Below, in pieces: positions 1-64,000 of a DNA stretch of 64,000 nt. The position numbers and the translations under genes are program-made. How positions within the stretch are numbered: the stretch's first letter is position 1; each line of letters begins with the position of its first letter. The DNA lies in assembly GCA_045537795.1 (NCBI GenBank), contig JAZSQE010000065.1, positions 101,418 through 165,417 on the forward strand. Reading direction: 5' to 3'. Source of the DNA: Kiritimatiellia bacterium (GTDB lineage Bacteria > Verrucomicrobiota > Kiritimatiellia > RFP12 > UBA1067). Under the pieces are notes generated by a model that saw only the letters and a program-made list of their open reading frames with translations, did not search any database and was not told the origin of the DNA.

Positions 1-1
1 C

Positions 2-511
2 TTTCTCGGAACTTCGATCCTTCTCGACGCGCTTTCCGAAAACGGACTTGCGAATCTCGCGTATACGGTTCTTCTGAACCGCGGTTTTCCCGGCTGGCTT
101 TATTCGGTGGAGCAGGGCGCGACGACGATCTGGGAGAGATGGAACAGTTACACGAAAGAGCGCGGATTCGGCCCCGTCGGCATGAACAGTTTCAACCATT
201 ACGCCTACGGTTCGGCCGTCGGATGGCTCTACAGGACGGCGGCCGGAATCGCGTCCGATCCGGCGGAGCCCGGTTTCGCCTGCATCGTCATGCGTCCGAA
301 AATCGACCCGAGACTGGGTTTCGTGAAAGCTTCGTACAGGACGCGTTTCGGCACGGTCCGAAGCGAATGGGCGTACGAGGGCGGCAGATGGTCGTGGACG
401 TTCACCGTTCCCGAGGGCGCCCGTGCGCGCGTGAGCGTTCCGGGAGGAACGGAGGAAAAGATCTGCACGGCGGGAACGTACCGCGTGGTTGAAGGAGAGA
501 AACTGAAATGA
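2..511 (+). CDS. alpha-L-rhamnosidase (GH78 family), C-terminal part; 5' end outside window
   Basis: The frame is open from the window edge (FLGTSILLDALSENGLANLAYTVLLNRGFPGWLYSVEQGATTIWERWNSY...). The NSFNHYAYGSAVGWLY and GFxxIxxxP motifs are typical of the GH78 C-terminal region. The GTG at 107 in the ORF track is internal. Confidence 0.75.
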   Translation, partial: FLGTSILLDALSENGLANLAYTVLLNRGFPGWLYSVEQGATTIWERWNSYTKERGFGPVGMNSFNHYAYGSAVGWLYRTAAGIASDPAEPGFACIVMRPKIDPRLGFVKASYRTRFGTVRSEWAYEGGRWSWTFTVPEGARARVSVPGGTEEKICTAGTYRVVEGEKLK

Positions 512-1008
512 AAACTGCATTTTTAGCGCTCGCGTTTACGGCGTGCGCGTTTTCATGCGCCGCCGATTGCGTGTCATGCGAAGTTCCGGGAGCGCAGTTC
601 GAAGGAGGCAAAAACGTCAAAATGCTACGCGAGCGTTTCGATGGCTGGCGCTACGTTCGCGCAGCGGAATCGGATTCGTTCGCCGTGTGCGCCGTAACGG
701 AGAGGGTCTGCGGGAAGCGCCTCGTTTTCGCGACCGTGCGTATAGGGGCGAAAAAGCCTCTCGATCCCGCCGCCGCCGAAATAGCGCTTCTTTCCGCGAA
801 GGGCGCCGACGGCAAACGCGCAACGATCGCTTCATGGCCCGTCGAAGGATCGAAAGGCGACGAGTCGTGGCAGGTCGTCTCGCTCGGAGAACTCGATCTC
901 AAACCGGGAATGCTTCTGACGCTCAAGCCGGTTTCGGCTTTTTACGGCGATTTGAGGCGCGTCACGTTCATGCGGAAGGCGTTTTTCGAAGGCGGGGTGG
1001 CGAAATGA
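508..1008 (+). CDS. hypothetical secreted protein (N-terminal signal peptide)
   Basis: The start is MKTAFLALAFTACAFSCAA, a signal-peptide-like sequence. ATGA start/stop overlaps with both neighbours (508-511 and 1005-1008) suggest translational coupling. I recognise no family. Confidence 0.55.
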   Translation: MKTAFLALAFTACAFSCAADCVSCEVPGAQFEGGKNVKMLRERFDGWRYVRAAESDSFAVCAVTERVCGKRLVFATVRIGAKKPLDPAAAEIALLSAKGADGKRATIASWPVEGSKGDESWQVVSLGELDLKPGMLLTLKPVSAFYGDLRRVTFMRKAFFEGGVAK

Positions 1009-3344
1009 AAAAAAGTCTCCCGCTTGCGGTTCTTCTCTCGCTCGCCGCGTCCGCATCGGCGCAGGATGCGTTTGTTTTCGCGACCAACGGCTGTGCGCGT
1101 GCCGTCATCGTCGCCCCGGCCGACGGCGACGGGGGGCTCAGGTACGCCGCGAACATGCTGTCGAAATTTCTTTCGGAAATGACCGGGACTGGATTCGCCG
1201 TGAGCGAAACGCCTGTCGAAGGATACAATAGCGTCATCGTCGGAGGCGCGTATGCGGCGAAAGCGAAGGAAGAGATATTCCTGCGCGTCGCGGACGCTCG
1301 GACGCTCGAGGTGACGGGAGACGGCGCGATAGGGACGCTGTACGCCGTTTACGATCTTCTCGAAACGCTCGGCTGCGAATTCGTGGCGCATGATTTCGAT
1401 TACGTCCCGCGCAAGAGTTCGCTTTCGCTTCCTGCGGGATATGTCAAAAAGGACGCTCCGTTCATGCATGAGATGCGTGAAGCGTGGCAGTGGGCGACCT
1501 GGCGCGGGCCTTTCGAATTCGCGACGAAACTGCGTCTCGACACGGCCATATACGCGCGCGGCGGAAAACTTGTCCGCGGCGCCGTCGCCGGGCTCGTCTC
1601 GAAAAAGACGCATAGATTCAATCATGCCATATATCCCGGCGGACCGCTCCTCGACGCGAGAAAATATTTCAAGGAACATCCCGAATGGTATGCCGTGAAC
1701 CGCATTACCGGCAAGCGCAACCATCAGTGGGTGTGCGTTTCCAACGAGGAGATGTTCAAGACCGTCATCGCCGAGATCGACGCGCTGCTGCGGAAGGATC
1801 CGACGGCGTCGGAATTCTCGATCGCCGAGGGCGACTGCGCCATCAAATGTGAATGCGACGGATGCCGCGAACTTGAAAAGCGCTACCCGGATCCCGACGG
1901 CGCGCTCGTCGCCGATTCGCAGGTCGTTTATTTCGCCAACCGCATCGCTCGGCATTTCGCCCCGAAATATCCGCACGTGCGCTTCAACATTCTGCCGTAC
2001 GGAAACCGCGCGCCGCTCAACCCGGAGCTGCGCTATGCCGACAACCTCGGCGGGTGCGTGGCGGAACTGTGGCGCAACCACGGGCTTCCGGCGGACTGCA
2101 ACGAGCGCTCGATCACGTGTCTTCAGCGAGTGGCGAAGCAATCGACGAAATGTCCGCCGTACATCTGGGAATATCTGGCGAATTTCAACGATTTCCTCAG
2201 CCCCTTCCCCAACGCGTACATTTTCGCGCAGAACGTCAGGTATTACAAGAGCCTCGGCGTGCGCGGTGTGAGCTGTCAGCACCAGTTCCCCTACGTGGGC
2301 GACGTTTCCGAACTTAAGCTCTGGCTTTACGCGAAACTGCTGTGGAATCCCGATGCGGATCTCCGCGGCCTCGTGCGGCGCTATACCGATGCCGCTTACG
2401 GCGCGGGAGCGCGCCATATAACGGAATATCTCGATCTCATGGAGAACGCCAGGCTCAGGCAGCGCTTCACGTGGTACGGCTGCTACCAGCGCGACACTTC
2501 CCAGTATCTTACCGGCGTCGACTGCGTGAAGATCATGAAAACCTTCGACAACGCCGTCGCGGCGACCGCGAACGATCCGCCGCGCAACACGCTCGTGCGC
2601 CGCGCTCGCATAGCCGCGCTCCTGATGAGGATATGGCGTTATAACGACATGATCGCTCCGGCGAAAAAGCTCAAGTACCGCCTGCCGCCGTTCGAAGCGT
2701 GTTACCGCGAATTCTACGCCGCGCTCAACGACACGTCGAACGGTTGCGGGAAGGGGCATTATCTGGCGGAGAGTCCCGTCAGCATCCCCAAGTGCTACGC
2801 GATGATGGCCACCAACGTCCCGAACGCGTCCGTGCTGAAACCCGCGTGCGGCCCGGTGCGCGTCGTGCGTGCGGACGAATTGACGGGAGGCAGGAAGATG
2901 ACGAAGCGGACCGATCCCGACGGAACCCGTTTCGTGCGTTTTTCCGTTTCGCTTTCGAAAGGCGAGGAAGAACCGGTTTTCATGAACACGAAATACGCCG
3001 AAATCGGATATACCGTCAAGAAGGAGGAAGTCGGCGAATGGTACGTGTTCGTCACGCTGAGGGTCGGGACTACCGTTCCGGTCGATCTTGCCGGCGCGTA
3101 CGTTGGAATCTACCAGAAATGGTGGCCCAACGGCGTGAAGGTCGACGGCGACAGGAAGATGGAGGTCGTCGACCGCCCGCTCGTGACGCGGCGCAGTGAA
3201 AACGGCAAGTGGCGCACCGTGTGCATCGGGAAACGGAGGCTTTACGAAGATTCGCGCATTTGGGTGATGCCGGGGGTCTTGAACGAGACGACCGGAGTCG
3301 ACGTGAAGTCGATAACCCTCGTCGAACCGGACGTGTTCGAATAG
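1005..3344 (+). CDS. DUF4838-like secreted glycan-active protein
   Basis: The real start is MKKSLPLAVLLSLAASASAQ (signal peptide) at 1005; the Arg-rich upstream extension of ORF 543 is spurious. The N-terminal GH20b/GH67N-like segment (GTLYAVYDLLETLGCEF) and the CECDGC cysteine cluster resemble DUF4838 proteins of glycan degraders. Confidence 0.6.
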   Translation: MKKSLPLAVLLSLAASASAQDAFVFATNGCARAVIVAPADGDGGLRYAANMLSKFLSEMTGTGFAVSETPVEGYNSVIVGGAYAAKAKEEIFLRVADARTLEVTGDGAIGTLYAVYDLLETLGCEFVAHDFDYVPRKSSLSLPAGYVKKDAPFMHEMREAWQWATWRGPFEFATKLRLDTAIYARGGKLVRGAVAGLVSKKTHRFNHAIYPGGPLLDARKYFKEHPEWYAVNRITGKRNHQWVCVSNEEMFKTVIAEIDALLRKDPTASEFSIAEGDCAIKCECDGCRELEKRYPDPDGALVADSQVVYFANRIARHFAPKYPHVRFNILPYGNRAPLNPELRYADNLGGCVAELWRNHGLPADCNERSITCLQRVAKQSTKCPPYIWEYLANFNDFLSPFPNAYIFAQNVRYYKSLGVRGVSCQHQFPYVGDVSELKLWLYAKLLWNPDADLRGLVRRYTDAAYGAGARHITEYLDLMENARLRQRFTWYGCYQRDTSQYLTGVDCVKIMKTFDNAVAATANDPPRNTLVRRARIAALLMRIWRYNDMIAPAKKLKYRLPPFEACYREFYAALNDTSNGCGKGHYLAESPVSIPKCYAMMATNVPNASVLKPACGPVRVVRADELTGGRKMTKRTDPDGTRFVRFSVSLSKGEEEPVFMNTKYAEIGYTVKKEEVGEWYVFVTLRVGTTVPVDLAGAYVGIYQKWWPNGVKVDGDRKMEVVDRPLVTRRSENGKWRTVCIGKRRLYEDSRIWVMPGVLNETTGVDVKSITLVEPDVFE

Positions 3345-3376
3345 CGGCCGGTTTCGTGTCGACCCGTATTGCAACG

Positions 3377-3925
3377 ATGGAATCCGTGTTTGCGGCGATG
3401 GCGAGCCGCCCGGACAGGCTCCTGTATCTCGACGAAAAAGGCGCCCCGCCGGAGATGATGGCCGAATTGGCGAAAAGATACGGCGTGGAGAAGCAGATTT
3501 ATTACACTTCGCCGAATTACCGGTTGATGTCGCGCTGGCAGAAGGTCGTTCCCGGCGGTCTCGGCATGGTGTGGCTCGGCACCTGGCCCAAAGACAATTC
3601 GCCCGCGTCGGTCGATAAAGCCGATAAGTTCCTCGTCGAAAGTCTGCGGAAAATGGCGGCAGACGGATGGAAAGGCGTCAGTCAGGTCCAGATCCACATC
3701 CGCACGGACCTTTCCAGACCAGACCCGTTTTGCCCGTCGAGCGATTGCATGCGCAAAGCCGTTAAACTTCTGCATTCGCGGGGTATAACCGTGCAGGCGT
3801 TCACCTGGACGGAAGGTGCCAACAAGGCGGTGCTTAAACGTATCTGGGAACTCGGATTCGACAATTTCGCGACCGACGATCCGCTCGTTCTTTTTGAATT
3901 TCTGGATGAGTTGAAGGCGAAATGA
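3377..3925 (+). CDS. GDPD-fold (glycerophosphodiester phosphodiesterase-like) protein lacking the N-terminal catalytic segment
   Basis: The C-terminus (VQAFTWTEGANKAVLKRIWELGFDNFATDDP) resembles the GDPD TIM-barrel end (WTVN...GVDGIxTD). There is no HRG/ExD catalytic N-terminus. ATG 3377 is the first start after the preceding stop. Confidence 0.4.
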   Translation: MESVFAAMASRPDRLLYLDEKGAPPEMMAELAKRYGVEKQIYYTSPNYRLMSRWQKVVPGGLGMVWLGTWPKDNSPASVDKADKFLVESLRKMAADGWKGVSQVQIHIRTDLSRPDPFCPSSDCMRKAVKLLHSRGITVQAFTWTEGANKAVLKRIWELGFDNFATDDPLVLFEFLDELKAK

Positions 3926-4043
3926 TTTTCTCGTCCCGGACAGCCCGATGGCGTCTGCGCAGGATAAGCCGTAATGAGTCGCCGTATCGATCATGCGGTG
4001 TCGGCAAGCTCTGGCATTTTTCCCTGTTGCGCCGGGCGGACTG

Positions 4044-4073
4044 TTGCGGGAATCGGATGTATTTTGATATAAT
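4044..4073 (+). promoter_or_regulatory. sigma70-like promoter with extended -10 upstream of gspF operon
   Basis: TTGCGG (4044-4049), an 18 nt spacer, then TATAAT (4068-4073) preceded by TTTTGA, giving TTTGATATAAT. The site lies about 30 nt upstream of ATG 4104. Confidence 0.5.
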
Positions 4074-4103
4074 GCGTTTAAACCTATACGAGGCATTATA
4101 GAC

Positions 4104-5429
4104 ATGGCGACTTTTCAATATATCGCGAAAGATTCAGCAGGCAACGAAAAACGCGGCACGGTGGAAGCCGGCGATCGCAGTTCGGCGATCGCCGCCGTCC
4201 GTGCGCAGGGGCTTCTGCCGACGGCGCTCGGCGAAGTGAAGGGCGCTCCACAATCCGCCCAGCGTCAGGCCGCAGCTCCGAAGCGAGGCAGACCTGCCCC
4301 GCCGCCGAAGAAAAAAGGCGGTGCGCTCAACAAAGAGATCAAGATCGACATCAAACTGCCCAAATGGTTGCAGGGCAAGGTCAAGACGAAGGATCTCACG
4401 CAGTTCACGCGCCAGCTGGCGACGCTCGTCAATGCGGGGCTCCCGCTCATGCGCGGTCTCGAGGTCTTGAAGCGACAGATGAAAAACCCGCAGCTGCACG
4501 ATGCTCTTTCGGGAATCTCCGAAAACATCGCGGCCGGCGGCACGTTCTCCGAGTCGCTCACGCAATACCCCAAGATTTTCGACAACCTCTACGTCAACAT
4601 GGTGAAAGCCGGCGAAGCGGGCGGTGTTCTCGAAGTCGTGCTCGGGCGTCTGGCGGAGTTCGCCGAAAAGTCGGAGAAAATCAAGAACAAGGTGAAGGGC
4701 GCGATGATTTATCCGATCGTCGTTCTCCTTGCGGCCGTGGGCATCACCGCGTTCCTGCTCGTCATGGTCATTCCCAAGTTCAAGCAGGTGTTCAACGACA
4801 TGCTCGGCGGCGCCGCGCTGCCGGCGATCACCGAGGCCGTTATCCAAGCTTCGGAATTCGTCCAGCACAACGGTCTGCAGGTCTTTCTGGGGATCGTCTC
4901 CATCGTCGTCATTTTCAAGATTGTCGGAAAGACCGAGAAGGGGGCCTACATGTTCGACGCGCTCGCGCTCAAGATGCCGGTCACGGGCACGCTCGCCCAG
5001 CGCTCGGCGGTCTCGCGCCTCACGCGCACGCTCGGCACGCTGCTTTCTTCGGGCGTACCTATTCTGCAGTCGCTCGTGATCGTGCGCGACACGACGGGCA
5101 ACCGCGTCGTCTCGAACGCCATCCAGCAGGTTCACGACTCCGTGAAAGAGGGCGAGTCCATGACGCAGCCGCTTTCGCAGTGCCCCGTCTTCCCGCCGAT
5201 GGTCGTTTCGATGGTCGAGGTCGGCGAAGAGACGGGCGCGCTCGCCGACATGCTCACGCGCATCGCCAACACGTATGACGATGAAGTCGATAACGCGGTC
5301 GCCGGCATGACGGCCGCGATCGAGCCCGCGCTCATCATCGTTCTCGCCGTCGTCGTAGGCACTATCGTCATCGCGATGTTCCTGCCCATGATCAAGATCA
5401 TCAGCTCTGTTTCGGGAGCGGGAGCGTAA
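4104..5429 (+). CDS. gspF: type II secretion / type IV pilus inner-membrane platform protein (GspF/PilC family)
   Basis: The start MATFQYIAKDSAGNEKRGTVEA...AIAAVRAQGLLP is a classic GspF N-terminus. It has two repeated cytoplasmic-domain-plus-TM modules (LATLVNAGLPL..., LGTLLSSGVPIL...). A Pro/Lys-rich insert (PKRGRPAPPPKKKGG) follows the first 50 aa. Confidence 0.85.
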   Translation: MATFQYIAKDSAGNEKRGTVEAGDRSSAIAAVRAQGLLPTALGEVKGAPQSAQRQAAAPKRGRPAPPPKKKGGALNKEIKIDIKLPKWLQGKVKTKDLTQFTRQLATLVNAGLPLMRGLEVLKRQMKNPQLHDALSGISENIAAGGTFSESLTQYPKIFDNLYVNMVKAGEAGGVLEVVLGRLAEFAEKSEKIKNKVKGAMIYPIVVLLAAVGITAFLLVMVIPKFKQVFNDMLGGAALPAITEAVIQASEFVQHNGLQVFLGIVSIVVIFKIVGKTEKGAYMFDALALKMPVTGTLAQRSAVSRLTRTLGTLLSSGVPILQSLVIVRDTTGNRVVSNAIQQVHDSVKEGESMTQPLSQCPVFPPMVVSMVEVGEETGALADMLTRIANTYDDEVDNAVAGMTAAIEPALIIVLAVVVGTIVIAMFLPMIKIISSVSGAGA

Positions 5430-5432
5430 AAC

Positions 5433-6575
5433 TTGAGAAAAGCATTCACACTCGTCGAACTTCTGATCGTCGTCCTGGTGTTCGTCACTTTGATGACGAT
5501 CGTGTTCAGACTCGGGTCGTCAGTGTCGGATTCCGAACGGCGCAGCCGCACGATCATGGCTCTGCAGAAGATAGAAAACTGTCTTTCGGGATATTATGCC
5601 GCATTCGGGAGCTATCCGCCCGTCAAACTGCACGGCAGCCGCAATTTCTATCTCAAGGTGAACGAGTACGGCATACAGCAGGTGAACGAAGATCCCGAAG
5701 AAGGCAAGCTCGTCTGGCGACGCGTCGATGCCGCCTGCCGAAGCCAGCCGGTCGCGATGAATTATCCGTATTCTTCGGGGCTGAAGGAGTACGTTAAGAC
5801 CGTTTCGGAAGGGTTGAAGTTCCTGCACAATGAATTTCCGGACAGTCGCGTGGGGAAAAATCCCGCTCTTGCCCTCGGCTTTGACGCGCTTGAGAACGTC
5901 AACCAGCTTTCGTCCAAAAGAAACGACGCGAGCTGGAGCCAAACGCAGCTTTTCCGCTTCGGGCTTATGAGCTTTCTCCTGCCGCGTTATCTCGTCATGA
6001 TGGAGCATCAGGACAGGCAGATATACGATCAATTCTCGCAATGGAGCAACAACAACGAACTGCCGTGCAGATTTGAAGACGGCATCCAGTACGAAACATG
6101 GTCGGATATGGCCAACGATCTCGCCGTGAAGGACGAACGGTGGAAGATCCAGCTTATTCCTTCGCAGGCCGTCACGGCCCGGTGGATGCCGAATCTTGAA
6201 GGTCTGCTGACGTGCGACTCGCCGAAAGTGGTTTTCTTCGGAATCAACGTGACGGGGACCGGAAGCGCGAATCTCGCGGTTACCGAGAATGCGCAACCGG
6301 TTCTTTATTCTTCCGCAGACAGTCAGCGCGGGGAAAACTCCGGCCTTTCGCAGCAGTATGCGCTTGACGGCATCACGTGCAAAGACGGCTGGCACAACGA
6401 GCTTTACTATTATTCGCGCCCGCCGTATCAAAGTTACAGGCTTTGGAGCGCGGGGCCGGACGGCAAGACCTTTCCGCCGTGGGCGACGCAGGATGAAATC
6501 GCCAAAATGAGTTCCGCCGATCAGAAGATGGTCTCCAACTGGACGGTGGACGATATAGTTCAAATGTCCAACTGA
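5433..6575 (+). CDS. large pseudopilin-like protein with prepilin-type N-terminal cleavage/methylation motif (380 aa)
   Basis: It has a TTG start. The leader MRKA|FTLVELLIVV has Glu at +5 and Ala at -1. The C-terminus carries a GspG-type loop (SAGPDGKTF...TVDDIVQM). It begins 3 nt after the gspF stop. Confidence 0.75.
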   Translation: MRKAFTLVELLIVVLVFVTLMTIVFRLGSSVSDSERRSRTIMALQKIENCLSGYYAAFGSYPPVKLHGSRNFYLKVNEYGIQQVNEDPEEGKLVWRRVDAACRSQPVAMNYPYSSGLKEYVKTVSEGLKFLHNEFPDSRVGKNPALALGFDALENVNQLSSKRNDASWSQTQLFRFGLMSFLLPRYLVMMEHQDRQIYDQFSQWSNNNELPCRFEDGIQYETWSDMANDLAVKDERWKIQLIPSQAVTARWMPNLEGLLTCDSPKVVFFGINVTGTGSANLAVTENAQPVLYSSADSQRGENSGLSQQYALDGITCKDGWHNELYYYSRPPYQSYRLWSAGPDGKTFPPWATQDEIAKMSSADQKMVSNWTVDDIVQMSN

Positions 6576-6584
6576 GGGATTCAA

Positions 6585-7208
6585 ATGAAAAGCGCAAGAG
6601 GTTTCACGCTCATAGAGATGCTCGTCGTCATCGGGATAATCGCCGTTCTCGCCGGCGCGGGGCTCGGCGCATTCAAGGGCGCTGTCGCGAGTGCGCAGAA
6701 GGCGCGGGCTACCGAGCTTGTTTCGAACGTCATGACGGCGCTCGTCTCCGTGATGCAGAAGGACGAAGCCTGGCCCAAAGCGATTATCGCGGAGGGGGCG
6801 GGCGGCGGCGAGATGACGCCTGAAGTCGGAGCTTCTCTCGCCAGACGCGGAGCGCTCAGTCTTACCTACAAAAAGACGGAAGACGAATCTACTGGCGAGA
6901 CGGTGTATCGTCTGACGGGTCTGGATCAGTGCGGAGTCGTCTCTCCATGGGCCATGGACGTTATCAGGCGCAAGGCGGTCAACGGGAACGTTTCCCTTTC
7001 GGAGAAGGTCCCCACCGGCGGCACGATACGCGATCACAGGCTTCGCTTCGCGATCGATGACGATCTCGACGGGATCGTCAAGGTCAATTACGAGAATTCG
7101 AAATCGGTCGAGATTCGGGCGTCCGCCGCGGTATGGTGCTGCGGAAGAGACGGCAAGTTCGGCACGAAGGACGATGTGAAAAGCTGGTCGAAAGGGCAGG
7201 AGCGGTGA
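6585..7208 (+). CDS. GspG-like pseudopilin (207 aa)
   Basis: The leader MKSARG|FTLIEMLVVIGIIAVLAG is canonical (G-1, F+1, E+5). The C-terminal GRDGKFGTKDDVKSW is a GspG-type loop. Confidence 0.8.
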   Translation: MKSARGFTLIEMLVVIGIIAVLAGAGLGAFKGAVASAQKARATELVSNVMTALVSVMQKDEAWPKAIIAEGAGGGEMTPEVGASLARRGALSLTYKKTEDESTGETVYRLTGLDQCGVVSPWAMDVIRRKAVNGNVSLSEKVPTGGTIRDHRLRFAIDDDLDGIVKVNYENSKSVEIRASAAVWCCGRDGKFGTKDDVKSWSKGQER

Positions 7209-7801
7209 AAAAAGGTTTTACGATAGTCGAGTTGATGGCGGTCTGCGCGATACTCGCCGTTCTCGTTTCGATAGTCGTCGTGGCGGCGAGCGGAGCGATA
7301 AAAAACTCAAGAGACAAGCGCGCTACGGCGATGGCGAGCGCTCTTCAGCAGGGGATAAACGCCTACTACGCGCAGGAGGGCAGGTGGCCGCAGGCGATGG
7401 AGTCTAAAATCGGGTCTATCGACGATGATTCGTACACGTTCACCCAGCACGAGACGGACGAGATATTCAGAGAGGTCGTCGGCAAGGGCTTCGGCAAAGG
7501 CAGCGGTTCGCGCTCCGCGCTCGTCGACGCGTCGGCGCTTTTCGTCGCCAACGCCTCCGAACTGAAAAATAACGGCAAGGGCTGCAATGACAATCATTCC
7601 GACCGTACAGAGTCTGATTATTGCGGCAATCAAAACTGCGCCAGAGGTGTCGATTTCATCGAAGCCGTGAAGCGCGGCGGAAAGCACAAAATCCCGTTCG
7701 CGCAGATGGCGTTCGGCTATCAGGGCAGAGTCAACGGCAGATTCCGCCGCTTTTGGATAAAATACAACCCGAAGACAGATTCGGTGAGCGTAAGCAAATG
7801 A
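7205..7801 (+). CDS. pseudopilin-like protein (198 aa)
   Basis: GTG 7205 overlaps the previous stop (GTGA). The leader is VKKG|FTIVELMAVCAILAVL. The upstream part of ORF 7133 overlaps the preceding gene and is rejected. Confidence 0.75.
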   Translation: MKKGFTIVELMAVCAILAVLVSIVVVAASGAIKNSRDKRATAMASALQQGINAYYAQEGRWPQAMESKIGSIDDDSYTFTQHETDEIFREVVGKGFGKGSGSRSALVDASALFVANASELKNNGKGCNDNHSDRTESDYCGNQNCARGVDFIEAVKRGGKHKIPFAQMAFGYQGRVNGRFRRFWIKYNPKTDSVSVSK

Positions 7802-7808
7802 ATTTCGC

Positions 7809-8618
7809 ATGATGAAAAAAGCGTTCACGTTGATAGAGCTTCTGATGGTCGTGGCAATCATGGCCTTTCTCGGCGTCGCTTCCGCAGGCGGCTATGCGGC
7901 GCTTACGCGCGGCATAAAGGAACGCGGCGCAGTGGCGGCCGCGTCGGCGTTTCTGCGCGCGGCCAAAGAACGCGCTCTTATAGACCGGGTGCCGACGGCG
8001 GTGTTCTGCTACAACAAACTCCTCAAAGACTCCTCCGGGTCGGATGATTCGCATCAGGTGGTGGTAGGCGAAATGGTCGCCGTGCGCCGGCAGGGGCGGA
8101 TATCGAGCATACAGGGCGATTTCCTCTTTGACGAGTTCGCCGATCTCAATCTTACGTACGATGTCGCCGAAGACGAGTCGGAGCTTCGCGACGGCTCGAG
8201 TCTGCGGCTTTACAAATTCGCCGGCGGCAATATGAGCGACATGCGCTATTCTGTCGTCGCTTCGACCGTATGGATGGAAACGGGGCGCACGTTGGATTTC
8301 TTTTCGCGCCCCAGCGAAATTCTGCCCATGTGCGCTTTTTACAACCAGGGCAAGAGCGAGCGTGAAGCGACATGGTCGGTAGGCAGCGCGTACGCGCTGG
8401 AGTTCGGCGAACTGCAGTTGCCGCACGGTTTCGTTTTCAGCGGGCAGATACCTTCGCGCGTCGGAGAGATTTCGGGCTTGAAGGTGCTTTGTTTCGACCC
8501 CGAGAACGAATCGGATAAAACGGTCGAAATGATATCGACCAGACCAGATTCCGGCGGCAGGGCCGTGAAGTTCCGCGACATCGGCAAGGCGACTTCGGAC
8601 GAAAAGGAGGGCGTATGA
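7809..8618 (+). CDS. GspH/FimT-like minor pseudopilin (269 aa)
   Basis: The leader is MMKKA|FTLIELLMVVAIMAFL. It is followed by AAASAFLRAAKERALIDRVPTAVF, resembling the GspH/FimT helix-to-strand transition. Confidence 0.65.
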   Translation: MMKKAFTLIELLMVVAIMAFLGVASAGGYAALTRGIKERGAVAAASAFLRAAKERALIDRVPTAVFCYNKLLKDSSGSDDSHQVVVGEMVAVRRQGRISSIQGDFLFDEFADLNLTYDVAEDESELRDGSSLRLYKFAGGNMSDMRYSVVASTVWMETGRTLDFFSRPSEILPMCAFYNQGKSEREATWSVGSAYALEFGELQLPHGFVFSGQIPSRVGEISGLKVLCFDPENESDKTVEMISTRPDSGGRAVKFRDIGKATSDEKEGV

Positions 8619-9196
8619 GAAAAGGTTTTACGCTCGTCGAAGTCAATCTCGCGATCTTCATCATGGCCGTCGGCGTCCTTGCGATGTGCGGTCTTAACGC
8701 TCTGGGGTACCGCGAAAACCGCCAAAGCGTCGAGGATGTCGCGTCCGTGGCGTTCGCCGACACGTATCTCGCGCCTCTCGTGCAGGGTCTGTCGGCGCTT
8801 GACATGAAATGGAGCGACTGGTGCGCCATCGGCAATCCGCCCTCGCGCGCGGAGATGCGCTCGCGCGGCGTCGCGGACGGTCTTCTGCCTCGGGAAGGTT
8901 GGATGGCGTATGTCGACAAAGTGAAACTCTCCGGCGAAGACGAATACGGCTGCCGTGTCAGGACCGGCGCTCGCGCTCGCGCCGATTCGGCGTTCGGAGA
9001 CGTGATTTCAAAGGTGCCCGCCGCCTACAGAGGTTCGCGCGCGGCGATACCGGGCGATTACGAATACGCGCTCGTCGTGACGCGGCGCGGCGCCGTCATA
9101 CAGCTCGCGTTCAGATGCGCGAGACGGCGTGATTCTCTCATGTCTCAGCCGACGGTCGTCGCCGAAGTGCACTTTCAGGGAGATCCTAACCAATGA
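8615..9196 (+). CDS. GspI-like minor pseudopilin (193 aa)
   Basis: There is an ATGA overlap with the upstream gene. The leader MRKG|FTLVEVNLAIFIMAVGVLAM follows the GspI-style EV..A pattern. Confidence 0.6.
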   Translation: MRKGFTLVEVNLAIFIMAVGVLAMCGLNALGYRENRQSVEDVASVAFADTYLAPLVQGLSALDMKWSDWCAIGNPPSRAEMRSRGVADGLLPREGWMAYVDKVKLSGEDEYGCRVRTGARARADSAFGDVISKVPAAYRGSRAAIPGDYEYALVVTRRGAVIQLAFRCARRRDSLMSQPTVVAEVHFQGDPNQ

Positions 9197-9702
9197 CACG
9201 CAAAGGGTTCACCCTCCTCGAAATGATGGTCGCGAGCCTTCTTCTCGGAATGCTCGTGACGACTCTTACCATGCTTTTCAATTCCTCTTCGGTCGCGTGG
9301 CGTACGGGCACCGCCGGAGTGAGCGAACTTAAAGACGTGCGCTCGTCGCTCGGTGTTTTTCACGATATCCAAGACGATCTTCTCCCGGGGCTGGGCGACA
9401 AAGGCTCGGGGAACGGCGCGGGACAAGGAGACAGCCGCTCTCTCAATTACCGTACGGTTTCGGTGTGGGATCCTTCGCAGGACAACAGACTGCGCACCGA
9501 TCGCGCGTACAAACAGATAAATTGGCAGGGCGCACCCAATATCAGCATAAACGACGCGGTGAAAGGAGCGTCGAAGTCGGTGGGCAGAGCCGGCTCGGGT
9601 ATCGGTTCGGGGCTCTTTACGGTAGGCGTGCGCAGCCGCGGCCCTGACGGGATACCCGATACGGAAGATGACATAACGACATGGCCAGATCAGATCGATT
9701 GA
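9193..9702 (+). CDS. GspJ-like minor pseudopilin (169 aa)
   Basis: There is an ATGA overlap with the upstream gene. The leader is MTRKG|FTLLEMMVASLLLGMLV. The C-terminus RGPDGIPDTEDDITTW is a GspG-type loop. Confidence 0.6.
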   Translation: MTRKGFTLLEMMVASLLLGMLVTTLTMLFNSSSVAWRTGTAGVSELKDVRSSLGVFHDIQDDLLPGLGDKGSGNGAGQGDSRSLNYRTVSVWDPSQDNRLRTDRAYKQINWQGAPNISINDAVKGASKSVGRAGSGIGSGLFTVGVRSRGPDGIPDTEDDITTWPDQID

Positions 9703-9703
9703 C

Positions 9704-10174
9704 ATGAAAAAAGCTTTTACATTGGTCGAGCTTCTTGTTGTGGTATCGATGATCGCGGTACTCAGCGCATCGATGATGTCCGCCGTCGGGCGGGCAAGGA
9801 TGCGCTCGCGCGTCGCGAAGGCCACGCAGGAAATAAAAGAACTCACAAACGCCATTCTCGCGTATGAGCAGTACGCCCCGAACCGTTCGCTCGACGGCGA
9901 AGTTACCGGATGGACAGACTGCACGGAAGGCGCTCTTTCGATGGTTCTCGGCGGCAAGAGCGGCGACAACGGCGAGAGGATACCCGTTCTGTTCAACGCA
10001 AATATCACGCGCGGTGAATTTCGCGATCCGTGGGGCAGGGCGTACCAGCTTAAAATAGAAAAAACCGATACTCTTCAGGGCGGCGGCACGGATGAAGATC
10101 GCGGCGTCAGTTTCACGACGGCGCCGGCGCTCCCGAATTACTTCAGACTTACGGACAAGGAGCGTGGACTATGA
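9704..10174 (+). CDS. gspG: GspG-family pseudopilin (156 aa), candidate major subunit
   Basis: The leader is MKKA|FTLVELLVVVSMIAVLSA. The RARMRSRVAKATQEIKEL helix and the RDPWGRAYQL motif (DPWGxxY) are typical of GspG. Confidence 0.7.
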   Translation: MKKAFTLVELLVVVSMIAVLSASMMSAVGRARMRSRVAKATQEIKELTNAILAYEQYAPNRSLDGEVTGWTDCTEGALSMVLGGKSGDNGERIPVLFNANITRGEFRDPWGRAYQLKIEKTDTLQGGGTDEDRGVSFTTAPALPNYFRLTDKERGL

Positions 10175-13100
10175 TTGTTGAAACGAAAAAAGGCAGCGCG
10201 CTTCTGATCGTTCTGGGAATGGTCGCTTTCATGATCGTAAGCGCCGTCAGCTTTTCGATATTCATGCGCCAGAGCCGCGTTCCGTCGAGCCATCTAAGGC
10301 GTGAGGTTTCTTCAAGATATCTTCTGAAAGCCGCGCTCGCCAACGCGATAGCGCGTATCGACGGGCAGTTCGCCTCCCAGCGCAAAATCGGCAATTCCGA
10401 TCTGGGGGACTCCACCGGTTCGGGCTATACCGAGGGCGTGTTTGACAGCACCTATCCCGGGTTAAACAACGAAAGCGATATAAGACGCAACGGAGATTAT
10501 TGGTCGAGCGGCAGGGTGTTCATGCCGTTTGGAGCGCTTAAGTACGGCAGAGAAACCGGCAATGAGCAGGATCCGTCGGATTATGACGACGATGTCGTCA
10601 CCGAAAACCAAACGGTTTCGACTCTGACTCTCGAAGCTCTCGCGTATCTGCCGCCGGCGATAATAAACGAGGTCAGAATCGATTCGCGCCGCACGAGGAC
10701 GGCGCGCTGGAGCAACCTTTCGTATGAGCTCGGGCGCTATGCGTTCACGGCCGTCAACGTCTCGGACTGCTTCGACATCAACAGATTGTACGCTTCGATG
10801 CGGCGCACTTCCGCGCCCGGCGAGCGCATCAACATGAGCGGGCTTTTCGAGTCGCCTGCCGCGGCGGAGAAGTTCGATTCGATTCTCGAGAGGTCGGGGG
10901 ATGTGCCTTTCGTTTCGCTGGCGGACTTCAACATCGTCGCGCAAGGGACGGAATTTTCCCCGTTCAGCCGTTATATCGGGTCGCAGCAGTCTTATATTTA
11001 CAGGATGAGCGACGCGAATTCGCTCTCCAACGCCCTGTTCGTCACCGATACGTGGTTCCCCGAGAACGATACCGCTTCGAGAGATGCGTCGGAGGGGAAT
11101 CAGAACGCGGGGAATCAGCAGAATCAGCAGAATGCCGTGCAGAAATTCGATCTTGCCGCCGGCGGGGACAATCAGCCGTTCAAGGATTTCTCCGAAAAGA
11201 AAACGCTTCTCGGGTTTGCCAGCGAATCTCCGCCGCCGATAAGAACCAAACTGCAGGAGTTCATCGGGTTCGTCGGCACGGCGTGTCTTTACGACTATCT
11301 CGACGGCGACAGCGTGCCGCTTTCGCTTTGCATTCCTTCGGCGGAAGCCGTGCCGATGGTTTCTTCGCTCTGCATAGCAAACCAGTTCAATCTTAAGATA
11401 GAGACCGAAGAGCGCAACGGGGTGGAAATCGTGACGCCGGCGACTGAAGATTCCCCCGAGGTGAAGTTTGTGCGCAACGCGAAAAAGTATAAACTGACGG
11501 GCATTGCCGATTCGGGCTCCATAATGGTCGCGGGCACGGTTCTTTATCCTTTTCTCAGGATGAAGGACAAAGGATATCCCGAGAATTTCAAACTCGAGTC
11601 TCTCGTGAAAATATGGTGGGCGCCGAAGGACGTGAAATCAAGGCTCGCTTCGGACGCCGTTCTTTATCCGTCGACGAAGGAGGCGTGGGCGTCGTCCGTG
11701 AAAGACGGCGTAGTTACGGTCTATTCGAGTAACGATGTGAAAATCGAGGGGTTTTCCGTCAAGGATATGCCGCAATCTTCCCAGGAGGCGGTGTTCAGAA
11801 TCATGGGCAACGTGACGCTGCCGGCTCTTGACATGCCGCTTATGTGGTATGTCGAAGAATGGGAGCAGAATGGCGATGATGAACAGCGTCTGAACGAGAA
11901 GAAGTATTATTCGCTGAATGATTGCCATAACGAGAACTCTTTCAGGCCGTATGCGGCGCAGGGGCAGGCCGACGGATGGTGGAAGCCCGAAGATCCGAAG
12001 ATGACGCTTTCGTTCCCGACGTTCGAGGGGGGCAAGTGGTCGTCGCGCGATCCGGCGCCGCACAACGCCACGGCGCTGCCGGAAACGGAATACGTCATGC
12101 ATGTCGCGCTTTGGGTCCGCGTCATCGACGGCGACGGCAATACGGTCGATATGGCCCCCGCGCGGCCGTCCGACGATTCTCTCTGGATCGCCCAGGGCGG
12201 TGGCGATGAGATGAATATTTTCGAAAAAATCGCGGGCGGAGGATCTCCGATTCTTGAGTTCCGCGGCACCGTGCCCGTAAAGTACACGAAGGAAACCTGT
12301 GACGGTTTCGGCGGCGGGGTCGCGGAGCCGATGGAATGGAATTCTCTTTTCTGCTGCGACCCCAAGTTCAACTGGGCTCCGGAAAACTGGTTCAAGGCGA
12401 AGGAGAATTTCGAGGGGTCGCTGGAAGGCTCCTGGGTCTCCAAAGCGGAAAGCGTCGTGGGCACCGGTAATCGCGACAAAGACGTGTTTATGGCGGTTTC
12501 AGACCAGGAATATCTCCAATCCATCGGCGAGCTCGGGTTTATCCCCGATCTCGGGTGGCGCATCGGCAATAAACTGGTCGATTACGAAGATCGCTTCACG
12601 GGGGCGTCCATGTCTGCGCGAAGCGGAGCGGGCGACTGTGTATGCAACGAATATTTCTGGAGGACGTATTCGCCCATTGAAGACCCGGTATACGATTTCG
12701 ACGGCGAAATGGAGGTCATATCGGGGCAGAACGATTTCAGAGTCAATCCGTTCACCGGCGATCTTCGCGTGATGATGGCGGCGATCGCCAATACTCCGTA
12801 CGATTATTACGTCGCTTCGACGAATCAGGATTCTGAGATCAATCGTTTCGCGAGCATGGAGCTTAAGGATTCGCTCAAACACTCTTTCTGCAAAGATTGT
12901 CCGAGCGCCTATTGGGACGATGATCTCGTGAGGGATATCGCGCAGGAAATCAGCAGACGTTTCCGCGAAAAGGGCAGAGAGAAGCCGGGCGCCGACTGGA
13001 AAGAGATATTCGACGAAATGCCATGGTTCGACGGCAAGAAGGGCGCGGAGCAGCTTACCTTTCTCGAAGTGGAACTTGACAAGCCTCTGTACGGCGTAGA

Positions 13101-13401
13101 CAGGAAGTTTCTTTACTCGTACTGGCGCGAATGTTTTCAGAACAGGCAGCAGCTCTTTCTCGTTTTCATAAGAGCCGAGCCTCTTTCTGTCGGAGGGGCG
13201 AGCGGCGACGCCGTCGGCAACGCCCAGCTCGGCGCGAGAGGAGTGGCTCTCGTGTGGCGCGATCCGGCCGTTCCGTCCGGCGGCGGCAACCGTCCCAAGA
13301 GAACGGAGTTGCTGTCGCCTCAGAAGTGGCAGACTCTGAGCGCCGAGAATTCGGTAAAGCCGCACCGCACGAGAGTCCTTTTCTACCATCAGTTCGATTG
13401 A
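10171..13401 (+). CDS. giant GspK-like minor pseudopilin / putative tip protein (1076 aa)
   Basis: There is an ATGA overlap with gspG. The N-terminus KKGSALLIVLGMVAFMIVSAVSF matches the GspK signature (RGxALlxVL, with no F+1 or E+5). The position after the G/H/I/J-like genes fits GspK. About 1000 further residues belong to no family I recognise, including a Q/N-rich tract (NQNAGNQQNQQN). Confidence 0.6.
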   Translation: MIVETKKGSALLIVLGMVAFMIVSAVSFSIFMRQSRVPSSHLRREVSSRYLLKAALANAIARIDGQFASQRKIGNSDLGDSTGSGYTEGVFDSTYPGLNNESDIRRNGDYWSSGRVFMPFGALKYGRETGNEQDPSDYDDDVVTENQTVSTLTLEALAYLPPAIINEVRIDSRRTRTARWSNLSYELGRYAFTAVNVSDCFDINRLYASMRRTSAPGERINMSGLFESPAAAEKFDSILERSGDVPFVSLADFNIVAQGTEFSPFSRYIGSQQSYIYRMSDANSLSNALFVTDTWFPENDTASRDASEGNQNAGNQQNQQNAVQKFDLAAGGDNQPFKDFSEKKTLLGFASESPPPIRTKLQEFIGFVGTACLYDYLDGDSVPLSLCIPSAEAVPMVSSLCIANQFNLKIETEERNGVEIVTPATEDSPEVKFVRNAKKYKLTGIADSGSIMVAGTVLYPFLRMKDKGYPENFKLESLVKIWWAPKDVKSRLASDAVLYPSTKEAWASSVKDGVVTVYSSNDVKIEGFSVKDMPQSSQEAVFRIMGNVTLPALDMPLMWYVEEWEQNGDDEQRLNEKKYYSLNDCHNENSFRPYAAQGQADGWWKPEDPKMTLSFPTFEGGKWSSRDPAPHNATALPETEYVMHVALWVRVIDGDGNTVDMAPARPSDDSLWIAQGGGDEMNIFEKIAGGGSPILEFRGTVPVKYTKETCDGFGGGVAEPMEWNSLFCCDPKFNWAPENWFKAKENFEGSLEGSWVSKAESVVGTGNRDKDVFMAVSDQEYLQSIGELGFIPDLGWRIGNKLVDYEDRFTGASMSARSGAGDCVCNEYFWRTYSPIEDPVYDFDGEMEVISGQNDFRVNPFTGDLRVMMAAIANTPYDYYVASTNQDSEINRFASMELKDSLKHSFCKDCPSAYWDDDLVRDIAQEISRRFREKGREKPGADWKEIFDEMPWFDGKKGAEQLTFLEVELDKPLYGVDRKFLYSYWRECFQNRQQLFLVFIRAEPLSVGGASGDAVGNAQLGARGVALVWRDPAVPSGGGNRPKRTELLSPQKWQTLSAENSVKPHRTRVLFYHQFD

Positions 13402-13413
13402 TCCGTTTTCCGC

Positions 13414-15459
13414 ATGAAATACGATCTTGTTGTCATTACCGCCGCCAACAAGGCGCAGGCAAGAGGTTACAGGGCGCAGCTCAAGGGGAGAAAAGGGTAT
13501 CTTGTTCTTCCCGATCCGGGTGAAAGGCGCGTCGGGTCTCTCGGCGCCACCGTCAACGCCCTCAGGCGCATGAAATCGCTTCACGCGAAATCCCGCGTAC
13601 TCGTCTGTCATTCCGGCGGCGACGCCAGACGCACGGTCGCATACGCGGCTCTCGGAAAGGCGTTCGTGCCGATGCCCGATTCGAGGCCGCTTCTCGATCA
13701 TGTCGTCGAGGCGATGGAAAAACTGCCAGCGGCGCCCGGAGTGACGGTCTGCTGCGGGGATGTCGTCCCGCGACTTGATTACGGCTCGGTCAGGTTCGCC
13801 CGCCGCGGCGTTACCGGAGTTGCATATCCCGACGGCCCGTGGCAGGCGCAGCGCCACGGCGTTTATGTGGCCGAAAGCCGCGATTCTTCCGATCCCGTCA
13901 CGGTGCAGGGCTTTCTTCAGAAACCGCAGGTGAAACGCGGCCGGCACCTTATCGACACCGGGATAATGCACATCGATTGGCTAACCGCCGAAAAAATGCG
14001 ATCGCTCCCCGTGGCAGGCGACATTTATGAGGAATTTCCCAAGATGCTTCTCGGCGGGTTTGCGCCGTTCTCGGTTTCGATCGTCCCCGAATGTGAATTT
14101 TTCCATGTCGGCTCGAGCCGCGAACTCCTGAAACTTCTCGGCCGTTCGGGCAGATTGATCGATTCTTGCGCGGCCGCGATCGGAAAGCTCGGAGGGGAGA
14201 ACATCGTCGTGAACGTCCCCGCTTCGTACGGCCGCGTCGATCTCGCCAAAGGCGAGTGTCTAACGTGTCTGCCGCTGGGCAAAAGCGATTGGTATCCCCT
14301 CAGGTATCATATCGACGACAACTTCAAGACGGACGGGCTCTGGGAAAAGCACGATCTCGCAGAAAAGATGAAATCGGTCGATCACTCGAGGCTCGCGGGG
14401 CTTCGCCGCCGCGAAGTCAAGGTTACGGCGCCCGTGAGAATCGATTTTTCCGGCGGCTGGAGCGATACGCCTCCGATTTGCAACGCCGAAGGCGGCGCCG
14501 TTCTTGCGGCGGCCGTCACGCTCGACGGCAAGAGACCCATCGAAGTGACGGTGCGCGAGCGTGCCGACAAGTTCGTGAAAGTCGTTTCGAAAGATCTCGG
14601 CAAGCGGCGTCTTCTGAAAAGCGCCGCCGAAATCGCCGATCACCACGATCCCCATGACTGGTGCGCGCTCGTAAAATCGGCGTTGACGGTTACCGGGTTC
14701 AAGTTCGGTTCGCGAGGGCTCGACATAATCATTTCAGCGGATTTGCCGAAGGGTTCCGGCATGGGGACCTCTTCCATTCTCGGCGCGGCCACGATAGCGG
14801 CTCTTCTCCGCCGCGCGGATGTCGACGAGATAGGCTCTCTCACGCTCGCGCTCGAGCGCGAGATGCGCACCGGCGGCGGCTGGGAAGATCAGTTCGCGGG
14901 GCTCACGCCCGGTATGAAGCTCATGACTTCAAGGCCCGGTGCAGAACAGCGCATCGTTTCACGAGGACTTTCCCTCGACGCGGGAAGTTTCGCTGAAAAG
15001 CTGAAATCGCGCTCGCTTCTCTATTTCACCGGACAGAAGCGCATGGCCCGCAACGTCCTCAGGCGCGTCATCTCGTTTTACGCCGAGAACCCCCACGATT
15101 TCGCGCATATCCTCGTGGATGCCCTCAAGAAGGGCGCGCATGACGCCGCCGCCGCCGTCGGACGCGGCGACATCGAGGAGTTTGCGCGCTGCATCAACGC
15201 GTATTGGCGCGACAAGAAACTTCTCGACGCGGGTTCGACGAACGAGCGTGTCGACGAAATCATATCTCTCGTTAAGCCTTTCGCGTCGGCCGTGACGCTC
15301 GCGGGCGCGGGCGGCGGCGGGTTTATGTACATTTTGGCGAAAAGTCCCGCGGCGGCGAAGAGGATACGCTCCATGCTGGAGAAAAATCCGCCGTCGAAAC
15401 ATTCGCGCTTCTACGCTTTCGATATAGACGACAAGGGGCTTGTCTTCGAAGGGTGCTGA
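13414..15459 (+). CDS. fkp: Fkp-like bifunctional L-fucokinase / fucose-1-phosphate guanylyltransferase (short form, 681 aa)
   Basis: The N-terminus DLVVITAANKAQARGYRAQL matches the fucokinase/pyrophosphorylase N-domain signature. The C-terminal half has the GHMP kinase motif LPKGSGMGTSSILGAA. It starts 12 nt after the GspK-like gene. Confidence 0.7.
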   Translation: MKYDLVVITAANKAQARGYRAQLKGRKGYLVLPDPGERRVGSLGATVNALRRMKSLHAKSRVLVCHSGGDARRTVAYAALGKAFVPMPDSRPLLDHVVEAMEKLPAAPGVTVCCGDVVPRLDYGSVRFARRGVTGVAYPDGPWQAQRHGVYVAESRDSSDPVTVQGFLQKPQVKRGRHLIDTGIMHIDWLTAEKMRSLPVAGDIYEEFPKMLLGGFAPFSVSIVPECEFFHVGSSRELLKLLGRSGRLIDSCAAAIGKLGGENIVVNVPASYGRVDLAKGECLTCLPLGKSDWYPLRYHIDDNFKTDGLWEKHDLAEKMKSVDHSRLAGLRRREVKVTAPVRIDFSGGWSDTPPICNAEGGAVLAAAVTLDGKRPIEVTVRERADKFVKVVSKDLGKRRLLKSAAEIADHHDPHDWCALVKSALTVTGFKFGSRGLDIIISADLPKGSGMGTSSILGAATIAALLRRADVDEIGSLTLALEREMRTGGGWEDQFAGLTPGMKLMTSRPGAEQRIVSRGLSLDAGSFAEKLKSRSLLYFTGQKRMARNVLRRVISFYAENPHDFAHILVDALKKGAHDAAAAVGRGDIEEFARCINAYWRDKKLLDAGSTNERVDEIISLVKPFASAVTLAGAGGGGFMYILAKSPAAAKRIRSMLEKNPPSKHSRFYAFDIDDKGLVFEGC

Positions 15460-15468
15460 TCGACCGCG

Positions 15469-17316
15469 TCACTTCCTCTGCGTCAGGGCCTGCTGGCGCA
15501 GGAGCGCGTCGATTTCCGGGTCACGAGCGCGGAAAAGCCTGAACACCTCGAGCGCGCTCATCGAGCCACCGAGCGCGAGAAAAGTCTCGCGGAATTTTCC
15601 GCCGTATTCCCGGAGGGCTTCGGTTCCCCCGGGAGAGGCTTCTTCGAACGCGCCGTAGCAATCGGCCGACATGACTTCGGCCCATTTGTACGAATAATAG
15701 CCGGCGCAGTATCCGCCCGCGAAAATATGCGTGAAAGATTCGAGGAATCGGTCTTCGGGAATCAGCGGCAGACCGAAATGCGCGAAAACGGAGTTTTTGA
15801 TTTCATTGGCGTCGCCGACTTCCGGGAGCGAATGAAGCAGAAGATCCGTTTTGGCGAAAGCGAGTTGCCTGCGGCAAAGGCTCGCCGCGCGGTAGTTTTT
15901 GGCCGCGCGCACCTTTTTTTTGAGTTCCGGCGGAATTTCGATCCCCGTAAGAGCGTCGAGGCACCAGTTTTCCATGAACTGGCTCGCGACCTCGACGGCG
16001 TCCCATTCCACGAGGTTTATTCCGGCGGCATCTTCTTCCTTTACCCGCGTGAGCATGCACTGAAGGGCGTGTCCGAATTCGTGAAACAGTGTCTCGACTT
16101 CGCGAAACGGCATGAAGCATTTGCCCTCGGAGTCTTTTTCGGGGAGATTCATGACGATCAGCGCCAGAGGTTTTTCGCCGCGGCGGACGGAAAGGTTCGA
16201 GAATTCGTTCATCCATGCGCCCTGCGATTTCTGATTGACGCGAACGAACGGGTCGAAGTAAAAGGCGGCGATTTTCTCTTCGTTTTCCTTGACTTCGAAA
16301 AATCTGACATCGGCGTGCCATACGCTCGGTTTGTTCTCGGGGGAGACTTCTTCCACATCTATGCCGAAAAGCGTTTTGCACAGTCTGAAAAGACCGGCAA
16401 GAGCCGTTTCAAGTTCGAAGTGTTTTTTCAGGTCCTGTTCGCTGTAATCGTATTTTGCCTCTCTGAGACGTTCGGCCTCCCATGCCCTGTCCCATGGTTC
16501 GAGCGGCGTCGCGGCGGACGATTCAAGTTCGCGTTCCTCTTCGAGAGCCGCGCGCGCGGTCGCCTCGTCGAGCCTGTCGATCATTTCGAATGCGGCCGCC
16601 GGCGCGCCGGCCGATTTCGTCTTCAGCGATTCTTCGGCGTAGTTCGCGAACCCGAGAAGTTTCGCTTCTTCGGCGCGCAGTCTCAGCATTTCCGCGATGC
16701 GCGGAGAGTTGGAGGCCGCCCGGGTCGAGCGCATGCGGTAAAGACGTTCTCTCTTGACGCGGTCAGGATCGTTTTTCATCGTCTCGATATAGACGGCATC
16801 GCTTATTTCCGCCGGCGTGTCGTCGATGACCGCGTTGCGGAAATCCGCCGCCAGCCGCGCGAGACGTGCGCGGATGACGTTGAAACGCTCTTTCTGCGGC
16901 CCTTTGAGCGCGACGCCCGCCAATTGCGCGCTTTCGACGGATTTTTCGAGTATGCGTCGTCTTGTCGGGTCCGACACCGCTCCCGAATCAAGAAGATTTT
17001 TCGCGGCCCGGTAGAGTTTTTCCGACTGGCCGACTCTGAGTGAAAAAGCGACGATGTCGCCCTGGAATTTTTCCTGCACTTCGCGCCAGCGCGGCGAGTT
17101 CATGACGCTGAGCATGTGGGAAACGCCGCCCCATGCGCGAAACAGCCCGCGTGTCGCGTCATCCAGAGCCCAGACGAGATCTTCATACGTCGAAACGTCG
17201 CTTTCTTCGATATGCGCGACCGCCTCGCCGGCCGATGCGAGAAGCGCGGGCAGTTCGGCCTCGGCCGCTTCGGGAGTGAAGGATTGCCAATCGATGAATC
17301 CGTTTTTCATTTTCAT
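15469..17316 (-). CDS. M3 family zinc oligopeptidase (oligopeptidase A / thimet-like)
   Basis: It has the HEFGH zinc motif (LFHEFGHALQCML) and M3 family architecture. The start is set at MKMKNGF (17316) because the first ATG of the ORF (17325) overlaps the TATAAT box. Confidence 0.85.
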   Translation of the reverse strand: MKMKNGFIDWQSFTPEAAEAELPALLASAGEAVAHIEESDVSTYEDLVWALDDATRGLFRAWGGVSHMLSVMNSPRWREVQEKFQGDIVAFSLRVGQSEKLYRAAKNLLDSGAVSDPTRRRILEKSVESAQLAGVALKGPQKERFNVIRARLARLAADFRNAVIDDTPAEISDAVYIETMKNDPDRVKRERLYRMRSTRAASNSPRIAEMLRLRAEEAKLLGFANYAEESLKTKSAGAPAAAFEMIDRLDEATARAALEEERELESSAATPLEPWDRAWEAERLREAKYDYSEQDLKKHFELETALAGLFRLCKTLFGIDVEEVSPENKPSVWHADVRFFEVKENEEKIAAFYFDPFVRVNQKSQGAWMNEFSNLSVRRGEKPLALIVMNLPEKDSEGKCFMPFREVETLFHEFGHALQCMLTRVKEEDAAGINLVEWDAVEVASQFMENWCLDALTGIEIPPELKKKVRAAKNYRAASLCRRQLAFAKTDLLLHSLPEVGDANEIKNSVFAHFGLPLIPEDRFLESFTHIFAGGYCAGYYSYKWAEVMSADCYGAFEEASPGGTEALREYGGKFRETFLALGGSMSALEVFRLFRARDPEIDALLRQQALTQRK

Positions 17317-17323
17317 GCGCCGC

Positions 17324-17332
17324 ATTATACCA
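17324..17332 (-). promoter_or_regulatory. TGGTATAAT extended -10 box, 7 nt upstream of ATG (leaderless candidate)
   Basis: The minus strand reads tggTATAATgcggcgcATGaaaatg. There is no Shine-Dalgarno sequence in the gap. Confidence 0.45.
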
Positions 17333-17425
17333 TAATGGAGCGCCGGCGTAGAATACGTCCGGGAACAAATGGTTGCGCCGCATCGCAGGAATCTTTTTTC
17401 GGGTCTATCGCGGGAACGTCATTTT

Positions 17426-17434
17426 TGGTATAAT
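17426..17434 (+). promoter_or_regulatory. TGGTATAAT extended -10 box upstream of greA
   Basis: The sequence is tttTGGTATAATctcc. The ATG at 17466 is preceded by the RBS AGGGAG. Confidence 0.45.
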
Positions 17435-17465
17435 CTCCCGAACTGAATTTTCAAAGGGAGACAAA

Positions 17466-19481
17466 ATGTCAGACACCGAAGCTTTGGCAAATCAATTGAA
17501 TGAATGCGTCGAAAAACGCGATTTCGCGGGAGCGTTCGCGCTTATAAGGGAAAATCAGGAGGGGCTCGCGAAAAAGTTGCAGGCCTCCGGCGTCAAGGAG
17601 GCTCTCAAGAGCGCGACTTCAGACAGGCTTTTGATTTCATTCGTCGACGGCGCGCTTTTCGGCGAAGTCCCTCTCGACAAGGCGCTCGTCGCGCTGGAAA
17701 AGCTCCTCTCCTTCAAACTCGGTTCGCTCGTTCTCAGCAAGGCGTGGGGATTGGGGACGGTCAAGAGGCTCGATTACTTCTACAAGCGCATTACCGTCGA
17801 TTTCAAGACGAAGCGCGGTCATCAGTTCACCTACGCCGCCGCCGTCGACATGCTCGAGTCTCCGAGCGAAGATCACATACTCGTTCTGCGCGAGGCCGAC
17901 CCCGCGCGTTTCGAAAAGATGCTCAAGGAGCAGCCCGGTGAATTCGTGAAGCGGGTGCTCAAGAGCTACGGCGATATGCCGATAGTGAAGCTCGAGGATG
18001 TCTGCGCCCAGAACGGTTTCGTCAAAAGCGTCAACTGGAAGAAATTCTGGGAAGCGGCGCGCGCCGAACTGCGCAAGGACGGCCTTGTGGAGATACCCGC
18101 CAAACGCACCGATCCGATCCGTCTCAAGGCGTCGGTCGAAGATTACGGCGACGGGTGGCTTACGGCGTTTTCCCACGAGACCGACCCGAAGCTCATTCTC
18201 TCTTCCGTGCGCGAATACGTTTCGCAGGGCAGGTTTAAGAGCGTCGGCGACGACGTCAAGGCCAAGTTCGAAGAGCGCCTTTCGTTCGCGGTCACGGCGG
18301 CCCGCAAAGTGGACGACGCCCTTTACGCGCGCCTCGCCTGCGAAGTGACGCTTCTCGGGCTTTCGAAGCCTTCCGCCGCGGAGATGCGCGAATATCTCTG
18401 GGAGCGCAAGCGCTTTATCGCCGCCGCCGCCCAGCTGCCTTCGCGCGATATCGGCGCGTTTCTGCGTTTCATGGCCGTAGACGACGAGGCGAAAGCGCGA
18501 CTCTACAGGGCGCTCGGCGAGTTCTGCTTCGCGGCCGTGTCGGAGATCGCGGCTATTTTCGGCGACGAGGCCGCGTGCCGCGAGGCGTTCGCGGCGTTGA
18601 TGAGGGAGCCCAAGGCTCCGCCGACGCTCGTGACTCTCATTGTCGGCAAGTATGAGGTTTTCGGCAAGTGGCAGGAACTGCCGTCGCTCATCACGATTCT
18701 CACGCACGCCATCGCGCTCGGAGAAGGGCGTCAGAGCGGCGAGACGCTCAAGATGCAGAATATCGTGCGCCGTCTTTTCGCCAACACCGACTGGCTCAAG
18801 AAAATATTCGGCTGGCTCGACGACAACGACAGAGCGCTTCTGTTCGAGCGCTTTCAGGCGTCGATCGCGTGGGAGGCTTCGACCCATCACGCGATCGTCG
18901 TGAGAATGACGAAGATCGCGCCCGAACTCGAGAAGCATTTCGTCAAGGTCGAGAAGAAGAAGGAGTACGCGCGCGTCACCTCGCCGCGCAGTTTCGCCCT
19001 CAGAAAGCGCGAATATCTCAAACTCATCAACGAAGACATGCCGGCGAACGTCAAGCGCATCGAATTCGCGAAGAGCTACGGAGACCTTTCCGAAAACGCC
19101 GAATATCAATACGCCAAGGACGAACAGCGCGCGCTCATGCAGAAGCAGACGCTCATGCAGGCGGATCTCGAGGCCGTCAAGCCCGGAGATTTCGCCGACG
19201 CGGCGTTCGACGAGGTGATGCCCGGCGTCAGTGTCGTCGTCGACACGAAGGACGGCGAAAAAACCTGGACGATTCTCGGAGAATGGGATAACGATCTCGA
19301 AAAAGGGATCATCTCTTCGAAGACGCGCGTCGCTCTGAATCTCATGGGCAAGAAGCCCGGCGACTCATTCGAGTTGCCCGATGCCGAAGGTGGCGTCTCG
19401 TTCGCGACGGTCAAGGAGATTAAAGCGCTTTCCGCGGACATCGTAGAGTGGATGAAGGTTCCCGAAGGGCTCGCGATTTGA
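17466..19481 (+). CDS. greA: GreA/GreB-family transcript cleavage factor with ~520 aa N-terminal extension
   Basis: The last ~145 aa form a complete Gre module: coiled-coil tip GDLSENAEYQYAKDEQ and C-terminal domain ISSKTRVALNLMGKKPGDSFEL. The start at MSDTEAL has the RBS AGGGAGACAAA. The long N-terminal region belongs to no family I recognise. Confidence 0.75.
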   Translation: MSDTEALANQLNECVEKRDFAGAFALIRENQEGLAKKLQASGVKEALKSATSDRLLISFVDGALFGEVPLDKALVALEKLLSFKLGSLVLSKAWGLGTVKRLDYFYKRITVDFKTKRGHQFTYAAAVDMLESPSEDHILVLREADPARFEKMLKEQPGEFVKRVLKSYGDMPIVKLEDVCAQNGFVKSVNWKKFWEAARAELRKDGLVEIPAKRTDPIRLKASVEDYGDGWLTAFSHETDPKLILSSVREYVSQGRFKSVGDDVKAKFEERLSFAVTAARKVDDALYARLACEVTLLGLSKPSAAEMREYLWERKRFIAAAAQLPSRDIGAFLRFMAVDDEAKARLYRALGEFCFAAVSEIAAIFGDEAACREAFAALMREPKAPPTLVTLIVGKYEVFGKWQELPSLITILTHAIALGEGRQSGETLKMQNIVRRLFANTDWLKKIFGWLDDNDRALLFERFQASIAWEASTHHAIVVRMTKIAPELEKHFVKVEKKKEYARVTSPRSFALRKREYLKLINEDMPANVKRIEFAKSYGDLSENAEYQYAKDEQRALMQKQTLMQADLEAVKPGDFADAAFDEVMPGVSVVVDTKDGEKTWTILGEWDNDLEKGIISSKTRVALNLMGKKPGDSFELPDAEGGVSFATVKEIKALSADIVEWMKVPEGLAI

Positions 19482-19532
19482 TAAAATAAGGCAGTTTCGC
19501 AAGATAGCAACCGACACAGGAGGGATGTCAAG

Positions 19533-20273
19533 ATGAAAAAAGAAGTGAAGAAGGCCGTTAAAAAAGCACCCGCCAAGAAGGCTACTGTCAAAAAGGTTGA
19601 AACCGCGAAGAAGGCGGCTCCCGCGAAGAAGGCGGCCGCGGCCAAAAAAGCCGTAGCCAAAAAACCGGCGAAAAGCCGCGTCGAGAAGAAGAGCGTCGAG
19701 ACCGCGGCGGAGCAGAAGTCCGCACGGCGCTCGCCGATCATAACAAAAACTCCCCAACAGGAATACGAGCCCGTTGACACCGCCAAGGCCGTCGCGTTCG
19801 CGATGTCCATCGCCGAGGAGATGAAACGCAGCGCGCAGCAAAAGGATATCGACAGGCAGCAGGACGAGATAAAACTTTCTCGCCGCCCCACGTCCCGTAC
19901 GCAAAAGGGCGTATCCGAGAAATTCCCCGTCGCCGACCTCAAGGAGTTCAAGAAACGGCTTCTCGCCGCCCGCGACAAGGCCGTAAAAGGCGTCGACGCG
20001 ATGAGGGCGACAGGGTTCAACGAGTCAGAAGATCACGAGGCCGACGGCGGTGACGGCACCAATCAGACGCTCCGTCTTCAGGCTCTCGGCCAGATGGGCA
20101 ATATCAACCGGACGATCCAGCAGATCGAAGAGGCTCTTCACCGTATCGACGACGGCACCTACGGCGTCTGCACCGTCTGCGGGCAGCTTATCCGCAAGCC
20201 CCGGCTCATGAACCAGCCGTTCGTTCTCACGTGCATGGAGTGCCAGAGCGAAATGGAGCGCGGCCTCAAGTGA
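19533..20273 (+). CDS. DksA/TraR C4 zinc-finger protein with Lys/Ala-rich histone-H1-like N-terminal tail
   Basis: The first ~60 aa are KKAxKK repeats (MKKEVKKAVKKAPAKKATVKKVETAKKAAPAKKAAAAKKAVAKKPAK). The C-terminus has CTVCGQ...CMEC, the four-Cys DksA/TraR finger. The RBS is AGGAGGG. Confidence 0.75.
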   Translation: MKKEVKKAVKKAPAKKATVKKVETAKKAAPAKKAAAAKKAVAKKPAKSRVEKKSVETAAEQKSARRSPIITKTPQQEYEPVDTAKAVAFAMSIAEEMKRSAQQKDIDRQQDEIKLSRRPTSRTQKGVSEKFPVADLKEFKKRLLAARDKAVKGVDAMRATGFNESEDHEADGGDGTNQTLRLQALGQMGNINRTIQQIEEALHRIDDGTYGVCTVCGQLIRKPRLMNQPFVLTCMECQSEMERGLK

Positions 20274-20734
20274 AACGTTTTCTGATCTCGTTCGTGATCG
20301 TATCCAACCTTGTGCTGATCGACGCGATCGTCAAAGAACTGGCCGTCGGCCTCCTGAAAGGGGCGGCGGCCGTTCCCGTCATCGACGGCTTTTTCAATCT
20401 TGCGTACGTCGAGAACCGCGGTTGCGCCTGGGGGATGTTTCAGGGGCAGGTTTGGCCGCTCGCCGTTTTCGGCATCGCGGCGCTCGCGTTTCTTCTTTGG
20501 AAGCGCAAAAGCGTTTTCGGAGCCGGTAAAATCGACGCCGTATGCGAAATTCTCCTTTACTCCGGCATAATCGGGAATTTGATCGACAGGATATTCCGGG
20601 GTCATGTCGTAGATATGTTCGATTTTTACTGGAGAGCGCATCATTTCCCGTGTTTCAATCTCGCCGATTCCTATATAACGGTCGCGGCCGTTTTGTTGAT
20701 AACTGCCCAGTTGACCGCCAAGCGTAAAATTTGA
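20270..20734 (+). CDS. lspA: lipoprotein signal peptidase II
   Basis: It has a GTG start overlapping the dksA-like stop (GTGA). Motifs FNLAYVENRGCAWGMF, GNLIDR and FNLADSYI are the conserved LspA boxes. Confidence 0.85.
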   Translation: MKRFLISFVIVSNLVLIDAIVKELAVGLLKGAAAVPVIDGFFNLAYVENRGCAWGMFQGQVWPLAVFGIAALAFLLWKRKSVFGAGKIDAVCEILLYSGIIGNLIDRIFRGHVVDMFDFYWRAHHFPCFNLADSYITVAAVLLITAQLTAKRKI

Positions 20735-20740
20735 TATAAT
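20711..20740 (+). promoter_or_regulatory. sigma70-like promoter for tRNA-Leu/tRNA-Glu pair
   Basis: TTGACC (20711-16), an 18 nt spacer, then TATAAT (20735-40) within TTTGATATAAT. The lspA TGA stop (20732-34) is the TGA of the extended -10. The tRNA starts 12 nt downstream. Confidence 0.6.
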
Positions 20741-20751
20741 TTCCGCCCGTA

Positions 20752-20836
20752 GCACCCGTGGTGAAATTGGCATACACGCCAGATTCAGGTTCTGGTGCCG
20801 CAAGGTGTGTGGGTTCAAATCCCACCGGGTGCACCA
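20752..20836 (+). tRNA. tRNA-Leu (anticodon CAG), class II with long variable arm, CCA encoded
   Basis: Hand-folded. The acceptor is GCACCCG/CGGGTGC, the anticodon stem CCAGA/TCTGG with loop TTCAGGT, and the T arm GTGGG-TTCAAAT-CCCAC. The 3' end is ACCA. Confidence 0.85.
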
Positions 20837-20845
20837 ATAACGCAC

Positions 20846-20920
20846 GGCCCCTTCGTCTATCGGCTAGGACATCTGGTTCTCATCCAGGCAAGAGGAGTTC
20901 GACTCTCCTAGGGGCTGCCA
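20846..20920 (+). tRNA. tRNA-Glu (anticodon CUC), CCA encoded
   Basis: Hand-folded. The acceptor is GGCCCCT/AGGGGCT (G1-U72), the anticodon stem TCTGG/CCAGG with loop TTCTCAT, and the T arm AGGAG-TTCGACT-CTCCT. The 3' end is GCCA. Confidence 0.8.
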
Positions 20921-20931
20921 AGCGGGGTGTT

Positions 20932-22488
20932 ATGAAGGGCTTGAGGTTTTTTTTCAGATTGATTTCGAGAACGGTGAAATGGATGTTCATCGTTCTTTGT
21001 GTTTTTATCTGTTCGTTGTTTTTCCGTCAGCAAAGCATTCCCGGCCGTTGGGTGACGGATCCGCTGGCGAAATATCTGCCGACGAATTTCGTCGCTTCCG
21101 TCGAATCGGTGACCGTGGGTTTCAGATACGGGGTGTCGGTCGAAGGATTCAGGCTCTACGACAGGAACAGCACGAACGTTTTCGAGACGCTGGCCGGGGC
21201 CGATCGTCTGGTTGTCGATTTTCTGCGCCGCAGGGTGACGGCGACGGGGCTTAAGTACGCGCAGCTTCCCGACGGATACTACGCGCCGGGAAATAAGGAG
21301 CGCAATTCGCGCGTTGAAGTGCCTTTTCCCGAGGCGGCGCCGTTCAAACTCGTTCTGGAGCGCCCTGAAATCCTCGGGCTGAAGCCCTCTCGCGTCGAAG
21401 CGAAGGTGACGTCGACGCCGCAGCGGCTCGACTTCAGCGATGTTTTCGTCAAGTGGCCCGAGGACGACGCGCGGATGGCGGTTTCGGGGTATTGCACGCT
21501 CGATATCGCCAGACAGCTCGTCCACGGCGAAGTGAAGGGTCTCGCCAGACAGTCGCACATCCGCCCGATGCTCGTTGCCATCGACGTCCCCGTTTCCCTT
21601 CCGTACATGGACGGTTTCACCGATGTCGCCGAACCGGTGGACGCGTTCTGCCGCTGGCAGGTCAATCTCGTCAACAACGATCTCGATCTCTGGCTCGATC
21701 TTCATCCGAGCGCGTGCAAATACAATTCGGTGGCGGTGGAAAGAGCCGACGGCAAAATCCACCTCCACAACTATACGCGCGGCGACTGCCTCAACTATAG
21801 GACGACGGTAGGCCCCGTGACGGCCGTTTCGGCGGCGAAGAAGAATCTTTCAGGCATCATCACGATAACGGGAACGAACCATTACAATATCGTCGACATT
21901 GACGCGAAGAGCGATATGCCTGTAGCCGAAGTTCTGAAAATCGCAGGTTTCGAAGACGAGTACGTGGATTACAATGTCTGCGGCACCATCATGGGCAAAC
22001 TCCAGTTTCGCTTTCCCAGATCGATGACGAACAACTACGAGGTCATGGACGGCTTCGGCCATATACGCGTCGAAAACGGCCAGCTCATGCGCATGAAGGG
22101 ATTTTCCGGGCTTATAGAACTTCTGGCGGACAAGGTGCCCGGCGTGGCGTACGTGACGGACCGCACGCAGGCCAAGGTCGACTACGTCATCGAGAAGGGG
22201 GTTCTCAAGACCGACGGCATCTACATCGAGGGAGGGCTTTTTTCGATGATGATGTACGGGACGTTCGACATAGCCGACGACAAGCTCGATTTCATCGTGC
22301 GCACGCAGTTTATGAAGGACAAGTCGCTGATGGCGACGATCGTGCGCCCGATAACGTGGGTTTTTTCGAAACTTCTTCTCGAGTTCAGATTGACGGGCAG
22401 TTCCGAAAAGCCCGTCTGGGAGTATGTAAGCGTCATCGACCGCGTCGTGGACGCCGTAGCCGCGGATAAAGAGGATAAAAAGAAATGA
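20932..22488 (+). CDS. membrane-anchored hypothetical protein, possibly AsmA/TamB-like
   Basis: The start is MKGLRFFFRLISRTVKWMFIVLCVFICSLFF, an N-terminal TM anchor. The C-terminal EFRLTGSSEKPVWEY resembles the AsmA-like C-terminal motif. The ORF-track start at 20758 runs through the tRNAs and is rejected. Confidence 0.5.
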   Translation: MKGLRFFFRLISRTVKWMFIVLCVFICSLFFRQQSIPGRWVTDPLAKYLPTNFVASVESVTVGFRYGVSVEGFRLYDRNSTNVFETLAGADRLVVDFLRRRVTATGLKYAQLPDGYYAPGNKERNSRVEVPFPEAAPFKLVLERPEILGLKPSRVEAKVTSTPQRLDFSDVFVKWPEDDARMAVSGYCTLDIARQLVHGEVKGLARQSHIRPMLVAIDVPVSLPYMDGFTDVAEPVDAFCRWQVNLVNNDLDLWLDLHPSACKYNSVAVERADGKIHLHNYTRGDCLNYRTTVGPVTAVSAAKKNLSGIITITGTNHYNIVDIDAKSDMPVAEVLKIAGFEDEYVDYNVCGTIMGKLQFRFPRSMTNNYEVMDGFGHIRVENGQLMRMKGFSGLIELLADKVPGVAYVTDRTQAKVDYVIEKGVLKTDGIYIEGGLFSMMMYGTFDIADDKLDFIVRTQFMKDKSLMATIVRPITWVFSKLLLEFRLTGSSEKPVWEYVSVIDRVVDAVAADKEDKKK

Positions 22489-23258
22489 ATCTGACGAGCC
22501 CGAGCCAGGTCAAGGCCTGGTGCATAGAAAACGAGTTTCATCCGAACAAGGTCCTCGGGCAGAATTTTCTCATCGACCGCAACCAGCTTGAGGCGATAGT
22601 CGACGCGGGGCTCGTCGGAGACAGCGTTCTCGAGGTCGGTCCCGGCCTCGGTGTCATGACGGAGGAGATGCTCCGTCGCGGCGCGCGCGTCTGCGCGATC
22701 GAAAAAGACCCCGTCCTCGCGGCGAGACTTAAGGAGTCTCTCGGCAACCCCGAAAACCTGACGGTCATCGCGGCCGACGCCCTGAAACACGAAGTCGGCG
22801 AAGATTTTACGTCGATGGTGTCGAATCTGCCCTATCAGGCCGGCACGAGGATTCTTCTTGAATATGTGAAGAAAAGAGCGTTTCCTGTGATGACCGTTCT
22901 CGTGCAGACGGAGGTCGCCGAGCGTCTCGCCGCGAAGGAAGGCTCGAAAACTCGCGGTCTTGCCGGAGTCTGGGCGCAGCTCGACTACGATGTCAAAGTT
23001 CTGCGCAAGGTGTCGGCGAGCTGCTTCTGGCCGCGACCCGAGATAGGCTCGAGCGTGGTGCAGCTCGTGCGTCACGACAGAAATATCGCGCTTTCCGCCG
23101 AAGAACGCGAACTTTTTTACGGTTTGACGAAGAAAGCGTTTGAACACAGGCGCAAACAGCTTGGCAGCGTTTTCAAAGATTTGATACAATCTACGGCGAG
23201 GGCGGAGGAGCTCTCGAACGAAGATTGGCTTCAATTAGTGAAAGGATTACTGAAATGA
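22485..23258 (+). CDS. rsmA: 16S rRNA (adenine1518/1519-N6)-dimethyltransferase
   Basis: It has LGQNFLIDRN and the SAM motif VLEVGPGLGVMT. The length is the typical 257 aa. There is an ATGA overlap with the upstream gene. Confidence 0.9.
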   Translation: MNLTSPSQVKAWCIENEFHPNKVLGQNFLIDRNQLEAIVDAGLVGDSVLEVGPGLGVMTEEMLRRGARVCAIEKDPVLAARLKESLGNPENLTVIAADALKHEVGEDFTSMVSNLPYQAGTRILLEYVKKRAFPVMTVLVQTEVAERLAAKEGSKTRGLAGVWAQLDYDVKVLRKVSASCFWPRPEIGSSVVQLVRHDRNIALSAEERELFYGLTKKAFEHRRKQLGSVFKDLIQSTARAEELSNEDWLQLVKGLLK

Positions 23259-24538
23259 CACCAGAAGAATTCCTGCAGGCGAACGGTTTTATCATGGCAT
23301 CTGACATCGATCGCCAGGGAATGATAGCGACCTTTCTCGGCGAAATGGAGAAGGGTCTCAAGGGCGAAGAATCGTCGCTCAGGATGATTCCCGCGTACGT
23401 CGGCGTCAACGGCAAAATCCCCGAAGGAGCGAAGGCCGCCGTTCTTGATGCTGGCGGGACGAACTTCCGCTCGGCGATAGTCTCGATACCTCCGTCGATC
23501 GAAGACAAGAAGAATCAGCCGATGCCCGGCGCGAAGAGCGATGTTTCGGAAGAAGAGTTCTATCAGGCTTTCGCGGACGAACTCAACCGCGTCAAGGACA
23601 AGGCGACCGTTTCGAAGTTCGGCTGGTGCTTCTCCTACAATGCCGACGTCACGCCCGAGCTCGATGCGAGGCTCAACTGCTGGACGAAGGGCATCCGCGC
23701 TCCCGCGATCGTCGGCCAGTACGTCGGCGCCGAGCTTTTGAAGCGCATGGGCGGCGGCAAAATCGCCATCGTCAACGACACCGTCGCGACGCTTCTCGCC
23801 GCGAAGGCCGTTGAAGGCGACAAGACGTATTCCTCCTATATCGGCTTCATTCTCGGCACCGGCACGAACACCGCGTACGTCGAAAAGAATTCGAACATAA
23901 CCAAGCTTTCCGGTCTCGAAGCGGGCGGTTCGATGATCATCAACGCCGAATCCGGTTCGTTCGACAAGCTCTCGCGCTCGAAATTCGACGACGCGATGGA
24001 TTCGAAGCAGATCGACTCCGGGCACAACCGCCTTGAGAAGATGATCGCGGGCGGCTATCTCGGCCCCGTGGGTCTCGAGGTGTACAAGGCGGCCGCCAAG
24101 GCCGGGCTCTTCTCCGCGAAAGCCGCCGCGGCCATCAGCGGTCTCGGCTCGCTCGAGACGATGGATTTCGACAATTTCTGCGCGTCGTTCCGCAAAGAAG
24201 GCCGCGACAATCCGCTCGACGCGATCTTCGCCGATCCCGACGACGCGAAGATGGCCCGCCGCCTCGGCACACCCGTCTTCGAGCGCGCCGCCGTGCTGAC
24301 GGCGATCCATCTCGCTGCGTTCTGCATCAAGTCCGGCGAAGGGGCGGATCCCGCCGCTCCGATCGCTATCAACGCCGACGGTTCGACGTACTACAAGACG
24401 CGCGCGATTCCTTTCGGCGACACGGTGAAGAAGGAACTCGACGACATGCTCGTCAAGCGCCGCAACATCCACTACGTCATCACCCCGCAGGTCGACGACG
24501 CGCCGATGGTCGGCGCAGCGATCGCGGCGATGCTCTGA
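23255..24538 (+). CDS. hexokinase-family sugar kinase (eukaryote-type hexokinase fold)
   Basis: It has LDAGGTNFRSAIV (hexokinase phosphate-1 motif) and IVNDTVATLLA. The start is set at the ATGA overlap with rsmA (MTPEEF). Confidence 0.75.
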   Translation: MTPEEFLQANGFIMASDIDRQGMIATFLGEMEKGLKGEESSLRMIPAYVGVNGKIPEGAKAAVLDAGGTNFRSAIVSIPPSIEDKKNQPMPGAKSDVSEEEFYQAFADELNRVKDKATVSKFGWCFSYNADVTPELDARLNCWTKGIRAPAIVGQYVGAELLKRMGGGKIAIVNDTVATLLAAKAVEGDKTYSSYIGFILGTGTNTAYVEKNSNITKLSGLEAGGSMIINAESGSFDKLSRSKFDDAMDSKQIDSGHNRLEKMIAGGYLGPVGLEVYKAAAKAGLFSAKAAAAISGLGSLETMDFDNFCASFRKEGRDNPLDAIFADPDDAKMARRLGTPVFERAAVLTAIHLAAFCIKSGEGADPAAPIAINADGSTYYKTRAIPFGDTVKKELDDMLVKRRNIHYVITPQVDDAPMVGAAIAAML

Positions 24539-25437
24539 TGAAAACGATGAAAACAGCGTCACGCGCCGTCATGGCGCTCGTCGCCGCCGCCTCCATGCGG
24601 GCGGCGGCTCTTGAAATCGACGCCGTCGCCGCGAAGGTCGGCACGGAGACGATTCTCAAAAGCGACGTCGTCAACGAAATGAACCGTCTCGGGGTCACCG
24701 CCGAGAAGTACAACGAGACGCGCAATTCGATGATCGACAGAAAGCTCATTCTCAAGGCCGCCGGCGAGGCGAAGATGACGATGCAGAGCTGGGTCGTCGA
24801 GAACCGCATCCGTGAAATCATCAAGAAGGGCTTCGGCGGAGACCGCAACAAGCTCATCAAGGCGCTTTCGGAGCAGAAGATATCCTACCCGGAATGGGCC
24901 GCCAGGATGAAGGAGGACATGATCGTCGCGGCGATGCGCTGGAACGTTGTCGACAAGAACGCCGTCGCGAGCCCGTCCGAAATGCGCGCGGAATACGAGA
25001 AGAATCCCAAGCGCTATACGTCCGGGCGCAGGGTGTCCGTGTCCGTGATTCTGCTGAAGCCCGAAGACGCCGCCAAGCGCGATGAAATCAAAGCGAAGCT
25101 CAAGGACTCCGGTTTCGCGGAACTGGCCAGGCGTTATTCGGCCGACAGCCGCGCGGCGCAGGGCGGTCTCTGGAAGGACATCAAGAGCGAGGATGTTTTC
25201 AGACCCGAGATATGCAAAGAGATCGCCGCAATGCCCAAAGGGACGATCAGCGACTGGATAGAAATCGACGGCTGGAGTTTTCTGCTTCGCAAAGAAGACG
25301 AGTCGGGCGGCAAGGCGAGATCGTTCGCCGAAGCGTACGACGACATCGAGCGCAACGTCATCGAAGAGAAATCGAAAAAAATTTACGACGCGTGGATATC
25401 CCGTCTGCGCGAAGAGACATACGTTAAGGTTTACTGA
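24538..25437 (+). CDS. secreted parvulin-type peptidyl-prolyl isomerase (SurA/PrsA-like)
   Basis: It has the signal peptide MKTMKTASRAVMALVAAASMRAAA. The PpiC domain reads VSVSVILLK...FAELARRYSADSRAAQGGLWKDI...GWSFLL. Confidence 0.75.
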   Translation: MKTMKTASRAVMALVAAASMRAAALEIDAVAAKVGTETILKSDVVNEMNRLGVTAEKYNETRNSMIDRKLILKAAGEAKMTMQSWVVENRIREIIKKGFGGDRNKLIKALSEQKISYPEWAARMKEDMIVAAMRWNVVDKNAVASPSEMRAEYEKNPKRYTSGRRVSVSVILLKPEDAAKRDEIKAKLKDSGFAELARRYSADSRAAQGGLWKDIKSEDVFRPEICKEIAAMPKGTISDWIEIDGWSFLLRKEDESGGKARSFAEAYDDIERNVIEEKSKKIYDAWISRLREETYVKVY

Positions 25438-25439
25438 AA

Positions 25440-26039
25440 ATGAATATTGTCTGTCTTGACCTCGAAGGGGTGCTCGTTCCCGAGATATGGATCGCGTTCG
25501 CGGAAGAAACGGGCATACCCGAATTCGCCCGCACCACCCGCGACGAACCCGATTACGGCAAACTCATGCGCTACAGGCTCGACCTTCTCGAGAAGCATTC
25601 GCTCGGTCTCGATGAGATTCAGTCGGTCATCGCGAAGATAGAGCCCATGGCGGGCGCGAAGGATTTTCTCGATGCCCTGCGCGAGCGCGTGCAGACGGTG
25701 ATAATTTCCGACACGTTCGCCGAATTCGCCAAGCCCCTCATGAAGAAACTCGGCTGGCCGACGCTCATGTGCAATTCGCTCGAGGTCGGCGAAGGCGGTA
25801 AAATCACCGGGTGGAAGATGCGCTGCGAAAAGTCGAAACTGACGACCGTGAAGGCTCTTCAGTCGTGCGGCTTCGAGACGATCGCCGCGGGCGACAGTTT
25901 CAACGATCTCGCGATGATACGCGCGTCGAAGGCCGGTTTTCTTTTCCGTGCGCCCGATTCGATAAAGGCGGACAATCCCGATCTGCCCGCGTTCGAGACG
26001 TACGACGATTTCTTCGCCGGGATAACAGGCGCGTTGTAA
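25440..26039 (+). CDS. thrH: phosphoserine phosphatase / homoserine phosphotransferase ThrH
   Basis: The start MNIVCLDLEGVLVPEIWIAFAEETGIPE is nearly identical in pattern to the Pseudomonas ThrH N-terminus. It also has ISDTF...AAGDSFND, the HAD motifs. Confidence 0.8.
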   Translation: MNIVCLDLEGVLVPEIWIAFAEETGIPEFARTTRDEPDYGKLMRYRLDLLEKHSLGLDEIQSVIAKIEPMAGAKDFLDALRERVQTVIISDTFAEFAKPLMKKLGWPTLMCNSLEVGEGGKITGWKMRCEKSKLTTVKALQSCGFETIAAGDSFNDLAMIRASKAGFLFRAPDSIKADNPDLPAFETYDDFFAGITGAL

Positions 26040-26044
26040 TCGAG

Positions 26045-28090
26045 ATGAAGTATTTCGTTCTCGCTTCGGTTGCGATTCTCCGTTCGGCGTTGGCTTGCGC
26101 CGCGAATTACGCCGATGTCGAAGAACTTCGCCCCGCTCGCGTCGAGCGCGCTTTTGCCGATGGGGGAAAGATCGTGTTCGACATTCTGACGGATTATCCG
26201 CGCGTTGCGCTCGCCAGATTCGCGATACGCGAAATTGTCCGCGGCAAGGAGCCTTTCGTCATACGGGTCTCGCGCCGGCCGTACTGGAAAAACGCGGAGG
26301 CGAACATGCGCGAGTACTGGGTCGAGACGGTGAAGAAGGGCGCGTGGTATGAGATCAGGCGCGATTTCGCCGCCGGCGACGAGGTGTCGTTCAGATTCGA
26401 TTTCGATCACGGGGGCTGCCCGTGGGCGGAGAGCGTTCCCGAAAACGAGAAGATCTGGAGCGTCGTCTACGGCGATTCGCTCTCGGAGGACGACGCGCGT
26501 AAGGCCTCTTTGGGCGAAAATCTTCCCGGCGATGCGAGCCGTTTCGCGCTCGATGCCGACGAGAGGATAGATCTTGCCCGTTTCAAACCCGATTTCGACG
26601 TCGGTTCCAAAGCCGTTGTGCGGCGCGAGATCGTCGCTCCGGCCGACGGCACGATGACGTTCGGCGTGGCGGTCGACTGGTTTTTCACCGCGTATTTCAA
26701 CGGCGAAAAAGTCGCGACGTCCTTGCCCGGGGGCAACGCGGGCTTTCCGTTCAGCGCGTACGACCACGTGTTTTCGGTCAAAGTCCGCAAGGGCGTGAAC
26801 CGTATGGCGTTTCATGTCTCGCCCGGTTGCGACGGCTGGACTTTTCTCTGCCGCGACTTTCCAGACCGCGCACCGTGGGACGTAGGGGAGCGCGAGCGCT
26901 CGAAAATGCTCGCGGCGATGTTTCCCGCCGAGGTGAAACTCGCCCACGGGCCGTGGGTGACGGCGCTCGGCTCGACGCGCGTCAGAATCGGAGCGGCCCT
27001 CTCCGCTCCCGGCAAACTCGGCGTTCGCTGCCGCATGGCCGGTTCGGAGCCGAAAACCGCGTGGGCCGTTTCATGCGCCCTCAAAGAGGATGTCCGCGGC
27101 GGTGTTTTCGAATTCGGCGGTCTTGTGGGCGCGACGCGCTGCGACTACGACATCCTCACGCTCGACGCGAAGGGTGCGAAGGAGAAGGTTCTCGCTTCCG
27201 GGTCGTTCACGACGCATCCCGTGGCAGCGGAGGATTTCACGTTTCACGTTGTGGGAGATACGCAGTTTGACGGGCCGAGGCGCGTAGCGCTTCTCAGGGA
27301 TGCCGCCGCGAACTGCGGCGTCGCGAAAGGACGTTTTCTCGTGTCGCTCGGCGATGTCGACAACACGTTCGACGATTTCGCCCACTCGTATCATGAGACC
27401 TTTACCGACGAGATAAAGAGACTGTGCGGCGATCTTCCGCTCGTTCTCGTGAGAGGCAACCACGAATATCACGGAGCCGAAGCGTGCGAATTCCCACGGA
27501 GATTCGGGCGGCCTTATTATTCGTTCACCTGCGGCGACGCGTTTTTCTTCGTGATCGACACGGGCGATCCGCGAGGCGGCGGGGAACTCGACGCTTATCT
27601 CGACGGACAAAGGGCATGGCTCGAGCGCGAGGTGCTCTCCGAGGCGTGCCGCAGGGCGAAATACCGCATCATGCTCGCCCACGCGACGCCGTTCGAATTC
27701 GAAAGCCGGGCGAACGCACGGAACGTGGCGAGAGTCGCCGCCGACGCGTTCTACGGGGAAAAGCCGAAATGCAGGCTTGACCTCTGGATATGCGGAGACG
27801 TCCACCAGGTCTACCGCTGGGATCCTCTCGCGAAAGTCCGCGCCGGCAGACCGCGCCCCGTCGGAGCTATGCCTATGACGAAGGCGGATGTCGCGAACGT
27901 GCGTTTCCCCGTGGTGGTGAACGACGGTCCCAACGCGGGGCACGCGAAGCAGACCGTGATGCGCGTCGAAGTTCTTCGCGGCGGCATACGTGTAACGACG
28001 ATGTCGCCCGACGGCAAGTGCATCGACAGGTTCACGGCGCGGAGCGGGGAGCCGCTCGATGTCCATTCGACGATTTACGGAAAGTATTAA
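26045..28090 (+). CDS. secreted calcineurin-like metallophosphoesterase with N-terminal beta-rich domains
   Basis: It has the signal peptide MKYFVLASVAILRSALACAA. Metallophosphoesterase motifs are FHVVGDTQ, SLGDVDN, VRGNHEY and LAHATP. The ORF-track start at 25811 overlaps thrH and is rejected. Confidence 0.7.
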   Translation: MKYFVLASVAILRSALACAANYADVEELRPARVERAFADGGKIVFDILTDYPRVALARFAIREIVRGKEPFVIRVSRRPYWKNAEANMREYWVETVKKGAWYEIRRDFAAGDEVSFRFDFDHGGCPWAESVPENEKIWSVVYGDSLSEDDARKASLGENLPGDASRFALDADERIDLARFKPDFDVGSKAVVRREIVAPADGTMTFGVAVDWFFTAYFNGEKVATSLPGGNAGFPFSAYDHVFSVKVRKGVNRMAFHVSPGCDGWTFLCRDFPDRAPWDVGERERSKMLAAMFPAEVKLAHGPWVTALGSTRVRIGAALSAPGKLGVRCRMAGSEPKTAWAVSCALKEDVRGGVFEFGGLVGATRCDYDILTLDAKGAKEKVLASGSFTTHPVAAEDFTFHVVGDTQFDGPRRVALLRDAAANCGVAKGRFLVSLGDVDNTFDDFAHSYHETFTDEIKRLCGDLPLVLVRGNHEYHGAEACEFPRRFGRPYYSFTCGDAFFFVIDTGDPRGGGELDAYLDGQRAWLEREVLSEACRRAKYRIMLAHATPFEFESRANARNVARVAADAFYGEKPKCRLDLWICGDVHQVYRWDPLAKVRAGRPRPVGAMPMTKADVANVRFPVVVNDGPNAGHAKQTVMRVEVLRGGIRVTTMSPDGKCIDRFTARSGEPLDVHSTIYGKY

Positions 28091-28112
28091 AACGCAATCC
28101 AAGGAGACAGAC

Positions 28113-28679
28113 ATGGAAGATCTGCAAAGCCTGCTGGAAAAGATCAACCGCGAAGGGGTCGAGAAGGCCGAAGCGAAGGCGGATGAAATTCTCGCGGAAG
28201 CGAAAGCGAAGGCCGACGCTCTTCTGAAAACGGCTCGCGAAGAGGCCGCCGGGCAGAGGGCCGCCGCGGAGGCGGACGCCGCCGACCATGTGCGCCGCGC
28301 CGAAGAAACGATCGCGCAGGCCGCGCGCGACACCGTGCTCGGCATCGAGAGCGCCGTCACGAAAAAGCTCGAAAAACTGCTCGCGGCCGATGTCGACAAG
28401 GCTCTTGCGGACGAGGCGGCCGTAACGGCTCTCGCGAAGGAGACGGTCGCGAAGTTTGCTTCGACGGGCGAGATCGCGGCGGGAGAAAAACTCGCGAAGA
28501 CGCTCGCCGCGCAACTTGCCGCCGAAGGTTCTTTCACCGTGGTTATCGACGAGAGCGTCGGCAGCGGGTTTTCGGTGAAACTCGACGGCGGCCGCGTCGA
28601 ACATTCGTTCACCGGAGAAGTCGTATCGCTCGAACTCGCCAAGCGTCTCAGACCTGAACTCGCGAAGCTCGTAAAATGA
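28113..28679 (+). CDS. atpE: V-type ATPase subunit E
   Basis: The RBS AAGGAGA lies upstream. It is 188 aa with a long Ala/Glu/Lys-rich N-terminal helix (EKAEAKADEILAEAKAKADALLKTAREEAAG), and sits two genes upstream of V-type subunit A. Confidence 0.6.
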   Translation: MEDLQSLLEKINREGVEKAEAKADEILAEAKAKADALLKTAREEAAGQRAAAEADAADHVRRAEETIAQAARDTVLGIESAVTKKLEKLLAADVDKALADEAAVTALAKETVAKFASTGEIAAGEKLAKTLAAQLAAEGSFTVVIDESVGSGFSVKLDGGRVEHSFTGEVVSLELAKRLRPELAKLVK

Positions 28680-29134
28680 CGCTCGACTATATCGTCTCAT
28701 CGCTTCCGGCGCTGGAATTCGGCATCGCCCCGGCGTTGACGCTCGAGCGGTTCGCGGAAATCGCGGGCGAAGAAGCTCTCCGGCCGCCCGAGCGGTGGAT
28801 CGATCTCGAAACGCAGCTCAAAAACGCCCTGGTCGAGGCGAGAGGGGGAGACGCGAAATACCGCCGGGACGCGCACGGATGTTCGCTTTACTGGAGAAAT
28901 CGCGTTCTGGCGTGTTTTCAGGAGAAGGACGTGATGAAACGCGAAGAGCTGCTCGACCGCACGTGGTGGGACGCCGCGGGCGAACTTACGGACATCGCTT
29001 CGCCTCTTGGGAGGGGAGCGCTTCAGACGTATGCCGTCAGGCTTTCGATCGCGCTCAAACGCGCCGCTGTTTCGAAGGAGAAGGGCGAGGCGGCTCTCGA
29101 AGCCGTGACGCGCGCGGCCGAAGTCAAAATTTGA
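28676..29134 (+). CDS. DUF2764-like V-ATPase-associated protein (short, 152 aa)
   Basis: The start MTLDYIVSSLPALEFG matches the YxxSSLPxL start of DUF2764 proteins found between subunits E and A in chlamydial and Bacteroidota V-ATPase operons. There is an ATGA overlap with atpE. Confidence 0.5.
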   Translation: MTLDYIVSSLPALEFGIAPALTLERFAEIAGEEALRPPERWIDLETQLKNALVEARGGDAKYRRDAHGCSLYWRNRVLACFQEKDVMKREELLDRTWWDAAGELTDIASPLGRGALQTYAVRLSIALKRAAVSKEKGEAALEAVTRAAEVKI

Positions 29135-29165
29135 GAAACAGAAAAATCCGCAAGGAAGACGAGAT

Positions 29166-30938
29166 ATGACAAGTACAGGTAAAATCGTCGGCGTGAACGG
29201 TAATATGATCACCGTCCGTTTCGAAGGCGCCGTCGCCCAGAACGAGGTCGGTTACGCGCGTTGCGGCGACAAGAGGCTTATGGCCGAAATCGTGCGTGTG
29301 CGCGGCGAGCGCTGCGATATGCAGGTCTTCGACGCGACGAGCGATCTCGCCATCGGCGACGAAGTGGAATTTTCGGGCGAACTGCTCGCCGCCGAACTCG
29401 GGCCGGGAATGCTCGCGCAGGTGTATGACGGGCTTCAGAACCCTCTCGCCGAACTCGCAGAAGAGGCGGCGAAGATTTCGGAAGACGCGTCGTTCTTTCT
29501 TCAGCGGGGAATGTACCTGCCGGGGTTGCCGCGTGACGTGAAGTGGGACTTTCACCCGACGGCCGAAGTCGGCGGCAGGGTTCAGGCGGGTGACGCTCTC
29601 GGATGGGTCACGGAGGGCATCTTCGACAACAAGACGATGCCGGGGCACAAAATAATGGCTCCCTTCGCCTTGCGCGGAACATGGACGGTCAAGTCGATCG
29701 CTCCCGAGGGCGATTATACCGTCACCGAAGATATTGCCGTTCTCGCGGACGAGCTCGGGCGCGAGATGAAGGTTCAGATGATGCAGCGCTGGCCCGTCAA
29801 GGTGCCCGTCAAGTGTTTCGCCGAGCGCCTTGCGCCGACGGAGACGCTTGCGACGAGCGTGCGTACGATCGATACGTTCTTCCCCGTCGCCGTCGGCGGC
29901 ACGTACTGCATTCCCGGGCCTTTCGGCGCCGGCAAGACCGTTCTCCAGCAGACGACGGCGCGCTACGCGAAGGTCGACATCGTCATTTCCGCAGCGTGCG
30001 GAGAACGGGCGGGCGAGGTCGTGGAGACGCTGAAGGAGTTCCCCGAAATCACCGACCCTAAGACGGGTCAGTCGCTCATGAAGCGCACGATCATCATCTG
30101 CAACACCTCGTCGATGCCTGTCGCTTCGCGCGAGGCTTCGGTCTATACGGCGGTTACGCTGGCGGAATACTTCCGTCAGATGGGGCTGAACGTTCTCGTT
30201 CTCGCCGATTCGACCTCGCGTTGGGCGCAGGCGATGCGCGAACTTTCGGGGCGTCTCGAGGAAATTCCCGGAGACGAAGCGTTTCCCGCCTATCTCGAAT
30301 CGCGCATCGCGGCGTTCTACGAGCGTGCGGGCCGCGTGAGGATGAGAGACGGCTCCATCGGCTCCGTCACGATCGGCGGGACCGTATCGCCCGCCGGAGG
30401 CAACTTCGACGAACCGGTGACGCAGGCGACGCTCAAGGTCGTCGGCGGCTTTCACGGACTTTCGCGCGCGCGCTCCGACGCGAGGCGTTATCCCGCGATC
30501 GATCCGCTCGACAGCTGGAGCCACTACAACTCCGTCATCGAGCAGCACCGCGTCGAAGCGGCCCGCGCCGTTCTCAGAAAGGGCAGCGAGATCGGACAGA
30601 TGATGAAGGTCGTCGGAGAAGAAGGCACGTCGCTTTCGGATTTCACGACGTATCTCAAAGCGGAGTTTCTCGACGCCGTATATCTTCAGCAGAACGCGTT
30701 CTCCGAGGCTGACGCTTCGACGAGCGTCGAGCGCCAGAAGATCATGTTTGACGTCGTCGAGAAAGTTTTGACAGGAAACTTCGAATTTCCCGAGAAGGAC
30801 GCGACGAGAAAGTTCTTTCTCGACCTTCAGCAGGCGTTCATCGACTGGAACGACAAGCCGATGGATTCGGAGGAGTTCGTCTCGGCGAAAGAGTATCTTG
30901 AAAAGAAAATAGCGGACGCGACGGACGGCGTTCTCTGA
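29166..30938 (+). CDS. atpA: V-type ATP synthase catalytic subunit A
   Basis: It is 590 aa. It has the Walker A motif [21 protein letters not shown]-like [11 protein letters not shown], and the non-homologous insert typical of A subunits. Confidence 0.9.
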
Positions 30939-30984
30939 CGCGCGGCGCCGCTTGAAAACAAAACCGTCCGGAAGGAAGAATGAA

Positions 30985-32601
30985 ATGGACAATGAAATGA
31001 AATGGGCCGCGCTTGACGAGGCGATGACGGTCTCGAGCCGCAAAACGATCAAGGAGCTTTTCGCCGAAGATCCTTCGCGCGCGGAGAAATTCACGGTAGA
31101 GGCGGCGGGCTGGATGCTCGACTACTCCAAAAACCGCGTTGACAAGGCGGTCATGAAATCGCTCCTCAAGATGGCGGAGGCGTCCGATCTCAAGGCTGAG
31201 ATCGAAAAGATGTTCACGGGCTGCAAGATCAACGCCACCGAGGGCAGGGCGGTTCTTCATACCGCGCTTCGCAACTGCGGCAAGGACGCCAAGGTTATGG
31301 TCGACGGCAAGGATGTCATGGGTGACGTGCGCGCCGTTCTCGCCGCGATGGGCGATTTCTCCGACTCGGTGCGCAAAGGCGTCTGGAAGGGCTGGACCGG
31401 CAAGAAGATAAAGTATGTCGTCAACATCGGAATCGGAGGCAGCGATCTCGGCCCCGTGATGGCCAATATCGCGCTCACGCCGTACGCGAAGCGCAATCTC
31501 AAATTCCATTTCGTGTCAAATGTCGACTCTACGCATCTTGCGGAGACCCTGCGCGAAGTGAAGGCCGCCGAGACGCTGTTTATCGTCGCCTCGAAGACGT
31601 TCACGACGCAGGAGACGATGTCGAACGCGGAGGCCGCGCGCGCGTGGCTCGTCGAAAAGCTCGGCTCGAAGGACGCGGTTGCGAAGCATTTCGTCGCCGT
31701 TTCGACGGCGGCGGACGAGGTCGCCGCGTTCGGCATCGACGTCAAGAACATGTTCGGTTTCTGGGATTGGGTCGGCGGCAGATATTCGCTTCCCTCGGCG
31801 ATCGGGCTTTCGCTCATGATCGCCGTCGGCCGCAGGAATTTCGCAAAAATGCTCAAGGGCTACTGGAAGATGGACAACCACTTCCGCACGGCGAAGTTCG
31901 AGAAGAATATGCCCGTCATCCTCGCGCTTCTGGGGATTCTCTACTCGAACGGCTACGGCGCGGAGAGCTACTGCGTCCTTCCTTACGACCAGTATCTTTC
32001 GCGTTTCCCCGCGTATCTCCAGCAGATGGACATGGAGTCGAACGGCAAGAGCGTCGATCGCGACGGCAACGAGGTCGAATACGCGACCGGGCCCATCGAA
32101 TGGGGCGAACCGGGGACTAACGGCCAGCATGCGTTCTATCAGCTTATCCATCAGGGGACGCGTCTCATTCCGTGCGATTTCATCGGTTGTTCGAATACGC
32201 ACAATCCCATCGGCGATCTCCACGACAAACTGATGGCCAATTTCTTCGCGCAGACCGAAGCGCTCGCGTTCGGCAAAACGGCGGACGAATGCCGCGCCGA
32301 AGGAGTTCCCGAAGAGCTCGTTGCGTTCAAGACGTTCGAGGGCAACCGTCCGACGAACACGCTGCTTGCCGACAAACTCACTCCTGAGACGTTCGGCGCT
32401 CTCGTCGCTCTCTATGAGCACAAGGTTTTTGTGCAGGGCGTCATCTGGAACATTTACAGTTTCGACCAGTGGGGCGTGCAGCTCGGCAAGGTTCTTGCCA
32501 AGGGCGTTCTCTCCGATCTCACGGCGGAAAAGCCGTCGATGAAGCACGACAGTTCCACCAATCAGCTCATCGCTCGTTACCGCAAGGCTGTTGGTCGATA
32601 A
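30985..32601 (+). CDS. pgi: glucose-6-phosphate isomerase
   Basis: Motifs are [35 protein letters not shown] and [15 protein letters not shown]. The start is at the ATG preceded by GGAAGGAAG; the TTG at 30952 is rejected. Confidence 0.9.
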
Positions 32602-32938
32602 AGAGAGTTTCGTCTGCCGCCGGTGCGGCGAATGTTGCCGCATCAAGGACGGTATAGTGCGCGTTTCCGACGCGGAAATAGCGCGGATAGCCGCCGCGCT
32701 CTCGATGAGCGAGGCGGCTTTCATCGAATCGGAGACGGAGGTCGCGCCCGACAGAAAGACGCTCATGCTCAAAAGCCGCCCGGACGGCTCGTGCGTCTAT
32801 CTTGACGGCGCCAACCGCTGTCAAATTCACGAGGTGAAACCCGACAAGTGCCGCACCTTTCCTTTCGAATGGACAAACAGCGACTCCGCATCCGTCTGCC
32901 CCGCGCTGAGCGCCAGCCTGAAGGGTCGGAGCTTATAG
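32591..32938 (+). CDS. YkgJ-family cysteine-cluster (CxxCxxCC) protein
   Basis: It has CRRCGECC followed by GSCVYL...[18 protein letters not shown], the typical UPF0153/YkgJ pattern. The TTG start overlaps the pgi stop. Confidence 0.6.
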
Positions 32939-33060
32939 AGATAGAATCTTGCGCATAAATTTCTCGGCGCACCCTGTTTGACTGCGCGAGGCGGGATGTG
33001 GTAGACTGTACGCCGTTATGAGGAAGAAAAGGATCGCTCTGTCCGCGAAGTTCTGCTGTT

Positions 33061-34071
33061 ATGCCACTTACTCTGCTTCAACGCGCATCTGAAGGTCTTA
33101 CAAAATGGACACCGGCATTTGTTGCCGCCGTGGCCGTTTTCACGTACTTTTCCCCCGACGCCTTCGCCTGGGTTAAAGGTCAGGCGCAAACCTCGATTCT
33201 CGGCTTCATCATGCTGACGATGGGGCTCACTCTTTCGAAAGAGGACTTTCGCATTCTTATCTCTCGCCCGATCGACATGTTGATCGGCGTAACGGCGCAA
33301 TATCTGCTGATGCCGCTCATCGCCTGGACGATCGTCAAAACTTTCTCCCTGCCCCATTCTGTCGCCGCAGGGATTTTACTCGTCGGCTGCTGCCCGGGCG
33401 GCGTATCGTCCAATATCATGAGCTTTATCTGCAAAGGCGATGTCGCGTTTTCCGTTGGAATGACAACCGTGACAACACTTCTCGCCCCGCTGACGACACC
33501 GCTTCTAATGCTTCATCTAGCCGGCGAAAGCGTGGATGTGGACGCGACAGGAATGTTTAAATCGATATTAATCGTAACCATATTGCCTGTGGCTCTCGGG
33601 TTCGGATTGAATACGGCATTCGGCAGGAAGAACCGCTTTGCGGAAGTTAAGAAAACATTGCCCGCCGCAGCAGTCATTGGCCTCGCCTGCATCGTAGGCG
33701 GAGTCGTTTCAGCTCATGGTCAAAAGATCGTCGCGTCAGGTGGTGTCATTTTCGCCGCGGTTCTGCTACATAACGCGCTCGGTTACATTGCCGGATATGC
33801 AACAGGCGTTTTTGCGAAATTTTCAAAGGCCAAATGCCGCACGGTTTCCATCGAAATCGGCATGCAGAATGCAGGGCTTGCGACAGTCTTGTCGGCGAAA
33901 CACTTCCCTGCGATGCCGGAAGCAGCAATCGTTTCAGCCGTCTCATGCGTATGGCACTCGATCTCCGGCGCGCTCCTCGCAGGCATCTTCAATCTTCTCG
34001 ACAATGTCGTGCGAGGAGACGGCGGCGAATGGTTCAGGGGGAGGCGGAGAAGGCCTCGGCTCAGTCCGTGA
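33061..34071 (+). CDS. bile acid:sodium symporter (BASS/SBF) family transporter
   Basis: It has multiple TM segments and the motifs LTMGLTLSKEDF and GCCPGGVSSNIM, typical of the SBF family. The last 11 nt overlap the convergent DeoR gene. Confidence 0.8.
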   Translation: MPLTLLQRASEGLTKWTPAFVAAVAVFTYFSPDAFAWVKGQAQTSILGFIMLTMGLTLSKEDFRILISRPIDMLIGVTAQYLLMPLIAWTIVKTFSLPHSVAAGILLVGCCPGGVSSNIMSFICKGDVAFSVGMTTVTTLLAPLTTPLLMLHLAGESVDVDATGMFKSILIVTILPVALGFGLNTAFGRKNRFAEVKKTLPAAAVIGLACIVGGVVSAHGQKIVASGGVIFAAVLLHNALGYIAGYATGVFAKFSKAKCRTVSIEIGMQNAGLATVLSAKHFPAMPEAAIVSAVSCVWHSISGALLAGIFNLLDNVVRGDGGEWFRGRRRRPRLSP

Positions 34072-34771
34072 TGATTTTGTCGAAGCAGCCGCGCGCGGCG
34101 ATGCGGTAGAGACCTTTGCGCCCGATTTTGGTGTGATCCACGACGAGATAGCGCTTGTCGGCCGCGTCGAGAACCTTGCGAAGCATTTCGGCCTGACGCT
34201 CATGATTTGTCGTGACGTTCTTCTCGTCGACGCCGAAGCATGAGATGAACGCCGTGGTGAGGTTGAAGTGCGAGAGCTGCTCGATGGCCGACATCCCGAG
34301 AATCGAATTCAGCTGCAGATCGTAATTCCCTCCGAGGCCTATCAGCACCCAGTGCGCCGGCATCTTGCGGAACAGGTTTATGATCGCTATCGAATTTGTG
34401 ATGATCGTCAGGTGATCCAGCCTCATGTGCATCAGCTGAAGGGCCATCTCGTACATCGTCGTGGAGGAGTCGAGAAATATGATGTCGCTTTCTCCCACCA
34501 GAGTCAGGGCTTTCGCCGTCGCGCATGCTTTTTGCGAGCGAAGTCGCGTAACGCGGTTCAGGTAGTTCGCCGAATCCGATCTCGTTTCGGGCGCTTCATT
34601 GTAGACTATTCCGCCGCGGACGCGCTCGACGGCGTCTCTGCTGGCGAGAACGGCGATATCGCGGTGGGCGGTGGCGGAACTGATTTTGAATTTCGACATC
34701 AGTTCTTTAACCGTGCAGGTCTTTTTCTGCTTCAGAAAAGAAAGCATTCTGTGTATGCGCAGCGTGTCCAT
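34061..34771 (-). CDS. DeoR/GlpR family transcriptional regulator
   Basis: The N-terminal HTH reads RIHRMLSFLKQKKTCTVKELMSKFKISSATAHRDIAVL. A C-terminal DeoR sugar-binding domain follows. It is divergent from the sugar-kinase operon. Confidence 0.85.
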   Translation of the reverse strand: MDTLRIHRMLSFLKQKKTCTVKELMSKFKISSATAHRDIAVLASRDAVERVRGGIVYNEAPETRSDSANYLNRVTRLRSQKACATAKALTLVGESDIIFLDSSTTMYEMALQLMHMRLDHLTIITNSIAIINLFRKMPAHWVLIGLGGNYDLQLNSILGMSAIEQLSHFNLTTAFISCFGVDEKNVTTNHERQAEMLRKVLDAADKRYLVVDHTKIGRKGLYRIAARGCFDKIITD

Positions 34772-34800
34772 GGAAAGATTGTATCAAATACGAGGGATTT

Positions 34801-34847
34801 TCTCAAATCGTCTCATGGCTTATCATGGAATGTTGCGCAAGTCTCAT
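34801..34847 (+). promoter_or_regulatory. phased TCTCAT-type direct repeats (candidate DeoR-family operator)
   Basis: Copies are TCTCAA at 34801, TCTCAT at 34811, TATCAT at 34821 and TCTCAT at 34842, with start-to-start spacings of 10, 10 and 21 nt. The last copy sits 11 nt upstream of TATAAT. Confidence 0.4.
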
Positions 34848-34855
34848 TTTGTATT

Positions 34856-34864
34856 TGTTATAAT
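34856..34864 (+). promoter_or_regulatory. TGTTATAAT extended -10 box, 7 nt upstream of ATG 34872 (leaderless candidate)
   Basis: The sequence is tgtTATAATcgtcacgATG, with no Shine-Dalgarno sequence. Confidence 0.45.
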
Positions 34865-34871
34865 CGTCACG

Positions 34872-35786
34872 ATGATAAACGCAGATTACATAGGTTTGGG
34901 GTTTTGCTCCAACGATCACATCGCGCTCTTGCCGTTCATCCCGATGGATACGAAGGTCAAGATGGTTTCCCGCGCAATCACGGGAGGAGGGCCGGCGGCC
35001 AACTCTACGGCGGCCGCGGCGGCGCTTGGAATGTCGGCGGCTTTCGTCGGCACGGTCGGTGACGATGCCGACGGACGTATGATACTCGACGATTTCGCCC
35101 GGCAGGGCGTCGACACGTCTATGGTCAGGATTCGCAAAGGCGCTACGAGCGCGATCGCCTATCTCTGGATCGACGAGCCTACCGGCAACCGCTCGTGCGC
35201 TTGGACGCGGGAGGGGCTCGACGAGTTGACCGCAGAGGAGATCGATTCTCCGGCGATCGCCGCCGCGAAAGTGCTCCATCTCGACGGACACAACGCCGCC
35301 GGCGCGATCGCCGCCGCGAAGGTTGCTCGCGAATCGGGCGTCACGGTCATGTACGACGCCGGAACACACCGCGACGGAATGTATGAACTGCTGGAACTCG
35401 CGGATCTGCTCATCTGTTCTGAGGAGTTTATCCTGAAGCTCACAGGCCTTTCCGACGCGGAGGAGGCCGTGCGTCAGGTCTGGGCGAAGTACCGTCCGAA
35501 GGTATGCGGCGCGACGATGGGCGCGCGCGGGTCGATGTGTTTCGACGGAAAGGACTTCGTGAAGTGTCCGGCGTTCCGCGTGGAGAAGGTCGTGGACACG
35601 ACCGGATGCGGAGACCTTTTCCATACGGGTTTCGCCGTGCGCTGGCTCGAGACGCGCGATATTCTTGAATGTCAGCGCTTCGGTGCGGCCGTATCGGCCA
35701 TCAAGTGCCGCGGGTTGTCGGGCCGTCCGCCGAGTGCGCCGACCCGGGCGGAAGTCGAGGGATTTTTAAGCGAAAGGAGTAACTGA
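34872..35786 (+). CDS. PfkB/ribokinase-family sugar(-phosphate) kinase
   Basis: It has GGGPAANS, the VGDD...G motif and the C-terminal VVDTTGCGDLFHTGF (PfkB signature 2). The start is at MINADYIGLG; the upstream part of ORF 34671 overlaps the DeoR gene and is rejected. Confidence 0.8.
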   Translation: MINADYIGLGFCSNDHIALLPFIPMDTKVKMVSRAITGGGPAANSTAAAAALGMSAAFVGTVGDDADGRMILDDFARQGVDTSMVRIRKGATSAIAYLWIDEPTGNRSCAWTREGLDELTAEEIDSPAIAAAKVLHLDGHNAAGAIAAAKVARESGVTVMYDAGTHRDGMYELLELADLLICSEEFILKLTGLSDAEEAVRQVWAKYRPKVCGATMGARGSMCFDGKDFVKCPAFRVEKVVDTTGCGDLFHTGFAVRWLETRDILECQRFGAAVSAIKCRGLSGRPPSAPTRAEVEGFLSERSN

Positions 35787-35787
35787 A

Positions 35788-37152
35788 ATGTTCAAAATAG
35801 GCTATCTGCCGCTCAGCAAGGTCAATTGGACGAACGATACGCTTGAGGCGGCCCGCGAAAACGCGACGGCGTTTCTCAAGACGCTCCCCGATGTCGAGGT
35901 GATCGCGCCCGACCACATGCTCGCTCTCGAAGGCGAGGCGATCGAGGTTCTCGATCAGTGGGAGAAGGACCGCCCCGACCTCATCGTCGCGCACTTTCTG
36001 ACGTTTTCGCTCGGTGTCGTTCCGCCGATGTTCGCGCAGCGCCTCAAGGTGCCGATACTCCTGTGGTCGCAGCCCGAGCCCGATCCGAAGGGCGGAAGGC
36101 TCCAGAACAACTCGTTCTGCGCCGCGAACATGAACGCGCACCACATGTGGCGCCTCGGCATCCCCTACTTCTACGTCCACGCGCAGGCAGGGACGGAGGA
36201 GGCGGAGAAGAAGCTGATGAAGCAGATCCGCGTCGCGCAGACGATGAAGGAGCTCGGCAGGATGCGCATCGGACTCATCGGCGGACGCGTTCCCGGGTTC
36301 TTCACGAGCTGCGTGGACGAAATGATGCTGCGCCGCACGCTCGGGCCCGAGGTCAAGATTATCACCGAGCATGAACTTTTCACCGTCGCGAAAAACCTCA
36401 CGCCGGACGAAGTCGCGAAGGGGATGGCGATCATCGACGAGGATCTGAAGACACCTTCCTCCGACGCGCCGTGCAGCGCGCAGAAGGAGAAATCCGCCCG
36501 CCTCATCGCGGCCGTGATGAAGCTCAAGGAGAAGTTTTTCGTCGATACGTTCGCGATGCGCTGCTGGCCGGAGGTGATCTTGAGCGAGTTCTACGGAATC
36601 GCCGTCTGCTCGACGCTCGGACACCTGACGAACCACGGCTGCCTCACCGCCTGCGAGGGCGACATCTACGGCGCGGTGATGATGCGCATAGGCCAGACGA
36701 TTTCTGGCGAGCTGCCGTTCTTCTGCGACCTGATAATGTGCGAGGGCGATCACGGAACGGTCTGGCACTGCGGCGCCGCGCCGTGCGCGCTCGCCAAGCC
36801 GGGCTGCACGCCCGAGCTCCACTGCTCCGCGACGGTCGAAGGCGGCGGCGTGAAGGGCTGCACGGGCGAGTTTCCGCTCAAACCCGGACGCGTCACGCTG
36901 GCGCGTCTCGGCGAGACGCGCGACGGCAGGGGCTTTAGAATGCTCGTCTGCCCCGGTACGGGAATCGACACCGATCTCTTCGTGCGCGGCACCCCGCTCA
37001 ACGTAAAGTTCGACGCCGGCTGCGAGGCCGTCCGCCGCGAGGTGATGGAGAACGGCTGGGAGCACCACTATGCGCTCATGTACGGCGACAGGGTGGAGGA
37101 GCTCACCGCGCTCTGCCGCAACATGAACATCGAGATGCATCTCGTGAAGTGA
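35788..37152 (+). CDS. L-fucose/L-arabinose isomerase-family protein
   Basis: It is 454 aa. The start is MFKIGYLPLS, and the ACEGDIYGAVMMRIG motif resembles the COG2407 isomerase family. The call is by recollection of family features only. Confidence 0.5.
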   Translation: MFKIGYLPLSKVNWTNDTLEAARENATAFLKTLPDVEVIAPDHMLALEGEAIEVLDQWEKDRPDLIVAHFLTFSLGVVPPMFAQRLKVPILLWSQPEPDPKGGRLQNNSFCAANMNAHHMWRLGIPYFYVHAQAGTEEAEKKLMKQIRVAQTMKELGRMRIGLIGGRVPGFFTSCVDEMMLRRTLGPEVKIITEHELFTVAKNLTPDEVAKGMAIIDEDLKTPSSDAPCSAQKEKSARLIAAVMKLKEKFFVDTFAMRCWPEVILSEFYGIAVCSTLGHLTNHGCLTACEGDIYGAVMMRIGQTISGELPFFCDLIMCEGDHGTVWHCGAAPCALAKPGCTPELHCSATVEGGGVKGCTGEFPLKPGRVTLARLGETRDGRGFRMLVCPGTGIDTDLFVRGTPLNVKFDAGCEAVRREVMENGWEHHYALMYGDRVEELTALCRNMNIEMHLVK

Positions 37153-37219
37153 TTTACCGTCGAAAGCGCTCGAGGTCAATCGGCGGCTTTCGGCATCAAT
37201 CGACAATAGAGGGAAAACA

Positions 37220-38035
37220 ATGGCAAACCTGCGCATCAAACTCAGCCCGGTTGAAGGCTACAACAAGATATTCGACGTCGGCGAATACGGCATGAAACTC
37301 ACGAAGTTCGGTCTTCTCAAACTCTCCGCGGGCGCGACTTACGAAGGCGACAGCGGCGAGACGGAAGTCGCGCTCGTCCTCATCGGCGGCAATTTCGCCG
37401 CGTCCGTCCGGAGCGGCGGCAATGATGCCGCAGAAGAGTTCGAAGTGACCGACGGACGCAAATCGCCGTTCACCGGCAAACCCCACTGCATGTATCTGCC
37501 GCGCCGCACGAAGTACGTTATCACCGCGCTTTCCGATGTCGAACTCGCGTACAACGCTTCGCCCGTCACGCGCGACACGGCGAAACCGACGCTCATAAGG
37601 CCGGAGGACACGCGCCACATCGCGCTCGGGAAGGATAACTGGACGCGCACTTCGGAGATCATTCTCGACGAGAAGTTCGACTCCGAACACTTCTACATCG
37701 GCGAGGGCATGATTCCGTCCGGCAACTGGTCGGGTTATCCTTCACACCGCCACGACGAGAACAATCCGCCCGCCGAACTTGATATGGAGGAGACGTACTT
37801 CTATCTCTTCGATCCGCCGCAGGGCTTCGGATTCCAGAGCGTGTACAAGCCTGACGGTTCGCTGAACGAGGCGTACCGCGTGCAGAACTACGATACTGTC
37901 GCGATCGCCGAGGGGTACCATCCGCTCGTCGGCGCTCCGGGCTATCAGATGTATTATCTCTGGACGATGGCGGGAGCTCAAGGTCGCGGGCTGATCTCGG
38001 CAATGGATCCGGCGCACGTCTGGGTGAAAGGGTGA
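37220..38035 (+). CDS. iolB: 5-deoxy-glucuronate isomerase (IolB family cupin)
   Basis: It is 271 aa. SGNWSGYPSHRHDENNPPAELDMEETYFYLFDPPQGFGFQSVY...GYHPLVGAPGY closely follows the Bacillus IolB core (GNWSSYPPHKHD...EEIYYH...GQGFVFQRVY...GYHPV). Confidence 0.8.
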   Translation: MANLRIKLSPVEGYNKIFDVGEYGMKLTKFGLLKLSAGATYEGDSGETEVALVLIGGNFAASVRSGGNDAAEEFEVTDGRKSPFTGKPHCMYLPRRTKYVITALSDVELAYNASPVTRDTAKPTLIRPEDTRHIALGKDNWTRTSEIILDEKFDSEHFYIGEGMIPSGNWSGYPSHRHDENNPPAELDMEETYFYLFDPPQGFGFQSVYKPDGSLNEAYRVQNYDTVAIAEGYHPLVGAPGYQMYYLWTMAGAQGRGLISAMDPAHVWVKG

Positions 38036-38039
38036 GAGA

Positions 38040-39548
38040 TTGAAAAAACTGCTGCTGGGAATCGACTACGGCACCGGCGGGTGCAAGGTGACGGTCATAG
38101 ACGAGGACGGCTCGTTCGTCGGCGAAGCGTCGACCGAGTTTCCGACGCGGCATGATCGCCCCGGCTGGAGCGAACAAAATCCGCAGGATTGGTGGAACGC
38201 GCTAAAGAGCTCTCTTGAAAAGCTTGCGGCGAAGGGCGTCGATCTCAAAGCCCTCGCCGCATGCGCGCTTGACGGTTCGACTCACAACGCCGTTCTTCTT
38301 GACGGCGGGTTCAAGCCTGTGCGGCTCACGATCATGTGGACCGATCAGCGCGCGACGGCCGAATGCGCGATGTTGAAGGCCGAATGGGGCGAAAAGATTT
38401 TTTCGAAGTGCTTCCAGATGCCCGCGCCGACGTGGACTTTGCCGCAGATGATGTGGCTCAAGGCGAACGAGCCCGAGGTGCTCGGCAGGACGAAGCATGT
38501 TCTTTTCGTAAAAGACTACATCCGCTATCTGCTTACCGGTGAATCGGCCACCGACTACATAGAAGCCGAGGGCACGCTTTTTTTCGACGTCGCCGAAAAG
38601 CGCTGGGACGAGGAGCTTGTCGCGCTCGCGGGGCTTGAAACCTGCAAGCTGCCCCGGATCATAAAACCGACGGATGTCGCCGGGCGCGTGACGCGCGAGG
38701 CTGCGGCGTTTACCGCTCTTCCCGAAGGGCTGCCGGTCGTGTGCGGCTCTTCCGACAGCGCGGTGGAGGACTACGGCGCGGGCGCGGTAGAGCCGGGCGA
38801 TCTCATCATCAAGCTCGCCACGGCTGGCAACGTCAACGCGATGACCGCCGAGGCGCATCCGCATCCCAAGACGCTCACGTATTCGCATATCGTGCCCGGG
38901 ATGTGGTATTCTGTATCGGCCACGAACGCCGCGGCCCTCTGCATGAGGTGGTTCAGGGATGCGTTTTACGCGGGATGGGGAACGGGGAAGAGGGAAGAGG
39001 GGATGGGGAATTTGTATTCCCTGATAGACGTGGAAGCCGCGTCGTCGCCGGTCGGCGCCAACGGGGTGGCGTTCCATCCTTATCTGCAGGGCGAACGCTG
39101 CCCGTATTGGGATCCGGATCTGCGAGCCTCGTTCACGGGCGTTTCGATTTCGTCGACGCGCGGGGACTTTGCGCGCGCGCTGATGGAAGGTGTGGCGTTT
39201 TCTCTGCGCGACTGTTACCGCACGCTCGAGGAGATGCGGCTTGAAGTGAAGCGGATTTTCCTCATCGGCGGCGGTGCGCGCTCGCGTCTTTGGAGCGAAA
39301 TCGTCTCGAATGTCTTCAACAGCACGGCGGTAGTGCCGCGCCGCGGCGATGCGAGTTTCGGCTCGTGTCTTTTGGCGGGCGTAGGCGTGGGGATTTTCGG
39401 CGATGTGAAAAGCGCCGTGGAGAAGTGTCTCGATATCGAAAGGACGATAGAGCCGGATCCCGCGCTCGCGGCCGGATACGAAAAACTCTTCGCGCGTTAC
39501 CGCCGTATACACGATGCGCTGGCGCCGGTCTACGCCCGGCGGGGATGA
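38040..39548 (+). CDS. FGGY-family carbohydrate kinase (xylulokinase-like)
   Basis: It has a TTG start. LLGIDYGTGGCKVTVID is the FGGY N-terminal motif. It also has WWNAL and the C-terminal GGGARSRLW. Confidence 0.8.
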   Translation: MKKLLLGIDYGTGGCKVTVIDEDGSFVGEASTEFPTRHDRPGWSEQNPQDWWNALKSSLEKLAAKGVDLKALAACALDGSTHNAVLLDGGFKPVRLTIMWTDQRATAECAMLKAEWGEKIFSKCFQMPAPTWTLPQMMWLKANEPEVLGRTKHVLFVKDYIRYLLTGESATDYIEAEGTLFFDVAEKRWDEELVALAGLETCKLPRIIKPTDVAGRVTREAAAFTALPEGLPVVCGSSDSAVEDYGAGAVEPGDLIIKLATAGNVNAMTAEAHPHPKTLTYSHIVPGMWYSVSATNAAALCMRWFRDAFYAGWGTGKREEGMGNLYSLIDVEAASSPVGANGVAFHPYLQGERCPYWDPDLRASFTGVSISSTRGDFARALMEGVAFSLRDCYRTLEEMRLEVKRIFLIGGGARSRLWSEIVSNVFNSTAVVPRRGDASFGSCLLAGVGVGIFGDVKSAVEKCLDIERTIEPDPALAAGYEKLFARYRRIHDALAPVYARRG

Positions 39549-39591
39549 CGCCGCGACCTGCGACGGCCAAAAGAAATCGCGATGCGGATTC

Positions 39592-39638
39592 TCTCATTTT
39601 TTCTCATAAACAATCACAACGGCACCTACAACTCTCAT
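39592..39638 (+). promoter_or_regulatory. phased TCTCAT direct repeats (candidate DeoR-family operator, internal promoter)
   Basis: TCTCAT occurs at 39592, 39602 and 39633, with spacings of 10 and 31 nt. The last copy is exactly 11 nt upstream of TATAAT 39650, the same geometry as at 34842/34859. Confidence 0.4.
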
Positions 39639-39649
39639 GTGTTCTGATG

Positions 39650-39655
39650 TATAAT
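39650..39655 (+). promoter_or_regulatory. TATAAT -10 box of candidate internal promoter, embedded in palindrome ATGTATAATACAT
   Basis: It lies in the 125-140 nt intergenic gap inside an otherwise tightly packed gene run. The -10 sits in a 6-1-6 palindrome (39647-39659). Confidence 0.4.
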
Positions 39656-39688
39656 ACATGACATCACAAGGCTATGCAAGGAATACAA

Positions 39689-41134
39689 ATGAAAATCAAA
39701 ACAGACAGTTACATGTTCGAAATGATTCGGACGGAGCTGACCGATGCGGTCGGCGACAAGAATGTCGATGTTAAATTCGCGGACAAGTTCGGACATTCCA
39801 TCGACTATTACTGGATTCCCGAGATGTGGCACGACCGGGGCAAAGAATGTCCAAAGGCCGATTTTATCGTCCATCCCGGATCGACCGAAGAGGTTTCGAG
39901 GGTCATGAAAATCGCCAACCAGTACAAGATACCCGTTGTACCGTGGGGCGGCGGCTCCGGTTCGCAGGGCGGGGCGCTTCCGATTTACGGCGGCATTATT
40001 CTCGACATGAAGAGAATGAACAGATATTACGGGGTCGACAAGGAGAGCTACACGGTGCGGTGCCAGACCGGCATAATCGCGCGTCATCTCGAATGGAACT
40101 GCAACAAAGAAGGTTTTTCGACGATGCATCTTCCCGCGTCGATCGCATGCGCCACGATCGGAGGTTTTCTCGCGCACCGCGGAACGGGAGTGCTTTCGAC
40201 GAAGTACGGCAAGATTGAAGATATGGTGATGAGCCTCGAGGTCGTCACCCCTTCGGGCGAGATCATCCGCACGCTTCCCGTGCCGCGCCACGCCTCGGGG
40301 CCGGATCTCACGATGCTTTTCCTCGGCAGCGAGGGGACTCTCGGCGTCATAACCGAAGTCACGCTCAAGGTCCACCCCCAGCCCGAAGCGCGTGAATTCC
40401 GCGCATACATCTTCAAGGATTTCCACACCGCGATGCAGGCCGGCGCGACGCTTATGCGCTCGAGGCTCGGGCCTTGCGCCATGCGTCTTTATGATGAAGT
40501 CGAAACGAAAACCCACGTGTCGAAGGTCTTCGGCATCGATCTCGACAAGGGCGCTTATCTCGTGTTCGGCTTCGACGGACGCAAAGATATCGTCGCGTGC
40601 CAGATGAAGGCGGCGAGAGAAATCATGGAGAAGCAGTACAAGGGCAAGGATCTCGGCGCAAAAGGCGGGGAATGGTGGTGGGAGAACAAATACAAGTTCT
40701 TCTATCCGGGATACATGTTCCATGTTCCGCAGGCGTTCGGAACGCTTGATACGGTGGCGGATTTCGCGCATATCGAGAAAGTTTACTGGGCGATGAAGAA
40801 TGTCGTCAACAAGGAGTTCCCTGACGCCAGATTCATCGGGCATTTCTCGCACTGGTATGAATGGGGCTGCATGCTTTACGCGCGCTTCATCTTCCCCGGC
40901 GACAAGGTTCCGCCGAACGAGCGCGAGGCGGCGGCGCTTTACAATGCCGTGTGGGACAAGGCGATCCGCGCGGCGATCGCCAACGGCGGCGTGATCAACG
41001 AACATCACGGTGTCGGACTCAAGCTCGGGCGGTACGTGAAGGATCTTTACGGTACGGCGATGCCCGTCCTCGAGGGGATCAAGCGTCAGCTCGACCCGAA
41101 CGGCATTATGAATCCCGGCAAGATGGGGCTCTGA
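39689..41134 (+). CDS. FAD-binding oxidoreductase (GlcD / alkyl-DHAP-synthase-like FAD-linked oxidase)
   Basis: The FAD-binding PCMH motif reads IVHPGSTEEVSRVMKIANQYKIPVVPWGGGSGSQGG...ILDMKRMN. The start is set at the ATG preceded by AAGGAA; the alternative ATG is at 39674. Confidence 0.75.
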   Translation: MKIKTDSYMFEMIRTELTDAVGDKNVDVKFADKFGHSIDYYWIPEMWHDRGKECPKADFIVHPGSTEEVSRVMKIANQYKIPVVPWGGGSGSQGGALPIYGGIILDMKRMNRYYGVDKESYTVRCQTGIIARHLEWNCNKEGFSTMHLPASIACATIGGFLAHRGTGVLSTKYGKIEDMVMSLEVVTPSGEIIRTLPVPRHASGPDLTMLFLGSEGTLGVITEVTLKVHPQPEAREFRAYIFKDFHTAMQAGATLMRSRLGPCAMRLYDEVETKTHVSKVFGIDLDKGAYLVFGFDGRKDIVACQMKAAREIMEKQYKGKDLGAKGGEWWWENKYKFFYPGYMFHVPQAFGTLDTVADFAHIEKVYWAMKNVVNKEFPDARFIGHFSHWYEWGCMLYARFIFPGDKVPPNEREAAALYNAVWDKAIRAAIANGGVINEHHGVGLKLGRYVKDLYGTAMPVLEGIKRQLDPNGIMNPGKMGL

Positions 41135-41170
41135 CGGAATCAGCATTGAGATTGAAAAAGGAGATTTGAA

Positions 41171-42208
41171 ATGAATATAGACAAGTACAACGACGCTGTG
41201 ATGAATTGCCGGTTCTGTTTCATGTGCAGGCATCTTTCGGCGGTCGGGAACGTTCGGTTTACCGAAGTTGACACTCCGCGTGTTCGCGCGGCCATGATAT
41301 ACGGGCTCAGAACCGGCACGAATTCGTTCGATGATGGCGATTTCGTCGACGCTCTCTACAGACAGGATCTTTCTGCCTGCTGCGTGCATCATTGCGTGAA
41401 CCACTACGATGAGAACGCCCTCGCGCTCGCCGCGCGCGCCGATGTCGTGGAGGCGGGCAAGGCTCCGCAAGCCGTCGCCGGACTGGCCGCGAAATACATC
41501 AAGTCCGCAGATTGGAAAATCGAAGGGAAGAAAGGCGACGTCGCCTGGTTCCTCGACGAAAGCACCGCCGGAGACAAGACGGCCGTCGCCGCCGCACGGA
41601 AGCTCTTCGCCGCGGCGAAGGTCGCCCCGAGAATCGTCACCGGCGGCTCGATCGGCAAGGCGCTCAAGGTGCTCGGCTATTTGAAAGAGGCCGGCGAGAT
41701 CGCCGCCAGATTCGCCGCGTTCCTGAAGGACGCGGGAGTGAAGACGCTCGTCGTGTCGAATCCCGCCGCGTTGAGCGCGCTCAAGCAGGATTATCCCGGT
41801 TTCGGCGTCGAAGTTCCCTGCGAAGTGAAGTCGGTGTCGGCCTTCATTCTTGAAAAGAAGGTGAAGTTCTCCAAGGCCGCACCTCGGGTCTATCCGATCG
41901 CCGATGACTTTGTGCGCAACTATCTGGGCTGCGACTGCCACACGAGACTGCTCGCGGCGCTCAAGGCGAAAACCGTGCCCTTCGGCACGAACGACGAGGA
42001 GTCGTACAACTGCGGTGAGGGGGCGGTGGTGCTCGACAAACTTCATCCCGATCTTGTGAAGGATCTGGCGCAGTATGTCGCGGCGCGTTCGGACGACCCG
42101 AAGCGCGATATGATCGTCGTCGGTTCCGTCTACACAAAGCGCGCGCTTGTCAGATACGGCGGGCTCAAAGCTGTTACGTACGACGAGCTTGCGGCGGCGT
42201 GCCTCTGA
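41171..42208 (+). CDS. (Fe-S)-binding / cysteine-rich partner subunit (GlcF/GlpC/LutA-like)
   Basis: It has an N-terminal CRFCFMC cysteine cluster plus later Cys motifs. It sits immediately after the FAD oxidase, as in GlcD-GlcF type pairs. The RBS is AAAGGAGA. Confidence 0.45.
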   Translation: MNIDKYNDAVMNCRFCFMCRHLSAVGNVRFTEVDTPRVRAAMIYGLRTGTNSFDDGDFVDALYRQDLSACCVHHCVNHYDENALALAARADVVEAGKAPQAVAGLAAKYIKSADWKIEGKKGDVAWFLDESTAGDKTAVAAARKLFAAAKVAPRIVTGGSIGKALKVLGYLKEAGEIAARFAAFLKDAGVKTLVVSNPAALSALKQDYPGFGVEVPCEVKSVSAFILEKKVKFSKAAPRVYPIADDFVRNYLGCDCHTRLLAALKAKTVPFGTNDEESYNCGEGAVVLDKLHPDLVKDLAQYVAARSDDPKRDMIVVGSVYTKRALVRYGGLKAVTYDELAAACL

Positions 42209-42264
42209 AAGCGTTTTGAAAACCGAAGCGGCGCGCGCAGCGCGCGCCGCGCGAGAACGGAAGG

Positions 42265-43104
42265 ATGTCTCATGCCATGGCGTTGGTGAACATGAAGGAG
42301 ATGCTGAACGGGGCGAGGCGGGCCAAAAAGGCCGTCGGCGCGTTCAATGTCACGAATTACGAAACGGCCGCCGCGGTGCTCAAAGCGGCGCAGGCCGAGA
42401 ACGAGCCTGTTATCATACAGCTTTACATGCGCCTGTTCGATTCGAACAAGGCGTATGATCTTTGCGGTATGCTGCAGCGTCTCGCATTCCGGTCAAAAGT
42501 TCCGGTCGCGCTCCATCTCGACCACGGTTCGACAGTCAGGCAGGCTATGGACGCTTTGGCGTGGGGATACACGTCCGTCATGTATGACGGCTCGCGCGAT
42601 GCGTTTGACGAAAACGTTAAATGGACGAAGCACGTCGCCGATTATGCGCACGCTCTAGGAGCCACGTGCGAGGGCGAAATCGGCCATGTCGCCCAGGGCG
42701 ACGAGACGGCTCTTACCGATGTCGATGAGGCGGTACGCTTCGCGACGGCCACCGGAGTCGACGCGCTCGCCGTGTCTATAGGTACGGCGCACGGATATTA
42801 CAAGGCCGAGCCGAAGCTCGATATCGGGCGTTGCGCCGCGATCGCCGATGCGCTGCCGGACACGCCGCTGGTTCTTCACGGCGGCAGCGGAACGCCCCTC
42901 GCGGACGTCCGCCGCGCGATAGAAAGCGGGATAGCGAAAGTGAATATCGCGACCGAGTTTCTCGACACCTACATAAAATCCACGCTCAAAGTCTACGGAG
43001 AACTGGGCGGGGCGTTCGTTCCTCCCGACAAACTTGCCGATCCGATCGTTGACGAATGCGCTTCGCACGTGCAGCGACTGGTGCGGTTTTTCGCCGGAAG
43101 GTAA
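42265..43104 (+). CDS. class II (metal-dependent) ketose-bisphosphate aldolase, FBA/tagatose-BP/IolJ family
   Basis: Motifs are GAFNVTNYE, ALHLDHG, VMYDGS, EGEIGHV, SIGTAHG and LVLHGGSG. The start could instead be the in-frame ATG at 42277. Confidence 0.8.
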   Translation: MSHAMALVNMKEMLNGARRAKKAVGAFNVTNYETAAAVLKAAQAENEPVIIQLYMRLFDSNKAYDLCGMLQRLAFRSKVPVALHLDHGSTVRQAMDALAWGYTSVMYDGSRDAFDENVKWTKHVADYAHALGATCEGEIGHVAQGDETALTDVDEAVRFATATGVDALAVSIGTAHGYYKAEPKLDIGRCAAIADALPDTPLVLHGGSGTPLADVRRAIESGIAKVNIATEFLDTYIKSTLKVYGELGGAFVPPDKLADPIVDECASHVQRLVRFFAGR

Positions 43105-43143
43105 AAGTCCGCAATCCGTTGCCGGAATACGTCAGGAGGAGAA

Positions 43144-44406
43144 ATGCCAGAAATCAAGGCGGACAGAAATTACAAGTGGGTGATGCTCGCGCTGCTCGCC
43201 TTTACCTATTTTCTTATGCATGCGACGCGGCAGATATTCAACGCGTCGCTGCCCGATATCAAAGCGACGCTCTCGGGCGCCAGCGACGCCCAGTGGGGCT
43301 TCACCCGCACGGCGTTTCTCTTCGCGTACGGGCTGGTCGTGCCTCTTGCCGGAATCGCGGCCGACATGCTTCGCCGCAAGTGGGTCGTTGTCGTCGGCGC
43401 TCTGCTTTTTTCCGTGAGCGTGTTCGGCACCGGCTATGTCGACGGATTCGTCGGGATGCTCGTCATGTACGGGGTCATGAACGGCATCGGCCAGTGCATG
43501 ATACCGGCATCGGCCAGTTCGCTTATCGCGCAATATCATCAGGAAACCCGCTCGACGGCGTTGTCGATCTATCAGACCGGGCTTTATTTCGGCATTATCG
43601 TCGCCAGCGCTCTGGCCGGAGTTTTCGGGGCTGCCGCGACAGACGGCTGGCGGTATGCTTTTTGGATTTTCGGGGCTATCGGCATCGTCTGGTCGTTCAT
43701 ACTCGTGTTTGCGCTGCGCGACACGCCGCCGCTCGTTCAGAGCCAATCGCAGGACCGGATCGAGCGCGCCAGTTTCAAGGAGGCGGCTCTTGCGATGGTC
43801 TCCAAGCCTTCGGCGGTTCTCTTGACGTTCGCGTTCGGCATGCTCGTTTTCGGGTCCAATTGTTTCCGCACGTTCCTGCCGCTTTTTCTCCGGCAGGGGC
43901 CGGAACTCGGCGGCTTTTCCCTCAGCCCCGCCTCGGCGGCGCTTCACTCCGTGGTTTGGTTCTATATCGGTTCATTTGTCGGAATCGCCGCGGGAGCGAG
44001 ACTTTCGGACAGGCTCGTTCATCGCTTCCCCGCCATACGCATCAACATGCTTATCATCGGACTTGCCGTTTCCGCTCCGGCGATGGTGGCTATGGTGTAT
44101 ATGCCGAATCTCTTCCTCTGCTGTTTTATGACGTTTATCTTCGGCTTGGGCGGCGGCCTTTTCGACTGCTCGCTATATTCGGGGCTTTTCGAAGTCGTCG
44201 CGCCGCGCTACAGAGCCGCGGCGATGGGGGTTTACCTTTGCGGCGCGTTTCTCATCGGCTGCCCGGCGACCGCCGTTTTAGGTTATATCGGAGAACATTT
44301 CTCCTACCAGTTCGGCATCGCGCTTTTCGGCGGGACGTATGCGGCGGGAGCGCTCGCCGTTCTTCTGGCTCGTGTTTTCTTTTTCGGCAGGGACCGCGTT
44401 TCGTAG
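43144..44406 (+). CDS. MFS transporter
   Basis: It has about 12 predicted TM helices. The pattern LAFTYFLMHATRQIF...AADMLRRKW resembles anion:cation symporter-type MFS proteins. The RBS is AGGAGGAGA. Confidence 0.8.
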   Translation: MPEIKADRNYKWVMLALLAFTYFLMHATRQIFNASLPDIKATLSGASDAQWGFTRTAFLFAYGLVVPLAGIAADMLRRKWVVVVGALLFSVSVFGTGYVDGFVGMLVMYGVMNGIGQCMIPASASSLIAQYHQETRSTALSIYQTGLYFGIIVASALAGVFGAAATDGWRYAFWIFGAIGIVWSFILVFALRDTPPLVQSQSQDRIERASFKEAALAMVSKPSAVLLTFAFGMLVFGSNCFRTFLPLFLRQGPELGGFSLSPASAALHSVVWFYIGSFVGIAAGARLSDRLVHRFPAIRINMLIIGLAVSAPAMVAMVYMPNLFLCCFMTFIFGLGGGLFDCSLYSGLFEVVAPRYRAAAMGVYLCGAFLIGCPATAVLGYIGEHFSYQFGIALFGGTYAAGALAVLLARVFFFGRDRVS

Positions 44407-44509
44407 GAGGTGCGGCGCCGCGAAATTCCTCGGGCGGGAACGCTTCGTGCTGAGGCGGGCGATAGCCGCCAGAAAGAATGCGGAAGTTAAATTCAAGCCA
44501 AAATCGCTA

Positions 44510-44539
44510 TTGACGGGACGGTATCGGGTTTGGTATACT
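44510..44539 (+). promoter_or_regulatory. sigma70-like promoter for tRNA-Thr/tRNA-His pair
   Basis: TTGACG (44510-15), an 18 nt spacer, then TATACT (44534-39). The tRNA begins 17 nt downstream. Confidence 0.55.
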
Positions 44540-44555
44540 ATACATCCAAGTAAAG

Positions 44556-44631
44556 GCCAGGTTAGCACAGTTGGTAGTGCGGCTCATTCGTAATGAGCAG
44601 GTCGGGGGTTCGAGTCCCTTACCTGGCTCCA
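44556..44631 (+). tRNA. tRNA-Thr (anticodon CGU), CCA encoded
   Basis: Hand-folded. The acceptor is GCCAGGT/ACCTGGC, the D arm GCAC-AGTTGGTA-GTGC, and the anticodon stem GCTCA/TGAGC with loop TTCGTAA. The T loop is TTCGAGT. Confidence 0.8.
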
Positions 44632-44635
44632 AAAT

Positions 44636-44712
44636 GGCGGGAGTAGATCAATGGTTAGATCAACAGATTGTGATTCTGTGGGTTGCGGGTTCGAGTCCCG
44701 TCTCCTGCCCCA
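44636..44712 (+). tRNA. tRNA-His (anticodon GUG) with encoded G-1, CCA encoded
   Basis: Hand-folded. G-1 is opposite C73, the acceptor is GCGGGAG/CTCCTGC, and the anticodon stem is ACAGA/TCTGT with loop TTGTGAT. The T arm is GCGGG-TTCGAGT-CCCGT. It starts 4 nt after tRNA-Thr. Confidence 0.85.
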
Positions 44713-44727
44713 GAAAGGTGAAAGACC

Positions 44728-45456
44728 GTGACGATTATCGAAGCGCTTATCGATTTGCAGGAAGTCGACGGAAGAATCCGTGAACTTGAAATTGAAATGA
44801 AAGATCTTCCCCGTCGAAAGGCGCTTGAAACCGCAAGACTCAGCGGTGTTTCGGTTGATCTTCAGGCGGCGAAAGCAAATTTCGAAGAAGCCTCGCAGCG
44901 CGTAAAGAGCTACGAAGAGGAGGCGAAGGGTTTCAAGGAGAAGGCCATGCAGCTTAAGACCGCGCAGGCCGGGCTTAAAACCAACAAGGAATATCAGCAG
45001 TTCTCCATCCAGATCGATCTCGTCAACCACGATGCCGAGACGGCCGAGAACAATCAGATCGCCGCGATGGATCTTCTGCCTTCGGCTCAGGCCCGCATCG
45101 ATGAAGCCCAGGCGAAGTACGACGCCGAGAAAGAAGGCGTCGACAGATTCTGCGCGGAAGTCGACGAGCGTATCGCGGCTGTGCAGAGCGAGCTCGCCGA
45201 AGCGCAGGCAGAGCGCGCCGAGAAGGTCAAGGCCGTGGGCGACCCCAAATTCATGCTTTATTACGAGAGACTGCGTACCAAGCGCTGGCCCGTGGTCGTG
45301 CCGCTCACGCACGACGGAGTGTGCGACGGCTGTCATCTCGTTCAGCCCCCGTCCGTCGGGCAGCTCGCCGACGCGAACGCGAGGAACGGTCTTGAGGGCA
45401 AGCCCCAGAGCGTTGTTGCGTGCACGATGTGCGGGCGCGTTCTCTATCGCGGCTGA
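44728..45456 (+). CDS. coiled-coil protein with C-terminal C4 zinc ribbon (COG1579-like)
   Basis: It has a GTG start. LIDLQEVDGRIRELE opens a long coiled coil, and the C-terminus has CDGCH...CTMCGR, a zinc ribbon. Confidence 0.6.
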   Translation: MTIIEALIDLQEVDGRIRELEIEMKDLPRRKALETARLSGVSVDLQAAKANFEEASQRVKSYEEEAKGFKEKAMQLKTAQAGLKTNKEYQQFSIQIDLVNHDAETAENNQIAAMDLLPSAQARIDEAQAKYDAEKEGVDRFCAEVDERIAAVQSELAEAQAERAEKVKAVGDPKFMLYYERLRTKRWPVVVPLTHDGVCDGCHLVQPPSVGQLADANARNGLEGKPQSVVACTMCGRVLYRG

Positions 45457-45477
45457 AAAGCGCGATCTTTGAAATTT

Positions 45478-45858
45478 TTCTTCTGAAGCGACGCGCGTGT
45501 GACCGGTCGCTGCCGCAAGGCAGAGGAAAGTCCGGACTCCACAGGGCGGAGGATCCGCTCGTCAAGAGCGGAGAGCCGGGGGCGATCCCCGGCGACGGAA
45601 AGTGCCGCAGAAAACGTACAGCCCCGCGAGGGGTGATGGTGAAACGGCGGGGTAAGAGCCCACCGGCGCGGAGCGAGAGCTTCGCGCGCAAGGCAAACCC
45701 TCCTCGGAGCAAGATCGAATAGGGAACCGACCGGCTGCCCGTCGGGTTGGCGATGAAAGAATCGCCATAAGGTTCCGGGTAGATCGCGAAGATGAATGAT
45801 CGGACCCCGCGAGGGGGAACAGAATCCGGCTTACTCGCCGCGCGTCGCTTCAGAAGAA
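45478..45858 (+). ncRNA. rnpB: RNase P RNA, bacterial type A
   Basis: The universally conserved GAGGAAAGTCCGGACTCCACAGGGC occurs near the 5' end and ACAGAATCCGGCTTAC near the 3' end. A 20 bp P1 helix pairs TTCTTCTGAAGCGACGCGCG (45478-97) with CGCGCGTCGCTTCAGAAGAA (45839-58). The exact ends are +/- a few nt. Confidence 0.9.
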
Positions 45859-45880
45859 AGAAATAAGGAAACGTACATCC

Positions 45881-47011
45881 ATGAAAATCTGGGGTATAAC
45901 GGGAACGAACGGCAAGACCACGACGGCGTGGATCACGGCCGAATTCATCCGCGCCGATCCTTCGCGCAGATGCGCTCTCGTCACGACCGTCGAGACCGAC
46001 ACGCTTTCGCGCAGGCTGTATACGGGGTATACGACCCCGCCTCTGGCGACACTCAAGGAGCTTTTCGCCGAGATGGAAGCGGCTGATGCCACCGACTGCG
46101 TGATGGAAGTGTCTTCCCATGCCATCCATCAGCGCCGCACGGGAGATACCGTTTTTTCCGGCGGCGCGTTCACGAATCTTTCGGAGGACCATCTCGACTA
46201 TCATCGCACGATGGAGGAATATTTCGCTGTCAAACGCTCTTTCGCCGAGCGTATCGCCGCGGCGCGATGGGGCGAGGGCGTCATGCCTGCGCCGGAGCTC
46301 GGGAGACGTGATTTTCCGCCGTATGCCGTCTGCCTCGACGGCGGTATGGGCAAAGAAATGTTCCATGCCGTCGGCAATCTGCCGTTGAACGTCATCGCCG
46401 TGAGCGCGGCATCTGCGCGTTTCGATCTTGCGGGGCTGAAGCTCGCCGGCGCCTACAACCGCTCCAATGTTCTGCTCGCGGCCGCGCTCGCCGAAGCGGC
46501 CGGAGTGCCGCACGAAACGATACAGGCTGTCATACCGACGCTTGAACCGCGCTGGGGGAGGCTGGAGAAGGTCGCATCGCGGAGCGACGCCGAAGTCTAC
46601 GTGGATTTCGCCCATACGCCCGACGCTCTCAAAAAGGTTCTTGACGCCGCTCGCGCTTTCACGTCCAACAGACTCTGGGTCGTATTCGGCGCGGGAGGCG
46701 ACCGCGACCGCGCGAAGCGGCCTCTTATGGGCGCGGCAGCGGATTCGCTCGCCGATGAAATCGTCGTGACGAGCGACAATCCCCGCAGTGAAGAGCCGAT
46801 GTCGATCGTCGCCGATGTTCTCGGCGGGATAAGGAAAAAGGTCCCGCGCGTCGAGGTCGACAGACGCAAGGCCATCCGTCTGGCGCTCTCGCTCGCGGGA
46901 AGGGGAGACGTGGTTCTCGTCTGCGGCAAAGGTCATGAAACGACGCAGGAGATAGCGGGCGTCAAATATCCGTTCGACGATCGCGAAGAAGTTCGCGCAT
47001 TCGTCCGCTGA
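45881..47011 (+). CDS. murE: MurE-like Mur ligase (meso-DAP type DNPR motif) lacking the N-terminal UDP-binding domain
   Basis: It starts directly at the P-loop (MKIWGITGTNGKTTT). It has the central-domain motifs EVSSH and NLSEDHLDYH, the C-terminal DFAHTPDAL, the DNPRSE motif and GKGHE. It is 376 aa, compared with about 490 aa for canonical MurE. Confidence 0.65.
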   Translation: MKIWGITGTNGKTTTAWITAEFIRADPSRRCALVTTVETDTLSRRLYTGYTTPPLATLKELFAEMEAADATDCVMEVSSHAIHQRRTGDTVFSGGAFTNLSEDHLDYHRTMEEYFAVKRSFAERIAAARWGEGVMPAPELGRRDFPPYAVCLDGGMGKEMFHAVGNLPLNVIAVSAASARFDLAGLKLAGAYNRSNVLLAAALAEAAGVPHETIQAVIPTLEPRWGRLEKVASRSDAEVYVDFAHTPDALKKVLDAARAFTSNRLWVVFGAGGDRDRAKRPLMGAAADSLADEIVVTSDNPRSEEPMSIVADVLGGIRKKVPRVEVDRRKAIRLALSLAGRGDVVLVCGKGHETTQEIAGVKYPFDDREEVRAFVR

Positions 47012-47022
47012 AAGGAGAAACC

Positions 47023-47274
47023 ATGCCTGTTTACGTATATGAAGCGAAAGACCCATCGAAGGGGTGCATGAAATGCTCTGGCGCTTTCGAGATATCCCAG
47101 TCGATAAACGACGAGCGTCTCGCATTCTGCCCCGATTGCGGGGCGGAGATTTACCGAGTGATCCAAGCGCCCGGTCTCGGGCGGTCGAAGAGCGATCTGC
47201 ATTACCGCGCCAAGCGCGCCGGTTTCAACTGCCTCAAAAAAGTCGAAAAAGGCGAATACGAGAAGATGTACTGA
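47023..47274 (+). CDS. FmdB-family zinc-ribbon protein
   Basis: The sequence MPVYVYEAKD...CMKCSGAFE...CPDCGAE follows the CxxC-CxxC FmdB pattern. Confidence 0.75.
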   Translation: MPVYVYEAKDPSKGCMKCSGAFEISQSINDERLAFCPDCGAEIYRVIQAPGLGRSKSDLHYRAKRAGFNCLKKVEKGEYEKMY

Positions 47275-47277
47275 CGC

Positions 47278-49608
47278 TCATCTCTCCGCAAGGGCGGCTT
47301 CGAGCCAGTCCGTCTCGGTTATGACCGCGCCCGCGAGGCGTGATTTGCGCTCCAGTATCGAGTCGATGCGCTCCTCGAGCGTGCCCGAAGAAATGAAGCG
47401 GTGGACGAAGACCGTCTTTTTCTGGCCGATGCGGTGCGCGCGGTCTGTCGCCTGGTTCTCTACCGCCGGGTTCCACCATCTGTCGTAATGCACGACGTGC
47501 GTAGCCTTGACGAGATTGAGGCCGAAGCCGCCGGCTTTGAGCGAAAGGATGAAGGCTTTTTCTCCGCGTCTGTTGAACTCTATGATTTCGCGTTCGCGTT
47601 CTTTCGCCGAAAGTCCGCCGTGCAGAAAGCGGATTTTGGTCTCGCCGTATTCGTCCGCGAGCCTTTTGCGCAGAAGAGCGCCGACCTTCGCGTACTGCGT
47701 GAAGACGAGAACGCTTTCGCCGTTTTCGAAGACGTTGCCGACGAGTTCCGCAAGGCGGTCGATCTTGCCGCCCGCGATCGTTCCGTTGTCGCCGTCCACG
47801 CCGTCGCACACGAGTTTGAGTTCGGTGAGAAGAGCGAACACGTCGCCCTGTCTGCGCGCTGAGGCGCCGAAAGCGCACAGCGCCGCTTCGTATGCCCGTT
47901 TTTGCGCCGCGTTGAGCATGCAGTATTCGTTGATCTCCCGTTTTTCCCCGAGTTCCGCCGCGATATCGGGATCGCTCTTGAGTCTTCTGAGGATAAACGG
48001 CTCGAGCGCGTGTCTGAGCCTTTTGCCGGCGGCGCTCGTTTCGTTTTCCGCTACGGGTTTCACGAACCGTTCGCGGTACGATTCGAAGTCGCCGAGAAAG
48101 CCGGGATTGAGAAAATCCTCGATAGACCAGATGTCGGCAAGCGAGTTTTCCACGGGAGTGCCCGTTAGCGCCAGCCGCAGGGGCGGCGTAAGAGACTTGA
48201 CCGCGCGAGCGATGTTGGTGACGTGGTTTTTGATGCTCTGCGCTTCGTCGATGGCCATGGCGTCCCATGCGACTTCGGAGAACGACGTGTGGTCGCGCAC
48301 GAGAAGATTGTAACTCGTGACCGTCACGTCGGCTTTCGACGCCGCGTCGAGAAAGCCGCTCGCCCGACGGCGGTTTTCGCCCTGATGGACGTATACCTTC
48401 AGGCCCGGGGCGAATCTTTCGAATTCGTGCTTCCAGTTCGACAGAAGGGTGAGCGGCGCCACGACGAGCGTCCTGAGGCCTTTGCGGCGCGATCTGCACC
48501 GGAGAATCCACGCGATCGTCTGCAGGGTCTTTCCGAGCCCCATGTCGTCCGCGAGAAGCGCTCCGAACCCGTTGGACGTCAGAAAATCCACCCATTCGAC
48601 ACCGCGCGACTGGTACGGACGCAAAACGCCGGCGAGACCGTCTATGGCGGCGGCTTGCGGATCCGTCGTCAGCCGTCCTTCGCAGGCGCGCGCGCGCAGA
48701 TTGTTGACGAGGCCGCGCAGCCAGCCGCCCGTCTTTACCTTTTCGATCTCTATGTCGCCGATTCTGCCGATGCCCATCGCGAACGTAAGATGCGACACGC
48801 CTTTTCTCGGGTCGCTCTTTTCGAGCGCGGCGAGCGCCTGCATGAGAATGTTGCGGTCGACCTCGATCCAGCGATCTCTGAAGAAGACGATCGACGAGCC
48901 CTGATCGAGAAGAAAGCGGATTTCTTCGGCGTCGACCTTTTCACCGGCGACCTTGATGACGAGTTTCGTTTCGATGCTCCGGGTGGATGACGCGTCCTGC
49001 GGAGCGTTGAGTTCGGCCTCGGCCGAGACCGCGGCGGCGATGTCCGCGCCTTCGACTTTGTAGAGCGCGTCGGCGAGGCGGGCCGCCCCGCTTCTGACGA
49101 AGCTCTCCGCTTCGGCGCGCGAAAGTTCGACGCTCAGGCGCTCTCCGTCGCGCTTGAGCCCGGCAAGCGGCGCGAATATGTACATTGCCTGTCCGAGCGC
49201 TCGGTAATCGCGCAATGTCGAAGGGATGGCTACTGATATCGAGAACGGGACGAACGAGAAAACGATGGAACGCCGAGAGGCGATGTCTTCTTCGGCGAGC
49301 CCGTTCCATCCGCGGATGTCGGCCGCGAAGGCGGCGGCTTCTTCTTCATCCCAGACGACGAGCCCGGTATCGCTTTTAAGCGCCATCATCCAGGCGTCGT
49401 GGATCGTTTCGTGCTTCTGGTCTTCGGCGTCTTCGCTCAGGCGCGTCACCGCCGCGCGCCTCACGTATTCGTCGACCCACGGATTGTCGTCGGCGGATAT
49501 CGCCCGCCATCTGGCGTGCCAGCCGTCTTCCTCTTTGACGAAATCGGGATATATCCTGCCCTCGGCGACGATGCGCAGCGCTTCGCGTTGTTTAGGGCTT
49601 AGTTTCAT
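47278..49608 (-). CDS. SNF2-family helicase/translocase with bacterial SNF2-associated N-terminal region
   Basis: Motifs are LRPYQSRGVEWV, LADDMGLGKTLQTIA, DEAQSIKN and the helicase C motifs (QATDRAHRIGQ). The start is at MKLSPKQ (49608) with GGAGG 7 nt upstream; the longer ORF-track start is rejected. Confidence 0.85.
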   Translation of the reverse strand: MKLSPKQREALRIVAEGRIYPDFVKEEDGWHARWRAISADDNPWVDEYVRRAAVTRLSEDAEDQKHETIHDAWMMALKSDTGLVVWDEEEAAAFAADIRGWNGLAEEDIASRRSIVFSFVPFSISVAIPSTLRDYRALGQAMYIFAPLAGLKRDGERLSVELSRAEAESFVRSGAARLADALYKVEGADIAAAVSAEAELNAPQDASSTRSIETKLVIKVAGEKVDAEEIRFLLDQGSSIVFFRDRWIEVDRNILMQALAALEKSDPRKGVSHLTFAMGIGRIGDIEIEKVKTGGWLRGLVNNLRARACEGRLTTDPQAAAIDGLAGVLRPYQSRGVEWVDFLTSNGFGALLADDMGLGKTLQTIAWILRCRSRRKGLRTLVVAPLTLLSNWKHEFERFAPGLKVYVHQGENRRRASGFLDAASKADVTVTSYNLLVRDHTSFSEVAWDAMAIDEAQSIKNHVTNIARAVKSLTPPLRLALTGTPVENSLADIWSIEDFLNPGFLGDFESYRERFVKPVAENETSAAGKRLRHALEPFILRRLKSDPDIAAELGEKREINEYCMLNAAQKRAYEAALCAFGASARRQGDVFALLTELKLVCDGVDGDNGTIAGGKIDRLAELVGNVFENGESVLVFTQYAKVGALLRKRLADEYGETKIRFLHGGLSAKEREREIIEFNRRGEKAFILSLKAGGFGLNLVKATHVVHYDRWWNPAVENQATDRAHRIGQKKTVFVHRFISSGTLEERIDSILERKSRLAGAVITETDWLEAALAER

Positions 49609-49625
49609 CTGCGCACCTCCGCGCG

Positions 49626-50642
49626 TCAGGAGAGTCTGAACTCGCAGATGACCGTCGTGCCCGACGGGATTTTCGACTGTATGTTGAAATTGTCGGCGAC
49701 GCGTTTCGAATTCGCGAGCCCCATGCCGGCGCCGAAACCCATCGAGCGGATCCAGTCGTTCGCGGTCGACGTGCCGTCCTGACACGCCCATTCGACGTCT
49801 TTGATGCCCGGGCCTCTGTCTTTGGCGATGACGGTCGCCTTTTCGCGGTCGAGGATGAAAGTTATGGTGCCGCCGAGCGAGTGGATGCAGACGTTGATCT
49901 CAAGCTCATACGCGGCGACCGCGACGCGTCTGACGATCTTGTTTTCGATCTGCGCGTCCTTGAGCATTTTTTTGATTTCGTTGGCGGCCTTGCCCGCGTT
50001 CTGGAGATCGTTTCTGACGACGACGAACTGGCGCATCGAGTAGTACGGGAGCACGCCTTCGCTTCGCGTAACCGTTTCGTCGGCGCATGTCCTGCCTTCG
50101 AGTTTTGCGATCTCGTTGGTCAGTTCCTTCATGAGAACGCGCGTCAGATCGCGCTGCGAGACGATGCCCACGAAATCGCGGTCTTTGTTGAGCACGGGAA
50201 AGCGCCCGAACGTGTAGTTCTGGAAGAACTTGATCGCGAACGCCAAAGGCATGTCTTCTTCGAGCACAACGAGATTTGTCGCCATGTGGCGGCCCGACGT
50301 TTCGTTTATCCAGCCTCCTTCTAGCGCTTTTATGATGTCGTTGACGCTGATTATCCCGAAGAGGCGCCTGCCTTCGAGGATAGGCACGCCGGATATCTTG
50401 TTCTGCCGCATCAGCGTCTGCGCCGTCTTCAGCGTGTCTGCGCGCGAGACGGAGATGATGTTTCTGTCGCGCATCACGTCCCGCACCCTGAGGCGCTGGA
50501 GAAGCTCCATGATGACGAGCGGCGAATCTTCCGCTCCGGGCAGCGCGGGCCCGGAGACGTTCCTGCCGTGCTCGGCCATTATCTGGTCGTCGTTGCGGCT
50601 TTCTCCGCCGGTCAGGATTTTCGGGCTGTACGGCTCAGCCAT
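49626..50642 (-). CDS. CBS-pair domain protein fused to GHKL/anti-sigma-type ATPase (RsbW/SpoIIAB-like kinase fold)
   Basis: It has two CBS repeats (VRDVMRDRNIISV..., GVPILEGRRLFGIISVNDI..., FPVLNKDRDFVGIVSQRDL). The C-terminus then has ELEINVCIH...DRGPGI...GFGAGMGLANSKR, the HATPase N, G1 and G2 boxes. Confidence 0.7.
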   Translation of the reverse strand: MAEPYSPKILTGGESRNDDQIMAEHGRNVSGPALPGAEDSPLVIMELLQRLRVRDVMRDRNIISVSRADTLKTAQTLMRQNKISGVPILEGRRLFGIISVNDIIKALEGGWINETSGRHMATNLVVLEEDMPLAFAIKFFQNYTFGRFPVLNKDRDFVGIVSQRDLTRVLMKELTNEIAKLEGRTCADETVTRSEGVLPYYSMRQFVVVRNDLQNAGKAANEIKKMLKDAQIENKIVRRVAVAAYELEINVCIHSLGGTITFILDREKATVIAKDRGPGIKDVEWACQDGTSTANDWIRSMGFGAGMGLANSKRVADNFNIQSKIPSGTTVICEFRLS

Positions 50643-50979
50643 TTTTCTCAGCCTCGAGCGCCGCGTGTATTCTCACGCACGAATCGTATTTCGAAAGCGG
50701 AGAGGAGATCAGAGGGATGCCAAGCGTGTCGGCGACCTGGCACATCGTCTGCGGCAGGGGCTTCGCGTTGTGGACGACGACCGCCATCGCGCCGACGATG
50801 TTCGCCGTGCGGATCGCCTGGTCGGAGGCGAGCGACGTCAGAAGAAGTATGTCGTCGGCATCGTTGAGAAGAACGTCGCTCATGAGGTCGTTGGCTACGA
50901 CCGCGCCGACGGTTCTGTTCGAATCTCCTCCGGCAACGAGAGTGCCGTCCAGCGTTTTTACGATATCCTCGATTTTCAT
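50635..50979 (-). CDS. DRTGG domain protein
   Basis: It is 114 aa. The pattern VVANDLMSDVLL...ILLLTSLASDQAIRTANIVGAMAVVV...IPLI is typical of stand-alone DRTGG proteins. It overlaps the downstream CBS gene by 8 nt. Confidence 0.65.
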   Translation of the reverse strand: MKIEDIVKTLDGTLVAGGDSNRTVGAVVANDLMSDVLLNDADDILLLTSLASDQAIRTANIVGAMAVVVHNAKPLPQTMCQVADTLGIPLISSPLSKYDSCVRIHAALEAEKNG

Positions 50980-50986
50980 GGCGTAT

Positions 50987-50995
50987 ATTATACCA
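50987..50995 (-). promoter_or_regulatory. TGGTATAAT extended -10 box, 7 nt upstream of ATG 50979 (leaderless candidate)
   Basis: The minus strand reads tggTATAATatacgccATG. Confidence 0.45.
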
Positions 50996-51063
50996 AAATA
51001 TCAGCGCGTTTTACGGGAGAGGGACGGAACCCGGCGCGCTTGCGCAGTCGGGCGAAAAAATAG

Positions 51064-51069
51064 TATAAT
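51064..51069 (+). promoter_or_regulatory. TATAAT -10 box, 7 nt upstream of pcnB ATG (leaderless candidate)
   Basis: The sequence is tagTATAATaccatctATG. Confidence 0.45.
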
Positions 51070-51076
51070 ACCATCT

Positions 51077-52276
51077 ATGTTCGGTTTTTTGAGGAAACGT
51101 GCCCGGCTGCCGGTCGTATACAAACGGCCGGAGCATTGCATTTCCCGCAAAAACATCGATCCCGACGCGTTGAAAGTCCTTTACCGCCTCTCGTCGCTCG
51201 GTTATACGGCCTATCTCGTGGGCGGCGGTGTGAGGGATCTTCTTCTCGGACGCGAGCCGAAGGATTTCGATGTCGGCACGAGCGCCAAGCCGAACGAAGT
51301 CAAGCACGCGTTCAGGAACTGTTTTCTCATCGGCAGACGTTTTCGTCTGGCGCACGTCAAGTTCCATGACAAGGTGATCGAGACGGCCACCTTCAGGCGC
51401 AATTCGCAGACGGTCGGTGAGATTATAGAGCACGCTTCCGAAGGCCCGTTCGAAGACAACACCTTCGGCACTCCCGAAACAGACGCGTACAGGCGCGACT
51501 TTACCGTAAACGGTCTTTTCTACGACATCAAAGATTTCTCCGTGATCGACTGGGTCGGCGGCATGAGAGATCTCGAAAAGGGCGTCATCCGCGCGATAGG
51601 CGAGCCCGGAATACGCTTTCAGGAAGATCCCGTCAGGATGATGCGGGCGATAAAGTTCTCTTCGCGCCTCGGTTTCAGGATCGAGAAGAAGACGGCCGCC
51701 GCGATGAAGAAGCATCACGCCGCCATTCTGACCGCGAGCGTGCCGCGCGTCTGCGAAGAAGTGTTCAGGCTTTTTTCATACGGTCACAGCGCCGAAGCGT
51801 TCATGCAGTTGTACCGCTATGGGCTTCTCGGCGATCTCATGCCCGAGCTCGCGAAGTTCATCGACGCAGACGGCGGCGTCAGGTCGGTGACGTTCAAGCA
51901 TCTCAAAACGCTCGATGAATACGACCGCATGATGAGCGCGAAAGGGCTCGACGTCTCGAACGCGCTCAGGGCGGCGGTTCTGATGACGGGGATATTCCGC
52001 AAGGAGGGCAAGGACGGCGCGGGCAGAAAGGTGATGTCGATAATGACGTCGGCGCTCAAGATACCCAAGGCGACTTACTTCACGGCCGTCCTTCTTCTGG
52101 AGAGCGCGCGCAGACTCTCGTCGTCTCCGGCGAAGGGAAAGTCGAGATTCATTTACAACCGGGATTTTCTCGATGCGCTTGACTACAACCGTATCGTGAC
52201 CCGTGCGGAAAAACGCAGTGAAAAGGTCCTCAACGAATGGGCCGATCTTTACGAAGAGAAAGGAAATAAAGAATGA
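51077..52276 (+). CDS. pcnB: poly(A) polymerase I
   Basis: ISRKNIDPDALKVLYRLSSLGYTAYLVGGGVRDLLLGREPKDFDV...FRNCFLIGRRFRLAHV tracks the E. coli PcnB N-terminal region closely. The ORF-track start at 50717 is antisense overlap and is rejected. Confidence 0.85.
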   Translation: MFGFLRKRARLPVVYKRPEHCISRKNIDPDALKVLYRLSSLGYTAYLVGGGVRDLLLGREPKDFDVGTSAKPNEVKHAFRNCFLIGRRFRLAHVKFHDKVIETATFRRNSQTVGEIIEHASEGPFEDNTFGTPETDAYRRDFTVNGLFYDIKDFSVIDWVGGMRDLEKGVIRAIGEPGIRFQEDPVRMMRAIKFSSRLGFRIEKKTAAAMKKHHAAILTASVPRVCEEVFRLFSYGHSAEAFMQLYRYGLLGDLMPELAKFIDADGGVRSVTFKHLKTLDEYDRMMSAKGLDVSNALRAAVLMTGIFRKEGKDGAGRKVMSIMTSALKIPKATYFTAVLLLESARRLSSSPAKGKSRFIYNRDFLDALDYNRIVTRAEKRSEKVLNEWADLYEEKGNKE

Positions 52277-52926
52277 AAATCAGTCCAGAATTCCTCCCTG
52301 TCGTCGAATGGTGGGAGAAAGACGGTAAGCAGATCGTCGCGGGTATAGCCATAGCCGCGGTCGCATGGGGCGGCTGGCATGCGTGGAAGGCTCATCAGGC
52401 TTCGGTCAGGACGGCGGCGAGCGACGCTCTCGTCAACGCCATCACCACGGAGGAGATGGAAGAGGCCGTTTCGCGTTTTTCGGGGCAGGCCGCGGGGGGC
52501 GCCCTCAAACTGCGTCTCGCGAAGAGCTATTACGACGATGCGCGCTATGAAGAAGCGCTCGCAGTTTATGAAGGTCTTGTCGGCAACGCTCCCGAAGGAT
52601 TTGAAGACATCCCCGTCGTCGGCAAAGCCCAGTGTCTCGAGGCTTTGGGCAAGTTCGCCGAAGCCGCGAAGGAGTTCGACGCTTTCGCAGAGGCGAAAGC
52701 CGGCAATTACCTGACCCTTACCGCGCAGCTCGGAGCCGCACGCTCCTACGCGCAGGCGGGCGACAAGAAGAAGGCCCTCGCTCGTCTTGACGCGCTCAAG
52801 AGCGCGCTCAAGGACGACGAACTTTCAAAGGCCCGCATAGAAGCGACGATTGAAGTCGTCAAGCGCTACGAAAAGCCTGCCGAGAAAACAGTCGCACCGG
52901 CCGCGAAGCCCGCCGGCAAGAAATGA
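52273..52926 (+). CDS. membrane-anchored TPR-like protein (YfgM-like)
   Basis: It has a single N-terminal TM (IVAGIAIAAVAWGGW) followed by Ala-rich TPR-like helices. There is an ATGA overlap with pcnB. Confidence 0.5.
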   Translation: MKISPEFLPVVEWWEKDGKQIVAGIAIAAVAWGGWHAWKAHQASVRTAASDALVNAITTEEMEEAVSRFSGQAAGGALKLRLAKSYYDDARYEEALAVYEGLVGNAPEGFEDIPVVGKAQCLEALGKFAEAAKEFDAFAEAKAGNYLTLTAQLGAARSYAQAGDKKKALARLDALKSALKDDELSKARIEATIEVVKRYEKPAEKTVAPAAKPAGKK

Positions 52927-53017
52927 TATTTAATCCCACGATAAACTCTGAACCCCGGGATGACCAAACCCATGGCCTGAAAGATAATCTCTAAAAGGCC
53001 GTTAAGGAAAACAAAAA

Positions 53018-54370
53018 ATGAACAAGTACGTTGAAAACACGATCGCGTATGTACGCGAAAAGCACAAGGACGAGCCCGAGTTCGTCCAGACGGTCGAGGA
53101 GGTCCTGAGCTCGCTCTCCCCCGTCGTCGACAAGCACCCTGAATACGAACAGGTCGATCTTCTCGGTCGCATGGTCGAGCCCGAGCGCATGTTCACGTTC
53201 CGTGTCGTGTGGACGGATGATCAGGGCAAAACCCACACCAATATCGGTTATCGCTGCCAGTTCAACGGCGCGATCGGTCCCTACAAGGGCGGTCTTCGCT
53301 TCCAGAAGAACGTCTATCCCGGCATCATCAAGTTCCTCGGTTTCGAGCAGACGTTCAAGAACTCTCTTACGGGTCTTCCTATCGGCGGCGGCAAGGGCGG
53401 CTCCGACTTCGATCCCGCCGGCAAGAGCGCTGCCGAAGTCATGCGTTTCTGCCAGAGCTTCATGACGGCGCTTTACCGCTACATCGGCCCGGACGTCGAC
53501 GTCCCCGCCGGAGACATGGGCGTGGGCGGCCGTGAAATCGGCTATCTCTACGGTCAGTACCGCCGTCTCAAGGGCGTTTGGGAGAACGGCGTTCTCACCG
53601 GCAAGGGCCTTTCGTACGGCGGTTCTCTCATCCGTCCCGAAGCGACCGGTTACGGCGCGGTGTACTATCTGCAGGAAGTCCTCGCGCACGAAGGCGACAC
53701 GATCGAAGGCAAGCGCATCGCGATCTCCGGCTACGGCAACGTCGGCTGGGGCATCATGAAGAAGGCTATGCACCTCGGCGCGAAGGTCACCTACTTCGCC
53801 GGCCCCGACGGCTACATCCACGATCCCGACGGTGTCAACACCGAGGAAAAGCTCAACTACATCCTTGAGATGCGCGCGGTCGATCCCATGCACTGCGAGC
53901 CCTACGCCAAGAAGTTCGGTTGCGAGTTTGTTCCCGCGACGAAGTGCTGGGGCGTCAAGGACGTTGATGTCTACATGCCCGCCGCGACGCAGAACGACGT
54001 CGATCTCGAATGGGCGAAGAAGATCGCCGAGTCGGGAGTCAAGTATTATATCGAAGTCGCGAACATGCCCACGACGAATGACGCTCTCAACTATCTGCGC
54101 GAGCAGAAGGGGATGATCGTCGCTCCTTCGAAGGCCGTGAACGCCGGCGGTGTCGGCGTTTCCGCCCTTGAAATGGCGCAGAACTCCGAGCGTCTCGTCT
54201 GGACGGCCGACGAAGTCGACAACCAGCTCAAGAAGATGATGAAGACCATTCACGACGAGTCCGCCAAGGCCGCCGAGGAATACGGTCTCGGGTACGACCT
54301 CGTCGCCGGCGCGAACATCGCGGGCTTCATGAAGGTCGCCACCGCCATGATGGAGCAGGGCGTCTTCTGA
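53018..54370 (+). CDS. gdhA: NADP-specific glutamate dehydrogenase
   Basis: Motifs are GGLRF, LPIGGGKGGSDFDP and GYGNVG (Rossmann). It is 450 aa. The RBS is AAGGAAAA. Confidence 0.9.
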   Translation: MNKYVENTIAYVREKHKDEPEFVQTVEEVLSSLSPVVDKHPEYEQVDLLGRMVEPERMFTFRVVWTDDQGKTHTNIGYRCQFNGAIGPYKGGLRFQKNVYPGIIKFLGFEQTFKNSLTGLPIGGGKGGSDFDPAGKSAAEVMRFCQSFMTALYRYIGPDVDVPAGDMGVGGREIGYLYGQYRRLKGVWENGVLTGKGLSYGGSLIRPEATGYGAVYYLQEVLAHEGDTIEGKRIAISGYGNVGWGIMKKAMHLGAKVTYFAGPDGYIHDPDGVNTEEKLNYILEMRAVDPMHCEPYAKKFGCEFVPATKCWGVKDVDVYMPAATQNDVDLEWAKKIAESGVKYYIEVANMPTTNDALNYLREQKGMIVAPSKAVNAGGVGVSALEMAQNSERLVWTADEVDNQLKKMMKTIHDESAKAAEEYGLGYDLVAGANIAGFMKVATAMMEQGVF

Positions 54371-54403
54371 TGCACGGCCCCTCGCGGCCGAACAAAGAAA
54401 AAA

Positions 54404-54437
54404 GGAGAACCGCGGCGTTCGCCGCGGTTCTCCTTTT
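54404..54437 (+). terminator. rho-independent terminator after gdhA
   Basis: GGAGAACCGCGGC-GTTC-GCCGCGGTTCTCC forms a 13 bp GC-rich stem followed by TTTT. Confidence 0.8.
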
Positions 54438-54476
54438 GGTACGCAGGATCCGACGTTCCGTTCCCGTCTGCGCCCG

Positions 54477-54505
54477 TTTACATTGCCGCGTGCATTTGCT
54501 AAAAT
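54477..54505 (+). promoter_or_regulatory. sigma70-like promoter
   Basis: TTTACA (54477-82), a 17 nt spacer, then TAAAAT (54500-05). Confidence 0.4.
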
Positions 54506-54561
54506 ACGCGAAGATCCGATGCGGGATGCGTAATCTGCGGAATCCGGCAAGAAAGGTTGCC

Positions 54562-54987
54562 ATGAAAAGAGTAAAGTTCAGTAGACTCAAAATCGTTTTT
54601 TTGTCGGCAGGGTGTTTTGTCGCCGTTTCTGCCGCGCAGGCAGGCAATAAGGCAAATCCCGACGCGATAGAACTTTCGCCGCTTCCGATGCCGGTCGAAT
54701 TCAAAAGCGATATGGACAGACCTGTCGACTTCGACGCTGCAACCCGCGTCACGCTCGATTGTCCGGACGCGGCGGGAGCGGATTGGGTGAAAATGTACCG
54801 CTACGGGGCGTCGGCCGCATGGGGAACGCCTGCGCAGGGAAAAGGCAAGTACGGTCCGACTCCGCAATTTGACACTCAGTTCGCCAATGCGCTCAGGATG
54901 GTCGGGCACGATATGAAGGTGAGCGACTGCCGAGATACCGGACAAGTCGATCATCAGATTCCGCCGAGCTGGTGGATCGATAATTGA
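54562..54987 (+). CDS. small secreted protein; possibly a remnant of a glycoside hydrolase N-terminal domain
   Basis: It has the signal peptide MKRVKFSRLKIVFLSAGCFVAVSAAQA. IELSPLPMPVEFKSD...FDAATRVTL resembles the start of GH20b-type N-domains, but the ORF stops after 141 aa. Confidence 0.4.
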   Translation: MKRVKFSRLKIVFLSAGCFVAVSAAQAGNKANPDAIELSPLPMPVEFKSDMDRPVDFDAATRVTLDCPDAAGADWVKMYRYGASAAWGTPAQGKGKYGPTPQFDTQFANALRMVGHDMKVSDCRDTGQVDHQIPPSWWIDN

Positions 54988-55016
54988 GGTGTAGCTGGGC
55001 CGTTTTCAAACGAGAT

Positions 55017-57368
55017 ATGGTCGGGCCGGAAGCAAGTCTCGGGAGCGAACCCCGCGGGACCGTGGCGGTCAGCCCCGCCAGATTCATCGACGATCCCGAT
55101 TGGGCGGGGTTTATACCCGAATCGCGCGAAGACGCGAAACCGAGGAGCCTGCCGGCGCATGAAGACTGTTCGCGCATAGATGTCGGGAAGGTCGCGGAGC
55201 ATCTTTCGTCGGGCGGCACGCTCGGCTCGATGGCGGGTTACGAGGAGCGTCCCGGTCAGATAAACGCGGCCCGGTCGATAGCCTCCGCCTTCAATGCCCG
55301 CTCCCATCTCATGATCGAGGCCGGCACGGGCGTTGGCAAGTCGCTCGCATACCTCGTGCCGTCGATCATCTGGGCGCACGTCAACGACACGCCGACGATC
55401 ATATCGACGGCGACGCGCAATCTCCAATCGCAACTTGTCGACAGCGACATACCGAGAGCGCTCGCCATTCTCGGCGACGCTTCGGCGTCCTTCAGGACGG
55501 CGCTGCTCAAAGGCCGAACGAATTATCTCTGCCTGAGAAGTCTCGGCGAGTTTTTCGCCGCCGGTTTCTGGACGATGTCGCAAGAGGAGCAGCGCCTGAT
55601 GCCGGGTTTTATCGAGTGGCTGAAAAGCACGCCAGATGGCGATCTCGATTCATACGAAGGTCTGCCTCGCTCTTTGATGACGTGTCCCGGCGAAGAGTGC
55701 GCCGGCCGGCGCTGCCCCTACAGGACGAAATGTTTCGTGTTCAAGGCCCGGAAGAATGCCGCGGAGGCGAATCTCGTCGTCGTCAATCACGCGCTTGTTC
55801 TCGCGGAGGCGTCGTCCGGCGGCGGAATACTGCCCGCGTACGGGCGCATAGTGTTTGACGAGGCGCACAACCTCGAATCGATAGCGACGGATTATCTGAG
55901 CCGCGAGTTTTCGCTCCCCGCGTTAAGCCGTGTCCTGAGCCGGCTTCTGCGGCGCGGCAAGGGCAGGCGCATGCGCTCCGGCGGAGTTCTTTCGCAGGTG
56001 GAGCGCCAGTTGCAGAAGGGCGTTCTCGCGGGCAGCCCTGCGGCGGGAGCCGTCTTGAAACTCGTTTCGTCCGCAACTTCGCTTATGGTGCGTGTCACCG
56101 ATGCGGCGGACATGTTCGCGGAATGCGCCGCCAGGTTGCTCACGCCGTCGCGAGGGTGTGCGGTATGCCGCTACAAGACGGTGCCGGGCGCGACGGATGA
56201 CGCGCTGCCGGTGAGACTGCATTCGCGCAATGGGCTTTTTGAGCCGTACGCGCCGCCGGAGTGGAGCGAGAAGGAGTTTGCCGACAGATACTCCGTTTTC
56301 GAAAGGCGGATCGCCGAAACGGTGAACCTTCTCGCCGATCTGAAACTGGCGCTCGAGGAGTCGGTGCCGGAGGGCGAGTTCAATTATATGGCGGATGTCG
56401 CCGCGCAGGTGGGAAGCATCGCGGAATCGCTAGTCGCGTTCGCGAACGAGGCGGATTTCGTATCGCGGGGCGATAAAGACACGCACGCATATTGGGTCGA
56501 GCGCGTGAGTCCTCCGAAACGTCCGTCGTACATCCGTCTCGTGGCGGCGCCGCTTTCGGTCGCGGACGATCTGAGGGAGATGTTTTACGAGACGAAGGAC
56601 TCCGTCGTCTTTTCATCCGCGACGCTGCGCGTGGGAAACGATTTCAGATACATGGCGCGCCGTCTCGGGTGCGACGATCGCTTTGAAGCGCTCACGGCCG
56701 AGAGTCCGTTCGATTATTTCAGGCAGTCACTCGTTCTTGCGAGCGATTGTCTGCCGGATCCGTCGACCGATCCGGCCGGTTACGCGCAGAAGCTCGCCGA
56801 GACGGTCAGGGACGTCTTCCGCGTGACGGACGGCCGCGCTCTCGTCCTTTTCACGAGTTATGAAATGATGAACGCTGTCGCCGCGCACGCGCGCGCCGGA
56901 CTTGAGACGGCGGGGATAGAACTTCTCGTTCAGGGAGAAGGGCTTTCGCGCGAGCGCATGACGTTGAGGCTGAAGGAGAAAGTCGGGACCGTCATCTTCG
57001 GGGCGCAGAGTTTCTGGGAGGGCGTTGACGTGGCGGGAGAGGCTCTTTCGTGCGTCGTGCTGGCGCGATTGCCGTTCGCGCAGAAGGGCGATCCTGTTAT
57101 CGAGGCGCGCAGCGAGAAAATAGAGCGCGACGGAGGGAGCGCCTTCCGGGATTACGCGCTTCCCGAGGCGGTGATAAAATTCCGTCAGGGGTTCGGCCGG
57201 CTCATCCGGACAAAGTCGGACAGCGGCGTGGTGATAGTGACCGATCCAAGACTCGTAACGAAAAACTACGGGGCCGTTTTCAGAAAGTCAATCCCGGCGA
57301 CCGTCCATGCCGTCAGTGACGCCGGTGAACTCGTCTTGCGGGTGACGGAGTTTTTCGATCGCGACTGA
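55017..57368 (+). CDS. dinG: DinG/XPD-family ATP-dependent DNA helicase with Fe-S cluster domain
   Basis: Motifs are YEERPGQ, the Walker A IEAGTGVGKSLAYLVP, the Cys cluster CPGEECAGRRCPYRTKC, DEAHNL, and the C-terminal GSFWEGVD-like QSFWEGVD. The start is uncertain (TTG 54984 or ATG 55017). Confidence 0.8.
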   Translation: MVGPEASLGSEPRGTVAVSPARFIDDPDWAGFIPESREDAKPRSLPAHEDCSRIDVGKVAEHLSSGGTLGSMAGYEERPGQINAARSIASAFNARSHLMIEAGTGVGKSLAYLVPSIIWAHVNDTPTIISTATRNLQSQLVDSDIPRALAILGDASASFRTALLKGRTNYLCLRSLGEFFAAGFWTMSQEEQRLMPGFIEWLKSTPDGDLDSYEGLPRSLMTCPGEECAGRRCPYRTKCFVFKARKNAAEANLVVVNHALVLAEASSGGGILPAYGRIVFDEAHNLESIATDYLSREFSLPALSRVLSRLLRRGKGRRMRSGGVLSQVERQLQKGVLAGSPAAGAVLKLVSSATSLMVRVTDAADMFAECAARLLTPSRGCAVCRYKTVPGATDDALPVRLHSRNGLFEPYAPPEWSEKEFADRYSVFERRIAETVNLLADLKLALEESVPEGEFNYMADVAAQVGSIAESLVAFANEADFVSRGDKDTHAYWVERVSPPKRPSYIRLVAAPLSVADDLREMFYETKDSVVFSSATLRVGNDFRYMARRLGCDDRFEALTAESPFDYFRQSLVLASDCLPDPSTDPAGYAQKLAETVRDVFRVTDGRALVLFTSYEMMNAVAAHARAGLETAGIELLVQGEGLSRERMTLRLKEKVGTVIFGAQSFWEGVDVAGEALSCVVLARLPFAQKGDPVIEARSEKIERDGGSAFRDYALPEAVIKFRQGFGRLIRTKSDSGVVIVTDPRLVTKNYGAVFRKSIPATVHAVSDAGELVLRVTEFFDRD

Positions 57369-57411
57369 GCGTGGTTTCCGCCGCGTTTCCGCGACGCGGA
57401 CGCGATGTTTT

Positions 57412-57420
57412 TGATATAAT
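57412..57420 (+). promoter_or_regulatory. TGATATAAT extended -10 box upstream of pyrB-like gene
   Basis: It contains the TTTGATATAAT motif. The RBS AAGGGGA and ATG 57449 lie downstream. Confidence 0.45.
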
Positions 57421-57448
57421 ATCGGCATAACCGCCAAGGGGACAATAC

Positions 57449-58525
57449 ATGGCTAAACTTACCGACATAAGCTGGGAAGATTTCGAGAAGCTTTCTCTCG
57501 AAGGAAAGAAACCGTATTTGGCGCGGTGGGAAGGCGACGGAATGCCGTACCATACGCTGTTTGCCCAGCAGTTCGACCGTCCGATTCTCGAAAGACTCTG
57601 CAATCTCGCCAACCGCATCAGATTCATAAATAAATCGAAAGAGGGCGCCCTTTACCTCAAGAGCGTTCTTGCGCACAAACGCGCGATGCTGTATTTTTCG
57701 CAACCGTCTTCGCGAACGTTCCTTTCGCATCTCGCGGCCTGTCAGATTCTCGGCATAACTACCGGTTCCGTGCGCGACGCCGCGACGTCATCCGAATTCA
57801 AGGGTGAAAGCCGCGAAGATTCCATAAGGACTTTCTCGAGCTACTTCGACATGATCATCATGCGGAGCCCCGAGCGCGGACTTGCGGAGAAAATGAGTTG
57901 GGAACTCTCCAACTCCTCCCGTCCGGTGCCGATACTGAACGCCGGCTCCGGGAAGGACCAGCACCCCACGCAGGCGCTGCTCGACATCTATACGCTCGTG
58001 AGGTCGTTTGAGGAGAAGGGAGGTCTCGACGGGCGCACGGTCGTCTTCTGCGGCGATCTTCTGCGTGGCCGCACGGTGAGATCTCTCTCGTATCTGCTGA
58101 CGAACTTCTCCGGGATAAAGCAGATTTTCGTCGCGCCCGATGAACTGCAGGTCTCCGACGACGTAAAGGAGATTCTCGGCGCGAAAGGCGTCGAATATGA
58201 AATTTCAGACGATCTCAAGGCCGCGAGTTCCGTCGCCGACGCCGTGTACATGACGCGCATCCAGGACGAATGGGACAACGCCAAAGGCGAAAGCGCGAGG
58301 ATCGATACGTCGAGATTCAAGTTCGGCGCCGAAGAGCTGGCGCTTCTCAAGCCGGATGGCGTCATCATGCATCCGCTCCCCAGACGCGACGAAATATCTA
58401 CCGTCTGCGACCGCGATCAGCGCGCGATGTATTGGCGGCAGATGCGAAACGGCATGTGGATACGCGCGGCGCTCATCGCCGCGACGTTCGGTCACGAAAA
58501 ATCCATAATGGACTGCGGGTACTGA
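57449..58525 (+). CDS. pyrB: aspartate carbamoyltransferase catalytic-chain homologue (divergent, N-terminally extended)
   Basis: HPTQALLD, GRTVRS, MTRIQ and HPLPRRDEI match ATCase boxes. The carbamoyl-phosphate box reads SSRTF instead of STRTR. About 35 extra N-terminal residues are present. Confidence 0.7.
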   Translation: MAKLTDISWEDFEKLSLEGKKPYLARWEGDGMPYHTLFAQQFDRPILERLCNLANRIRFINKSKEGALYLKSVLAHKRAMLYFSQPSSRTFLSHLAACQILGITTGSVRDAATSSEFKGESREDSIRTFSSYFDMIIMRSPERGLAEKMSWELSNSSRPVPILNAGSGKDQHPTQALLDIYTLVRSFEEKGGLDGRTVVFCGDLLRGRTVRSLSYLLTNFSGIKQIFVAPDELQVSDDVKEILGAKGVEYEISDDLKAASSVADAVYMTRIQDEWDNAKGESARIDTSRFKFGAEELALLKPDGVIMHPLPRRDEISTVCDRDQRAMYWRQMRNGMWIRAALIAATFGHEKSIMDCGY

Positions 58526-58526
58526 G

Positions 58527-59003
58527 ATGAAATCGTCACTCAATCGCGAATTCGCCGTGAGGCATCTTTTCGTCGCCGTTCTGATGACCGTGCTCTGCTG
58601 CTGGTTCGGCTATGACGGTTTCGTCGGCTACCCCTCGACTCCTGCAGGGCTTCTTTACGAAAAAATCGAAGGCGCCACGGCCCCGGAAGGGTTCGATCTT
58701 GAAGCGTTCAAAGCCCAGAAGATAAAGACTCAGTACGGTTTCACGCTGCTCGCGTTTCTCGCGGCGCTTGCCGTAGGCGGGCATCTTTACGCGATTTCGC
58801 GTTTCTCGTTCGAGTTCGACGACGATGGATATGTCGTGCGCGGCGTTCGCCGTTCGTGGGCGGACGTTGGAGAAATCGACAGGCGCGACTGGGAAAGAAA
58901 GGGTATCGTCAAAGTCGACGGCGTCAAATTCGACTCCTGGCACCATCTCGGTGTAAAGGAGTTTGAAGCGAAACTCTCGAGCGTGAAGGAGGGCGCCGTT
59001 TGA
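58527..59003 (+). CDS. hypothetical membrane protein (2 TM + small soluble domain)
   Basis: The hydrophobic segments are LFVAVLMTVLCCWFGY and FTLLAFLAALAVGGHLY. It is tightly packed between pyrB-like and pgpA. Confidence 0.6.
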   Translation: MKSSLNREFAVRHLFVAVLMTVLCCWFGYDGFVGYPSTPAGLLYEKIEGATAPEGFDLEAFKAQKIKTQYGFTLLAFLAALAVGGHLYAISRFSFEFDDDGYVVRGVRRSWADVGEIDRRDWERKGIVKVDGVKFDSWHHLGVKEFEAKLSSVKEGAV

Positions 59004-59479
59004 AAAAGTTCGCGCTTTTCGTGGCGTCAGGCTTCGGCATCGGGCTTTTCGCGCCGTTCGCTCCGGGGACGTTCGGCAGTCTTCCGGGAGTGGCGCTTGC
59101 GTACGCGACGACGTCGCTCCCGCTCTGGCTTCAGATTCCGGCCGTCACCGCTCTCGCGCTTCTTGCGATACCGCTGTGCGGCAGCGCCGAAAAGTCTCTC
59201 GGCGTAAAAGACGACGGGCGCATAACGGCCGACGAATGGATGCTTTATCCGCTCGCGCTCACGGGCATACCTCTTCTTGAGCTGCCGTGGTGGTCGATGT
59301 TCGTTTTCTTCGTGGTCATACGCCTGATCGATATTGTCAAACCCTGGCCCGCGAACGTTCTCCAGTCGATACCCGGCGGACGCGGAATAGTCATAGACGA
59401 CTTTATCGCGAACCTTTATTCGCTTGCCGTCAACTGGGCGATCGTCGTTCTCGCGTGCCGGTATTCAAATTGGCAATGA
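59000..59479 (+). CDS. pgpA: phosphatidylglycerophosphatase A
   Basis: It has a TTG start overlapping the previous stop. Motifs SGFGIGLFAPFAPGTFGSLPG, DDGRITADE and IVKPWP are conserved PgpA boxes. Confidence 0.8.
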   Translation: MKKFALFVASGFGIGLFAPFAPGTFGSLPGVALAYATTSLPLWLQIPAVTALALLAIPLCGSAEKSLGVKDDGRITADEWMLYPLALTGIPLLELPWWSMFVFFVVIRLIDIVKPWPANVLQSIPGGRGIVIDDFIANLYSLAVNWAIVVLACRYSNWQ

Positions 59480-61479
59480 TCGGAAAAAAACATCTCCTCG
59501 ACGACCCGTGGCTTTCTCCGTACAGAGATATCGTCCGAGCGCGCGCCGCGCGTGCCCGCGATCGCGCCGTCGAACTCGCGGGTAAGGGAGTGAAGCTTTC
59601 CGACTGGGCGAACGCTCATCTTTATTTCGGTCTTCACCGTACACGCGAGGGATGGGTGTTCCGCGAGTGGGCGCCGAAGGCGACGAGCATGTGGCTCGTC
59701 GGCGACTTCAATTGCTGGAGGATCGATCCCGCCTTCGAGGTGATGCGCGTGCCCGGCAGCGACGTCTGGGAACTTGAACTGCCGTCGGAGCGCATCTCTC
59801 ACGGTCAGCGCTACCATCTCGAAGTCAGGTGGGACGGCGGCCGCGGCGAGCGTATCCCCGCTTTCGCGAGACGTGTCGTGCAGGACGGCGCGACCAATCT
59901 TTTTTCCGCCGAGGTGTGGGCGCCGCCCAAGCCTTATGTCTGGCGCAATGAACGCCCCGCCGTGCCGCGCAAAAAGACGAAACCTCGCCGCATTTACGAA
60001 GCGCACGTCGGCATGGCCGGCGAGGAGCCGCGCGTTTCGACGTATGCCGAATTCACGAAGAACATCCTGCCGAGGATAAAGGCGTCCGGGTACGATACCG
60101 TGCAGCTGATGGCCGTAATGGAGCACCCTTATTACGGTTCGTTCGGCTACCATGTGAGCTCCTTTTTCGCGCCGTCGTCGCGCTTCGGCACGGGGGAAGA
60201 CCTCAAGGCTCTCGTTGACGAGGCGCACGGGGCGGGGTTGTCGGTCATTATGGATCTTGTCCACAGCCATGCCGTCAGGAACGAGCGCGACGGACTTTCG
60301 CGTTTCGACGGAACCGATTACCAGTATTTCCATTCGGGGGCTCGCGGCGAGCATCCCGCATGGGACAGCAGACTTTTCGATTACGGCAAGACCGAAGTGC
60401 TGCATTTTCTTCTCTCGAACTGCAAATACTGGCTGGAGGAATTCCGCTTTGACGGCTTTCGCTTCGACGGAGTGACGTCGATGCTCTATCGTCATCATGG
60501 CCTCGGGACCGACTTTTCGGGCTACGGGATGTATTTCGACGGATCTGTCGACGAGGACGCGTGGACATATCTCGCTCTCGCCAACCGCGTCATCCACGAG
60601 ACGCTGCCTTCGGCTGTGACGATAGCGGAGGATGTTTCGGGGATGCCCGGCGCGGCGGCGCCACTTGAAGATTGCGGTCTCGGGTTCGATTACCGCATGG
60701 CGATGGGAGTGCCCGATTTCTGGTTTCGTCTCGCCTCGGAAGCGCGTGACGAAGATTGGTCGATGGGTGAAATCTACTACAGGCTCACCGACAAGCGCGC
60801 AGAAGAGAAAGTCGTAAGTTATGTCGAAAGCCACGATCAGGCGCTGGTCGGGGGAAAGACGTTTTTCTTTCAGCTGGCGGACAGCGAGATTTACCGCGGC
60901 ATGGGGGCGGATCAGGAGAACCTCGCCGTCGAGCGCGCGATTGCGCTTCACAAAATGGCGCGTCTGGCTACGTACGCTCTCAACGGCGGAGCGTATCTTG
61001 ATTTCATGGGCAACGAGTTCGGGCATCCGGAGTGGATTGACTTTCCGCGGGAGGGCAACGGCTGGAGCTATGCGCACGCGCGCAGGCAGTGGTCGCTCGC
61101 CGACGATCCTTCGCTCAGGTTCAAGGCTCTGGGTGATTTCGACAGGACGATGCTTGTCGATCTCGCAGCCGTGTCGGGCGAGAGCGTCCTTCTGACGGCG
61201 GACGAGAGCGCGAAGGTTCTTGCGTTCATACGTTCCGATCGCATGTTCGTTTTCAATTTCGATCATGCCCGCTCGTATACGGACTTCGGCGTCATCGTTC
61301 CGCCCGCGATGAGATGGCGCCATCTCTTCGACAGCGACGAGAAGCGCTTTTCGGGGCAGGGGCGCATCGCGCCCAAGCAGACGTTCGAACCTGTCATGGT
61401 CGAGGCGTCGGGAGAACTTGTGCAGCAGATAAAGATGTACCTTCCCGCGCGCACCGCGCTCGTTTTGAAGCGAATCTGA
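59476..61479 (+). CDS. glgB: 1,4-alpha-glucan branching enzyme (GH13; short eukaryote/Bacteroidota-like type)
   Basis: There is an ATGA overlap with pgpA. Motifs are FREWAPKATSMWLVGDFNCW and the GH13 regions DLVHSH, GFRFDGVTSM, AEDVSG and ESHDQ. It is 667 aa. The ORF-track start at 59287 is rejected. Confidence 0.85.
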   Translation: MIGKKHLLDDPWLSPYRDIVRARAARARDRAVELAGKGVKLSDWANAHLYFGLHRTREGWVFREWAPKATSMWLVGDFNCWRIDPAFEVMRVPGSDVWELELPSERISHGQRYHLEVRWDGGRGERIPAFARRVVQDGATNLFSAEVWAPPKPYVWRNERPAVPRKKTKPRRIYEAHVGMAGEEPRVSTYAEFTKNILPRIKASGYDTVQLMAVMEHPYYGSFGYHVSSFFAPSSRFGTGEDLKALVDEAHGAGLSVIMDLVHSHAVRNERDGLSRFDGTDYQYFHSGARGEHPAWDSRLFDYGKTEVLHFLLSNCKYWLEEFRFDGFRFDGVTSMLYRHHGLGTDFSGYGMYFDGSVDEDAWTYLALANRVIHETLPSAVTIAEDVSGMPGAAAPLEDCGLGFDYRMAMGVPDFWFRLASEARDEDWSMGEIYYRLTDKRAEEKVVSYVESHDQALVGGKTFFFQLADSEIYRGMGADQENLAVERAIALHKMARLATYALNGGAYLDFMGNEFGHPEWIDFPREGNGWSYAHARRQWSLADDPSLRFKALGDFDRTMLVDLAAVSGESVLLTADESAKVLAFIRSDRMFVFNFDHARSYTDFGVIVPPAMRWRHLFDSDEKRFSGQGRIAPKQTFEPVMVEASGELVQQIKMYLPARTALVLKRI

Positions 61480-63426
61480 TCAATTCGAAAGTCCTTCGAG
61501 CTCCTCGGCGGCCTCTTCCCAATCGGCGCTGTAGCGGTCGATTTCGAACTGTATCGTGCGCACCTTGCGGTTCGCTTCGGCGAAATCGGTCGTGGGCGTA
61601 GGATTGAAAAGTTCCGCAGACGCTTCGTCCAGGGCTTTCTGAAGTTCTTCGAGTTTCTTCTCAGCCGTTTCGACCCGTCGCTTGAGTTCCTTGATTTTCG
61701 GGGCCAGTTTCGCCCGTTCTTCGGCGCGTTGGCGGCGAAGTTCCTTGGACGTGAGTTTTTGCTCTTCGCCGGATGCGCTCGCGTCTTTGCGCTGCGCCGC
61801 AGACGCGAGGGCTGCCGGAGCGCAGGCTCGCTGCGCTTCTTTCTTTTCGCGGTAGTAGTCGTAGGAGCCCGGATACTGGCGGATTCCCTCGGGAGTTATT
61901 TCGAGAATGCTCGTGGCGACCGCGCGCACGAAGTCGATGTCGTGCGAGACGAGAAGAATCGTTCCGCGGTATTTGCCGAGAGCGTCCTGCAGCAGCCTGC
62001 GCCCGTCGAGGTCGAGGTGGGTCGTCGGCTCGTCGAGAAGGAGAAAGTTCGGCGCCGAAAGGAAAAGCCTTAAAAAGGCGAGACGGATTTTCTCTCCTCC
62101 CGAGAGGACGCCCGCGGGCTTGTCGATGTCATTTTCGTCGAAGCCGAACGCGCCGAGCTGGTTGCGGAAGTTCTTCTCGTTCATGCCCGGGGGAATCGCG
62201 TTTTTTGCGTTGCGGTAGACGCTCACGTCAGGCGGGATCGTCTCGGCGAATTCCTGGCTGAGATACCCCGGGACGACATTGTGGCCTATGACGGCCTTGC
62301 CGCCGGTCGGGGCGCGCGTTCCCGCGATTATGCGCATAAGCGTCGTCTTGCCGAGGCCGTTATAGCCGATGAGCGCCACCTTGTCGCCGCGCGTTATGTT
62401 GAACGAGACGTTGTCGAGGACGTTTTTGACGCCGTCGTAGGAAAAGACGAGCTCTTCGGCACGGAACATCTCTATGCCGCTCGGCGGGGGCTCGGCGAGT
62501 CTGAGCCGTCCCGAACGCGTGTAGCGTTTTGGTAGGACGATGCGCTCTTCGTCGAGTTTGTCGATTATCTTCTGACGGCTCTGCGCCTGCGCGGCTTTTG
62601 TCGCCTGGGCCCGGAAACGGTCGACGAACCGCTGAAGCTGTTCGCGGTGGTGGTCCTGGTTTTCCTTCGCCGCCTTGAGATGTTCATAGCGGATTTCGCG
62701 CTCCGTCAGATAGTAGTCGAGATCTCCTTCGTAGCGAGTCACCGTGCCGGCGTCGACCTCGAGCGTTATCGACGTGAGCGTTCTCAGAAGGAATCTGTCG
62801 TGCGAGATGAGCATTAGCGTGCCGTCGTAAGCCTTGAGGAATTTCTGAAGCCAGTCGACCGCGGGAAGATCGAGGTAGTTCGACGGTTCGTCGAGAAGAA
62901 GTAGGTCTGGCTTCGAGGCGAGGACGCGCGAGAGCTCGGCTCTCATGCGCCAGCCGCCCGAAAAGCTCTTGAACGGCTTGGAGAATTCCTCGGTGGAGAA
63001 ACCGAGTCCGCCGAGCGCGACTTTGACGCGCGTTTCGATGTCGTACCCTCCGAGATGTTCGAATCTCGTCTGGAGTTCTCCATAGCGTTTGAGGGAAGAA
63101 TCGTCGAGATTCTCTTCGAGTCTTCGCATCTCCTCTTCCATCTCGCTGAGGCCCGGGATGCCGCGGAGGGAATATTCGAGAAGCGTTTCCTCTTCGAAAT
63201 CGGGCTCCGGGTTCTGGCGTGTCCAGCCGATACGCGGGTTCTGCTCGATGACGAGTTCGCCGCTGTCGGTGGACATTTCGCCGAGAACTATTTTGAAGAG
63301 CGTCGACTTGCCGCTGCCGTTGGGTCCCACGACCCCGATGCGGTCGCCCTTGTTGACCCTAAAGGTGACGTTCGAAAGAACATCCTGATGACCGTAGTGG
63401 ACGCTGATGCCTTTGAAGTCAAGCAT
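61480..63426 (-). CDS. ABC-F family ATPase (tandem ABC domains, C-terminal coiled coil; Uup/YbiT-like)
   Basis: It has two Walker A sites (GPNGSGKST, GYNGLGKTT) and two signature motifs (FSGGWRMR, LSGGEKIR). There are no TM domains. A Lys/Glu-rich C-terminal tail is present. Confidence 0.85.
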   Translation of the reverse strand: MLDFKGISVHYGHQDVLSNVTFRVNKGDRIGVVGPNGSGKSTLFKIVLGEMSTDSGELVIEQNPRIGWTRQNPEPDFEEETLLEYSLRGIPGLSEMEEEMRRLEENLDDSSLKRYGELQTRFEHLGGYDIETRVKVALGGLGFSTEEFSKPFKSFSGGWRMRAELSRVLASKPDLLLLDEPSNYLDLPAVDWLQKFLKAYDGTLMLISHDRFLLRTLTSITLEVDAGTVTRYEGDLDYYLTEREIRYEHLKAAKENQDHHREQLQRFVDRFRAQATKAAQAQSRQKIIDKLDEERIVLPKRYTRSGRLRLAEPPPSGIEMFRAEELVFSYDGVKNVLDNVSFNITRGDKVALIGYNGLGKTTLMRIIAGTRAPTGGKAVIGHNVVPGYLSQEFAETIPPDVSVYRNAKNAIPPGMNEKNFRNQLGAFGFDENDIDKPAGVLSGGEKIRLAFLRLFLSAPNFLLLDEPTTHLDLDGRRLLQDALGKYRGTILLVSHDIDFVRAVATSILEITPEGIRQYPGSYDYYREKKEAQRACAPAALASAAQRKDASASGEEQKLTSKELRRQRAEERAKLAPKIKELKRRVETAEKKLEELQKALDEASAELFNPTPTTDFAEANRKVRTIQFEIDRYSADWEEAAEELEGLSN

Positions 63427-63880
63427 GGCCGATCGTCTCCAAGAGCGCCTTGCATCCCGACAGCACGTCGTCGTAAGTTTCGTCGAAGTTGCCGGTGTAC
63501 CACGGGTCGGCTACATCGCGCGTCTCTCCGGCAAGTTCCAGCATTTTGCGCAGTTTTGGAAGATCTTGCGGATAGACGAGTCTTTTGAGATCGGCCATGT
63601 TGTATGAATCCATGCCGATTATGATGTCATAGCGGGAGGCTTTCTCGGCCGTGAGAAGCCACGCCGCGCGTTTGGAAAAGGGAATGCCGTGAGCGGCGAG
63701 CACGGCTTTGGTGCCGCGATGTGTGTCGCTGCCGATTTCGTCGGTGTGAAGCGCGGCGGAATCGACGCTTACGTCTTCAATGCCGGCTTTCGCGAGCAGA
63801 TCCGCCATAACGAACTGCGCCATCGTGCTTCTGCAGATGTTGCCGTGGCAGACAAAGAGTAGCTTCTTCGGTTTTTTCAT
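63419..63880 (-). CDS. low-molecular-weight protein-tyrosine phosphatase
   Basis: The CHGNICRS active-site loop (CX5R-S) lies near the N-terminus, and the DP motif (VADPWY) near the C-terminus. It overlaps the ABC-F start by 8 nt. Confidence 0.85.
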   Translation of the reverse strand: MKKPKKLLFVCHGNICRSTMAQFVMADLLAKAGIEDVSVDSAALHTDEIGSDTHRGTKAVLAAHGIPFSKRAAWLLTAEKASRYDIIIGMDSYNMADLKRLVYPQDLPKLRKMLELAGETRDVADPWYTGNFDETYDDVLSGCKALLETIGHA

Positions 63881-63888
63881 ACGGGGGG

Positions 63889-63897
63889 ATTATACCA
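63889..63897 (-). promoter_or_regulatory. TGGTATAAT extended -10 box, 8 nt upstream of ATG 63880 (leaderless candidate)
   Basis: The minus strand reads tggTATAATccccccgtATG. Confidence 0.45.
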
Positions 63898-64000
63898 TTT
63901 TCCCGTTTTTCATGCGGCGCAGCAGGAAAGGGAGGTGTCTGCGCCATTTTCCGTTGGGCATTTTCCGCGCTGGAGACGAGAAGATAAAAAAGTTGAAAAA

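What the first reader, a model, noticed from the sequence alone, without database searches (positions are those of the whole stretch)
4104..15459. Orphan platform-plus-pseudopilin operon: GspF, seven prepilin-leader proteins, a giant GspK-like protein and Fkp, with no ATPase, secretin or peptidase nearby
Ten genes run head to tail with 0-12 nt gaps or ATGA/GTGA overlaps at 7205, 8615, 9193 and 10171. They start from a single extended -10 promoter at 4044-4073.

The set contains a GspF/PilC platform protein. It also has seven proteins with prepilin leaders (KA|FTLVE, RG|FTLIE, KG|FTIVE, KA|FTLIE, KG|FTLVE, KG|FTLLE, KA|FTLVE) and a GspK-type protein.

The order F-X-G'-G''-H-I-J-G-K differs from the canonical C-D-E-F-G-H-I-J-K-L-M. 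There are three extra pseudopilins, and most members are 1.3-3 times the normal size. No GspE/PilB ATPase, GspD secretin, GspC/L/M or prepilin peptidase is in the window.

This looks like a specialised pseudopilus or fibre module rather than a standard T2SS. It could be a surface fibre for glycan capture or adhesion. It sits next to glycan-degrading genes (GH78, DUF4838).
Basis: partly seen in the sequence, partly recalled or inferred. Interest (0 to 1): 0.7.

Follow-up and report, generated by a model that had tools for sequence, protein, structure and literature searches.

The report
Kiritimatiellae platform-plus-eight-pilin operon
This is a real operon, conserved across gut and rumen Kiritimatiellae, that encodes the membrane platform, seven pilin-like proteins and a giant cap-like protein of a type II secretion / type IV pilus-type machine; it is an unusual, uncharacterised variant of a known kind of system, not a one-off orphan.

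Summary
Ten co-oriented genes lie at 4104-15459 with 1-12 nt gaps or 4-nt overlaps. They are GspF, seven proteins with class III (prepilin) leaders, a 1076-aa protein with a GspK-like N-terminus, and an Fkp-like enzyme. The window holds no ATPase, secretin or prepilin peptidase.

The locus is not peculiar to this genome. The block p1-p7 plus the giant protein is strictly collinear in about 70 Kiritimatiellae MAG loci, once per genome. GspF sits directly upstream in 32 of 57 informative loci. Fkp and the glycan-degrading neighbours are not conserved with it.

In relatives, a GspE ATPase, secretins and a PilMNOP-like set are encoded elsewhere, dispersed among housekeeping genes.

The canonical F-G-H-I-J-K order is in fact preserved. 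p1 is a GspG-type pilin with a roughly 240-aa insertion. p2 and p3 are inserted extras. p4, p5 and p6 look H-, I- and J-like. p7 is a normal-sized GspG-like pilin.

The giant protein and p1 give confident AlphaFold models with no significant PDB neighbour.

Best reading: this is the platform-plus-pseudopilus module of a dispersed T2SS-like machine. A surface fibre with a giant tip cannot be excluded. Verdict: new variant of a known kind, moderate interest.

The parts
4044..4073 (+). Promoter-like string: TTGCGG, 15 nt, TGaTATAAT (extended -10), 30 nt upstream of gspF
   Evidence: Read directly from the sequence. Not returned by the consensus scan because the -35 matches only 3 of 6 positions. 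Function is untested.
4104..5429 (+). GspF/PilC-family inner-membrane platform protein, 441 aa
   Evidence: Pfam T2SSF twice, E 1.6e-68. The top NCBIfam hit is TIGR02120 GspF at 404 bits against a cutoff of 424. Identity to relatives is 68-91% where the other cassette genes are 24-82% identical.
5433..6575 (+). p1: 380-aa pilin at the canonical GspG position, GspG-type at both ends with a roughly 240-aa mainly helical insertion
   Evidence: N-terminus matches TIGR01710 GspG at E 3.4e-7. Residues 303-346 match Pfam T2SSG at 20.4 bits against a gathering score of 21. Many homologues carry a precomputed PF08334. AF2 gives pLDDT 91 and pTM 0.85. Foldseek finds no significant PDB neighbour, only short non-significant hits to EpsG.
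6585..7208 (+). p2: extra prepilin-leader protein, 207 aa
   Evidence: N_methyl E 2.8e-8. It is a distinct orthologous family, collinear in all relatives at 35-82% identity.
7205..7801 (+). p3: extra prepilin-leader protein, 198 aa, GTG start overlapping the p2 stop
   Evidence: N_methyl E 1.8e-5. Homologues start at the same KKGFTIVE position. Collinear in all relatives.
7809..8618 (+). p4: GspH/FimU-like minor pilin, 269 aa
   Evidence: N_methyl hit. hhalign against the GspH of a canonical cluster (L090) gives 94% probability over 62 columns. Below the cutoffs of every curated H model.
8615..9196 (+). p5: GspI/PilV-like minor pilin, 193 aa
   Evidence: TIGR02523 PilV at E 1.3e-6, N-terminus only, 29 bits against a cutoff of 52. 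It is the best window match of L090 GspI. hhalign 88% over 26 columns.
9193..9702 (+). p6: GspJ/PilW-like minor pilin, 169 aa
   Evidence: N_methyl hit. It is the best window match of L090 GspJ. hhalign 85% over 60 columns.
9704..10174 (+). p7: normal-sized GspG-like pilin, 156 aa, candidate major subunit
   Evidence: TIGR01710 aligns residues 3-118 to model positions 1-103 at E 1e-6, 28.8 bits against a cutoff of 88.85. hhalign against the canonical GspG of L090 gives 97% over 95 columns, including the DPWG-x-PY motif. Its profile has the highest mean column identity of the pilin alignments.
10171..13401 (+). Giant GspK/PilX-like protein, 1076 aa: conserved G|SALLIVLG N-terminus without Phe1 or Glu5, then a large globular body of unmatched fold
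   Evidence: No Pfam family. The only NCBIfam hit is GspK, residues 7-66, E 0.014. hhalign matches the N-terminus only: 52% to E. coli GspK and 43% to L090 GspK. The family has more than 430 homologues and 1108 representative clusters. The 150 best representatives are mostly about 1000-1190 aa, with one of 772 aa. AF2 gives pLDDT 83.6 and pTM 0.83. No PDB match by sequence or by fold.
13414..15459 (+). Fkp-like fucokinase / fucose-1-P guanylyltransferase, 681 aa: probably co-transcribed here but not part of the conserved cassette
   Evidence: Pfam Fucose_pyrophosphorylase plus GHMP kinase N and C domains. PRK13412 scores 352 bits against a cutoff of 721. It follows the giant gene only in L066 among about 70 loci. 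A convergent M3 peptidase gene starts 10 nt after its stop.

Best explanation
**What it is.** The locus is the platform-plus-filament operon of a type IV filament (T2SS-like) machine that is a conserved, single-copy feature of gut and rumen Kiritimatiellae.

**Proposed mechanism (inferred).**
- GspF is the inner-membrane platform.
- The seven class III-leader proteins are cleaved by a prepilin peptidase encoded elsewhere. They are then extracted from the membrane and polymerised on GspF.
- A GspE-type ATPase encoded elsewhere supplies the power.
- p4, p5, p6 and the giant protein form the H-I-J-K-type priming and tip complex. The 118-kDa protein is an oversized cap, the only member without Glu5, as in GspK.
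- p7 and/or p1 (GspG-type) build the shaft. p2 and p3 are additional low-abundance subunits.
- The filament works under or through a secretin encoded elsewhere.

**Most likely role (inferred).** A short pseudopilus that drives secretion of folded exoproteins in these polysaccharide-degrading bacteria.

**What is shown.** Gene content, leaders, family memberships at superfamily level, conservation, collinearity, and dispersal of the partner genes.

**What is inferred.** Processing, assembly, the tip role of the giant protein, which ATPase and secretin are the partners, and the secretion function.

Fkp is an unrelated neighbour.
For: - **Type IV filament hallmarks.** Two T2SSF domains in GspF. 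Seven N_methyl leaders with Glu5. One GspK-like leader lacking Glu5.
- **T2SS flavour.**
  - The top-ranked NCBIfam model for the platform protein is GspF, 404 bits against a cutoff of 424.
  - p7 aligns to a canonical GspG through the DPWG motif at 97%.
  - p1 and its homologues hit Pfam T2SSG.
  - The only curated hit of the giant protein is GspK.
  - Each of H, I, J and K from a canonical cluster (L090) finds its best window match in the gene at the same relative position.
- **Function under selection.**
  - One-to-one orthology and strict gene order hold in about 70 species-level genomes, once per genome.
  - GspF is 68-91% identical across them.
  - The giant-protein family has more than 400 clusters at 50% identity that match strongly.
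- **Partner genes exist but are dispersed.**
  - GspE (T2SSE plus MshEN) lies 5.5 kb downstream in L062 and is a singleton in L084-L088.
  - Secretins occur in L073 and L086.
  - A PilM-like gene followed by three small genes and a secretin occurs in L086.
- **Published context.** A T2SS is reported for the cultured Kiritimatiella glycovorans, whose exported sulfatases it was suggested to serve (PMC5148204).
Against: - No curated model for GspG, H, I, J or K is passed. Similarity of p4-p6 and the giant protein to their namesakes is confined to the N-terminal helix.
- The confident model of the giant protein shows no GspK-like match.
- GspF here is only 33% identical to the GspF of canonical E-F-G-H-I-J-K-L-M...D clusters (L090, L095). 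Yet the GspE of those clusters is 70-72% identical to the clade's singleton GspE, and their MetRS is 64-70% identical to a clade member's. The cassette may therefore belong to a different machine from that GspE.
- The clade seems to hold a second type IV filament system. L034 has a second T2SSF-family gene. L089 has a 432-aa T2SSE ATPase.
- The L086 gene set is split like PilM/N/O/P/Q of type IVa pili rather than like GspL/M/C.
- An approximately 118-kDa cap is large for a periplasmic pseudopilus.
Confidence: 0.55

Rival explanations
1. It is a type IV pilus-like surface fibre, essentially the first reader's idea. The cassette would build an extracellular filament whose giant protein is a tip adhesin, functionally like PilY1 or ComZ. 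The enlarged, modular pilins p1-p4 would decorate it, for attachment to particles, mucus or glycans.
For: - The giant tip-type protein is comparable in size to tip adhesins of type IV pili (recalled knowledge, not tested here).
- Several pilins are oversized and one, p1, is clearly modular.
- A PilM/N/O/P/Q-like split gene set with a secretin exists in a relative, L086.
- The GspF score is nearly the same against PilC models, 399 and 393 bits.
- The giant protein evolves fastest in the cassette, at 29-44% identity, as expected for an exposed part.
Against: - Neither confident model shows a lectin, CBM, vWA, beta-propeller or PilY1-like fold.
- No PilT-type retraction ATPase was identified in this work.
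- The candidate shaft subunits are GspG-type, not PilA-type.
- The glycan-degrading neighbours that prompted the idea are not conserved with the cassette.
Confidence: 0.28
2. It is a separate, lineage-specific type IV filament machine with another role, such as DNA uptake or export of one dedicated cargo. It would run alongside a canonical T2SS encoded elsewhere in the same genomes.
For: - The discordance between GspF at 33% and GspE at 70-72% against canonical clusters that are probably from Kiritimatiellota.
- Two non-orthologous secretins, 23% identical, in L073 and L086.
- Extra platform and ATPase genes in L034 and L089.
Against: - No canonical F-G-H-I-J-K set was seen in any gut-clade locus, although only about 20 kb per genome was visible.
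- In gut-clade contigs the GspE orthologue is a singleton with no platform or pilin genes beside it. This fits one dispersed system better than two complete ones.
Confidence: 0.13
3. It is a decaying or non-functional orphan remnant of a lost secretion system.
For: No partner genes lie in the 64-kb window.
Against: - All ten reading frames are intact, with coding-type GC3.
- Translational coupling is preserved.
- Order and orthology are kept in about 70 genomes. GspF is 68-91% identical and there are hundreds of full-length giant-protein homologues.
Confidence: 0.02

Closest known systems
Canonical type II secretion system gspF-G-H-I-J-K segment (E. coli K-12 gspC-O; canonical E-F-G-H-I-J-K-L-M...D clusters on metagenome contigs L090 and L095)
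   Same: - A GspF platform is followed by a GspG-type pilin, then H-, I- and J-like minor pilins and a Glu5-less K-type protein, in the same relative order.
- The genes are tightly coupled.
- p7 shares the GspG DPWG motif.
   Different: - There are seven pilins instead of five, counting K.
- p1 carries a roughly 240-aa insertion.
- The K-type protein is 3.3 times larger, with no detectable GspK body.
- E, D, C/L/M and O are not in the cluster.
- No curated G, H, I, J or K model is passed.
- GspF is only about 31-33% identical to canonical GspF.
Type IVa pilus minor-pilin operon fimU-pilV-pilW-pilX-pilY1-pilE of Pseudomonas (recalled knowledge)
   Same: A run of minor pilins ends in or beside a very large tip-associated protein plus a PilA-like pilin. 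In a relative, the dispersed gene set includes a PilM/N/O/P/Q-like split.
   Different: - The giant protein here has a pilin-type N-terminal hydrophobic segment, unlike PilY1 as I recall it.
- It shows no PilY1, vWA or beta-propeller signal.
- The PilV model is matched only at the N-terminus and below its cutoff.
ComZ of Thermus thermophilus and modular pilins of Streptococcus sanguinis (recalled; PMC8179133 and PMC5131608 seen)
   Same: The concept is the same: a pilin-type N-terminus carrying a large grafted module, which gives a filament or its tip a new property.
   Different: There is no sequence or fold similarity to any solved pilin module. The modules here are larger and of unknown activity.
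Verru_Chthon cassette proteins A-D (NCBIfam TIGR02596, TIGR02598, TIGR02599, TIGR02600)
   Same: It is an uncharacterised cassette of prepilin-leader proteins in the wider PVC group of bacteria, which I recall as including one very large member. p2, p3, p4 and p7 weakly hit protein D. p5 hits protein B. p1, p6 and p7 hit protein C.
   Different: All hits are N-terminal only and far below the cutoffs. The giant protein does not hit protein A at all. So this is not that cassette.

Membership tests
Type IV filament superfamily (T2SS, type IV pili, Com and relatives) | A polytopic GspF/PilC platform protein with two T2SSF domains | tested here: met
   Pfam T2SSF, two stretches, E 1.6e-68.
Type IV filament superfamily (T2SS, type IV pili, Com and relatives) | Subunits with a class III signal peptide: short basic leader, Gly or Ala at -1, Phe at +1, Glu at +5, hydrophobic alpha-1 helix | tested here: met
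   Seven of seven proteins. N_methyl or TIGR02532 hits. Profiles match the alpha-1 helix of solved pilins and of GspG. The motif is unique to these ORFs in the window. Actual cleavage was not tested.
Type IV filament superfamily (T2SS, type IV pili, Com and relatives) | A GspE/PilB-family ATPase and a prepilin peptidase in the genome | not testable with these tools
   Neither is in the 64-kb window. The rest of this genome could not be fetched. Relatives have a GspE elsewhere. No A24 peptidase was seen in any fetched locus.
Type II secretion system (Gsp) | GspF equivalog | tested here: inconclusive
   TIGR02120 is the top hit, at 404.3 bits against a cutoff of 424. PilC models score 399 and 393 bits against cutoffs of 700.
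Type II secretion system (Gsp) | Major pseudopilin GspG (TIGR01710 / Pfam T2SSG) | tested here: inconclusive
   p7 scores 28.8 bits against a cutoff of 88.85, but the alignment spans model positions 1-103 of 134. hhalign to a canonical GspG gives 97%, including DPWG. p1 scores 20.4 bits on T2SSG against a gathering score of 21, and its homologues carry PF08334.
Type II secretion system (Gsp) | Minor pseudopilins GspH, GspI and GspJ | tested here: not met
   All curated models are below their cutoffs and match the N-terminus only. Position-matched best hits and hhalign at 85-94% are confined to the N-terminal helix region.
Type II secretion system (Gsp) | GspK (T2SSK fold: pilin fold with an inserted alpha-domain) | tested here: not met
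   No Pfam T2SSK hit. NF037980 scores 15 bits against a cutoff of 130, N-terminus only. A confident AF2 model has no GspK match in the PDB. Only the Glu5-less G|SALLIVL leader is shared.
Type II secretion system (Gsp) | GspD secretin, GspE and GspC/L/M encoded with the pseudopilins | tested here: not met
   They are absent from the window and from the 10-kb flanks of about 70 related loci. The exceptions are one GspE (L062) and one secretin (L073), about what chance proximity would give.
Type IVa pilus minor-pilin / PilY1 set | A PilY1-type tip protein and PilV/W/X equivalogs | tested here: not met
   The giant protein has no PilY1 Pfam family and no fold match. PilV TIGR02523 scores 29 bits against a cutoff of 52.2 for p5.
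Verru_Chthon cassette (TIGR02596, TIGR02598, TIGR02599, TIGR02600) | Matches above cutoff to cassette proteins A-D | tested here: not met
   Proteins B, C and D score 12-24 bits against cutoffs of 51-256. Protein A has no hit.
Bifunctional Fkp (fucokinase / GDP-fucose pyrophosphorylase) | An N-terminal fucose pyrophosphorylase domain plus a C-terminal GHMP kinase | tested here: inconclusive
   Both Pfam domain sets pass their gathering scores. PRK13412 scores 352 bits against a cutoff of 721, and the protein is 681 aa against a model of 974 positions.

The most novel reading that the evidence does not exclude
Gut and rumen Kiritimatiellae may have replaced or supplemented the canonical T2SS pseudopilus with a distinct, lineage-specific type IV filament. 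It would be built from seven different pilins, including a modular 380-aa GspG derivative. It would be capped by a 118-kDa GspK-derived protein whose confidently predicted fold has no solved relative. Its platform protein would be one that diverged sharply from canonical GspF and then froze at 68-91% identity. On this reading it is a new subclass of type IV filament machine whose giant cap carries a new activity, such as cargo selection, gating of the secretin, or substrate binding.
Probability: 0.3. Interest if true: 0.7.

Novelty: new variant of a known kind. Interest (0 to 1): 0.5.

Why it matters
Kiritimatiellae are abundant polysaccharide degraders in rumen and gut. How they export their many exoenzymes is unstudied.

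This operon is the clade's conserved platform-and-filament module. It departs from textbook T2SS in three ways:
- the number of subunits;
- subunit size, including a modular GspG;
- a cap protein more than three times the normal size, with no structural relative.

It also shows a machine whose parts are fully dispersed in the genome. That dispersal defeats cluster-based secretion-system annotation.

If the giant cap and extra pilins prove to have specific roles, they would bear on an open question in the field: what minor pseudopilins and the tip complex actually do during secretion. They would also give two confident new folds to test.

If it is only a divergent T2SS, the practical value is better annotation of hundreds of 'hypothetical' 1000-aa proteins in gut metagenomes.

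Tried and rejected
- **Fetching the window's own contig.** Exact look-ups of the window's GspF and giant protein found no record. The cluster look-up gave no name or accession. The rest of this genome, a 165,662-bp contig, could not be examined for gspE, gspD or pilD.
- **The window's genome among GTDB representatives.** The best match is 44% identity, so it is not among the species representatives that were returned.
- **Profile search of the giant protein against PDB sequences.** Only noise.
- **Foldseek of both AF2 models against the PDB.** Nothing at E <= 0.001. Weak CBM9, GH2 and Ig-like hits for the giant protein (E about 0.1-0.6, TM below 0.06) were rejected as noise.
- **Profiles of p1, p4 and p7 against the PDB.** Only the alpha-1 helix matches, so H, I and J identity cannot be established by sequence.
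- **Representative-library search.** It listed only the 150 best, near-full-length hits. The weak tail that might bridge to ordinary GspK was not visible.
- **Literature.** Nothing on Kiritimatiellae pseudopilins or this giant protein. The K. glycovorans paper mentions a T2SS only in a supplement that is not held.
- **Downstream genes as hidden partners.** In L001 these are a DUF1559-like prepilin protein and an LptD-like outer-membrane protein beside LpxK, by my reading of their sequences. They are not GspL/M or a secretin.
- **Linking L086's PilM-like/secretin operon, or L090's L, M and D genes, to the cassette by orthology.** No usable similarity.
- **Fkp as a pilin glycosylation partner.** Rejected, because Fkp is present in only one of about 70 related loci.

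Full report
**1. What is in the sequence**

The region 4104-15459 carries ten co-oriented ORFs with coding-type GC3.
- gaps of 3, 9, 7, 1 and 12 nt;
- 4-nt overlaps at 7205 (GTGA), 8615, 9193 and 10171 (ATGA).

Pfam and NCBIfam give the following:

| Gene | Result |
|---|---|
| Gene 1 | Two T2SSF domains. GspF equivalog is the top hit at 404 bits (cutoff 424). |
| Genes 2-8 | Prepilin N-methylation motif. All seven have Phe at +1 and Glu at +5. |
| Gene 9 (1076 aa) | No Pfam family. |
| Gene 10 | Fucose-pyrophosphorylase plus GHMP-kinase domains. |

A regex for the leader motif finds exactly seven hits in all six frames of the 64-kb window. All seven lie at these N-termini.

The promoter-like string at 4044-4073 exists. 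It has a perfect TATAAT with an upstream TG, but its -35 matches only 3 of 6 positions, so the consensus scan does not report it.

The window holds no ATPase, secretin, GspC/L/M or prepilin peptidase. This rests on Pfam scans of the credible ORFs and on tblastn with E. coli and Kiritimatiellae references. Upstream lie the end of a GH78, a DUF4838 protein and a 182-aa ORF with no Pfam match. Downstream lies a convergent M3 peptidase.

**2. It is a conserved operon of a bacterial class, not a one-off**

The giant protein has more than 430 full-length homologues of about 1000-1130 aa. The few that carry a name are from Kiritimatiellae MAGs. A profile search of 1.84 billion representative proteins gives 1108 clusters at E <= 0.001 and 424 at E <= 1e-30.

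A scan of GTDB species representatives returned 72 loci. Nearly all are from gut, rumen or faecal MAGs labelled Kiritimatiellae, Verrucomicrobia or Lentisphaeraceae. Some are obviously mislabelled bins.

tblastn with the ten window proteins shows that p1-p2-p3-p4-p5-p6-p7-giant is strictly collinear in every locus with enough DNA. Orthology is one-to-one, and the block occurs once per genome.

Identity to the window is 24-82% for the pilins, 29-44% for the giant protein and 68-91% for GspF.

GspF is directly upstream in 32 of 57 loci with enough upstream sequence. The variants are:
- some loci have MnmE-GspF-pilins (L078, L043);
- some have MnmE followed directly by the pilins (L001, L024, L025, L027 and L028);
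- some contigs have MnmE-GspF followed by unrelated genes (L009, L010).

This points to an ancestral F-linked operon that was split more than once.

Fkp follows the giant gene only in the closest relative, L066. The flanks are otherwise unrelated housekeeping genes. Fkp and the glycan-degrading neighbours are therefore not part of the system. Many relatives instead have an extra prepilin protein of about 310-355 aa after the giant gene.

**3. Assigning the parts**

- **p7 (156 aa)** is the only normal-sized pilin. The GspG equivalog aligns over residues 3-118, though below its cutoff. Its family profile aligns to a canonical GspG at 97% probability through the DPWG-x-PY motif.
- **p1 (380 aa)** sits at the canonical G position, right after F. 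It is GspG-like at its N-terminus (TIGR01710, E 3.4e-7) and at residues 303-346 (Pfam T2SSG, 20.4 bits against 21). Many of its homologues carry PF08334.
  - Its AlphaFold model is confident (pLDDT 91, pTM 0.85).
  - It shows a long alpha-1 helix, a mainly helical insertion of about 240 residues, and a C-terminal beta region.
  - Foldseek finds nothing significant in the PDB. The only pilin-type hits are short, non-significant matches to the major pseudopilin EpsG.
- **p4, p5 and p6** resemble GspH/FimU, GspI/PilV and GspJ/PilW. The resemblance covers only the N-terminal helix region. However, each of H, I, J and K from a canonical cluster (L090) finds its best window match in the gene at the same relative position.
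- **The giant protein** has a nearly invariant G|SALLIVLG N-terminus with no Phe1 or Glu5, which is the GspK/PilX pattern.
  - GspK is its only curated hit (E 0.014).
  - hhalign to E. coli and L090 GspK gives 52% and 43%, N-terminus only.
  - Its model is confident (pLDDT 83.6, pTM 0.83). It has an alpha-1-like helix, helical and beta-sandwich regions, and highly conserved C-terminal strands.
  - Neither PDB sequences nor Foldseek give any significant match, and no GspK or PilY1 appears among the listed hits.

The layout is thus F-G*(p1)-x(p2)-x(p3)-H(p4)-I(p5)-J(p6)-G'(p7)-K*. That is the canonical order with three insertions and two greatly enlarged members.

**4. Where the rest of the machine is**

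The window's own genome could not be retrieved. The answer therefore comes from relatives.

- Among the roughly 70 cassette loci, one has a GspE-type ATPase (T2SSE plus MshEN, 565 aa) 5.5 kb downstream among housekeeping genes (L062).
- One has a secretin 2.5 kb upstream of gspF, separated from it by coaE and rho (L073). That frequency is about what chance proximity would give.
- A metagenome scan with that GspE found orthologues at 79-85% identity that are singletons (L084-L088).
- In L086, a PilM-like gene, three small genes (two with a single predicted membrane helix by my reading) and a secretin form an operon on the other strand 5 kb away.

So partner genes exist in the clade, but they are dispersed.

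**5. An unresolved discordance**

Two contigs (L090, L095) carry a canonical cluster. It runs E-F-G-H-I-J-K, then an L-like and an M-like gene, then D, with normal-sized pseudopilins and a 408-aa GspK.

| Gene compared | Identity |
|---|---|
| GspE of L090/L095 against the gut clade's GspE | 70-72% |
| MetRS of L095 against the MetRS of a cassette-bearing genome (L034) | 64-70% |
| GspF of L090/L095 against the cassette's GspF | 33% |

The MetRS figure suggests these contigs are probably Kiritimatiellota. A GspF identity of 33% is no closer than E. coli GspF.

There are two possible explanations:
- the cassette's F and pilins diverged sharply at the base of the gut clade and then became highly constrained;
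- the cassette belongs to a different machine from that GspE.

Other observations warn that more than one type IV filament system may be present:
- L034 has a second T2SSF-family gene next to FHA and PEGA proteins;
- L089 has a 432-aa T2SSE ATPase beside an F-like gene;
- the secretins of L073 and L086 are only 23% identical.

**6. Interpretation**

*Firmly supported.* This is a functional, conserved platform-plus-filament operon of the type IV filament superfamily.

*Most likely (about 0.55).* It is the F-plus-pseudopilus module of a dispersed T2SS-like secretion machine.
- p4-p6 and the giant protein would form the tip complex.
- p7 and/or p1 would form the shaft.

The GspG-type signatures, the GspF and GspK top hits and the preserved F-G-H-I-J-K order all point this way. 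So does the lifestyle of these exoenzyme-rich bacteria; a T2SS is reported for Kiritimatiella glycovorans (PMC5148204).

It draws some support from the subunit sizes, the modular p1 and the PilMNOPQ-like set. It loses the context argument, and the predicted folds give it no support.

*Other rivals.* A separate lineage-specific machine is possible (about 0.13). A dead remnant is excluded by the conservation.

**7. Comparison, novelty and score**

The system works like a T2SS/T4P pseudopilin operon and belongs to the type IV filament superfamily. It fails the curated tests for GspH, GspI, GspJ, GspK, PilV, PilY1 and the Verru_Chthon cassette. It is borderline for GspF and GspG.

No paper found in the library describes it.

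I rate it a new variant of a known kind, with interest 0.5. It is a widespread, uncharacterised elaboration with two confident folds that have no solved relative, and it is an instructive case of a fully dispersed secretion machine.

Noticed in passing
window 4104-5429 compared with loci L008-L082: GspF is 68-91% identical across species whose giant proteins are only 29-44% identical and whose pilins are 24-82% identical. Yet it is only about 31-33% identical to E. coli GspF and to the GspF of canonical clusters that are probably from Kiritimatiellota. The pattern suggests a sharp early divergence followed by very strong constraint.
   Followed up: partly
window 5433, 7809 and 9704 (p1, p4, p7 leaders): Three of the seven leaders have Ala rather than the classical Gly at -1 of the prepilin cleavage site. 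In the p4 and p7 families the Ala is the consensus across relatives. I recall classical prepilin peptidases strongly preferring Gly.
   Followed up: partly
L090 9968-21656 and L095 10001-21604 (metagenome contigs): These contigs carry a canonical cluster with normal-sized pseudopilins: E-F-G-H-I-J-K, then a GspL-like gene (weak PilN hit), a GspM/PilO-like gene and D. Their GspE is 70-72% identical to the gut clade's singleton GspE.
   Followed up: partly
L086 15253-20243 (minus strand): A PilM-like gene (398 aa) is followed by genes of 216, 199 and 167 aa and a 737-aa secretin with STN, Secretin_N and Secretin domains. The whole looks like pilMNOPQ. It is followed by a 1083-aa BspA-type LRR protein and lies 5 kb from the GspE orthologue.
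   Followed up: partly
L034 14222-18011; L089 894-4587: There are signs of a second type IV filament-like system in the clade. L034 has a 389-aa protein with one T2SSF domain next to MetRS, followed by FHA-domain and PEGA-domain proteins. L089 has a 432-aa T2SSE-family ATPase near a distant GspF-like gene.
   Followed up: no
L001 13394-14506, L004 13277-14221, L007 13448-14410, L008 18942-19853: Many relatives have an additional prepilin-leader protein of about 300-355 aa just after the giant gene. In L001 it looks DUF1559-like by eye. The window has the Fkp-like gene at that position instead.
   Followed up: partly
window 17373-19481 and 19533-20273: A 702-aa protein has GreA/GreB domains only in its last 165 or so residues, so it carries a very long N-terminal extension. 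It is followed by a 246-aa DksA/TraR zinc-finger protein with a Lys/Ala-rich, histone-H1-like N-terminal half.
   Followed up: no
window 13414-15459: The Fkp-like protein is 681 aa against a 974-position NCBIfam model for bifunctional Fkp, and it scores half the cutoff. It seems to be a shortened form lacking part of the middle region.
   Followed up: no
L014, L017, L019, L021, L034, L035, L056, L061, L069 (record titles): Contigs that carry this Kiritimatiellae-type cassette are deposited under names such as Barnesiella intestinihominis, Faecalibacterium, Gemmiger, Alistipes onderdonkii and Methanomethylophilaceae archaeon. These 'cleanbin' assemblies appear to be taxonomically mislabelled.
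   Followed up: no
L088 4823-5779 compared with window 33064-34020: In L088 an SBF-family (bile acid:sodium symporter) gene 67% identical to the window's lies immediately upstream of the GspE orthologue. In the window the same gene is followed by a DeoR regulator and sugar-catabolism genes, so that synteny is not kept.
   Followed up: no
window 3377-3925: A 182-aa ORF with coding-type composition and no Pfam match lies between the DUF4838 gene and gspF. It reduces the promoter-bearing intergenic gap to 178 bp.
   Followed up: partly

Follow-up and report, generated by a model that had tools for sequence, protein, structure and literature searches.

The window considered here, i.e. the whole 64,000-nt stretch of Kiritimatiellia DNA that was analysed, carries on its forward strand a gene for an inner-membrane platform protein, seven prepilin-type genes (pp1-pp7) and, last in the row, an open reading frame for a protein of 1076 aa and about 120 kDa:

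4104..5429, + strand: GspF/PilC-type inner-membrane platform protein, 441 aa; Pfam T2SSF, 1.6e-68; the operon's first gene in the window
5433..6575, + strand: pp1, prepilin-type protein, unusually large at 380 aa; GspG-like N-terminus and C-terminal motif
6585..7208, + strand: pp2, prepilin-type pseudopilin, 207 aa; N_methyl, 2.8e-8
7208..7801, + strand: pp3, prepilin-type pseudopilin, ~197 aa; N_methyl, 1.3e-5
7809..8618, + strand: pp4, GspH-like minor pseudopilin, 269 aa; hhalign to GspH
8615..9196, + strand: pp5, tentatively PilV/GspI-like minor pseudopilin, 193 aa; NCBIfam type_IV_pilV, E=1.3e-6, below cut-off
9193..9702, + strand: pp6, GspJ-like minor pseudopilin, 169 aa; best hhalign match E. 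coli GspJ, E=2.2e-7, 52 columns
9704..10174, + strand: pp7, GspG-type pseudopilin, 156 aa; hhalign to GspG, weak T2SSG match
10171..13401, + strand: probable GspK/PilK-class gene, whole gene including the stop codon, 1076 aa

The platform protein scores 404 bits against the NCBIfam GspF model and 399 bits against PilC, both below the equivalog cut-offs, and its gene is the immediate upstream neighbour of the cassette in about half of the related loci but missing from the rest. The first cassette gene in all related loci is pp1, whose product has Pfam N_methyl and weak T2SSG matches and aligns to E. coli GspG over the N-terminal 60 columns (hhalign, E=1.8e-9); the syntenic pp2 (E=5e-12, N-terminal region; present in all loci) and pp3 (E=1.6e-11; start placed at the codon preceding KKGFTIVEL) also align to GspG. 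The match of pp7 to E. coli GspG is nearly full-length (104 columns, E=1.3e-12), making it a candidate for the major subunit. For pp4, E. coli GspH gives the best match and also the longest (E=3.8e-7, 70 columns), accompanied by weak NCBIfam XpsH and ComGD matches, and pp5 is tentatively called PilV/GspI-like from its type_IV_pilV match and its place between the H-like and J-like genes. All seven pilins have Glu+5, in leaders of the form G-F-T-L-x-E, and none of them matches GspK (hhalign, E≥0.007); GspG, GspH or GspJ is matched instead. Genes for a secretin, GspE or a prepilin peptidase are absent from the 64,000-nt window, and in some relatives a secretin and a GspE-type ATPase adjoin the cassette. 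Genes of glycan metabolism (DUF4838, fucokinase, a fucose-isomerase-like protein, FGGY kinase) are frequent around the locus.

The ATG of the 1076-aa gene overlaps the stop codon of pp7 (ATGA), with AAGGAG 8 nt 5' of the start, and the gene is, judging by this overlap, translationally coupled to pp7. The reading frame is not a product of chance, because it has 430 homologues at E≤1e-3 in a 90%-identity protein collection, the best 120 of which are full-length with 36-70% identity, and 1105 cluster representatives in a 50%-identity library (966-1186 aa among the 150 clusters listed). Named members are each a 'hypothetical protein' from Kiritimatiellae MAGs; the family is unannotated and conserved among Kiritimatiellae of gut and rumen. 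Of the 72 related loci, about 60 extend far enough upstream to show the gene order, and in every one of these the gene comes last after seven prepilin-type genes, which form a fixed cassette including GspH-, PilV/GspI-, GspJ- and GspG-like members. The neighbours up- and downstream of the cassette vary. The original prediction had described a protein of about three times the size of GspK, encoded directly after G/H/I/J-like genes and lacking Phe+1 and Glu+5, and all of this was borne out: the protein is ~3.3 times as large as an ordinary GspK (36 diverse sequences, 286-393 aa), the seven genes before it have the leaders just described, and the N-terminus, MIVETKKG/SALLIVLGMVAFMIVSAVSF (the slash marking the predicted end of the leader), has Ser rather than Phe at +1 and Ile rather than Glu at +5 and contains the sole hydrophobic segment of the protein.

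What kind of protein, then, occupies this terminal position? When the family profile was compared with a 36-sequence GspK alignment (hhalign), residues 4-210 aligned to GspK 3-113 with E=4.3e-7 and a probability of 92.7, a match spanning the leader (G/SALLIVL, without Glu+5), the helix and the CF(D/N)(I/L)N motif. Either end of this region is recognised separately, residues 1-35 with E=2.6e-6 and, within residues 150-215, residues 182-210 with E=4.3e-5 (to GspK 85-112, CFNLNAL). Offered E. coli GspG, H, I, J and K, the family matches GspK only (E=1e-4 vs at least 0.007), and 39 of 45 members give a weak match to the NF037980 GspK model. On the negative side, neither the protein nor any of 45 homologues matches a Pfam family, T2SSK (PF03934) and PF21687 included; the protein reaches none of the curated Pfam or NCBIfam thresholds, NF037980 giving 15 bits against a cut-off of 130. 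Similarity to GspK in profile comparison is confined to about the first 210 residues and absent from residues 211-1076, the alignment of residues 355-387 to GspK 121-162 (the DWIDxD region) being non-significant (E=0.007). Likewise, a Foldseek search of the full model against the PDB had no GspK or other pseudopilin among the 50 matches listed and no match of any kind at E≤0.001, the C. perfringens major pilin 6ixy_B appearing at E=0.17 with a probability of 0.02; a discontinuous pilin module is, however, a hard target for a local structural aligner of this kind.

The overall architecture of the protein can be laid out as follows:

10171..10362, + strand: residues 1-64, short leader, hydrophobic alpha1N without Glu+5, and alpha1C helix (sequence, hhalign, AF2)
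10363..10815, + strand: residues 65-215, predicted N-terminal pilin-sheet strands, the 97-186 insert and the SDCFDINRL motif (hhalign, couplings)
10816..11355, + strand: residues 216-395, N-terminal half of a conserved alpha/beta 'collar' (AF2, conservation)
11356..12375, + strand: residues 396-735, beta-rich head domain predicted to fold autonomously; more variable than any other part (AF2, identity)
12376..13140, + strand: residues 736-990, C-terminal half of the same conserved alpha/beta collar (conservation, couplings)
13141..13398, + strand: residues 991-1076, three predicted C-terminal beta-strands (AF2 strands, couplings)

The full-length AF2 model (pLDDT 82.5, pTM 0.81) has a long N-terminal helix, predicted in two stretches (residues 10-35 and 40-64), and three C-terminal strands (995-1003, 1022-1030 and 1067-1075). 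G8, S9, A10, L11, L12, I13 and V14 are nearly invariant in the family, and the leader would be cleaved after G8. Residues 65-215, with a mean identity of 54%, include the conserved insert, which contains TLTLEALAYLPPAIINEVR, and the SDCFDINRL motif at residues 198-206 (nt 10762-10788). Helices are predicted across residues 222-377 of the first collar half, which contains an invariant DYLDxD...P motif (residues 375-383, from nt 11293); L373, D375, Y376, D378 and P383 do not vary. The Gln/Asn-rich tract noticed originally near residue 310 does exist (residues ~308-320), but it is not a family feature, because the loop that holds it (residues 300-325, nt 11068-11145; 23% identity, pLDDT < 50) is poorly conserved and varies in length, measuring 5-21 residues in most homologues (5th-95th percentile, 248 sequences). 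The second collar half bears the motifs DPRYNxAPExWF, SDQEYLQSIGELxFxP, GDFRVNPF and TPxDYYVASTN, and has no similarity in Pfam, among PDB sequences or to GspK. With a mean identity of 62%, the C-terminal 86 residues (991-1076) rank among the most conserved regions of the family, and the last strand, PHRTRVLFYHQFD (nt 13360-13398), hardly varies at all. Mean pairwise identity thus follows a gradient, from 54-71% in the core through 39-41% in the collar to 23-30% in the head (residues 396-735).

Do the two ends of so long a chain come together in a pilin fold? Mean-field DCA couplings from 248 sequences, judged against a column-permuted maximum, link the N-terminal helix and early strands with the C-terminal strands at I60-T1067, L52-A1022, L52-G1024 and Y95-N991, all above this null, as are V168-V195 and T151-A191 within residues 65-215. 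Helix/C-terminus pairs make up 10 of the top 60 couplings where 6.5 were expected, a modest enrichment. Together, AF2 secondary structure and this handful of couplings indicate that the C-terminal strands may pack back onto the N-terminal helix and complete the pilin sheet, with the reservation that the permutation null ignores phylogeny and that AF2 draws on the same coevolution signal. Further couplings between residues 736-990 and 200-395 (A393-V776, S390-V772, F201-A870 and S214-Y781), taken without comparison with the null, suggest that the two collar halves pack on each other.

Taken together, we consider it probable that the 1076-aa protein is a very large apical minor pilin of the GspK/PilK class, belonging to a T2SS-type or type IV filament machine of a gut Kiritimatiellae bacterium and carrying a mid-sheet insertion of ~790 residues. 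The GspK-class identity originally proposed is upheld by the specific profile match (E=4.3e-7), the absence of Glu+5, the terminal place in the cassette and the helix/C-terminal couplings. Neither of the observations named beforehand as refuting it was made: the N-terminus looks GspK-like rather than like an ordinary signal anchor, and pseudopilin genes accompany the homologue in all of the ~60 loci with enough flank. The C-terminal segments quoted in the original prediction are indeed predicted strands, and the couplings fit its suggestion that they close the pilin fold. Its remark that the remaining ~1000 residues defy assignment agrees with the lack of Pfam matches.

With respect to the head, the proposal of an adhesin, a carbohydrate-binding module or an enzyme found no significant support. 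Modelled alone, residues 386-745 give a confident AF2 structure (pLDDT 92.3, pTM 0.91) that has no Foldseek match in the PDB at E≤0.001; the best, to CBM9 (1i82), is not significant (E=9.4e-3, probability 0.44, TM 0.22), and structures of the CBM9 superfamily recur among the weak matches (1i82, 7nwo, 7nwn, 2ivf_C and 7b04_O). Most likely, the head would bind something outside the pilin core, be it a ligand, a glycan or cargo.

How might such a protein work? Its single hydrophobic helix would insert it into the inner membrane, where prepilin peptidase would remove the 8-residue leader after Gly8, as the GspK-like leader implies. Helix 36-64 would then lie on a sheet made of strands from residues 65-197 and 995-1075, completed in cis by the nearly invariant extreme C-terminal strand, as in GspK; AF2 and coevolution lend this step support. 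Because it lacks Glu+5, the protein could serve only as the first, topmost subunit, and, by analogy with GspK and PilK, it would be the nucleus for pp5/pp6 (the GspI/J-like pair) and pp4 (GspH-like), beneath which GspG-type subunits (pp7, possibly pp1-3) would be polymerised on the GspF platform. The insertion appears to begin right after CF(D/N)(I/L)N, where the GspK alpha-domain begins, and to be itself nested, the collar (216-395 plus 736-990) bearing the distal hypervariable beta-rich domain (396-735); models, conservation pattern and coevolution in part support the resulting placement of a ~90 kDa head on the filament tip. There the head may bind, for example, cargo to be secreted, the gate of the secretin or a glycan outside the cell.

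It is also possible, though we think it rather unlikely, that, instead of a short T2SS pseudopilus within the periplasm, the cassette makes a long type IV pilus exposed on the cell surface, in which case the protein would be a PilX and PilY1 equivalent in cis, acting as a tip adhesin for mucin, plant polysaccharide or host surfaces, or in DNA uptake. Its 120 kDa resemble PilY1, PilC and MshQ (about 1000-1200 aa; PMC13533445), seven pilin genes exceed the canonical T2SS number, the platform protein is nearly as good a PilC as a GspF, and hypervariability of the distal domain (23% identity) is expected of an exposed ligand-binding tip; moreover, Kiritimatiella lives on polysaccharides and has no TonB-dependent uptake systems (PMC5148204). 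The recurrence of CBM9-superfamily structures points the same way, but the match itself lacks significance (E=0.009), and neither a PilY1/PilC domain (Pfam) nor a propeller (Foldseek) was found. The best candidate for the major subunit, pp7, is a near full-length GspG homologue, the gene order H-I-J-(G)-K is T2SS-like, and neither the window nor its flanks showed PilT, PilMNOP or other genes specific to T4aP.

Alternatively, the protein might be no pilin at all but a bitopic inner-membrane protein whose uncleaved signal anchor resembles a GspK leader by chance, i.e. a periplasmic assembly or accessory component (an analogue of GspL, GspC or PilO), or an enzyme or binding protein co-expressed with pseudopilins. 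The failure of every curated GspK model and of the Foldseek search (50 matches listed) to find a pseudopilin, and the confinement of homology to ~210 residues that are in large part hydrophobic helix, would suit such a role, as would a missing assembly factor, since the surroundings of the cassette yielded no GspL/M/C genes. We nevertheless regard it as improbable: the N-terminal match is specific to GspK although GspG/H/I/J also have this hydrophobic helix, another GspK motif, which is not hydrophobic, is matched separately and in co-linear position, coevolution links the C-terminal strands to the N-terminal helix in the manner of a pilin fold, and the cassette would be left without any K-class cap, when its terminal K position is occupied in ~60 loci. 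That the head is a catalytic domain, e.g. a polysaccharide-degrading enzyme shown or delivered by the pseudopilus, is barely credible despite the invariant D730, E738, W740, D771, E787, W830, N859, R866 and D878 in the collar and the glycan-rich neighbourhood, as no enzyme family was matched in Pfam, NCBIfam, PDB sequences or Foldseek, and the glycan genes are not linked to the cassette because the neighbours on both sides are not conserved with it.

How does this probable giant apical pilin of the GspK/PilK class compare with known systems? Verru_Chthon cassette protein A (TIGR02600), the large member of the pilin-like cassettes of four genes in Verrucomicrobia, is likewise big and encoded alongside prepilin-type proteins in the PVC group, and the neighbouring pilins weakly match cassette proteins B, C and D (NCBIfam); however, only 1 of 45 family members matches TIGR02600, below threshold (E=0.059), and the 1076-aa protein does not.

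With GspK/XcpX, the T2SS cap (PDB 3CI0, 5VTM; PF21687 and PF03934), the protein shares a short leader ending in Gly and followed by (V/S)ALLxVL without Glu+5, the CF(N/D)(L/I)N motif that follows the third strand, an extra domain set into the sheet at that point, probably with C-terminal strands returning to finish the sheet (GspK topology: PMC6561018; PMC13533445), and the last place behind H-, I- and J-like genes. It differs in length (1076 aa vs about 290-390 aa), in an insertion of ~790 residues rather than a small helical domain of ~180, in the make-up of that insertion (a nested collar and beta-rich domain without detectable homology to the GspK alpha-domain), in the additional ~90-residue insert at 97-186, in falling below the Pfam and NCBIfam thresholds, and in the GspG-like gene lying between the J-like gene and its own.

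PilY1, PilC and MshQ, the non-pilin tip adhesins of T4aP and MSHA pili, are of similar mass (about 1000-1200 aa), with a presumed tip location, genes directly behind those of minor pilins and a conserved extreme C-terminal beta-strand (PMC13533445), but they carry a Sec signal peptide, lack a pilin module and give the strand in trans to a separate PilK/PilX, whereas here pilin module and head form one polypeptide, without the PilY1 beta-propeller domain. Streptococcus sanguinis PilB (vWA module) and PilC (lectin module) also fuse a pilin module to a binding module (PMC8179133; PMC9934059), yet these modules have known folds and stand C-terminal to a complete pilin module, while the present one is set within the pilin fold and has no significant match among known folds.

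K-class pilins in general lack Glu+5 and are apical, their C-terminal strand licensing assembly of the tip complex, and some have large insertions, such as Thermus ComZ (beta-solenoid, DNA receptor) and Caulobacter CpaL/TadG (~600 aa, adhesin domain) (PMC13533445; PMC6561018). The 1076-aa protein is about twice as large as these two, has only ~36 residues between its last two strands (1022-1030 and 1067-1075) and carries its large insertion where GspK has its alpha-domain; in fold the insertions are unrelated, with no solenoid and no ComZ among the Foldseek matches listed. What all three have in common is a GspK-like pilin module joined to a bulky module that fits only at the filament tip, with the C-terminal strand given in cis (PMC6561018; PMC13533445).

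The gene in question (10171..13401, plus strand) encodes a protein of 1076 aa (~120 kDa, pI 4.8) whose only hydrophobic segment spans residues 8-32. Its start codon ATG shares bases with the stop of the gene before it (CT-ATGA), and AAGGAG lies 8 nt upstream. A homologous-protein search returned 430 homologues at E<=1e-3, so the ORF is not a product of chance; the best 120 of these are 1004-1137 aa long and 36-70% identical at 98-100% query cover, and among the homologues listed the names, where given, read 'hypothetical protein [Kiritimatiellae bacterium]' and no precomputed Pfam domain is attached. When 1.84 billion cluster representatives were searched exhaustively with a profile, 1105 clusters scored at E<=1e-3, of which 425 reached E<=1e-30; the 150 top-scoring ones all measure 966-1186 aa. 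Since the ordinary GspK proteins collected for comparison are 286-393 aa long, the original estimate of about three times the normal size was right, and the best-scoring homologues share the large size. Its further claim, that some 1000 residues belong to no recognizable family, also stood: neither Pfam nor NCBIfam assigned a domain to residues 70-1076, be it in the protein or in a panel of 45 homologues, and PDB sequences searched with a profile yielded nothing above noise (E>=0.39).

The relationship to GspK is most apparent at the N-terminus. The leader ends in Gly (KKG) and is followed by hydrophobic alpha1N (SALLIVLGMV), with G8 to V14 nearly invariant in 50 homologues; position +5 is occupied by Ile, whereas Glu+5 is present in all seven neighbouring pilins, which bears out the proposed GspK leader hallmark. 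Curated models do not make the assignment: neither the protein nor any of the 45 homologues matches Pfam PF21687 or PF03934 at the gathering score, and the NCBIfam GspK model NF037980, which requires 130 bits, gives the protein 15 bits (E=0.014), with weak matches in 39 of the 45 homologues (best E=1.7e-4). By contrast, when the family was compared by hhalign with a GspK reference alignment of 36 diverse sequences, all with PF21687 and PF03934, residues 4-210 aligned with GspK 3-113 (probability 92.7, E=4.3e-7), a GspK-specific match that speaks against an ordinary N-terminal anchor unrelated to GspK. With E. coli GspG, H, I, J and K tested singly, GspK was the sole match (E=1e-4 versus at least 0.007). 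The leader and helix (residues 1-35) matched GspK by themselves at E=2.6e-6, and the non-hydrophobic part, comprising strand 189-196 and SDCFDINRL opposite GspK CFNLNAL, did so at E=4.3e-5; the GspK signal is made up of two independent, co-linear parts. Judged by profile-profile comparison over its N-terminal fifth, and not by curated models, the protein is GspK-like.

Further along the chain, hhalign of residues 211-1076, 380-740, 730-1076 and 940-1076 against the GspK profile gave nothing significant, and no homologue of the ~180-aa GspK alpha-helical domain with canonical Ca2+ sites was found in residues 211-1076. That SDQEYLQSIGEL or PFVSLADFN might correspond to the helix-hairpin-helix of GspK, or DYLDxD to its Ca site, therefore goes no further than a resemblance; the acidic motif DYLDxD...P, in which D375, Y376, D378 and P383 are invariant, resembles the DWIDxD Ca2+-site region of GspK and aligns to it at E=0.007 only. 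The cysteines C200 (in the CFDINRL motif) and C988 are nearly invariant in the family, and C372 was noted with both; together with the acidic motif they may mark disulfide or metal sites.

AlphaFold2 (AF2), run on the full-length protein with a 50-sequence alignment, returned a confident single-body model (pLDDT 82.5, pTM 0.81) with these predicted elements:

Residues 10-35 and 40-64: N-terminal long helix with the usual weak hinge
Residues 66-69, 85-88 and 189-196: short strands
Residues 222-377: helices
Residues 396-730: beta-rich block
Residues 740-990: alpha/beta block
Residues 995-1003, 1022-1030 and 1067-1075: three final strands

Strands 189-196 and 995-1003 flank the large insertion, which follows the CFxxN motif immediately. 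Mean-field DCA was applied to 248 sequences of the family (Neff 164), with gappy columns and the gap state excluded, and the couplings were judged against six column-permuted runs (maxima 2.0-2.3), a null that ignores phylogeny and that only about the 12 top couplings clear. I60-T1067 (7.6), Y95-N991 (4.0), L52-A1022 (2.65) and L52-G1024 (2.5) all exceed the permuted maximum, so that alpha1C and the early strands covary with all three C-terminal strands. Such covariation is as expected of, and supports, a predicted arrangement in which the C-terminal strands join the pilin sheet packed on the helix; the earlier idea that the C-terminus supplies the closing strands of a pilin fold would fit both the AF2 strands and these four couplings, although model and DCA draw on the same coevolution signal and hence provide overlapping evidence. 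A Foldseek search of PDB with the full model gave nothing at E<=0.001 and no GspK among the 50 matches listed. Other couplings, standing outside the null comparison (A393-V776, S390-V772, F201-A870 and S214-Y781), link residues 200-395 to 736-990, which suggests that these two stretches form one 'collar' domain within which residues 396-735 are nested. Modelled alone, residues 386-745 reached pLDDT 92.3 and pTM 0.91, and on that strength are predicted to be an autonomous domain, the head.

Conservation falls steeply from the pilin-like parts to this head, as mean pairwise identities show:

Residues 1-64: leader and helix, 64-71%
Residues 65-215: N-terminal sheet, 54%
Residues 991-1076: C-terminal strands, 62%
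Residues 216-299, 326-395 and 736-990: collar, 39-41%
Residues 396-735: head, 23-30%
Residues 300-325: Q/N loop, 23%, length-variable

A conserved core with a fast-evolving distal domain is the pattern that would be expected of an outward-facing module exposed to ligand or environment. The Q/N tract was rejected as a functional feature, the loop at 300-325 being so poorly conserved and variable in length. The suggestion that the head is an adhesin, a carbohydrate-binding module or an enzyme gained no significant support: the isolated head found nothing in PDB at E<=0.001 by Foldseek, its best match being the CBM9 structure 1i82_A (E=9.4e-3, probability 0.44, TM 0.13-0.22). With the full model, 1i82 was again the best PDB match (E=0.015), and BFVD gave nothing at E<=0.001. 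Other CBM9/DOMON-like structures (7nwo, 7nwn, 2ivf_C and 7b04_O) recur in Foldseek at E=0.06-0.6, and there is no Pfam CBM match in the protein or the 45 homologues; the recurrence of this superfamily among weak structural matches may be a lead, and is not a finding.

The gene stands in the following surroundings, all on the same strand:

4104-5429, plus strand: GspF/PilC platform gene (Pfam T2SSF 1.6e-68)
5433-10174, plus strand: seven prepilin-type genes (pp1-pp7, in order), each with a G-F-T-L-x-E leader
13414-15459, plus strand: fucokinase/GDP-fucose pyrophosphorylase gene, directly 3' of the large gene and unrelated to the cassette

A scan of one genome per species recovered 72 loci, all in gut, rumen or faecal Kiritimatiellae-type MAGs. 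In every locus with enough upstream flank, ~60 by tblastn, seven pilin genes in unchanged order are followed by the large gene, and the position claimed for it after G/H/I/J-like genes proved to be terminal throughout. GspF directly precedes the cassette in about half of the loci (tblastn with the window proteins), and loci without it have unrelated housekeeping genes upstream; what is conserved as a unit is therefore the seven pilins plus the large protein. By family profiles, pp7 matches E. coli GspG almost over its full length (E=1.3e-12, 104 columns), the best match of pp4 is GspH (E=3.8e-7) and that of pp6 is GspJ (E=2.2e-7), while pp5 resembles PilV/GspI (a weak NCBIfam PilV match); none of the pp1-pp7 profiles matches GspK (E>=0.007). 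The GspG-like pp7 is an extra gene intervening between the H/I/J-like genes and the large gene. The first cassette gene, pp1 (5433-6575), encodes 380 aa, unusually large for a GspG-like pseudopilin, and is 35-59% identical across all related loci (L001-L072); a weak T2SSG match is confined to residues 303-346 (DGWHNELYYYS...LWSAGPDGK), and the middle ~250 residues match no family.

No secretin, GspE or prepilin peptidase gene was found within the 64-kb window, and a linkage of the cassette to GspE or secretin there was accordingly rejected. In some relatives such genes lie near the cassette: locus L052 has a GspE-type ATPase (18685-20382; T2SSE 3e-132 plus N-terminal MshEN) ~5.5 kb downstream of the large gene, and L063 has a secretin (52-1389; Pfam Secretin 1e-35) upstream of GspF with a rho gene in between, so that the genes of the machine are scattered. 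The downstream fucokinase is kept as a neighbour in only one of the 72 loci (L056), and a functional link to the cassette is therefore unlikely. Cassette contigs also sit in bins labelled Barnesiella, Faecalibacterium, Gemmiger, Methanomethylophilaceae archaeon, Alistipes, Lachnospiraceae, Clostridiales and Muribaculaceae ('cleanbin' assemblies; L004, L007, L009, L011, L024, L025, L046, L051, L059 and L069). In operon order and identity they do not differ from the Kiritimatiellae MAGs, and mis-binning or mislabelled records, not horizontal transfer, are the most likely explanation.

As to the rest of the window, several fucose- or glycan-related genes share it with the cassette: the gene at 13414-15459 is bifunctional fucokinase/fucose-1-P guanylyltransferase-like, genes for a fucose-isomerase C-terminal domain protein and an FGGY sugar kinase lie at 35788-37152 and 38040-39548, and a DUF4838 protein with signal peptide is encoded at 1005-3344. 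A V/A-type ATPase catalytic subunit A gene (29166-30938; ATP-synt_ab 8.8e-67 plus V/A-type C-terminal domain) is consistent with the reported V-type ATPase of Kiritimatiella (PMC5148204). Candidate ORFs at 41171-42208 (345 aa), 43056-44453 (465 aa), 45305-47125 (minus strand, 606 aa) and 3377-3925 (182 aa) have no Pfam match at E<=0.001.

What role might so large a protein play? In all type IV filaments, the apical subunit that licenses assembly is of the GspK/PilK class. K-class pilins lack Glu+5, are therefore apical, and form the tip with I and J subunits, and the extreme C-terminal strand, which GspK itself supplies in cis and PilY1 in trans, licenses assembly of the tip complex (PMC13533445; PMC6211770). 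Taken with the GspK-like features described here, this knowledge points to the large protein as the putative cap and initiator of a filament built by the pp1-pp7 cassette, atop which a head of ~90 kDa would sit. The last strand, PHRTRVLFYHQFD, is almost invariant in the family and, together with the strong I60 coupling, would fit the 'C-beta' role. The GspG-type pp7 and the H-I-J order favour a short secretion piston over an extended pilus as the probable form of the filament. The head may bind cargo, the secretin or an external glycan. Kiritimatiella reportedly has a T2SS, secretes many enzymes that degrade polysaccharides, and lacks TonB-dependent receptors (PMC5148204), which would make a cargo or glycan role ecologically sensible. 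It is conceivable, if on balance doubtful, that in gut and rumen Kiritimatiellae a T2SS-type pseudopilus has been turned into a tipped organelle whose 120 kDa K-class cap carries an orphan-fold head, the distal, hypervariable beta-domain of which serves as a specific receptor for glycan, mucin or fibre, or as a cargo selector. Were this true, that domain as receptor would be a 'fishing rod' for polysaccharide in bacteria without TonB/SusCD-type capture, or as selector would decide which glycoside hydrolases pass through the secretin; either way it would add a new class of function to type IV filament tips, and would be the first large functional module at the GspK alpha-domain site as opposed to the ComZ/CpaL C-terminal site.

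The large protein is best read as a very large GspK-class cap with a nested insertion, widespread in an under-studied gut phylum and until now annotated as hypothetical only. A site whose alpha-domain has a role termed unresolved in GspK (PMC13533445) has here grown more than fourfold, into a nested head that is modelled with confidence and for which Foldseek found no structural relative. The protein is a fixed trait of a whole clade of polysaccharide degraders from gut and rumen, abundant but for the most part uncultured, in which it is a candidate for what sets substrate or surface specificity; it offers a natural experiment on the maximum cap size for a secretin-dependent filament and a test case for the function of tip insertions. 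The annotation 'K-class minor pilin' can now replace 'hypothetical protein' for a family of >1000 clusters (50% identity). No principle is overturned, modular and insert-bearing tip pilins being already known.

Among known systems, the NCBIfam model of Verru_Chthon cassette protein A (TIGR02600) does not match the large protein, and one of the 45 homologues matches it at E=0.059; a literature search found no paper on Kiritimatiellae pseudopilins or on the Verru_Chthon cassette. The tip adhesins PilY1/PilC have a C-terminal beta-propeller (Pfam Neisseria_PilC), a Sec signal peptide and no pilin module, whereas the large protein has a pilin-type N-terminus and neither a corresponding Pfam match nor a propeller by Foldseek. 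In ComZ and CpaL the insertion lies before the last strand (PMC13533445); unlike them, the large protein has strands 1022-1030 and 1067-1075 only ~36 residues apart, and its large insertion falls between strand 189-196 and strand 995-1003. By the tests run, it is outside the PilY1 and ComZ-type families, and its membership of CBM9 gained no significant support. In concept it comes nearest to ComZ and CpaL, K-class pilins that bear inserts, to PilY1 and MshQ, tip adhesins that are not pilins, and to modular pilins. The GspK alpha-domain, for its part, sits 'between the third and fourth strands' (PMC6561018), the same site as that of the insertion in the AF2 model. The large protein differs from GspK in its size, the content of its insertion and its failure to reach curated thresholds; it has the leader class, the motif and the gene position in common with GspK, as well as, by prediction, the site of the insertion and the return of the C-terminus, and GspK is its closest family.
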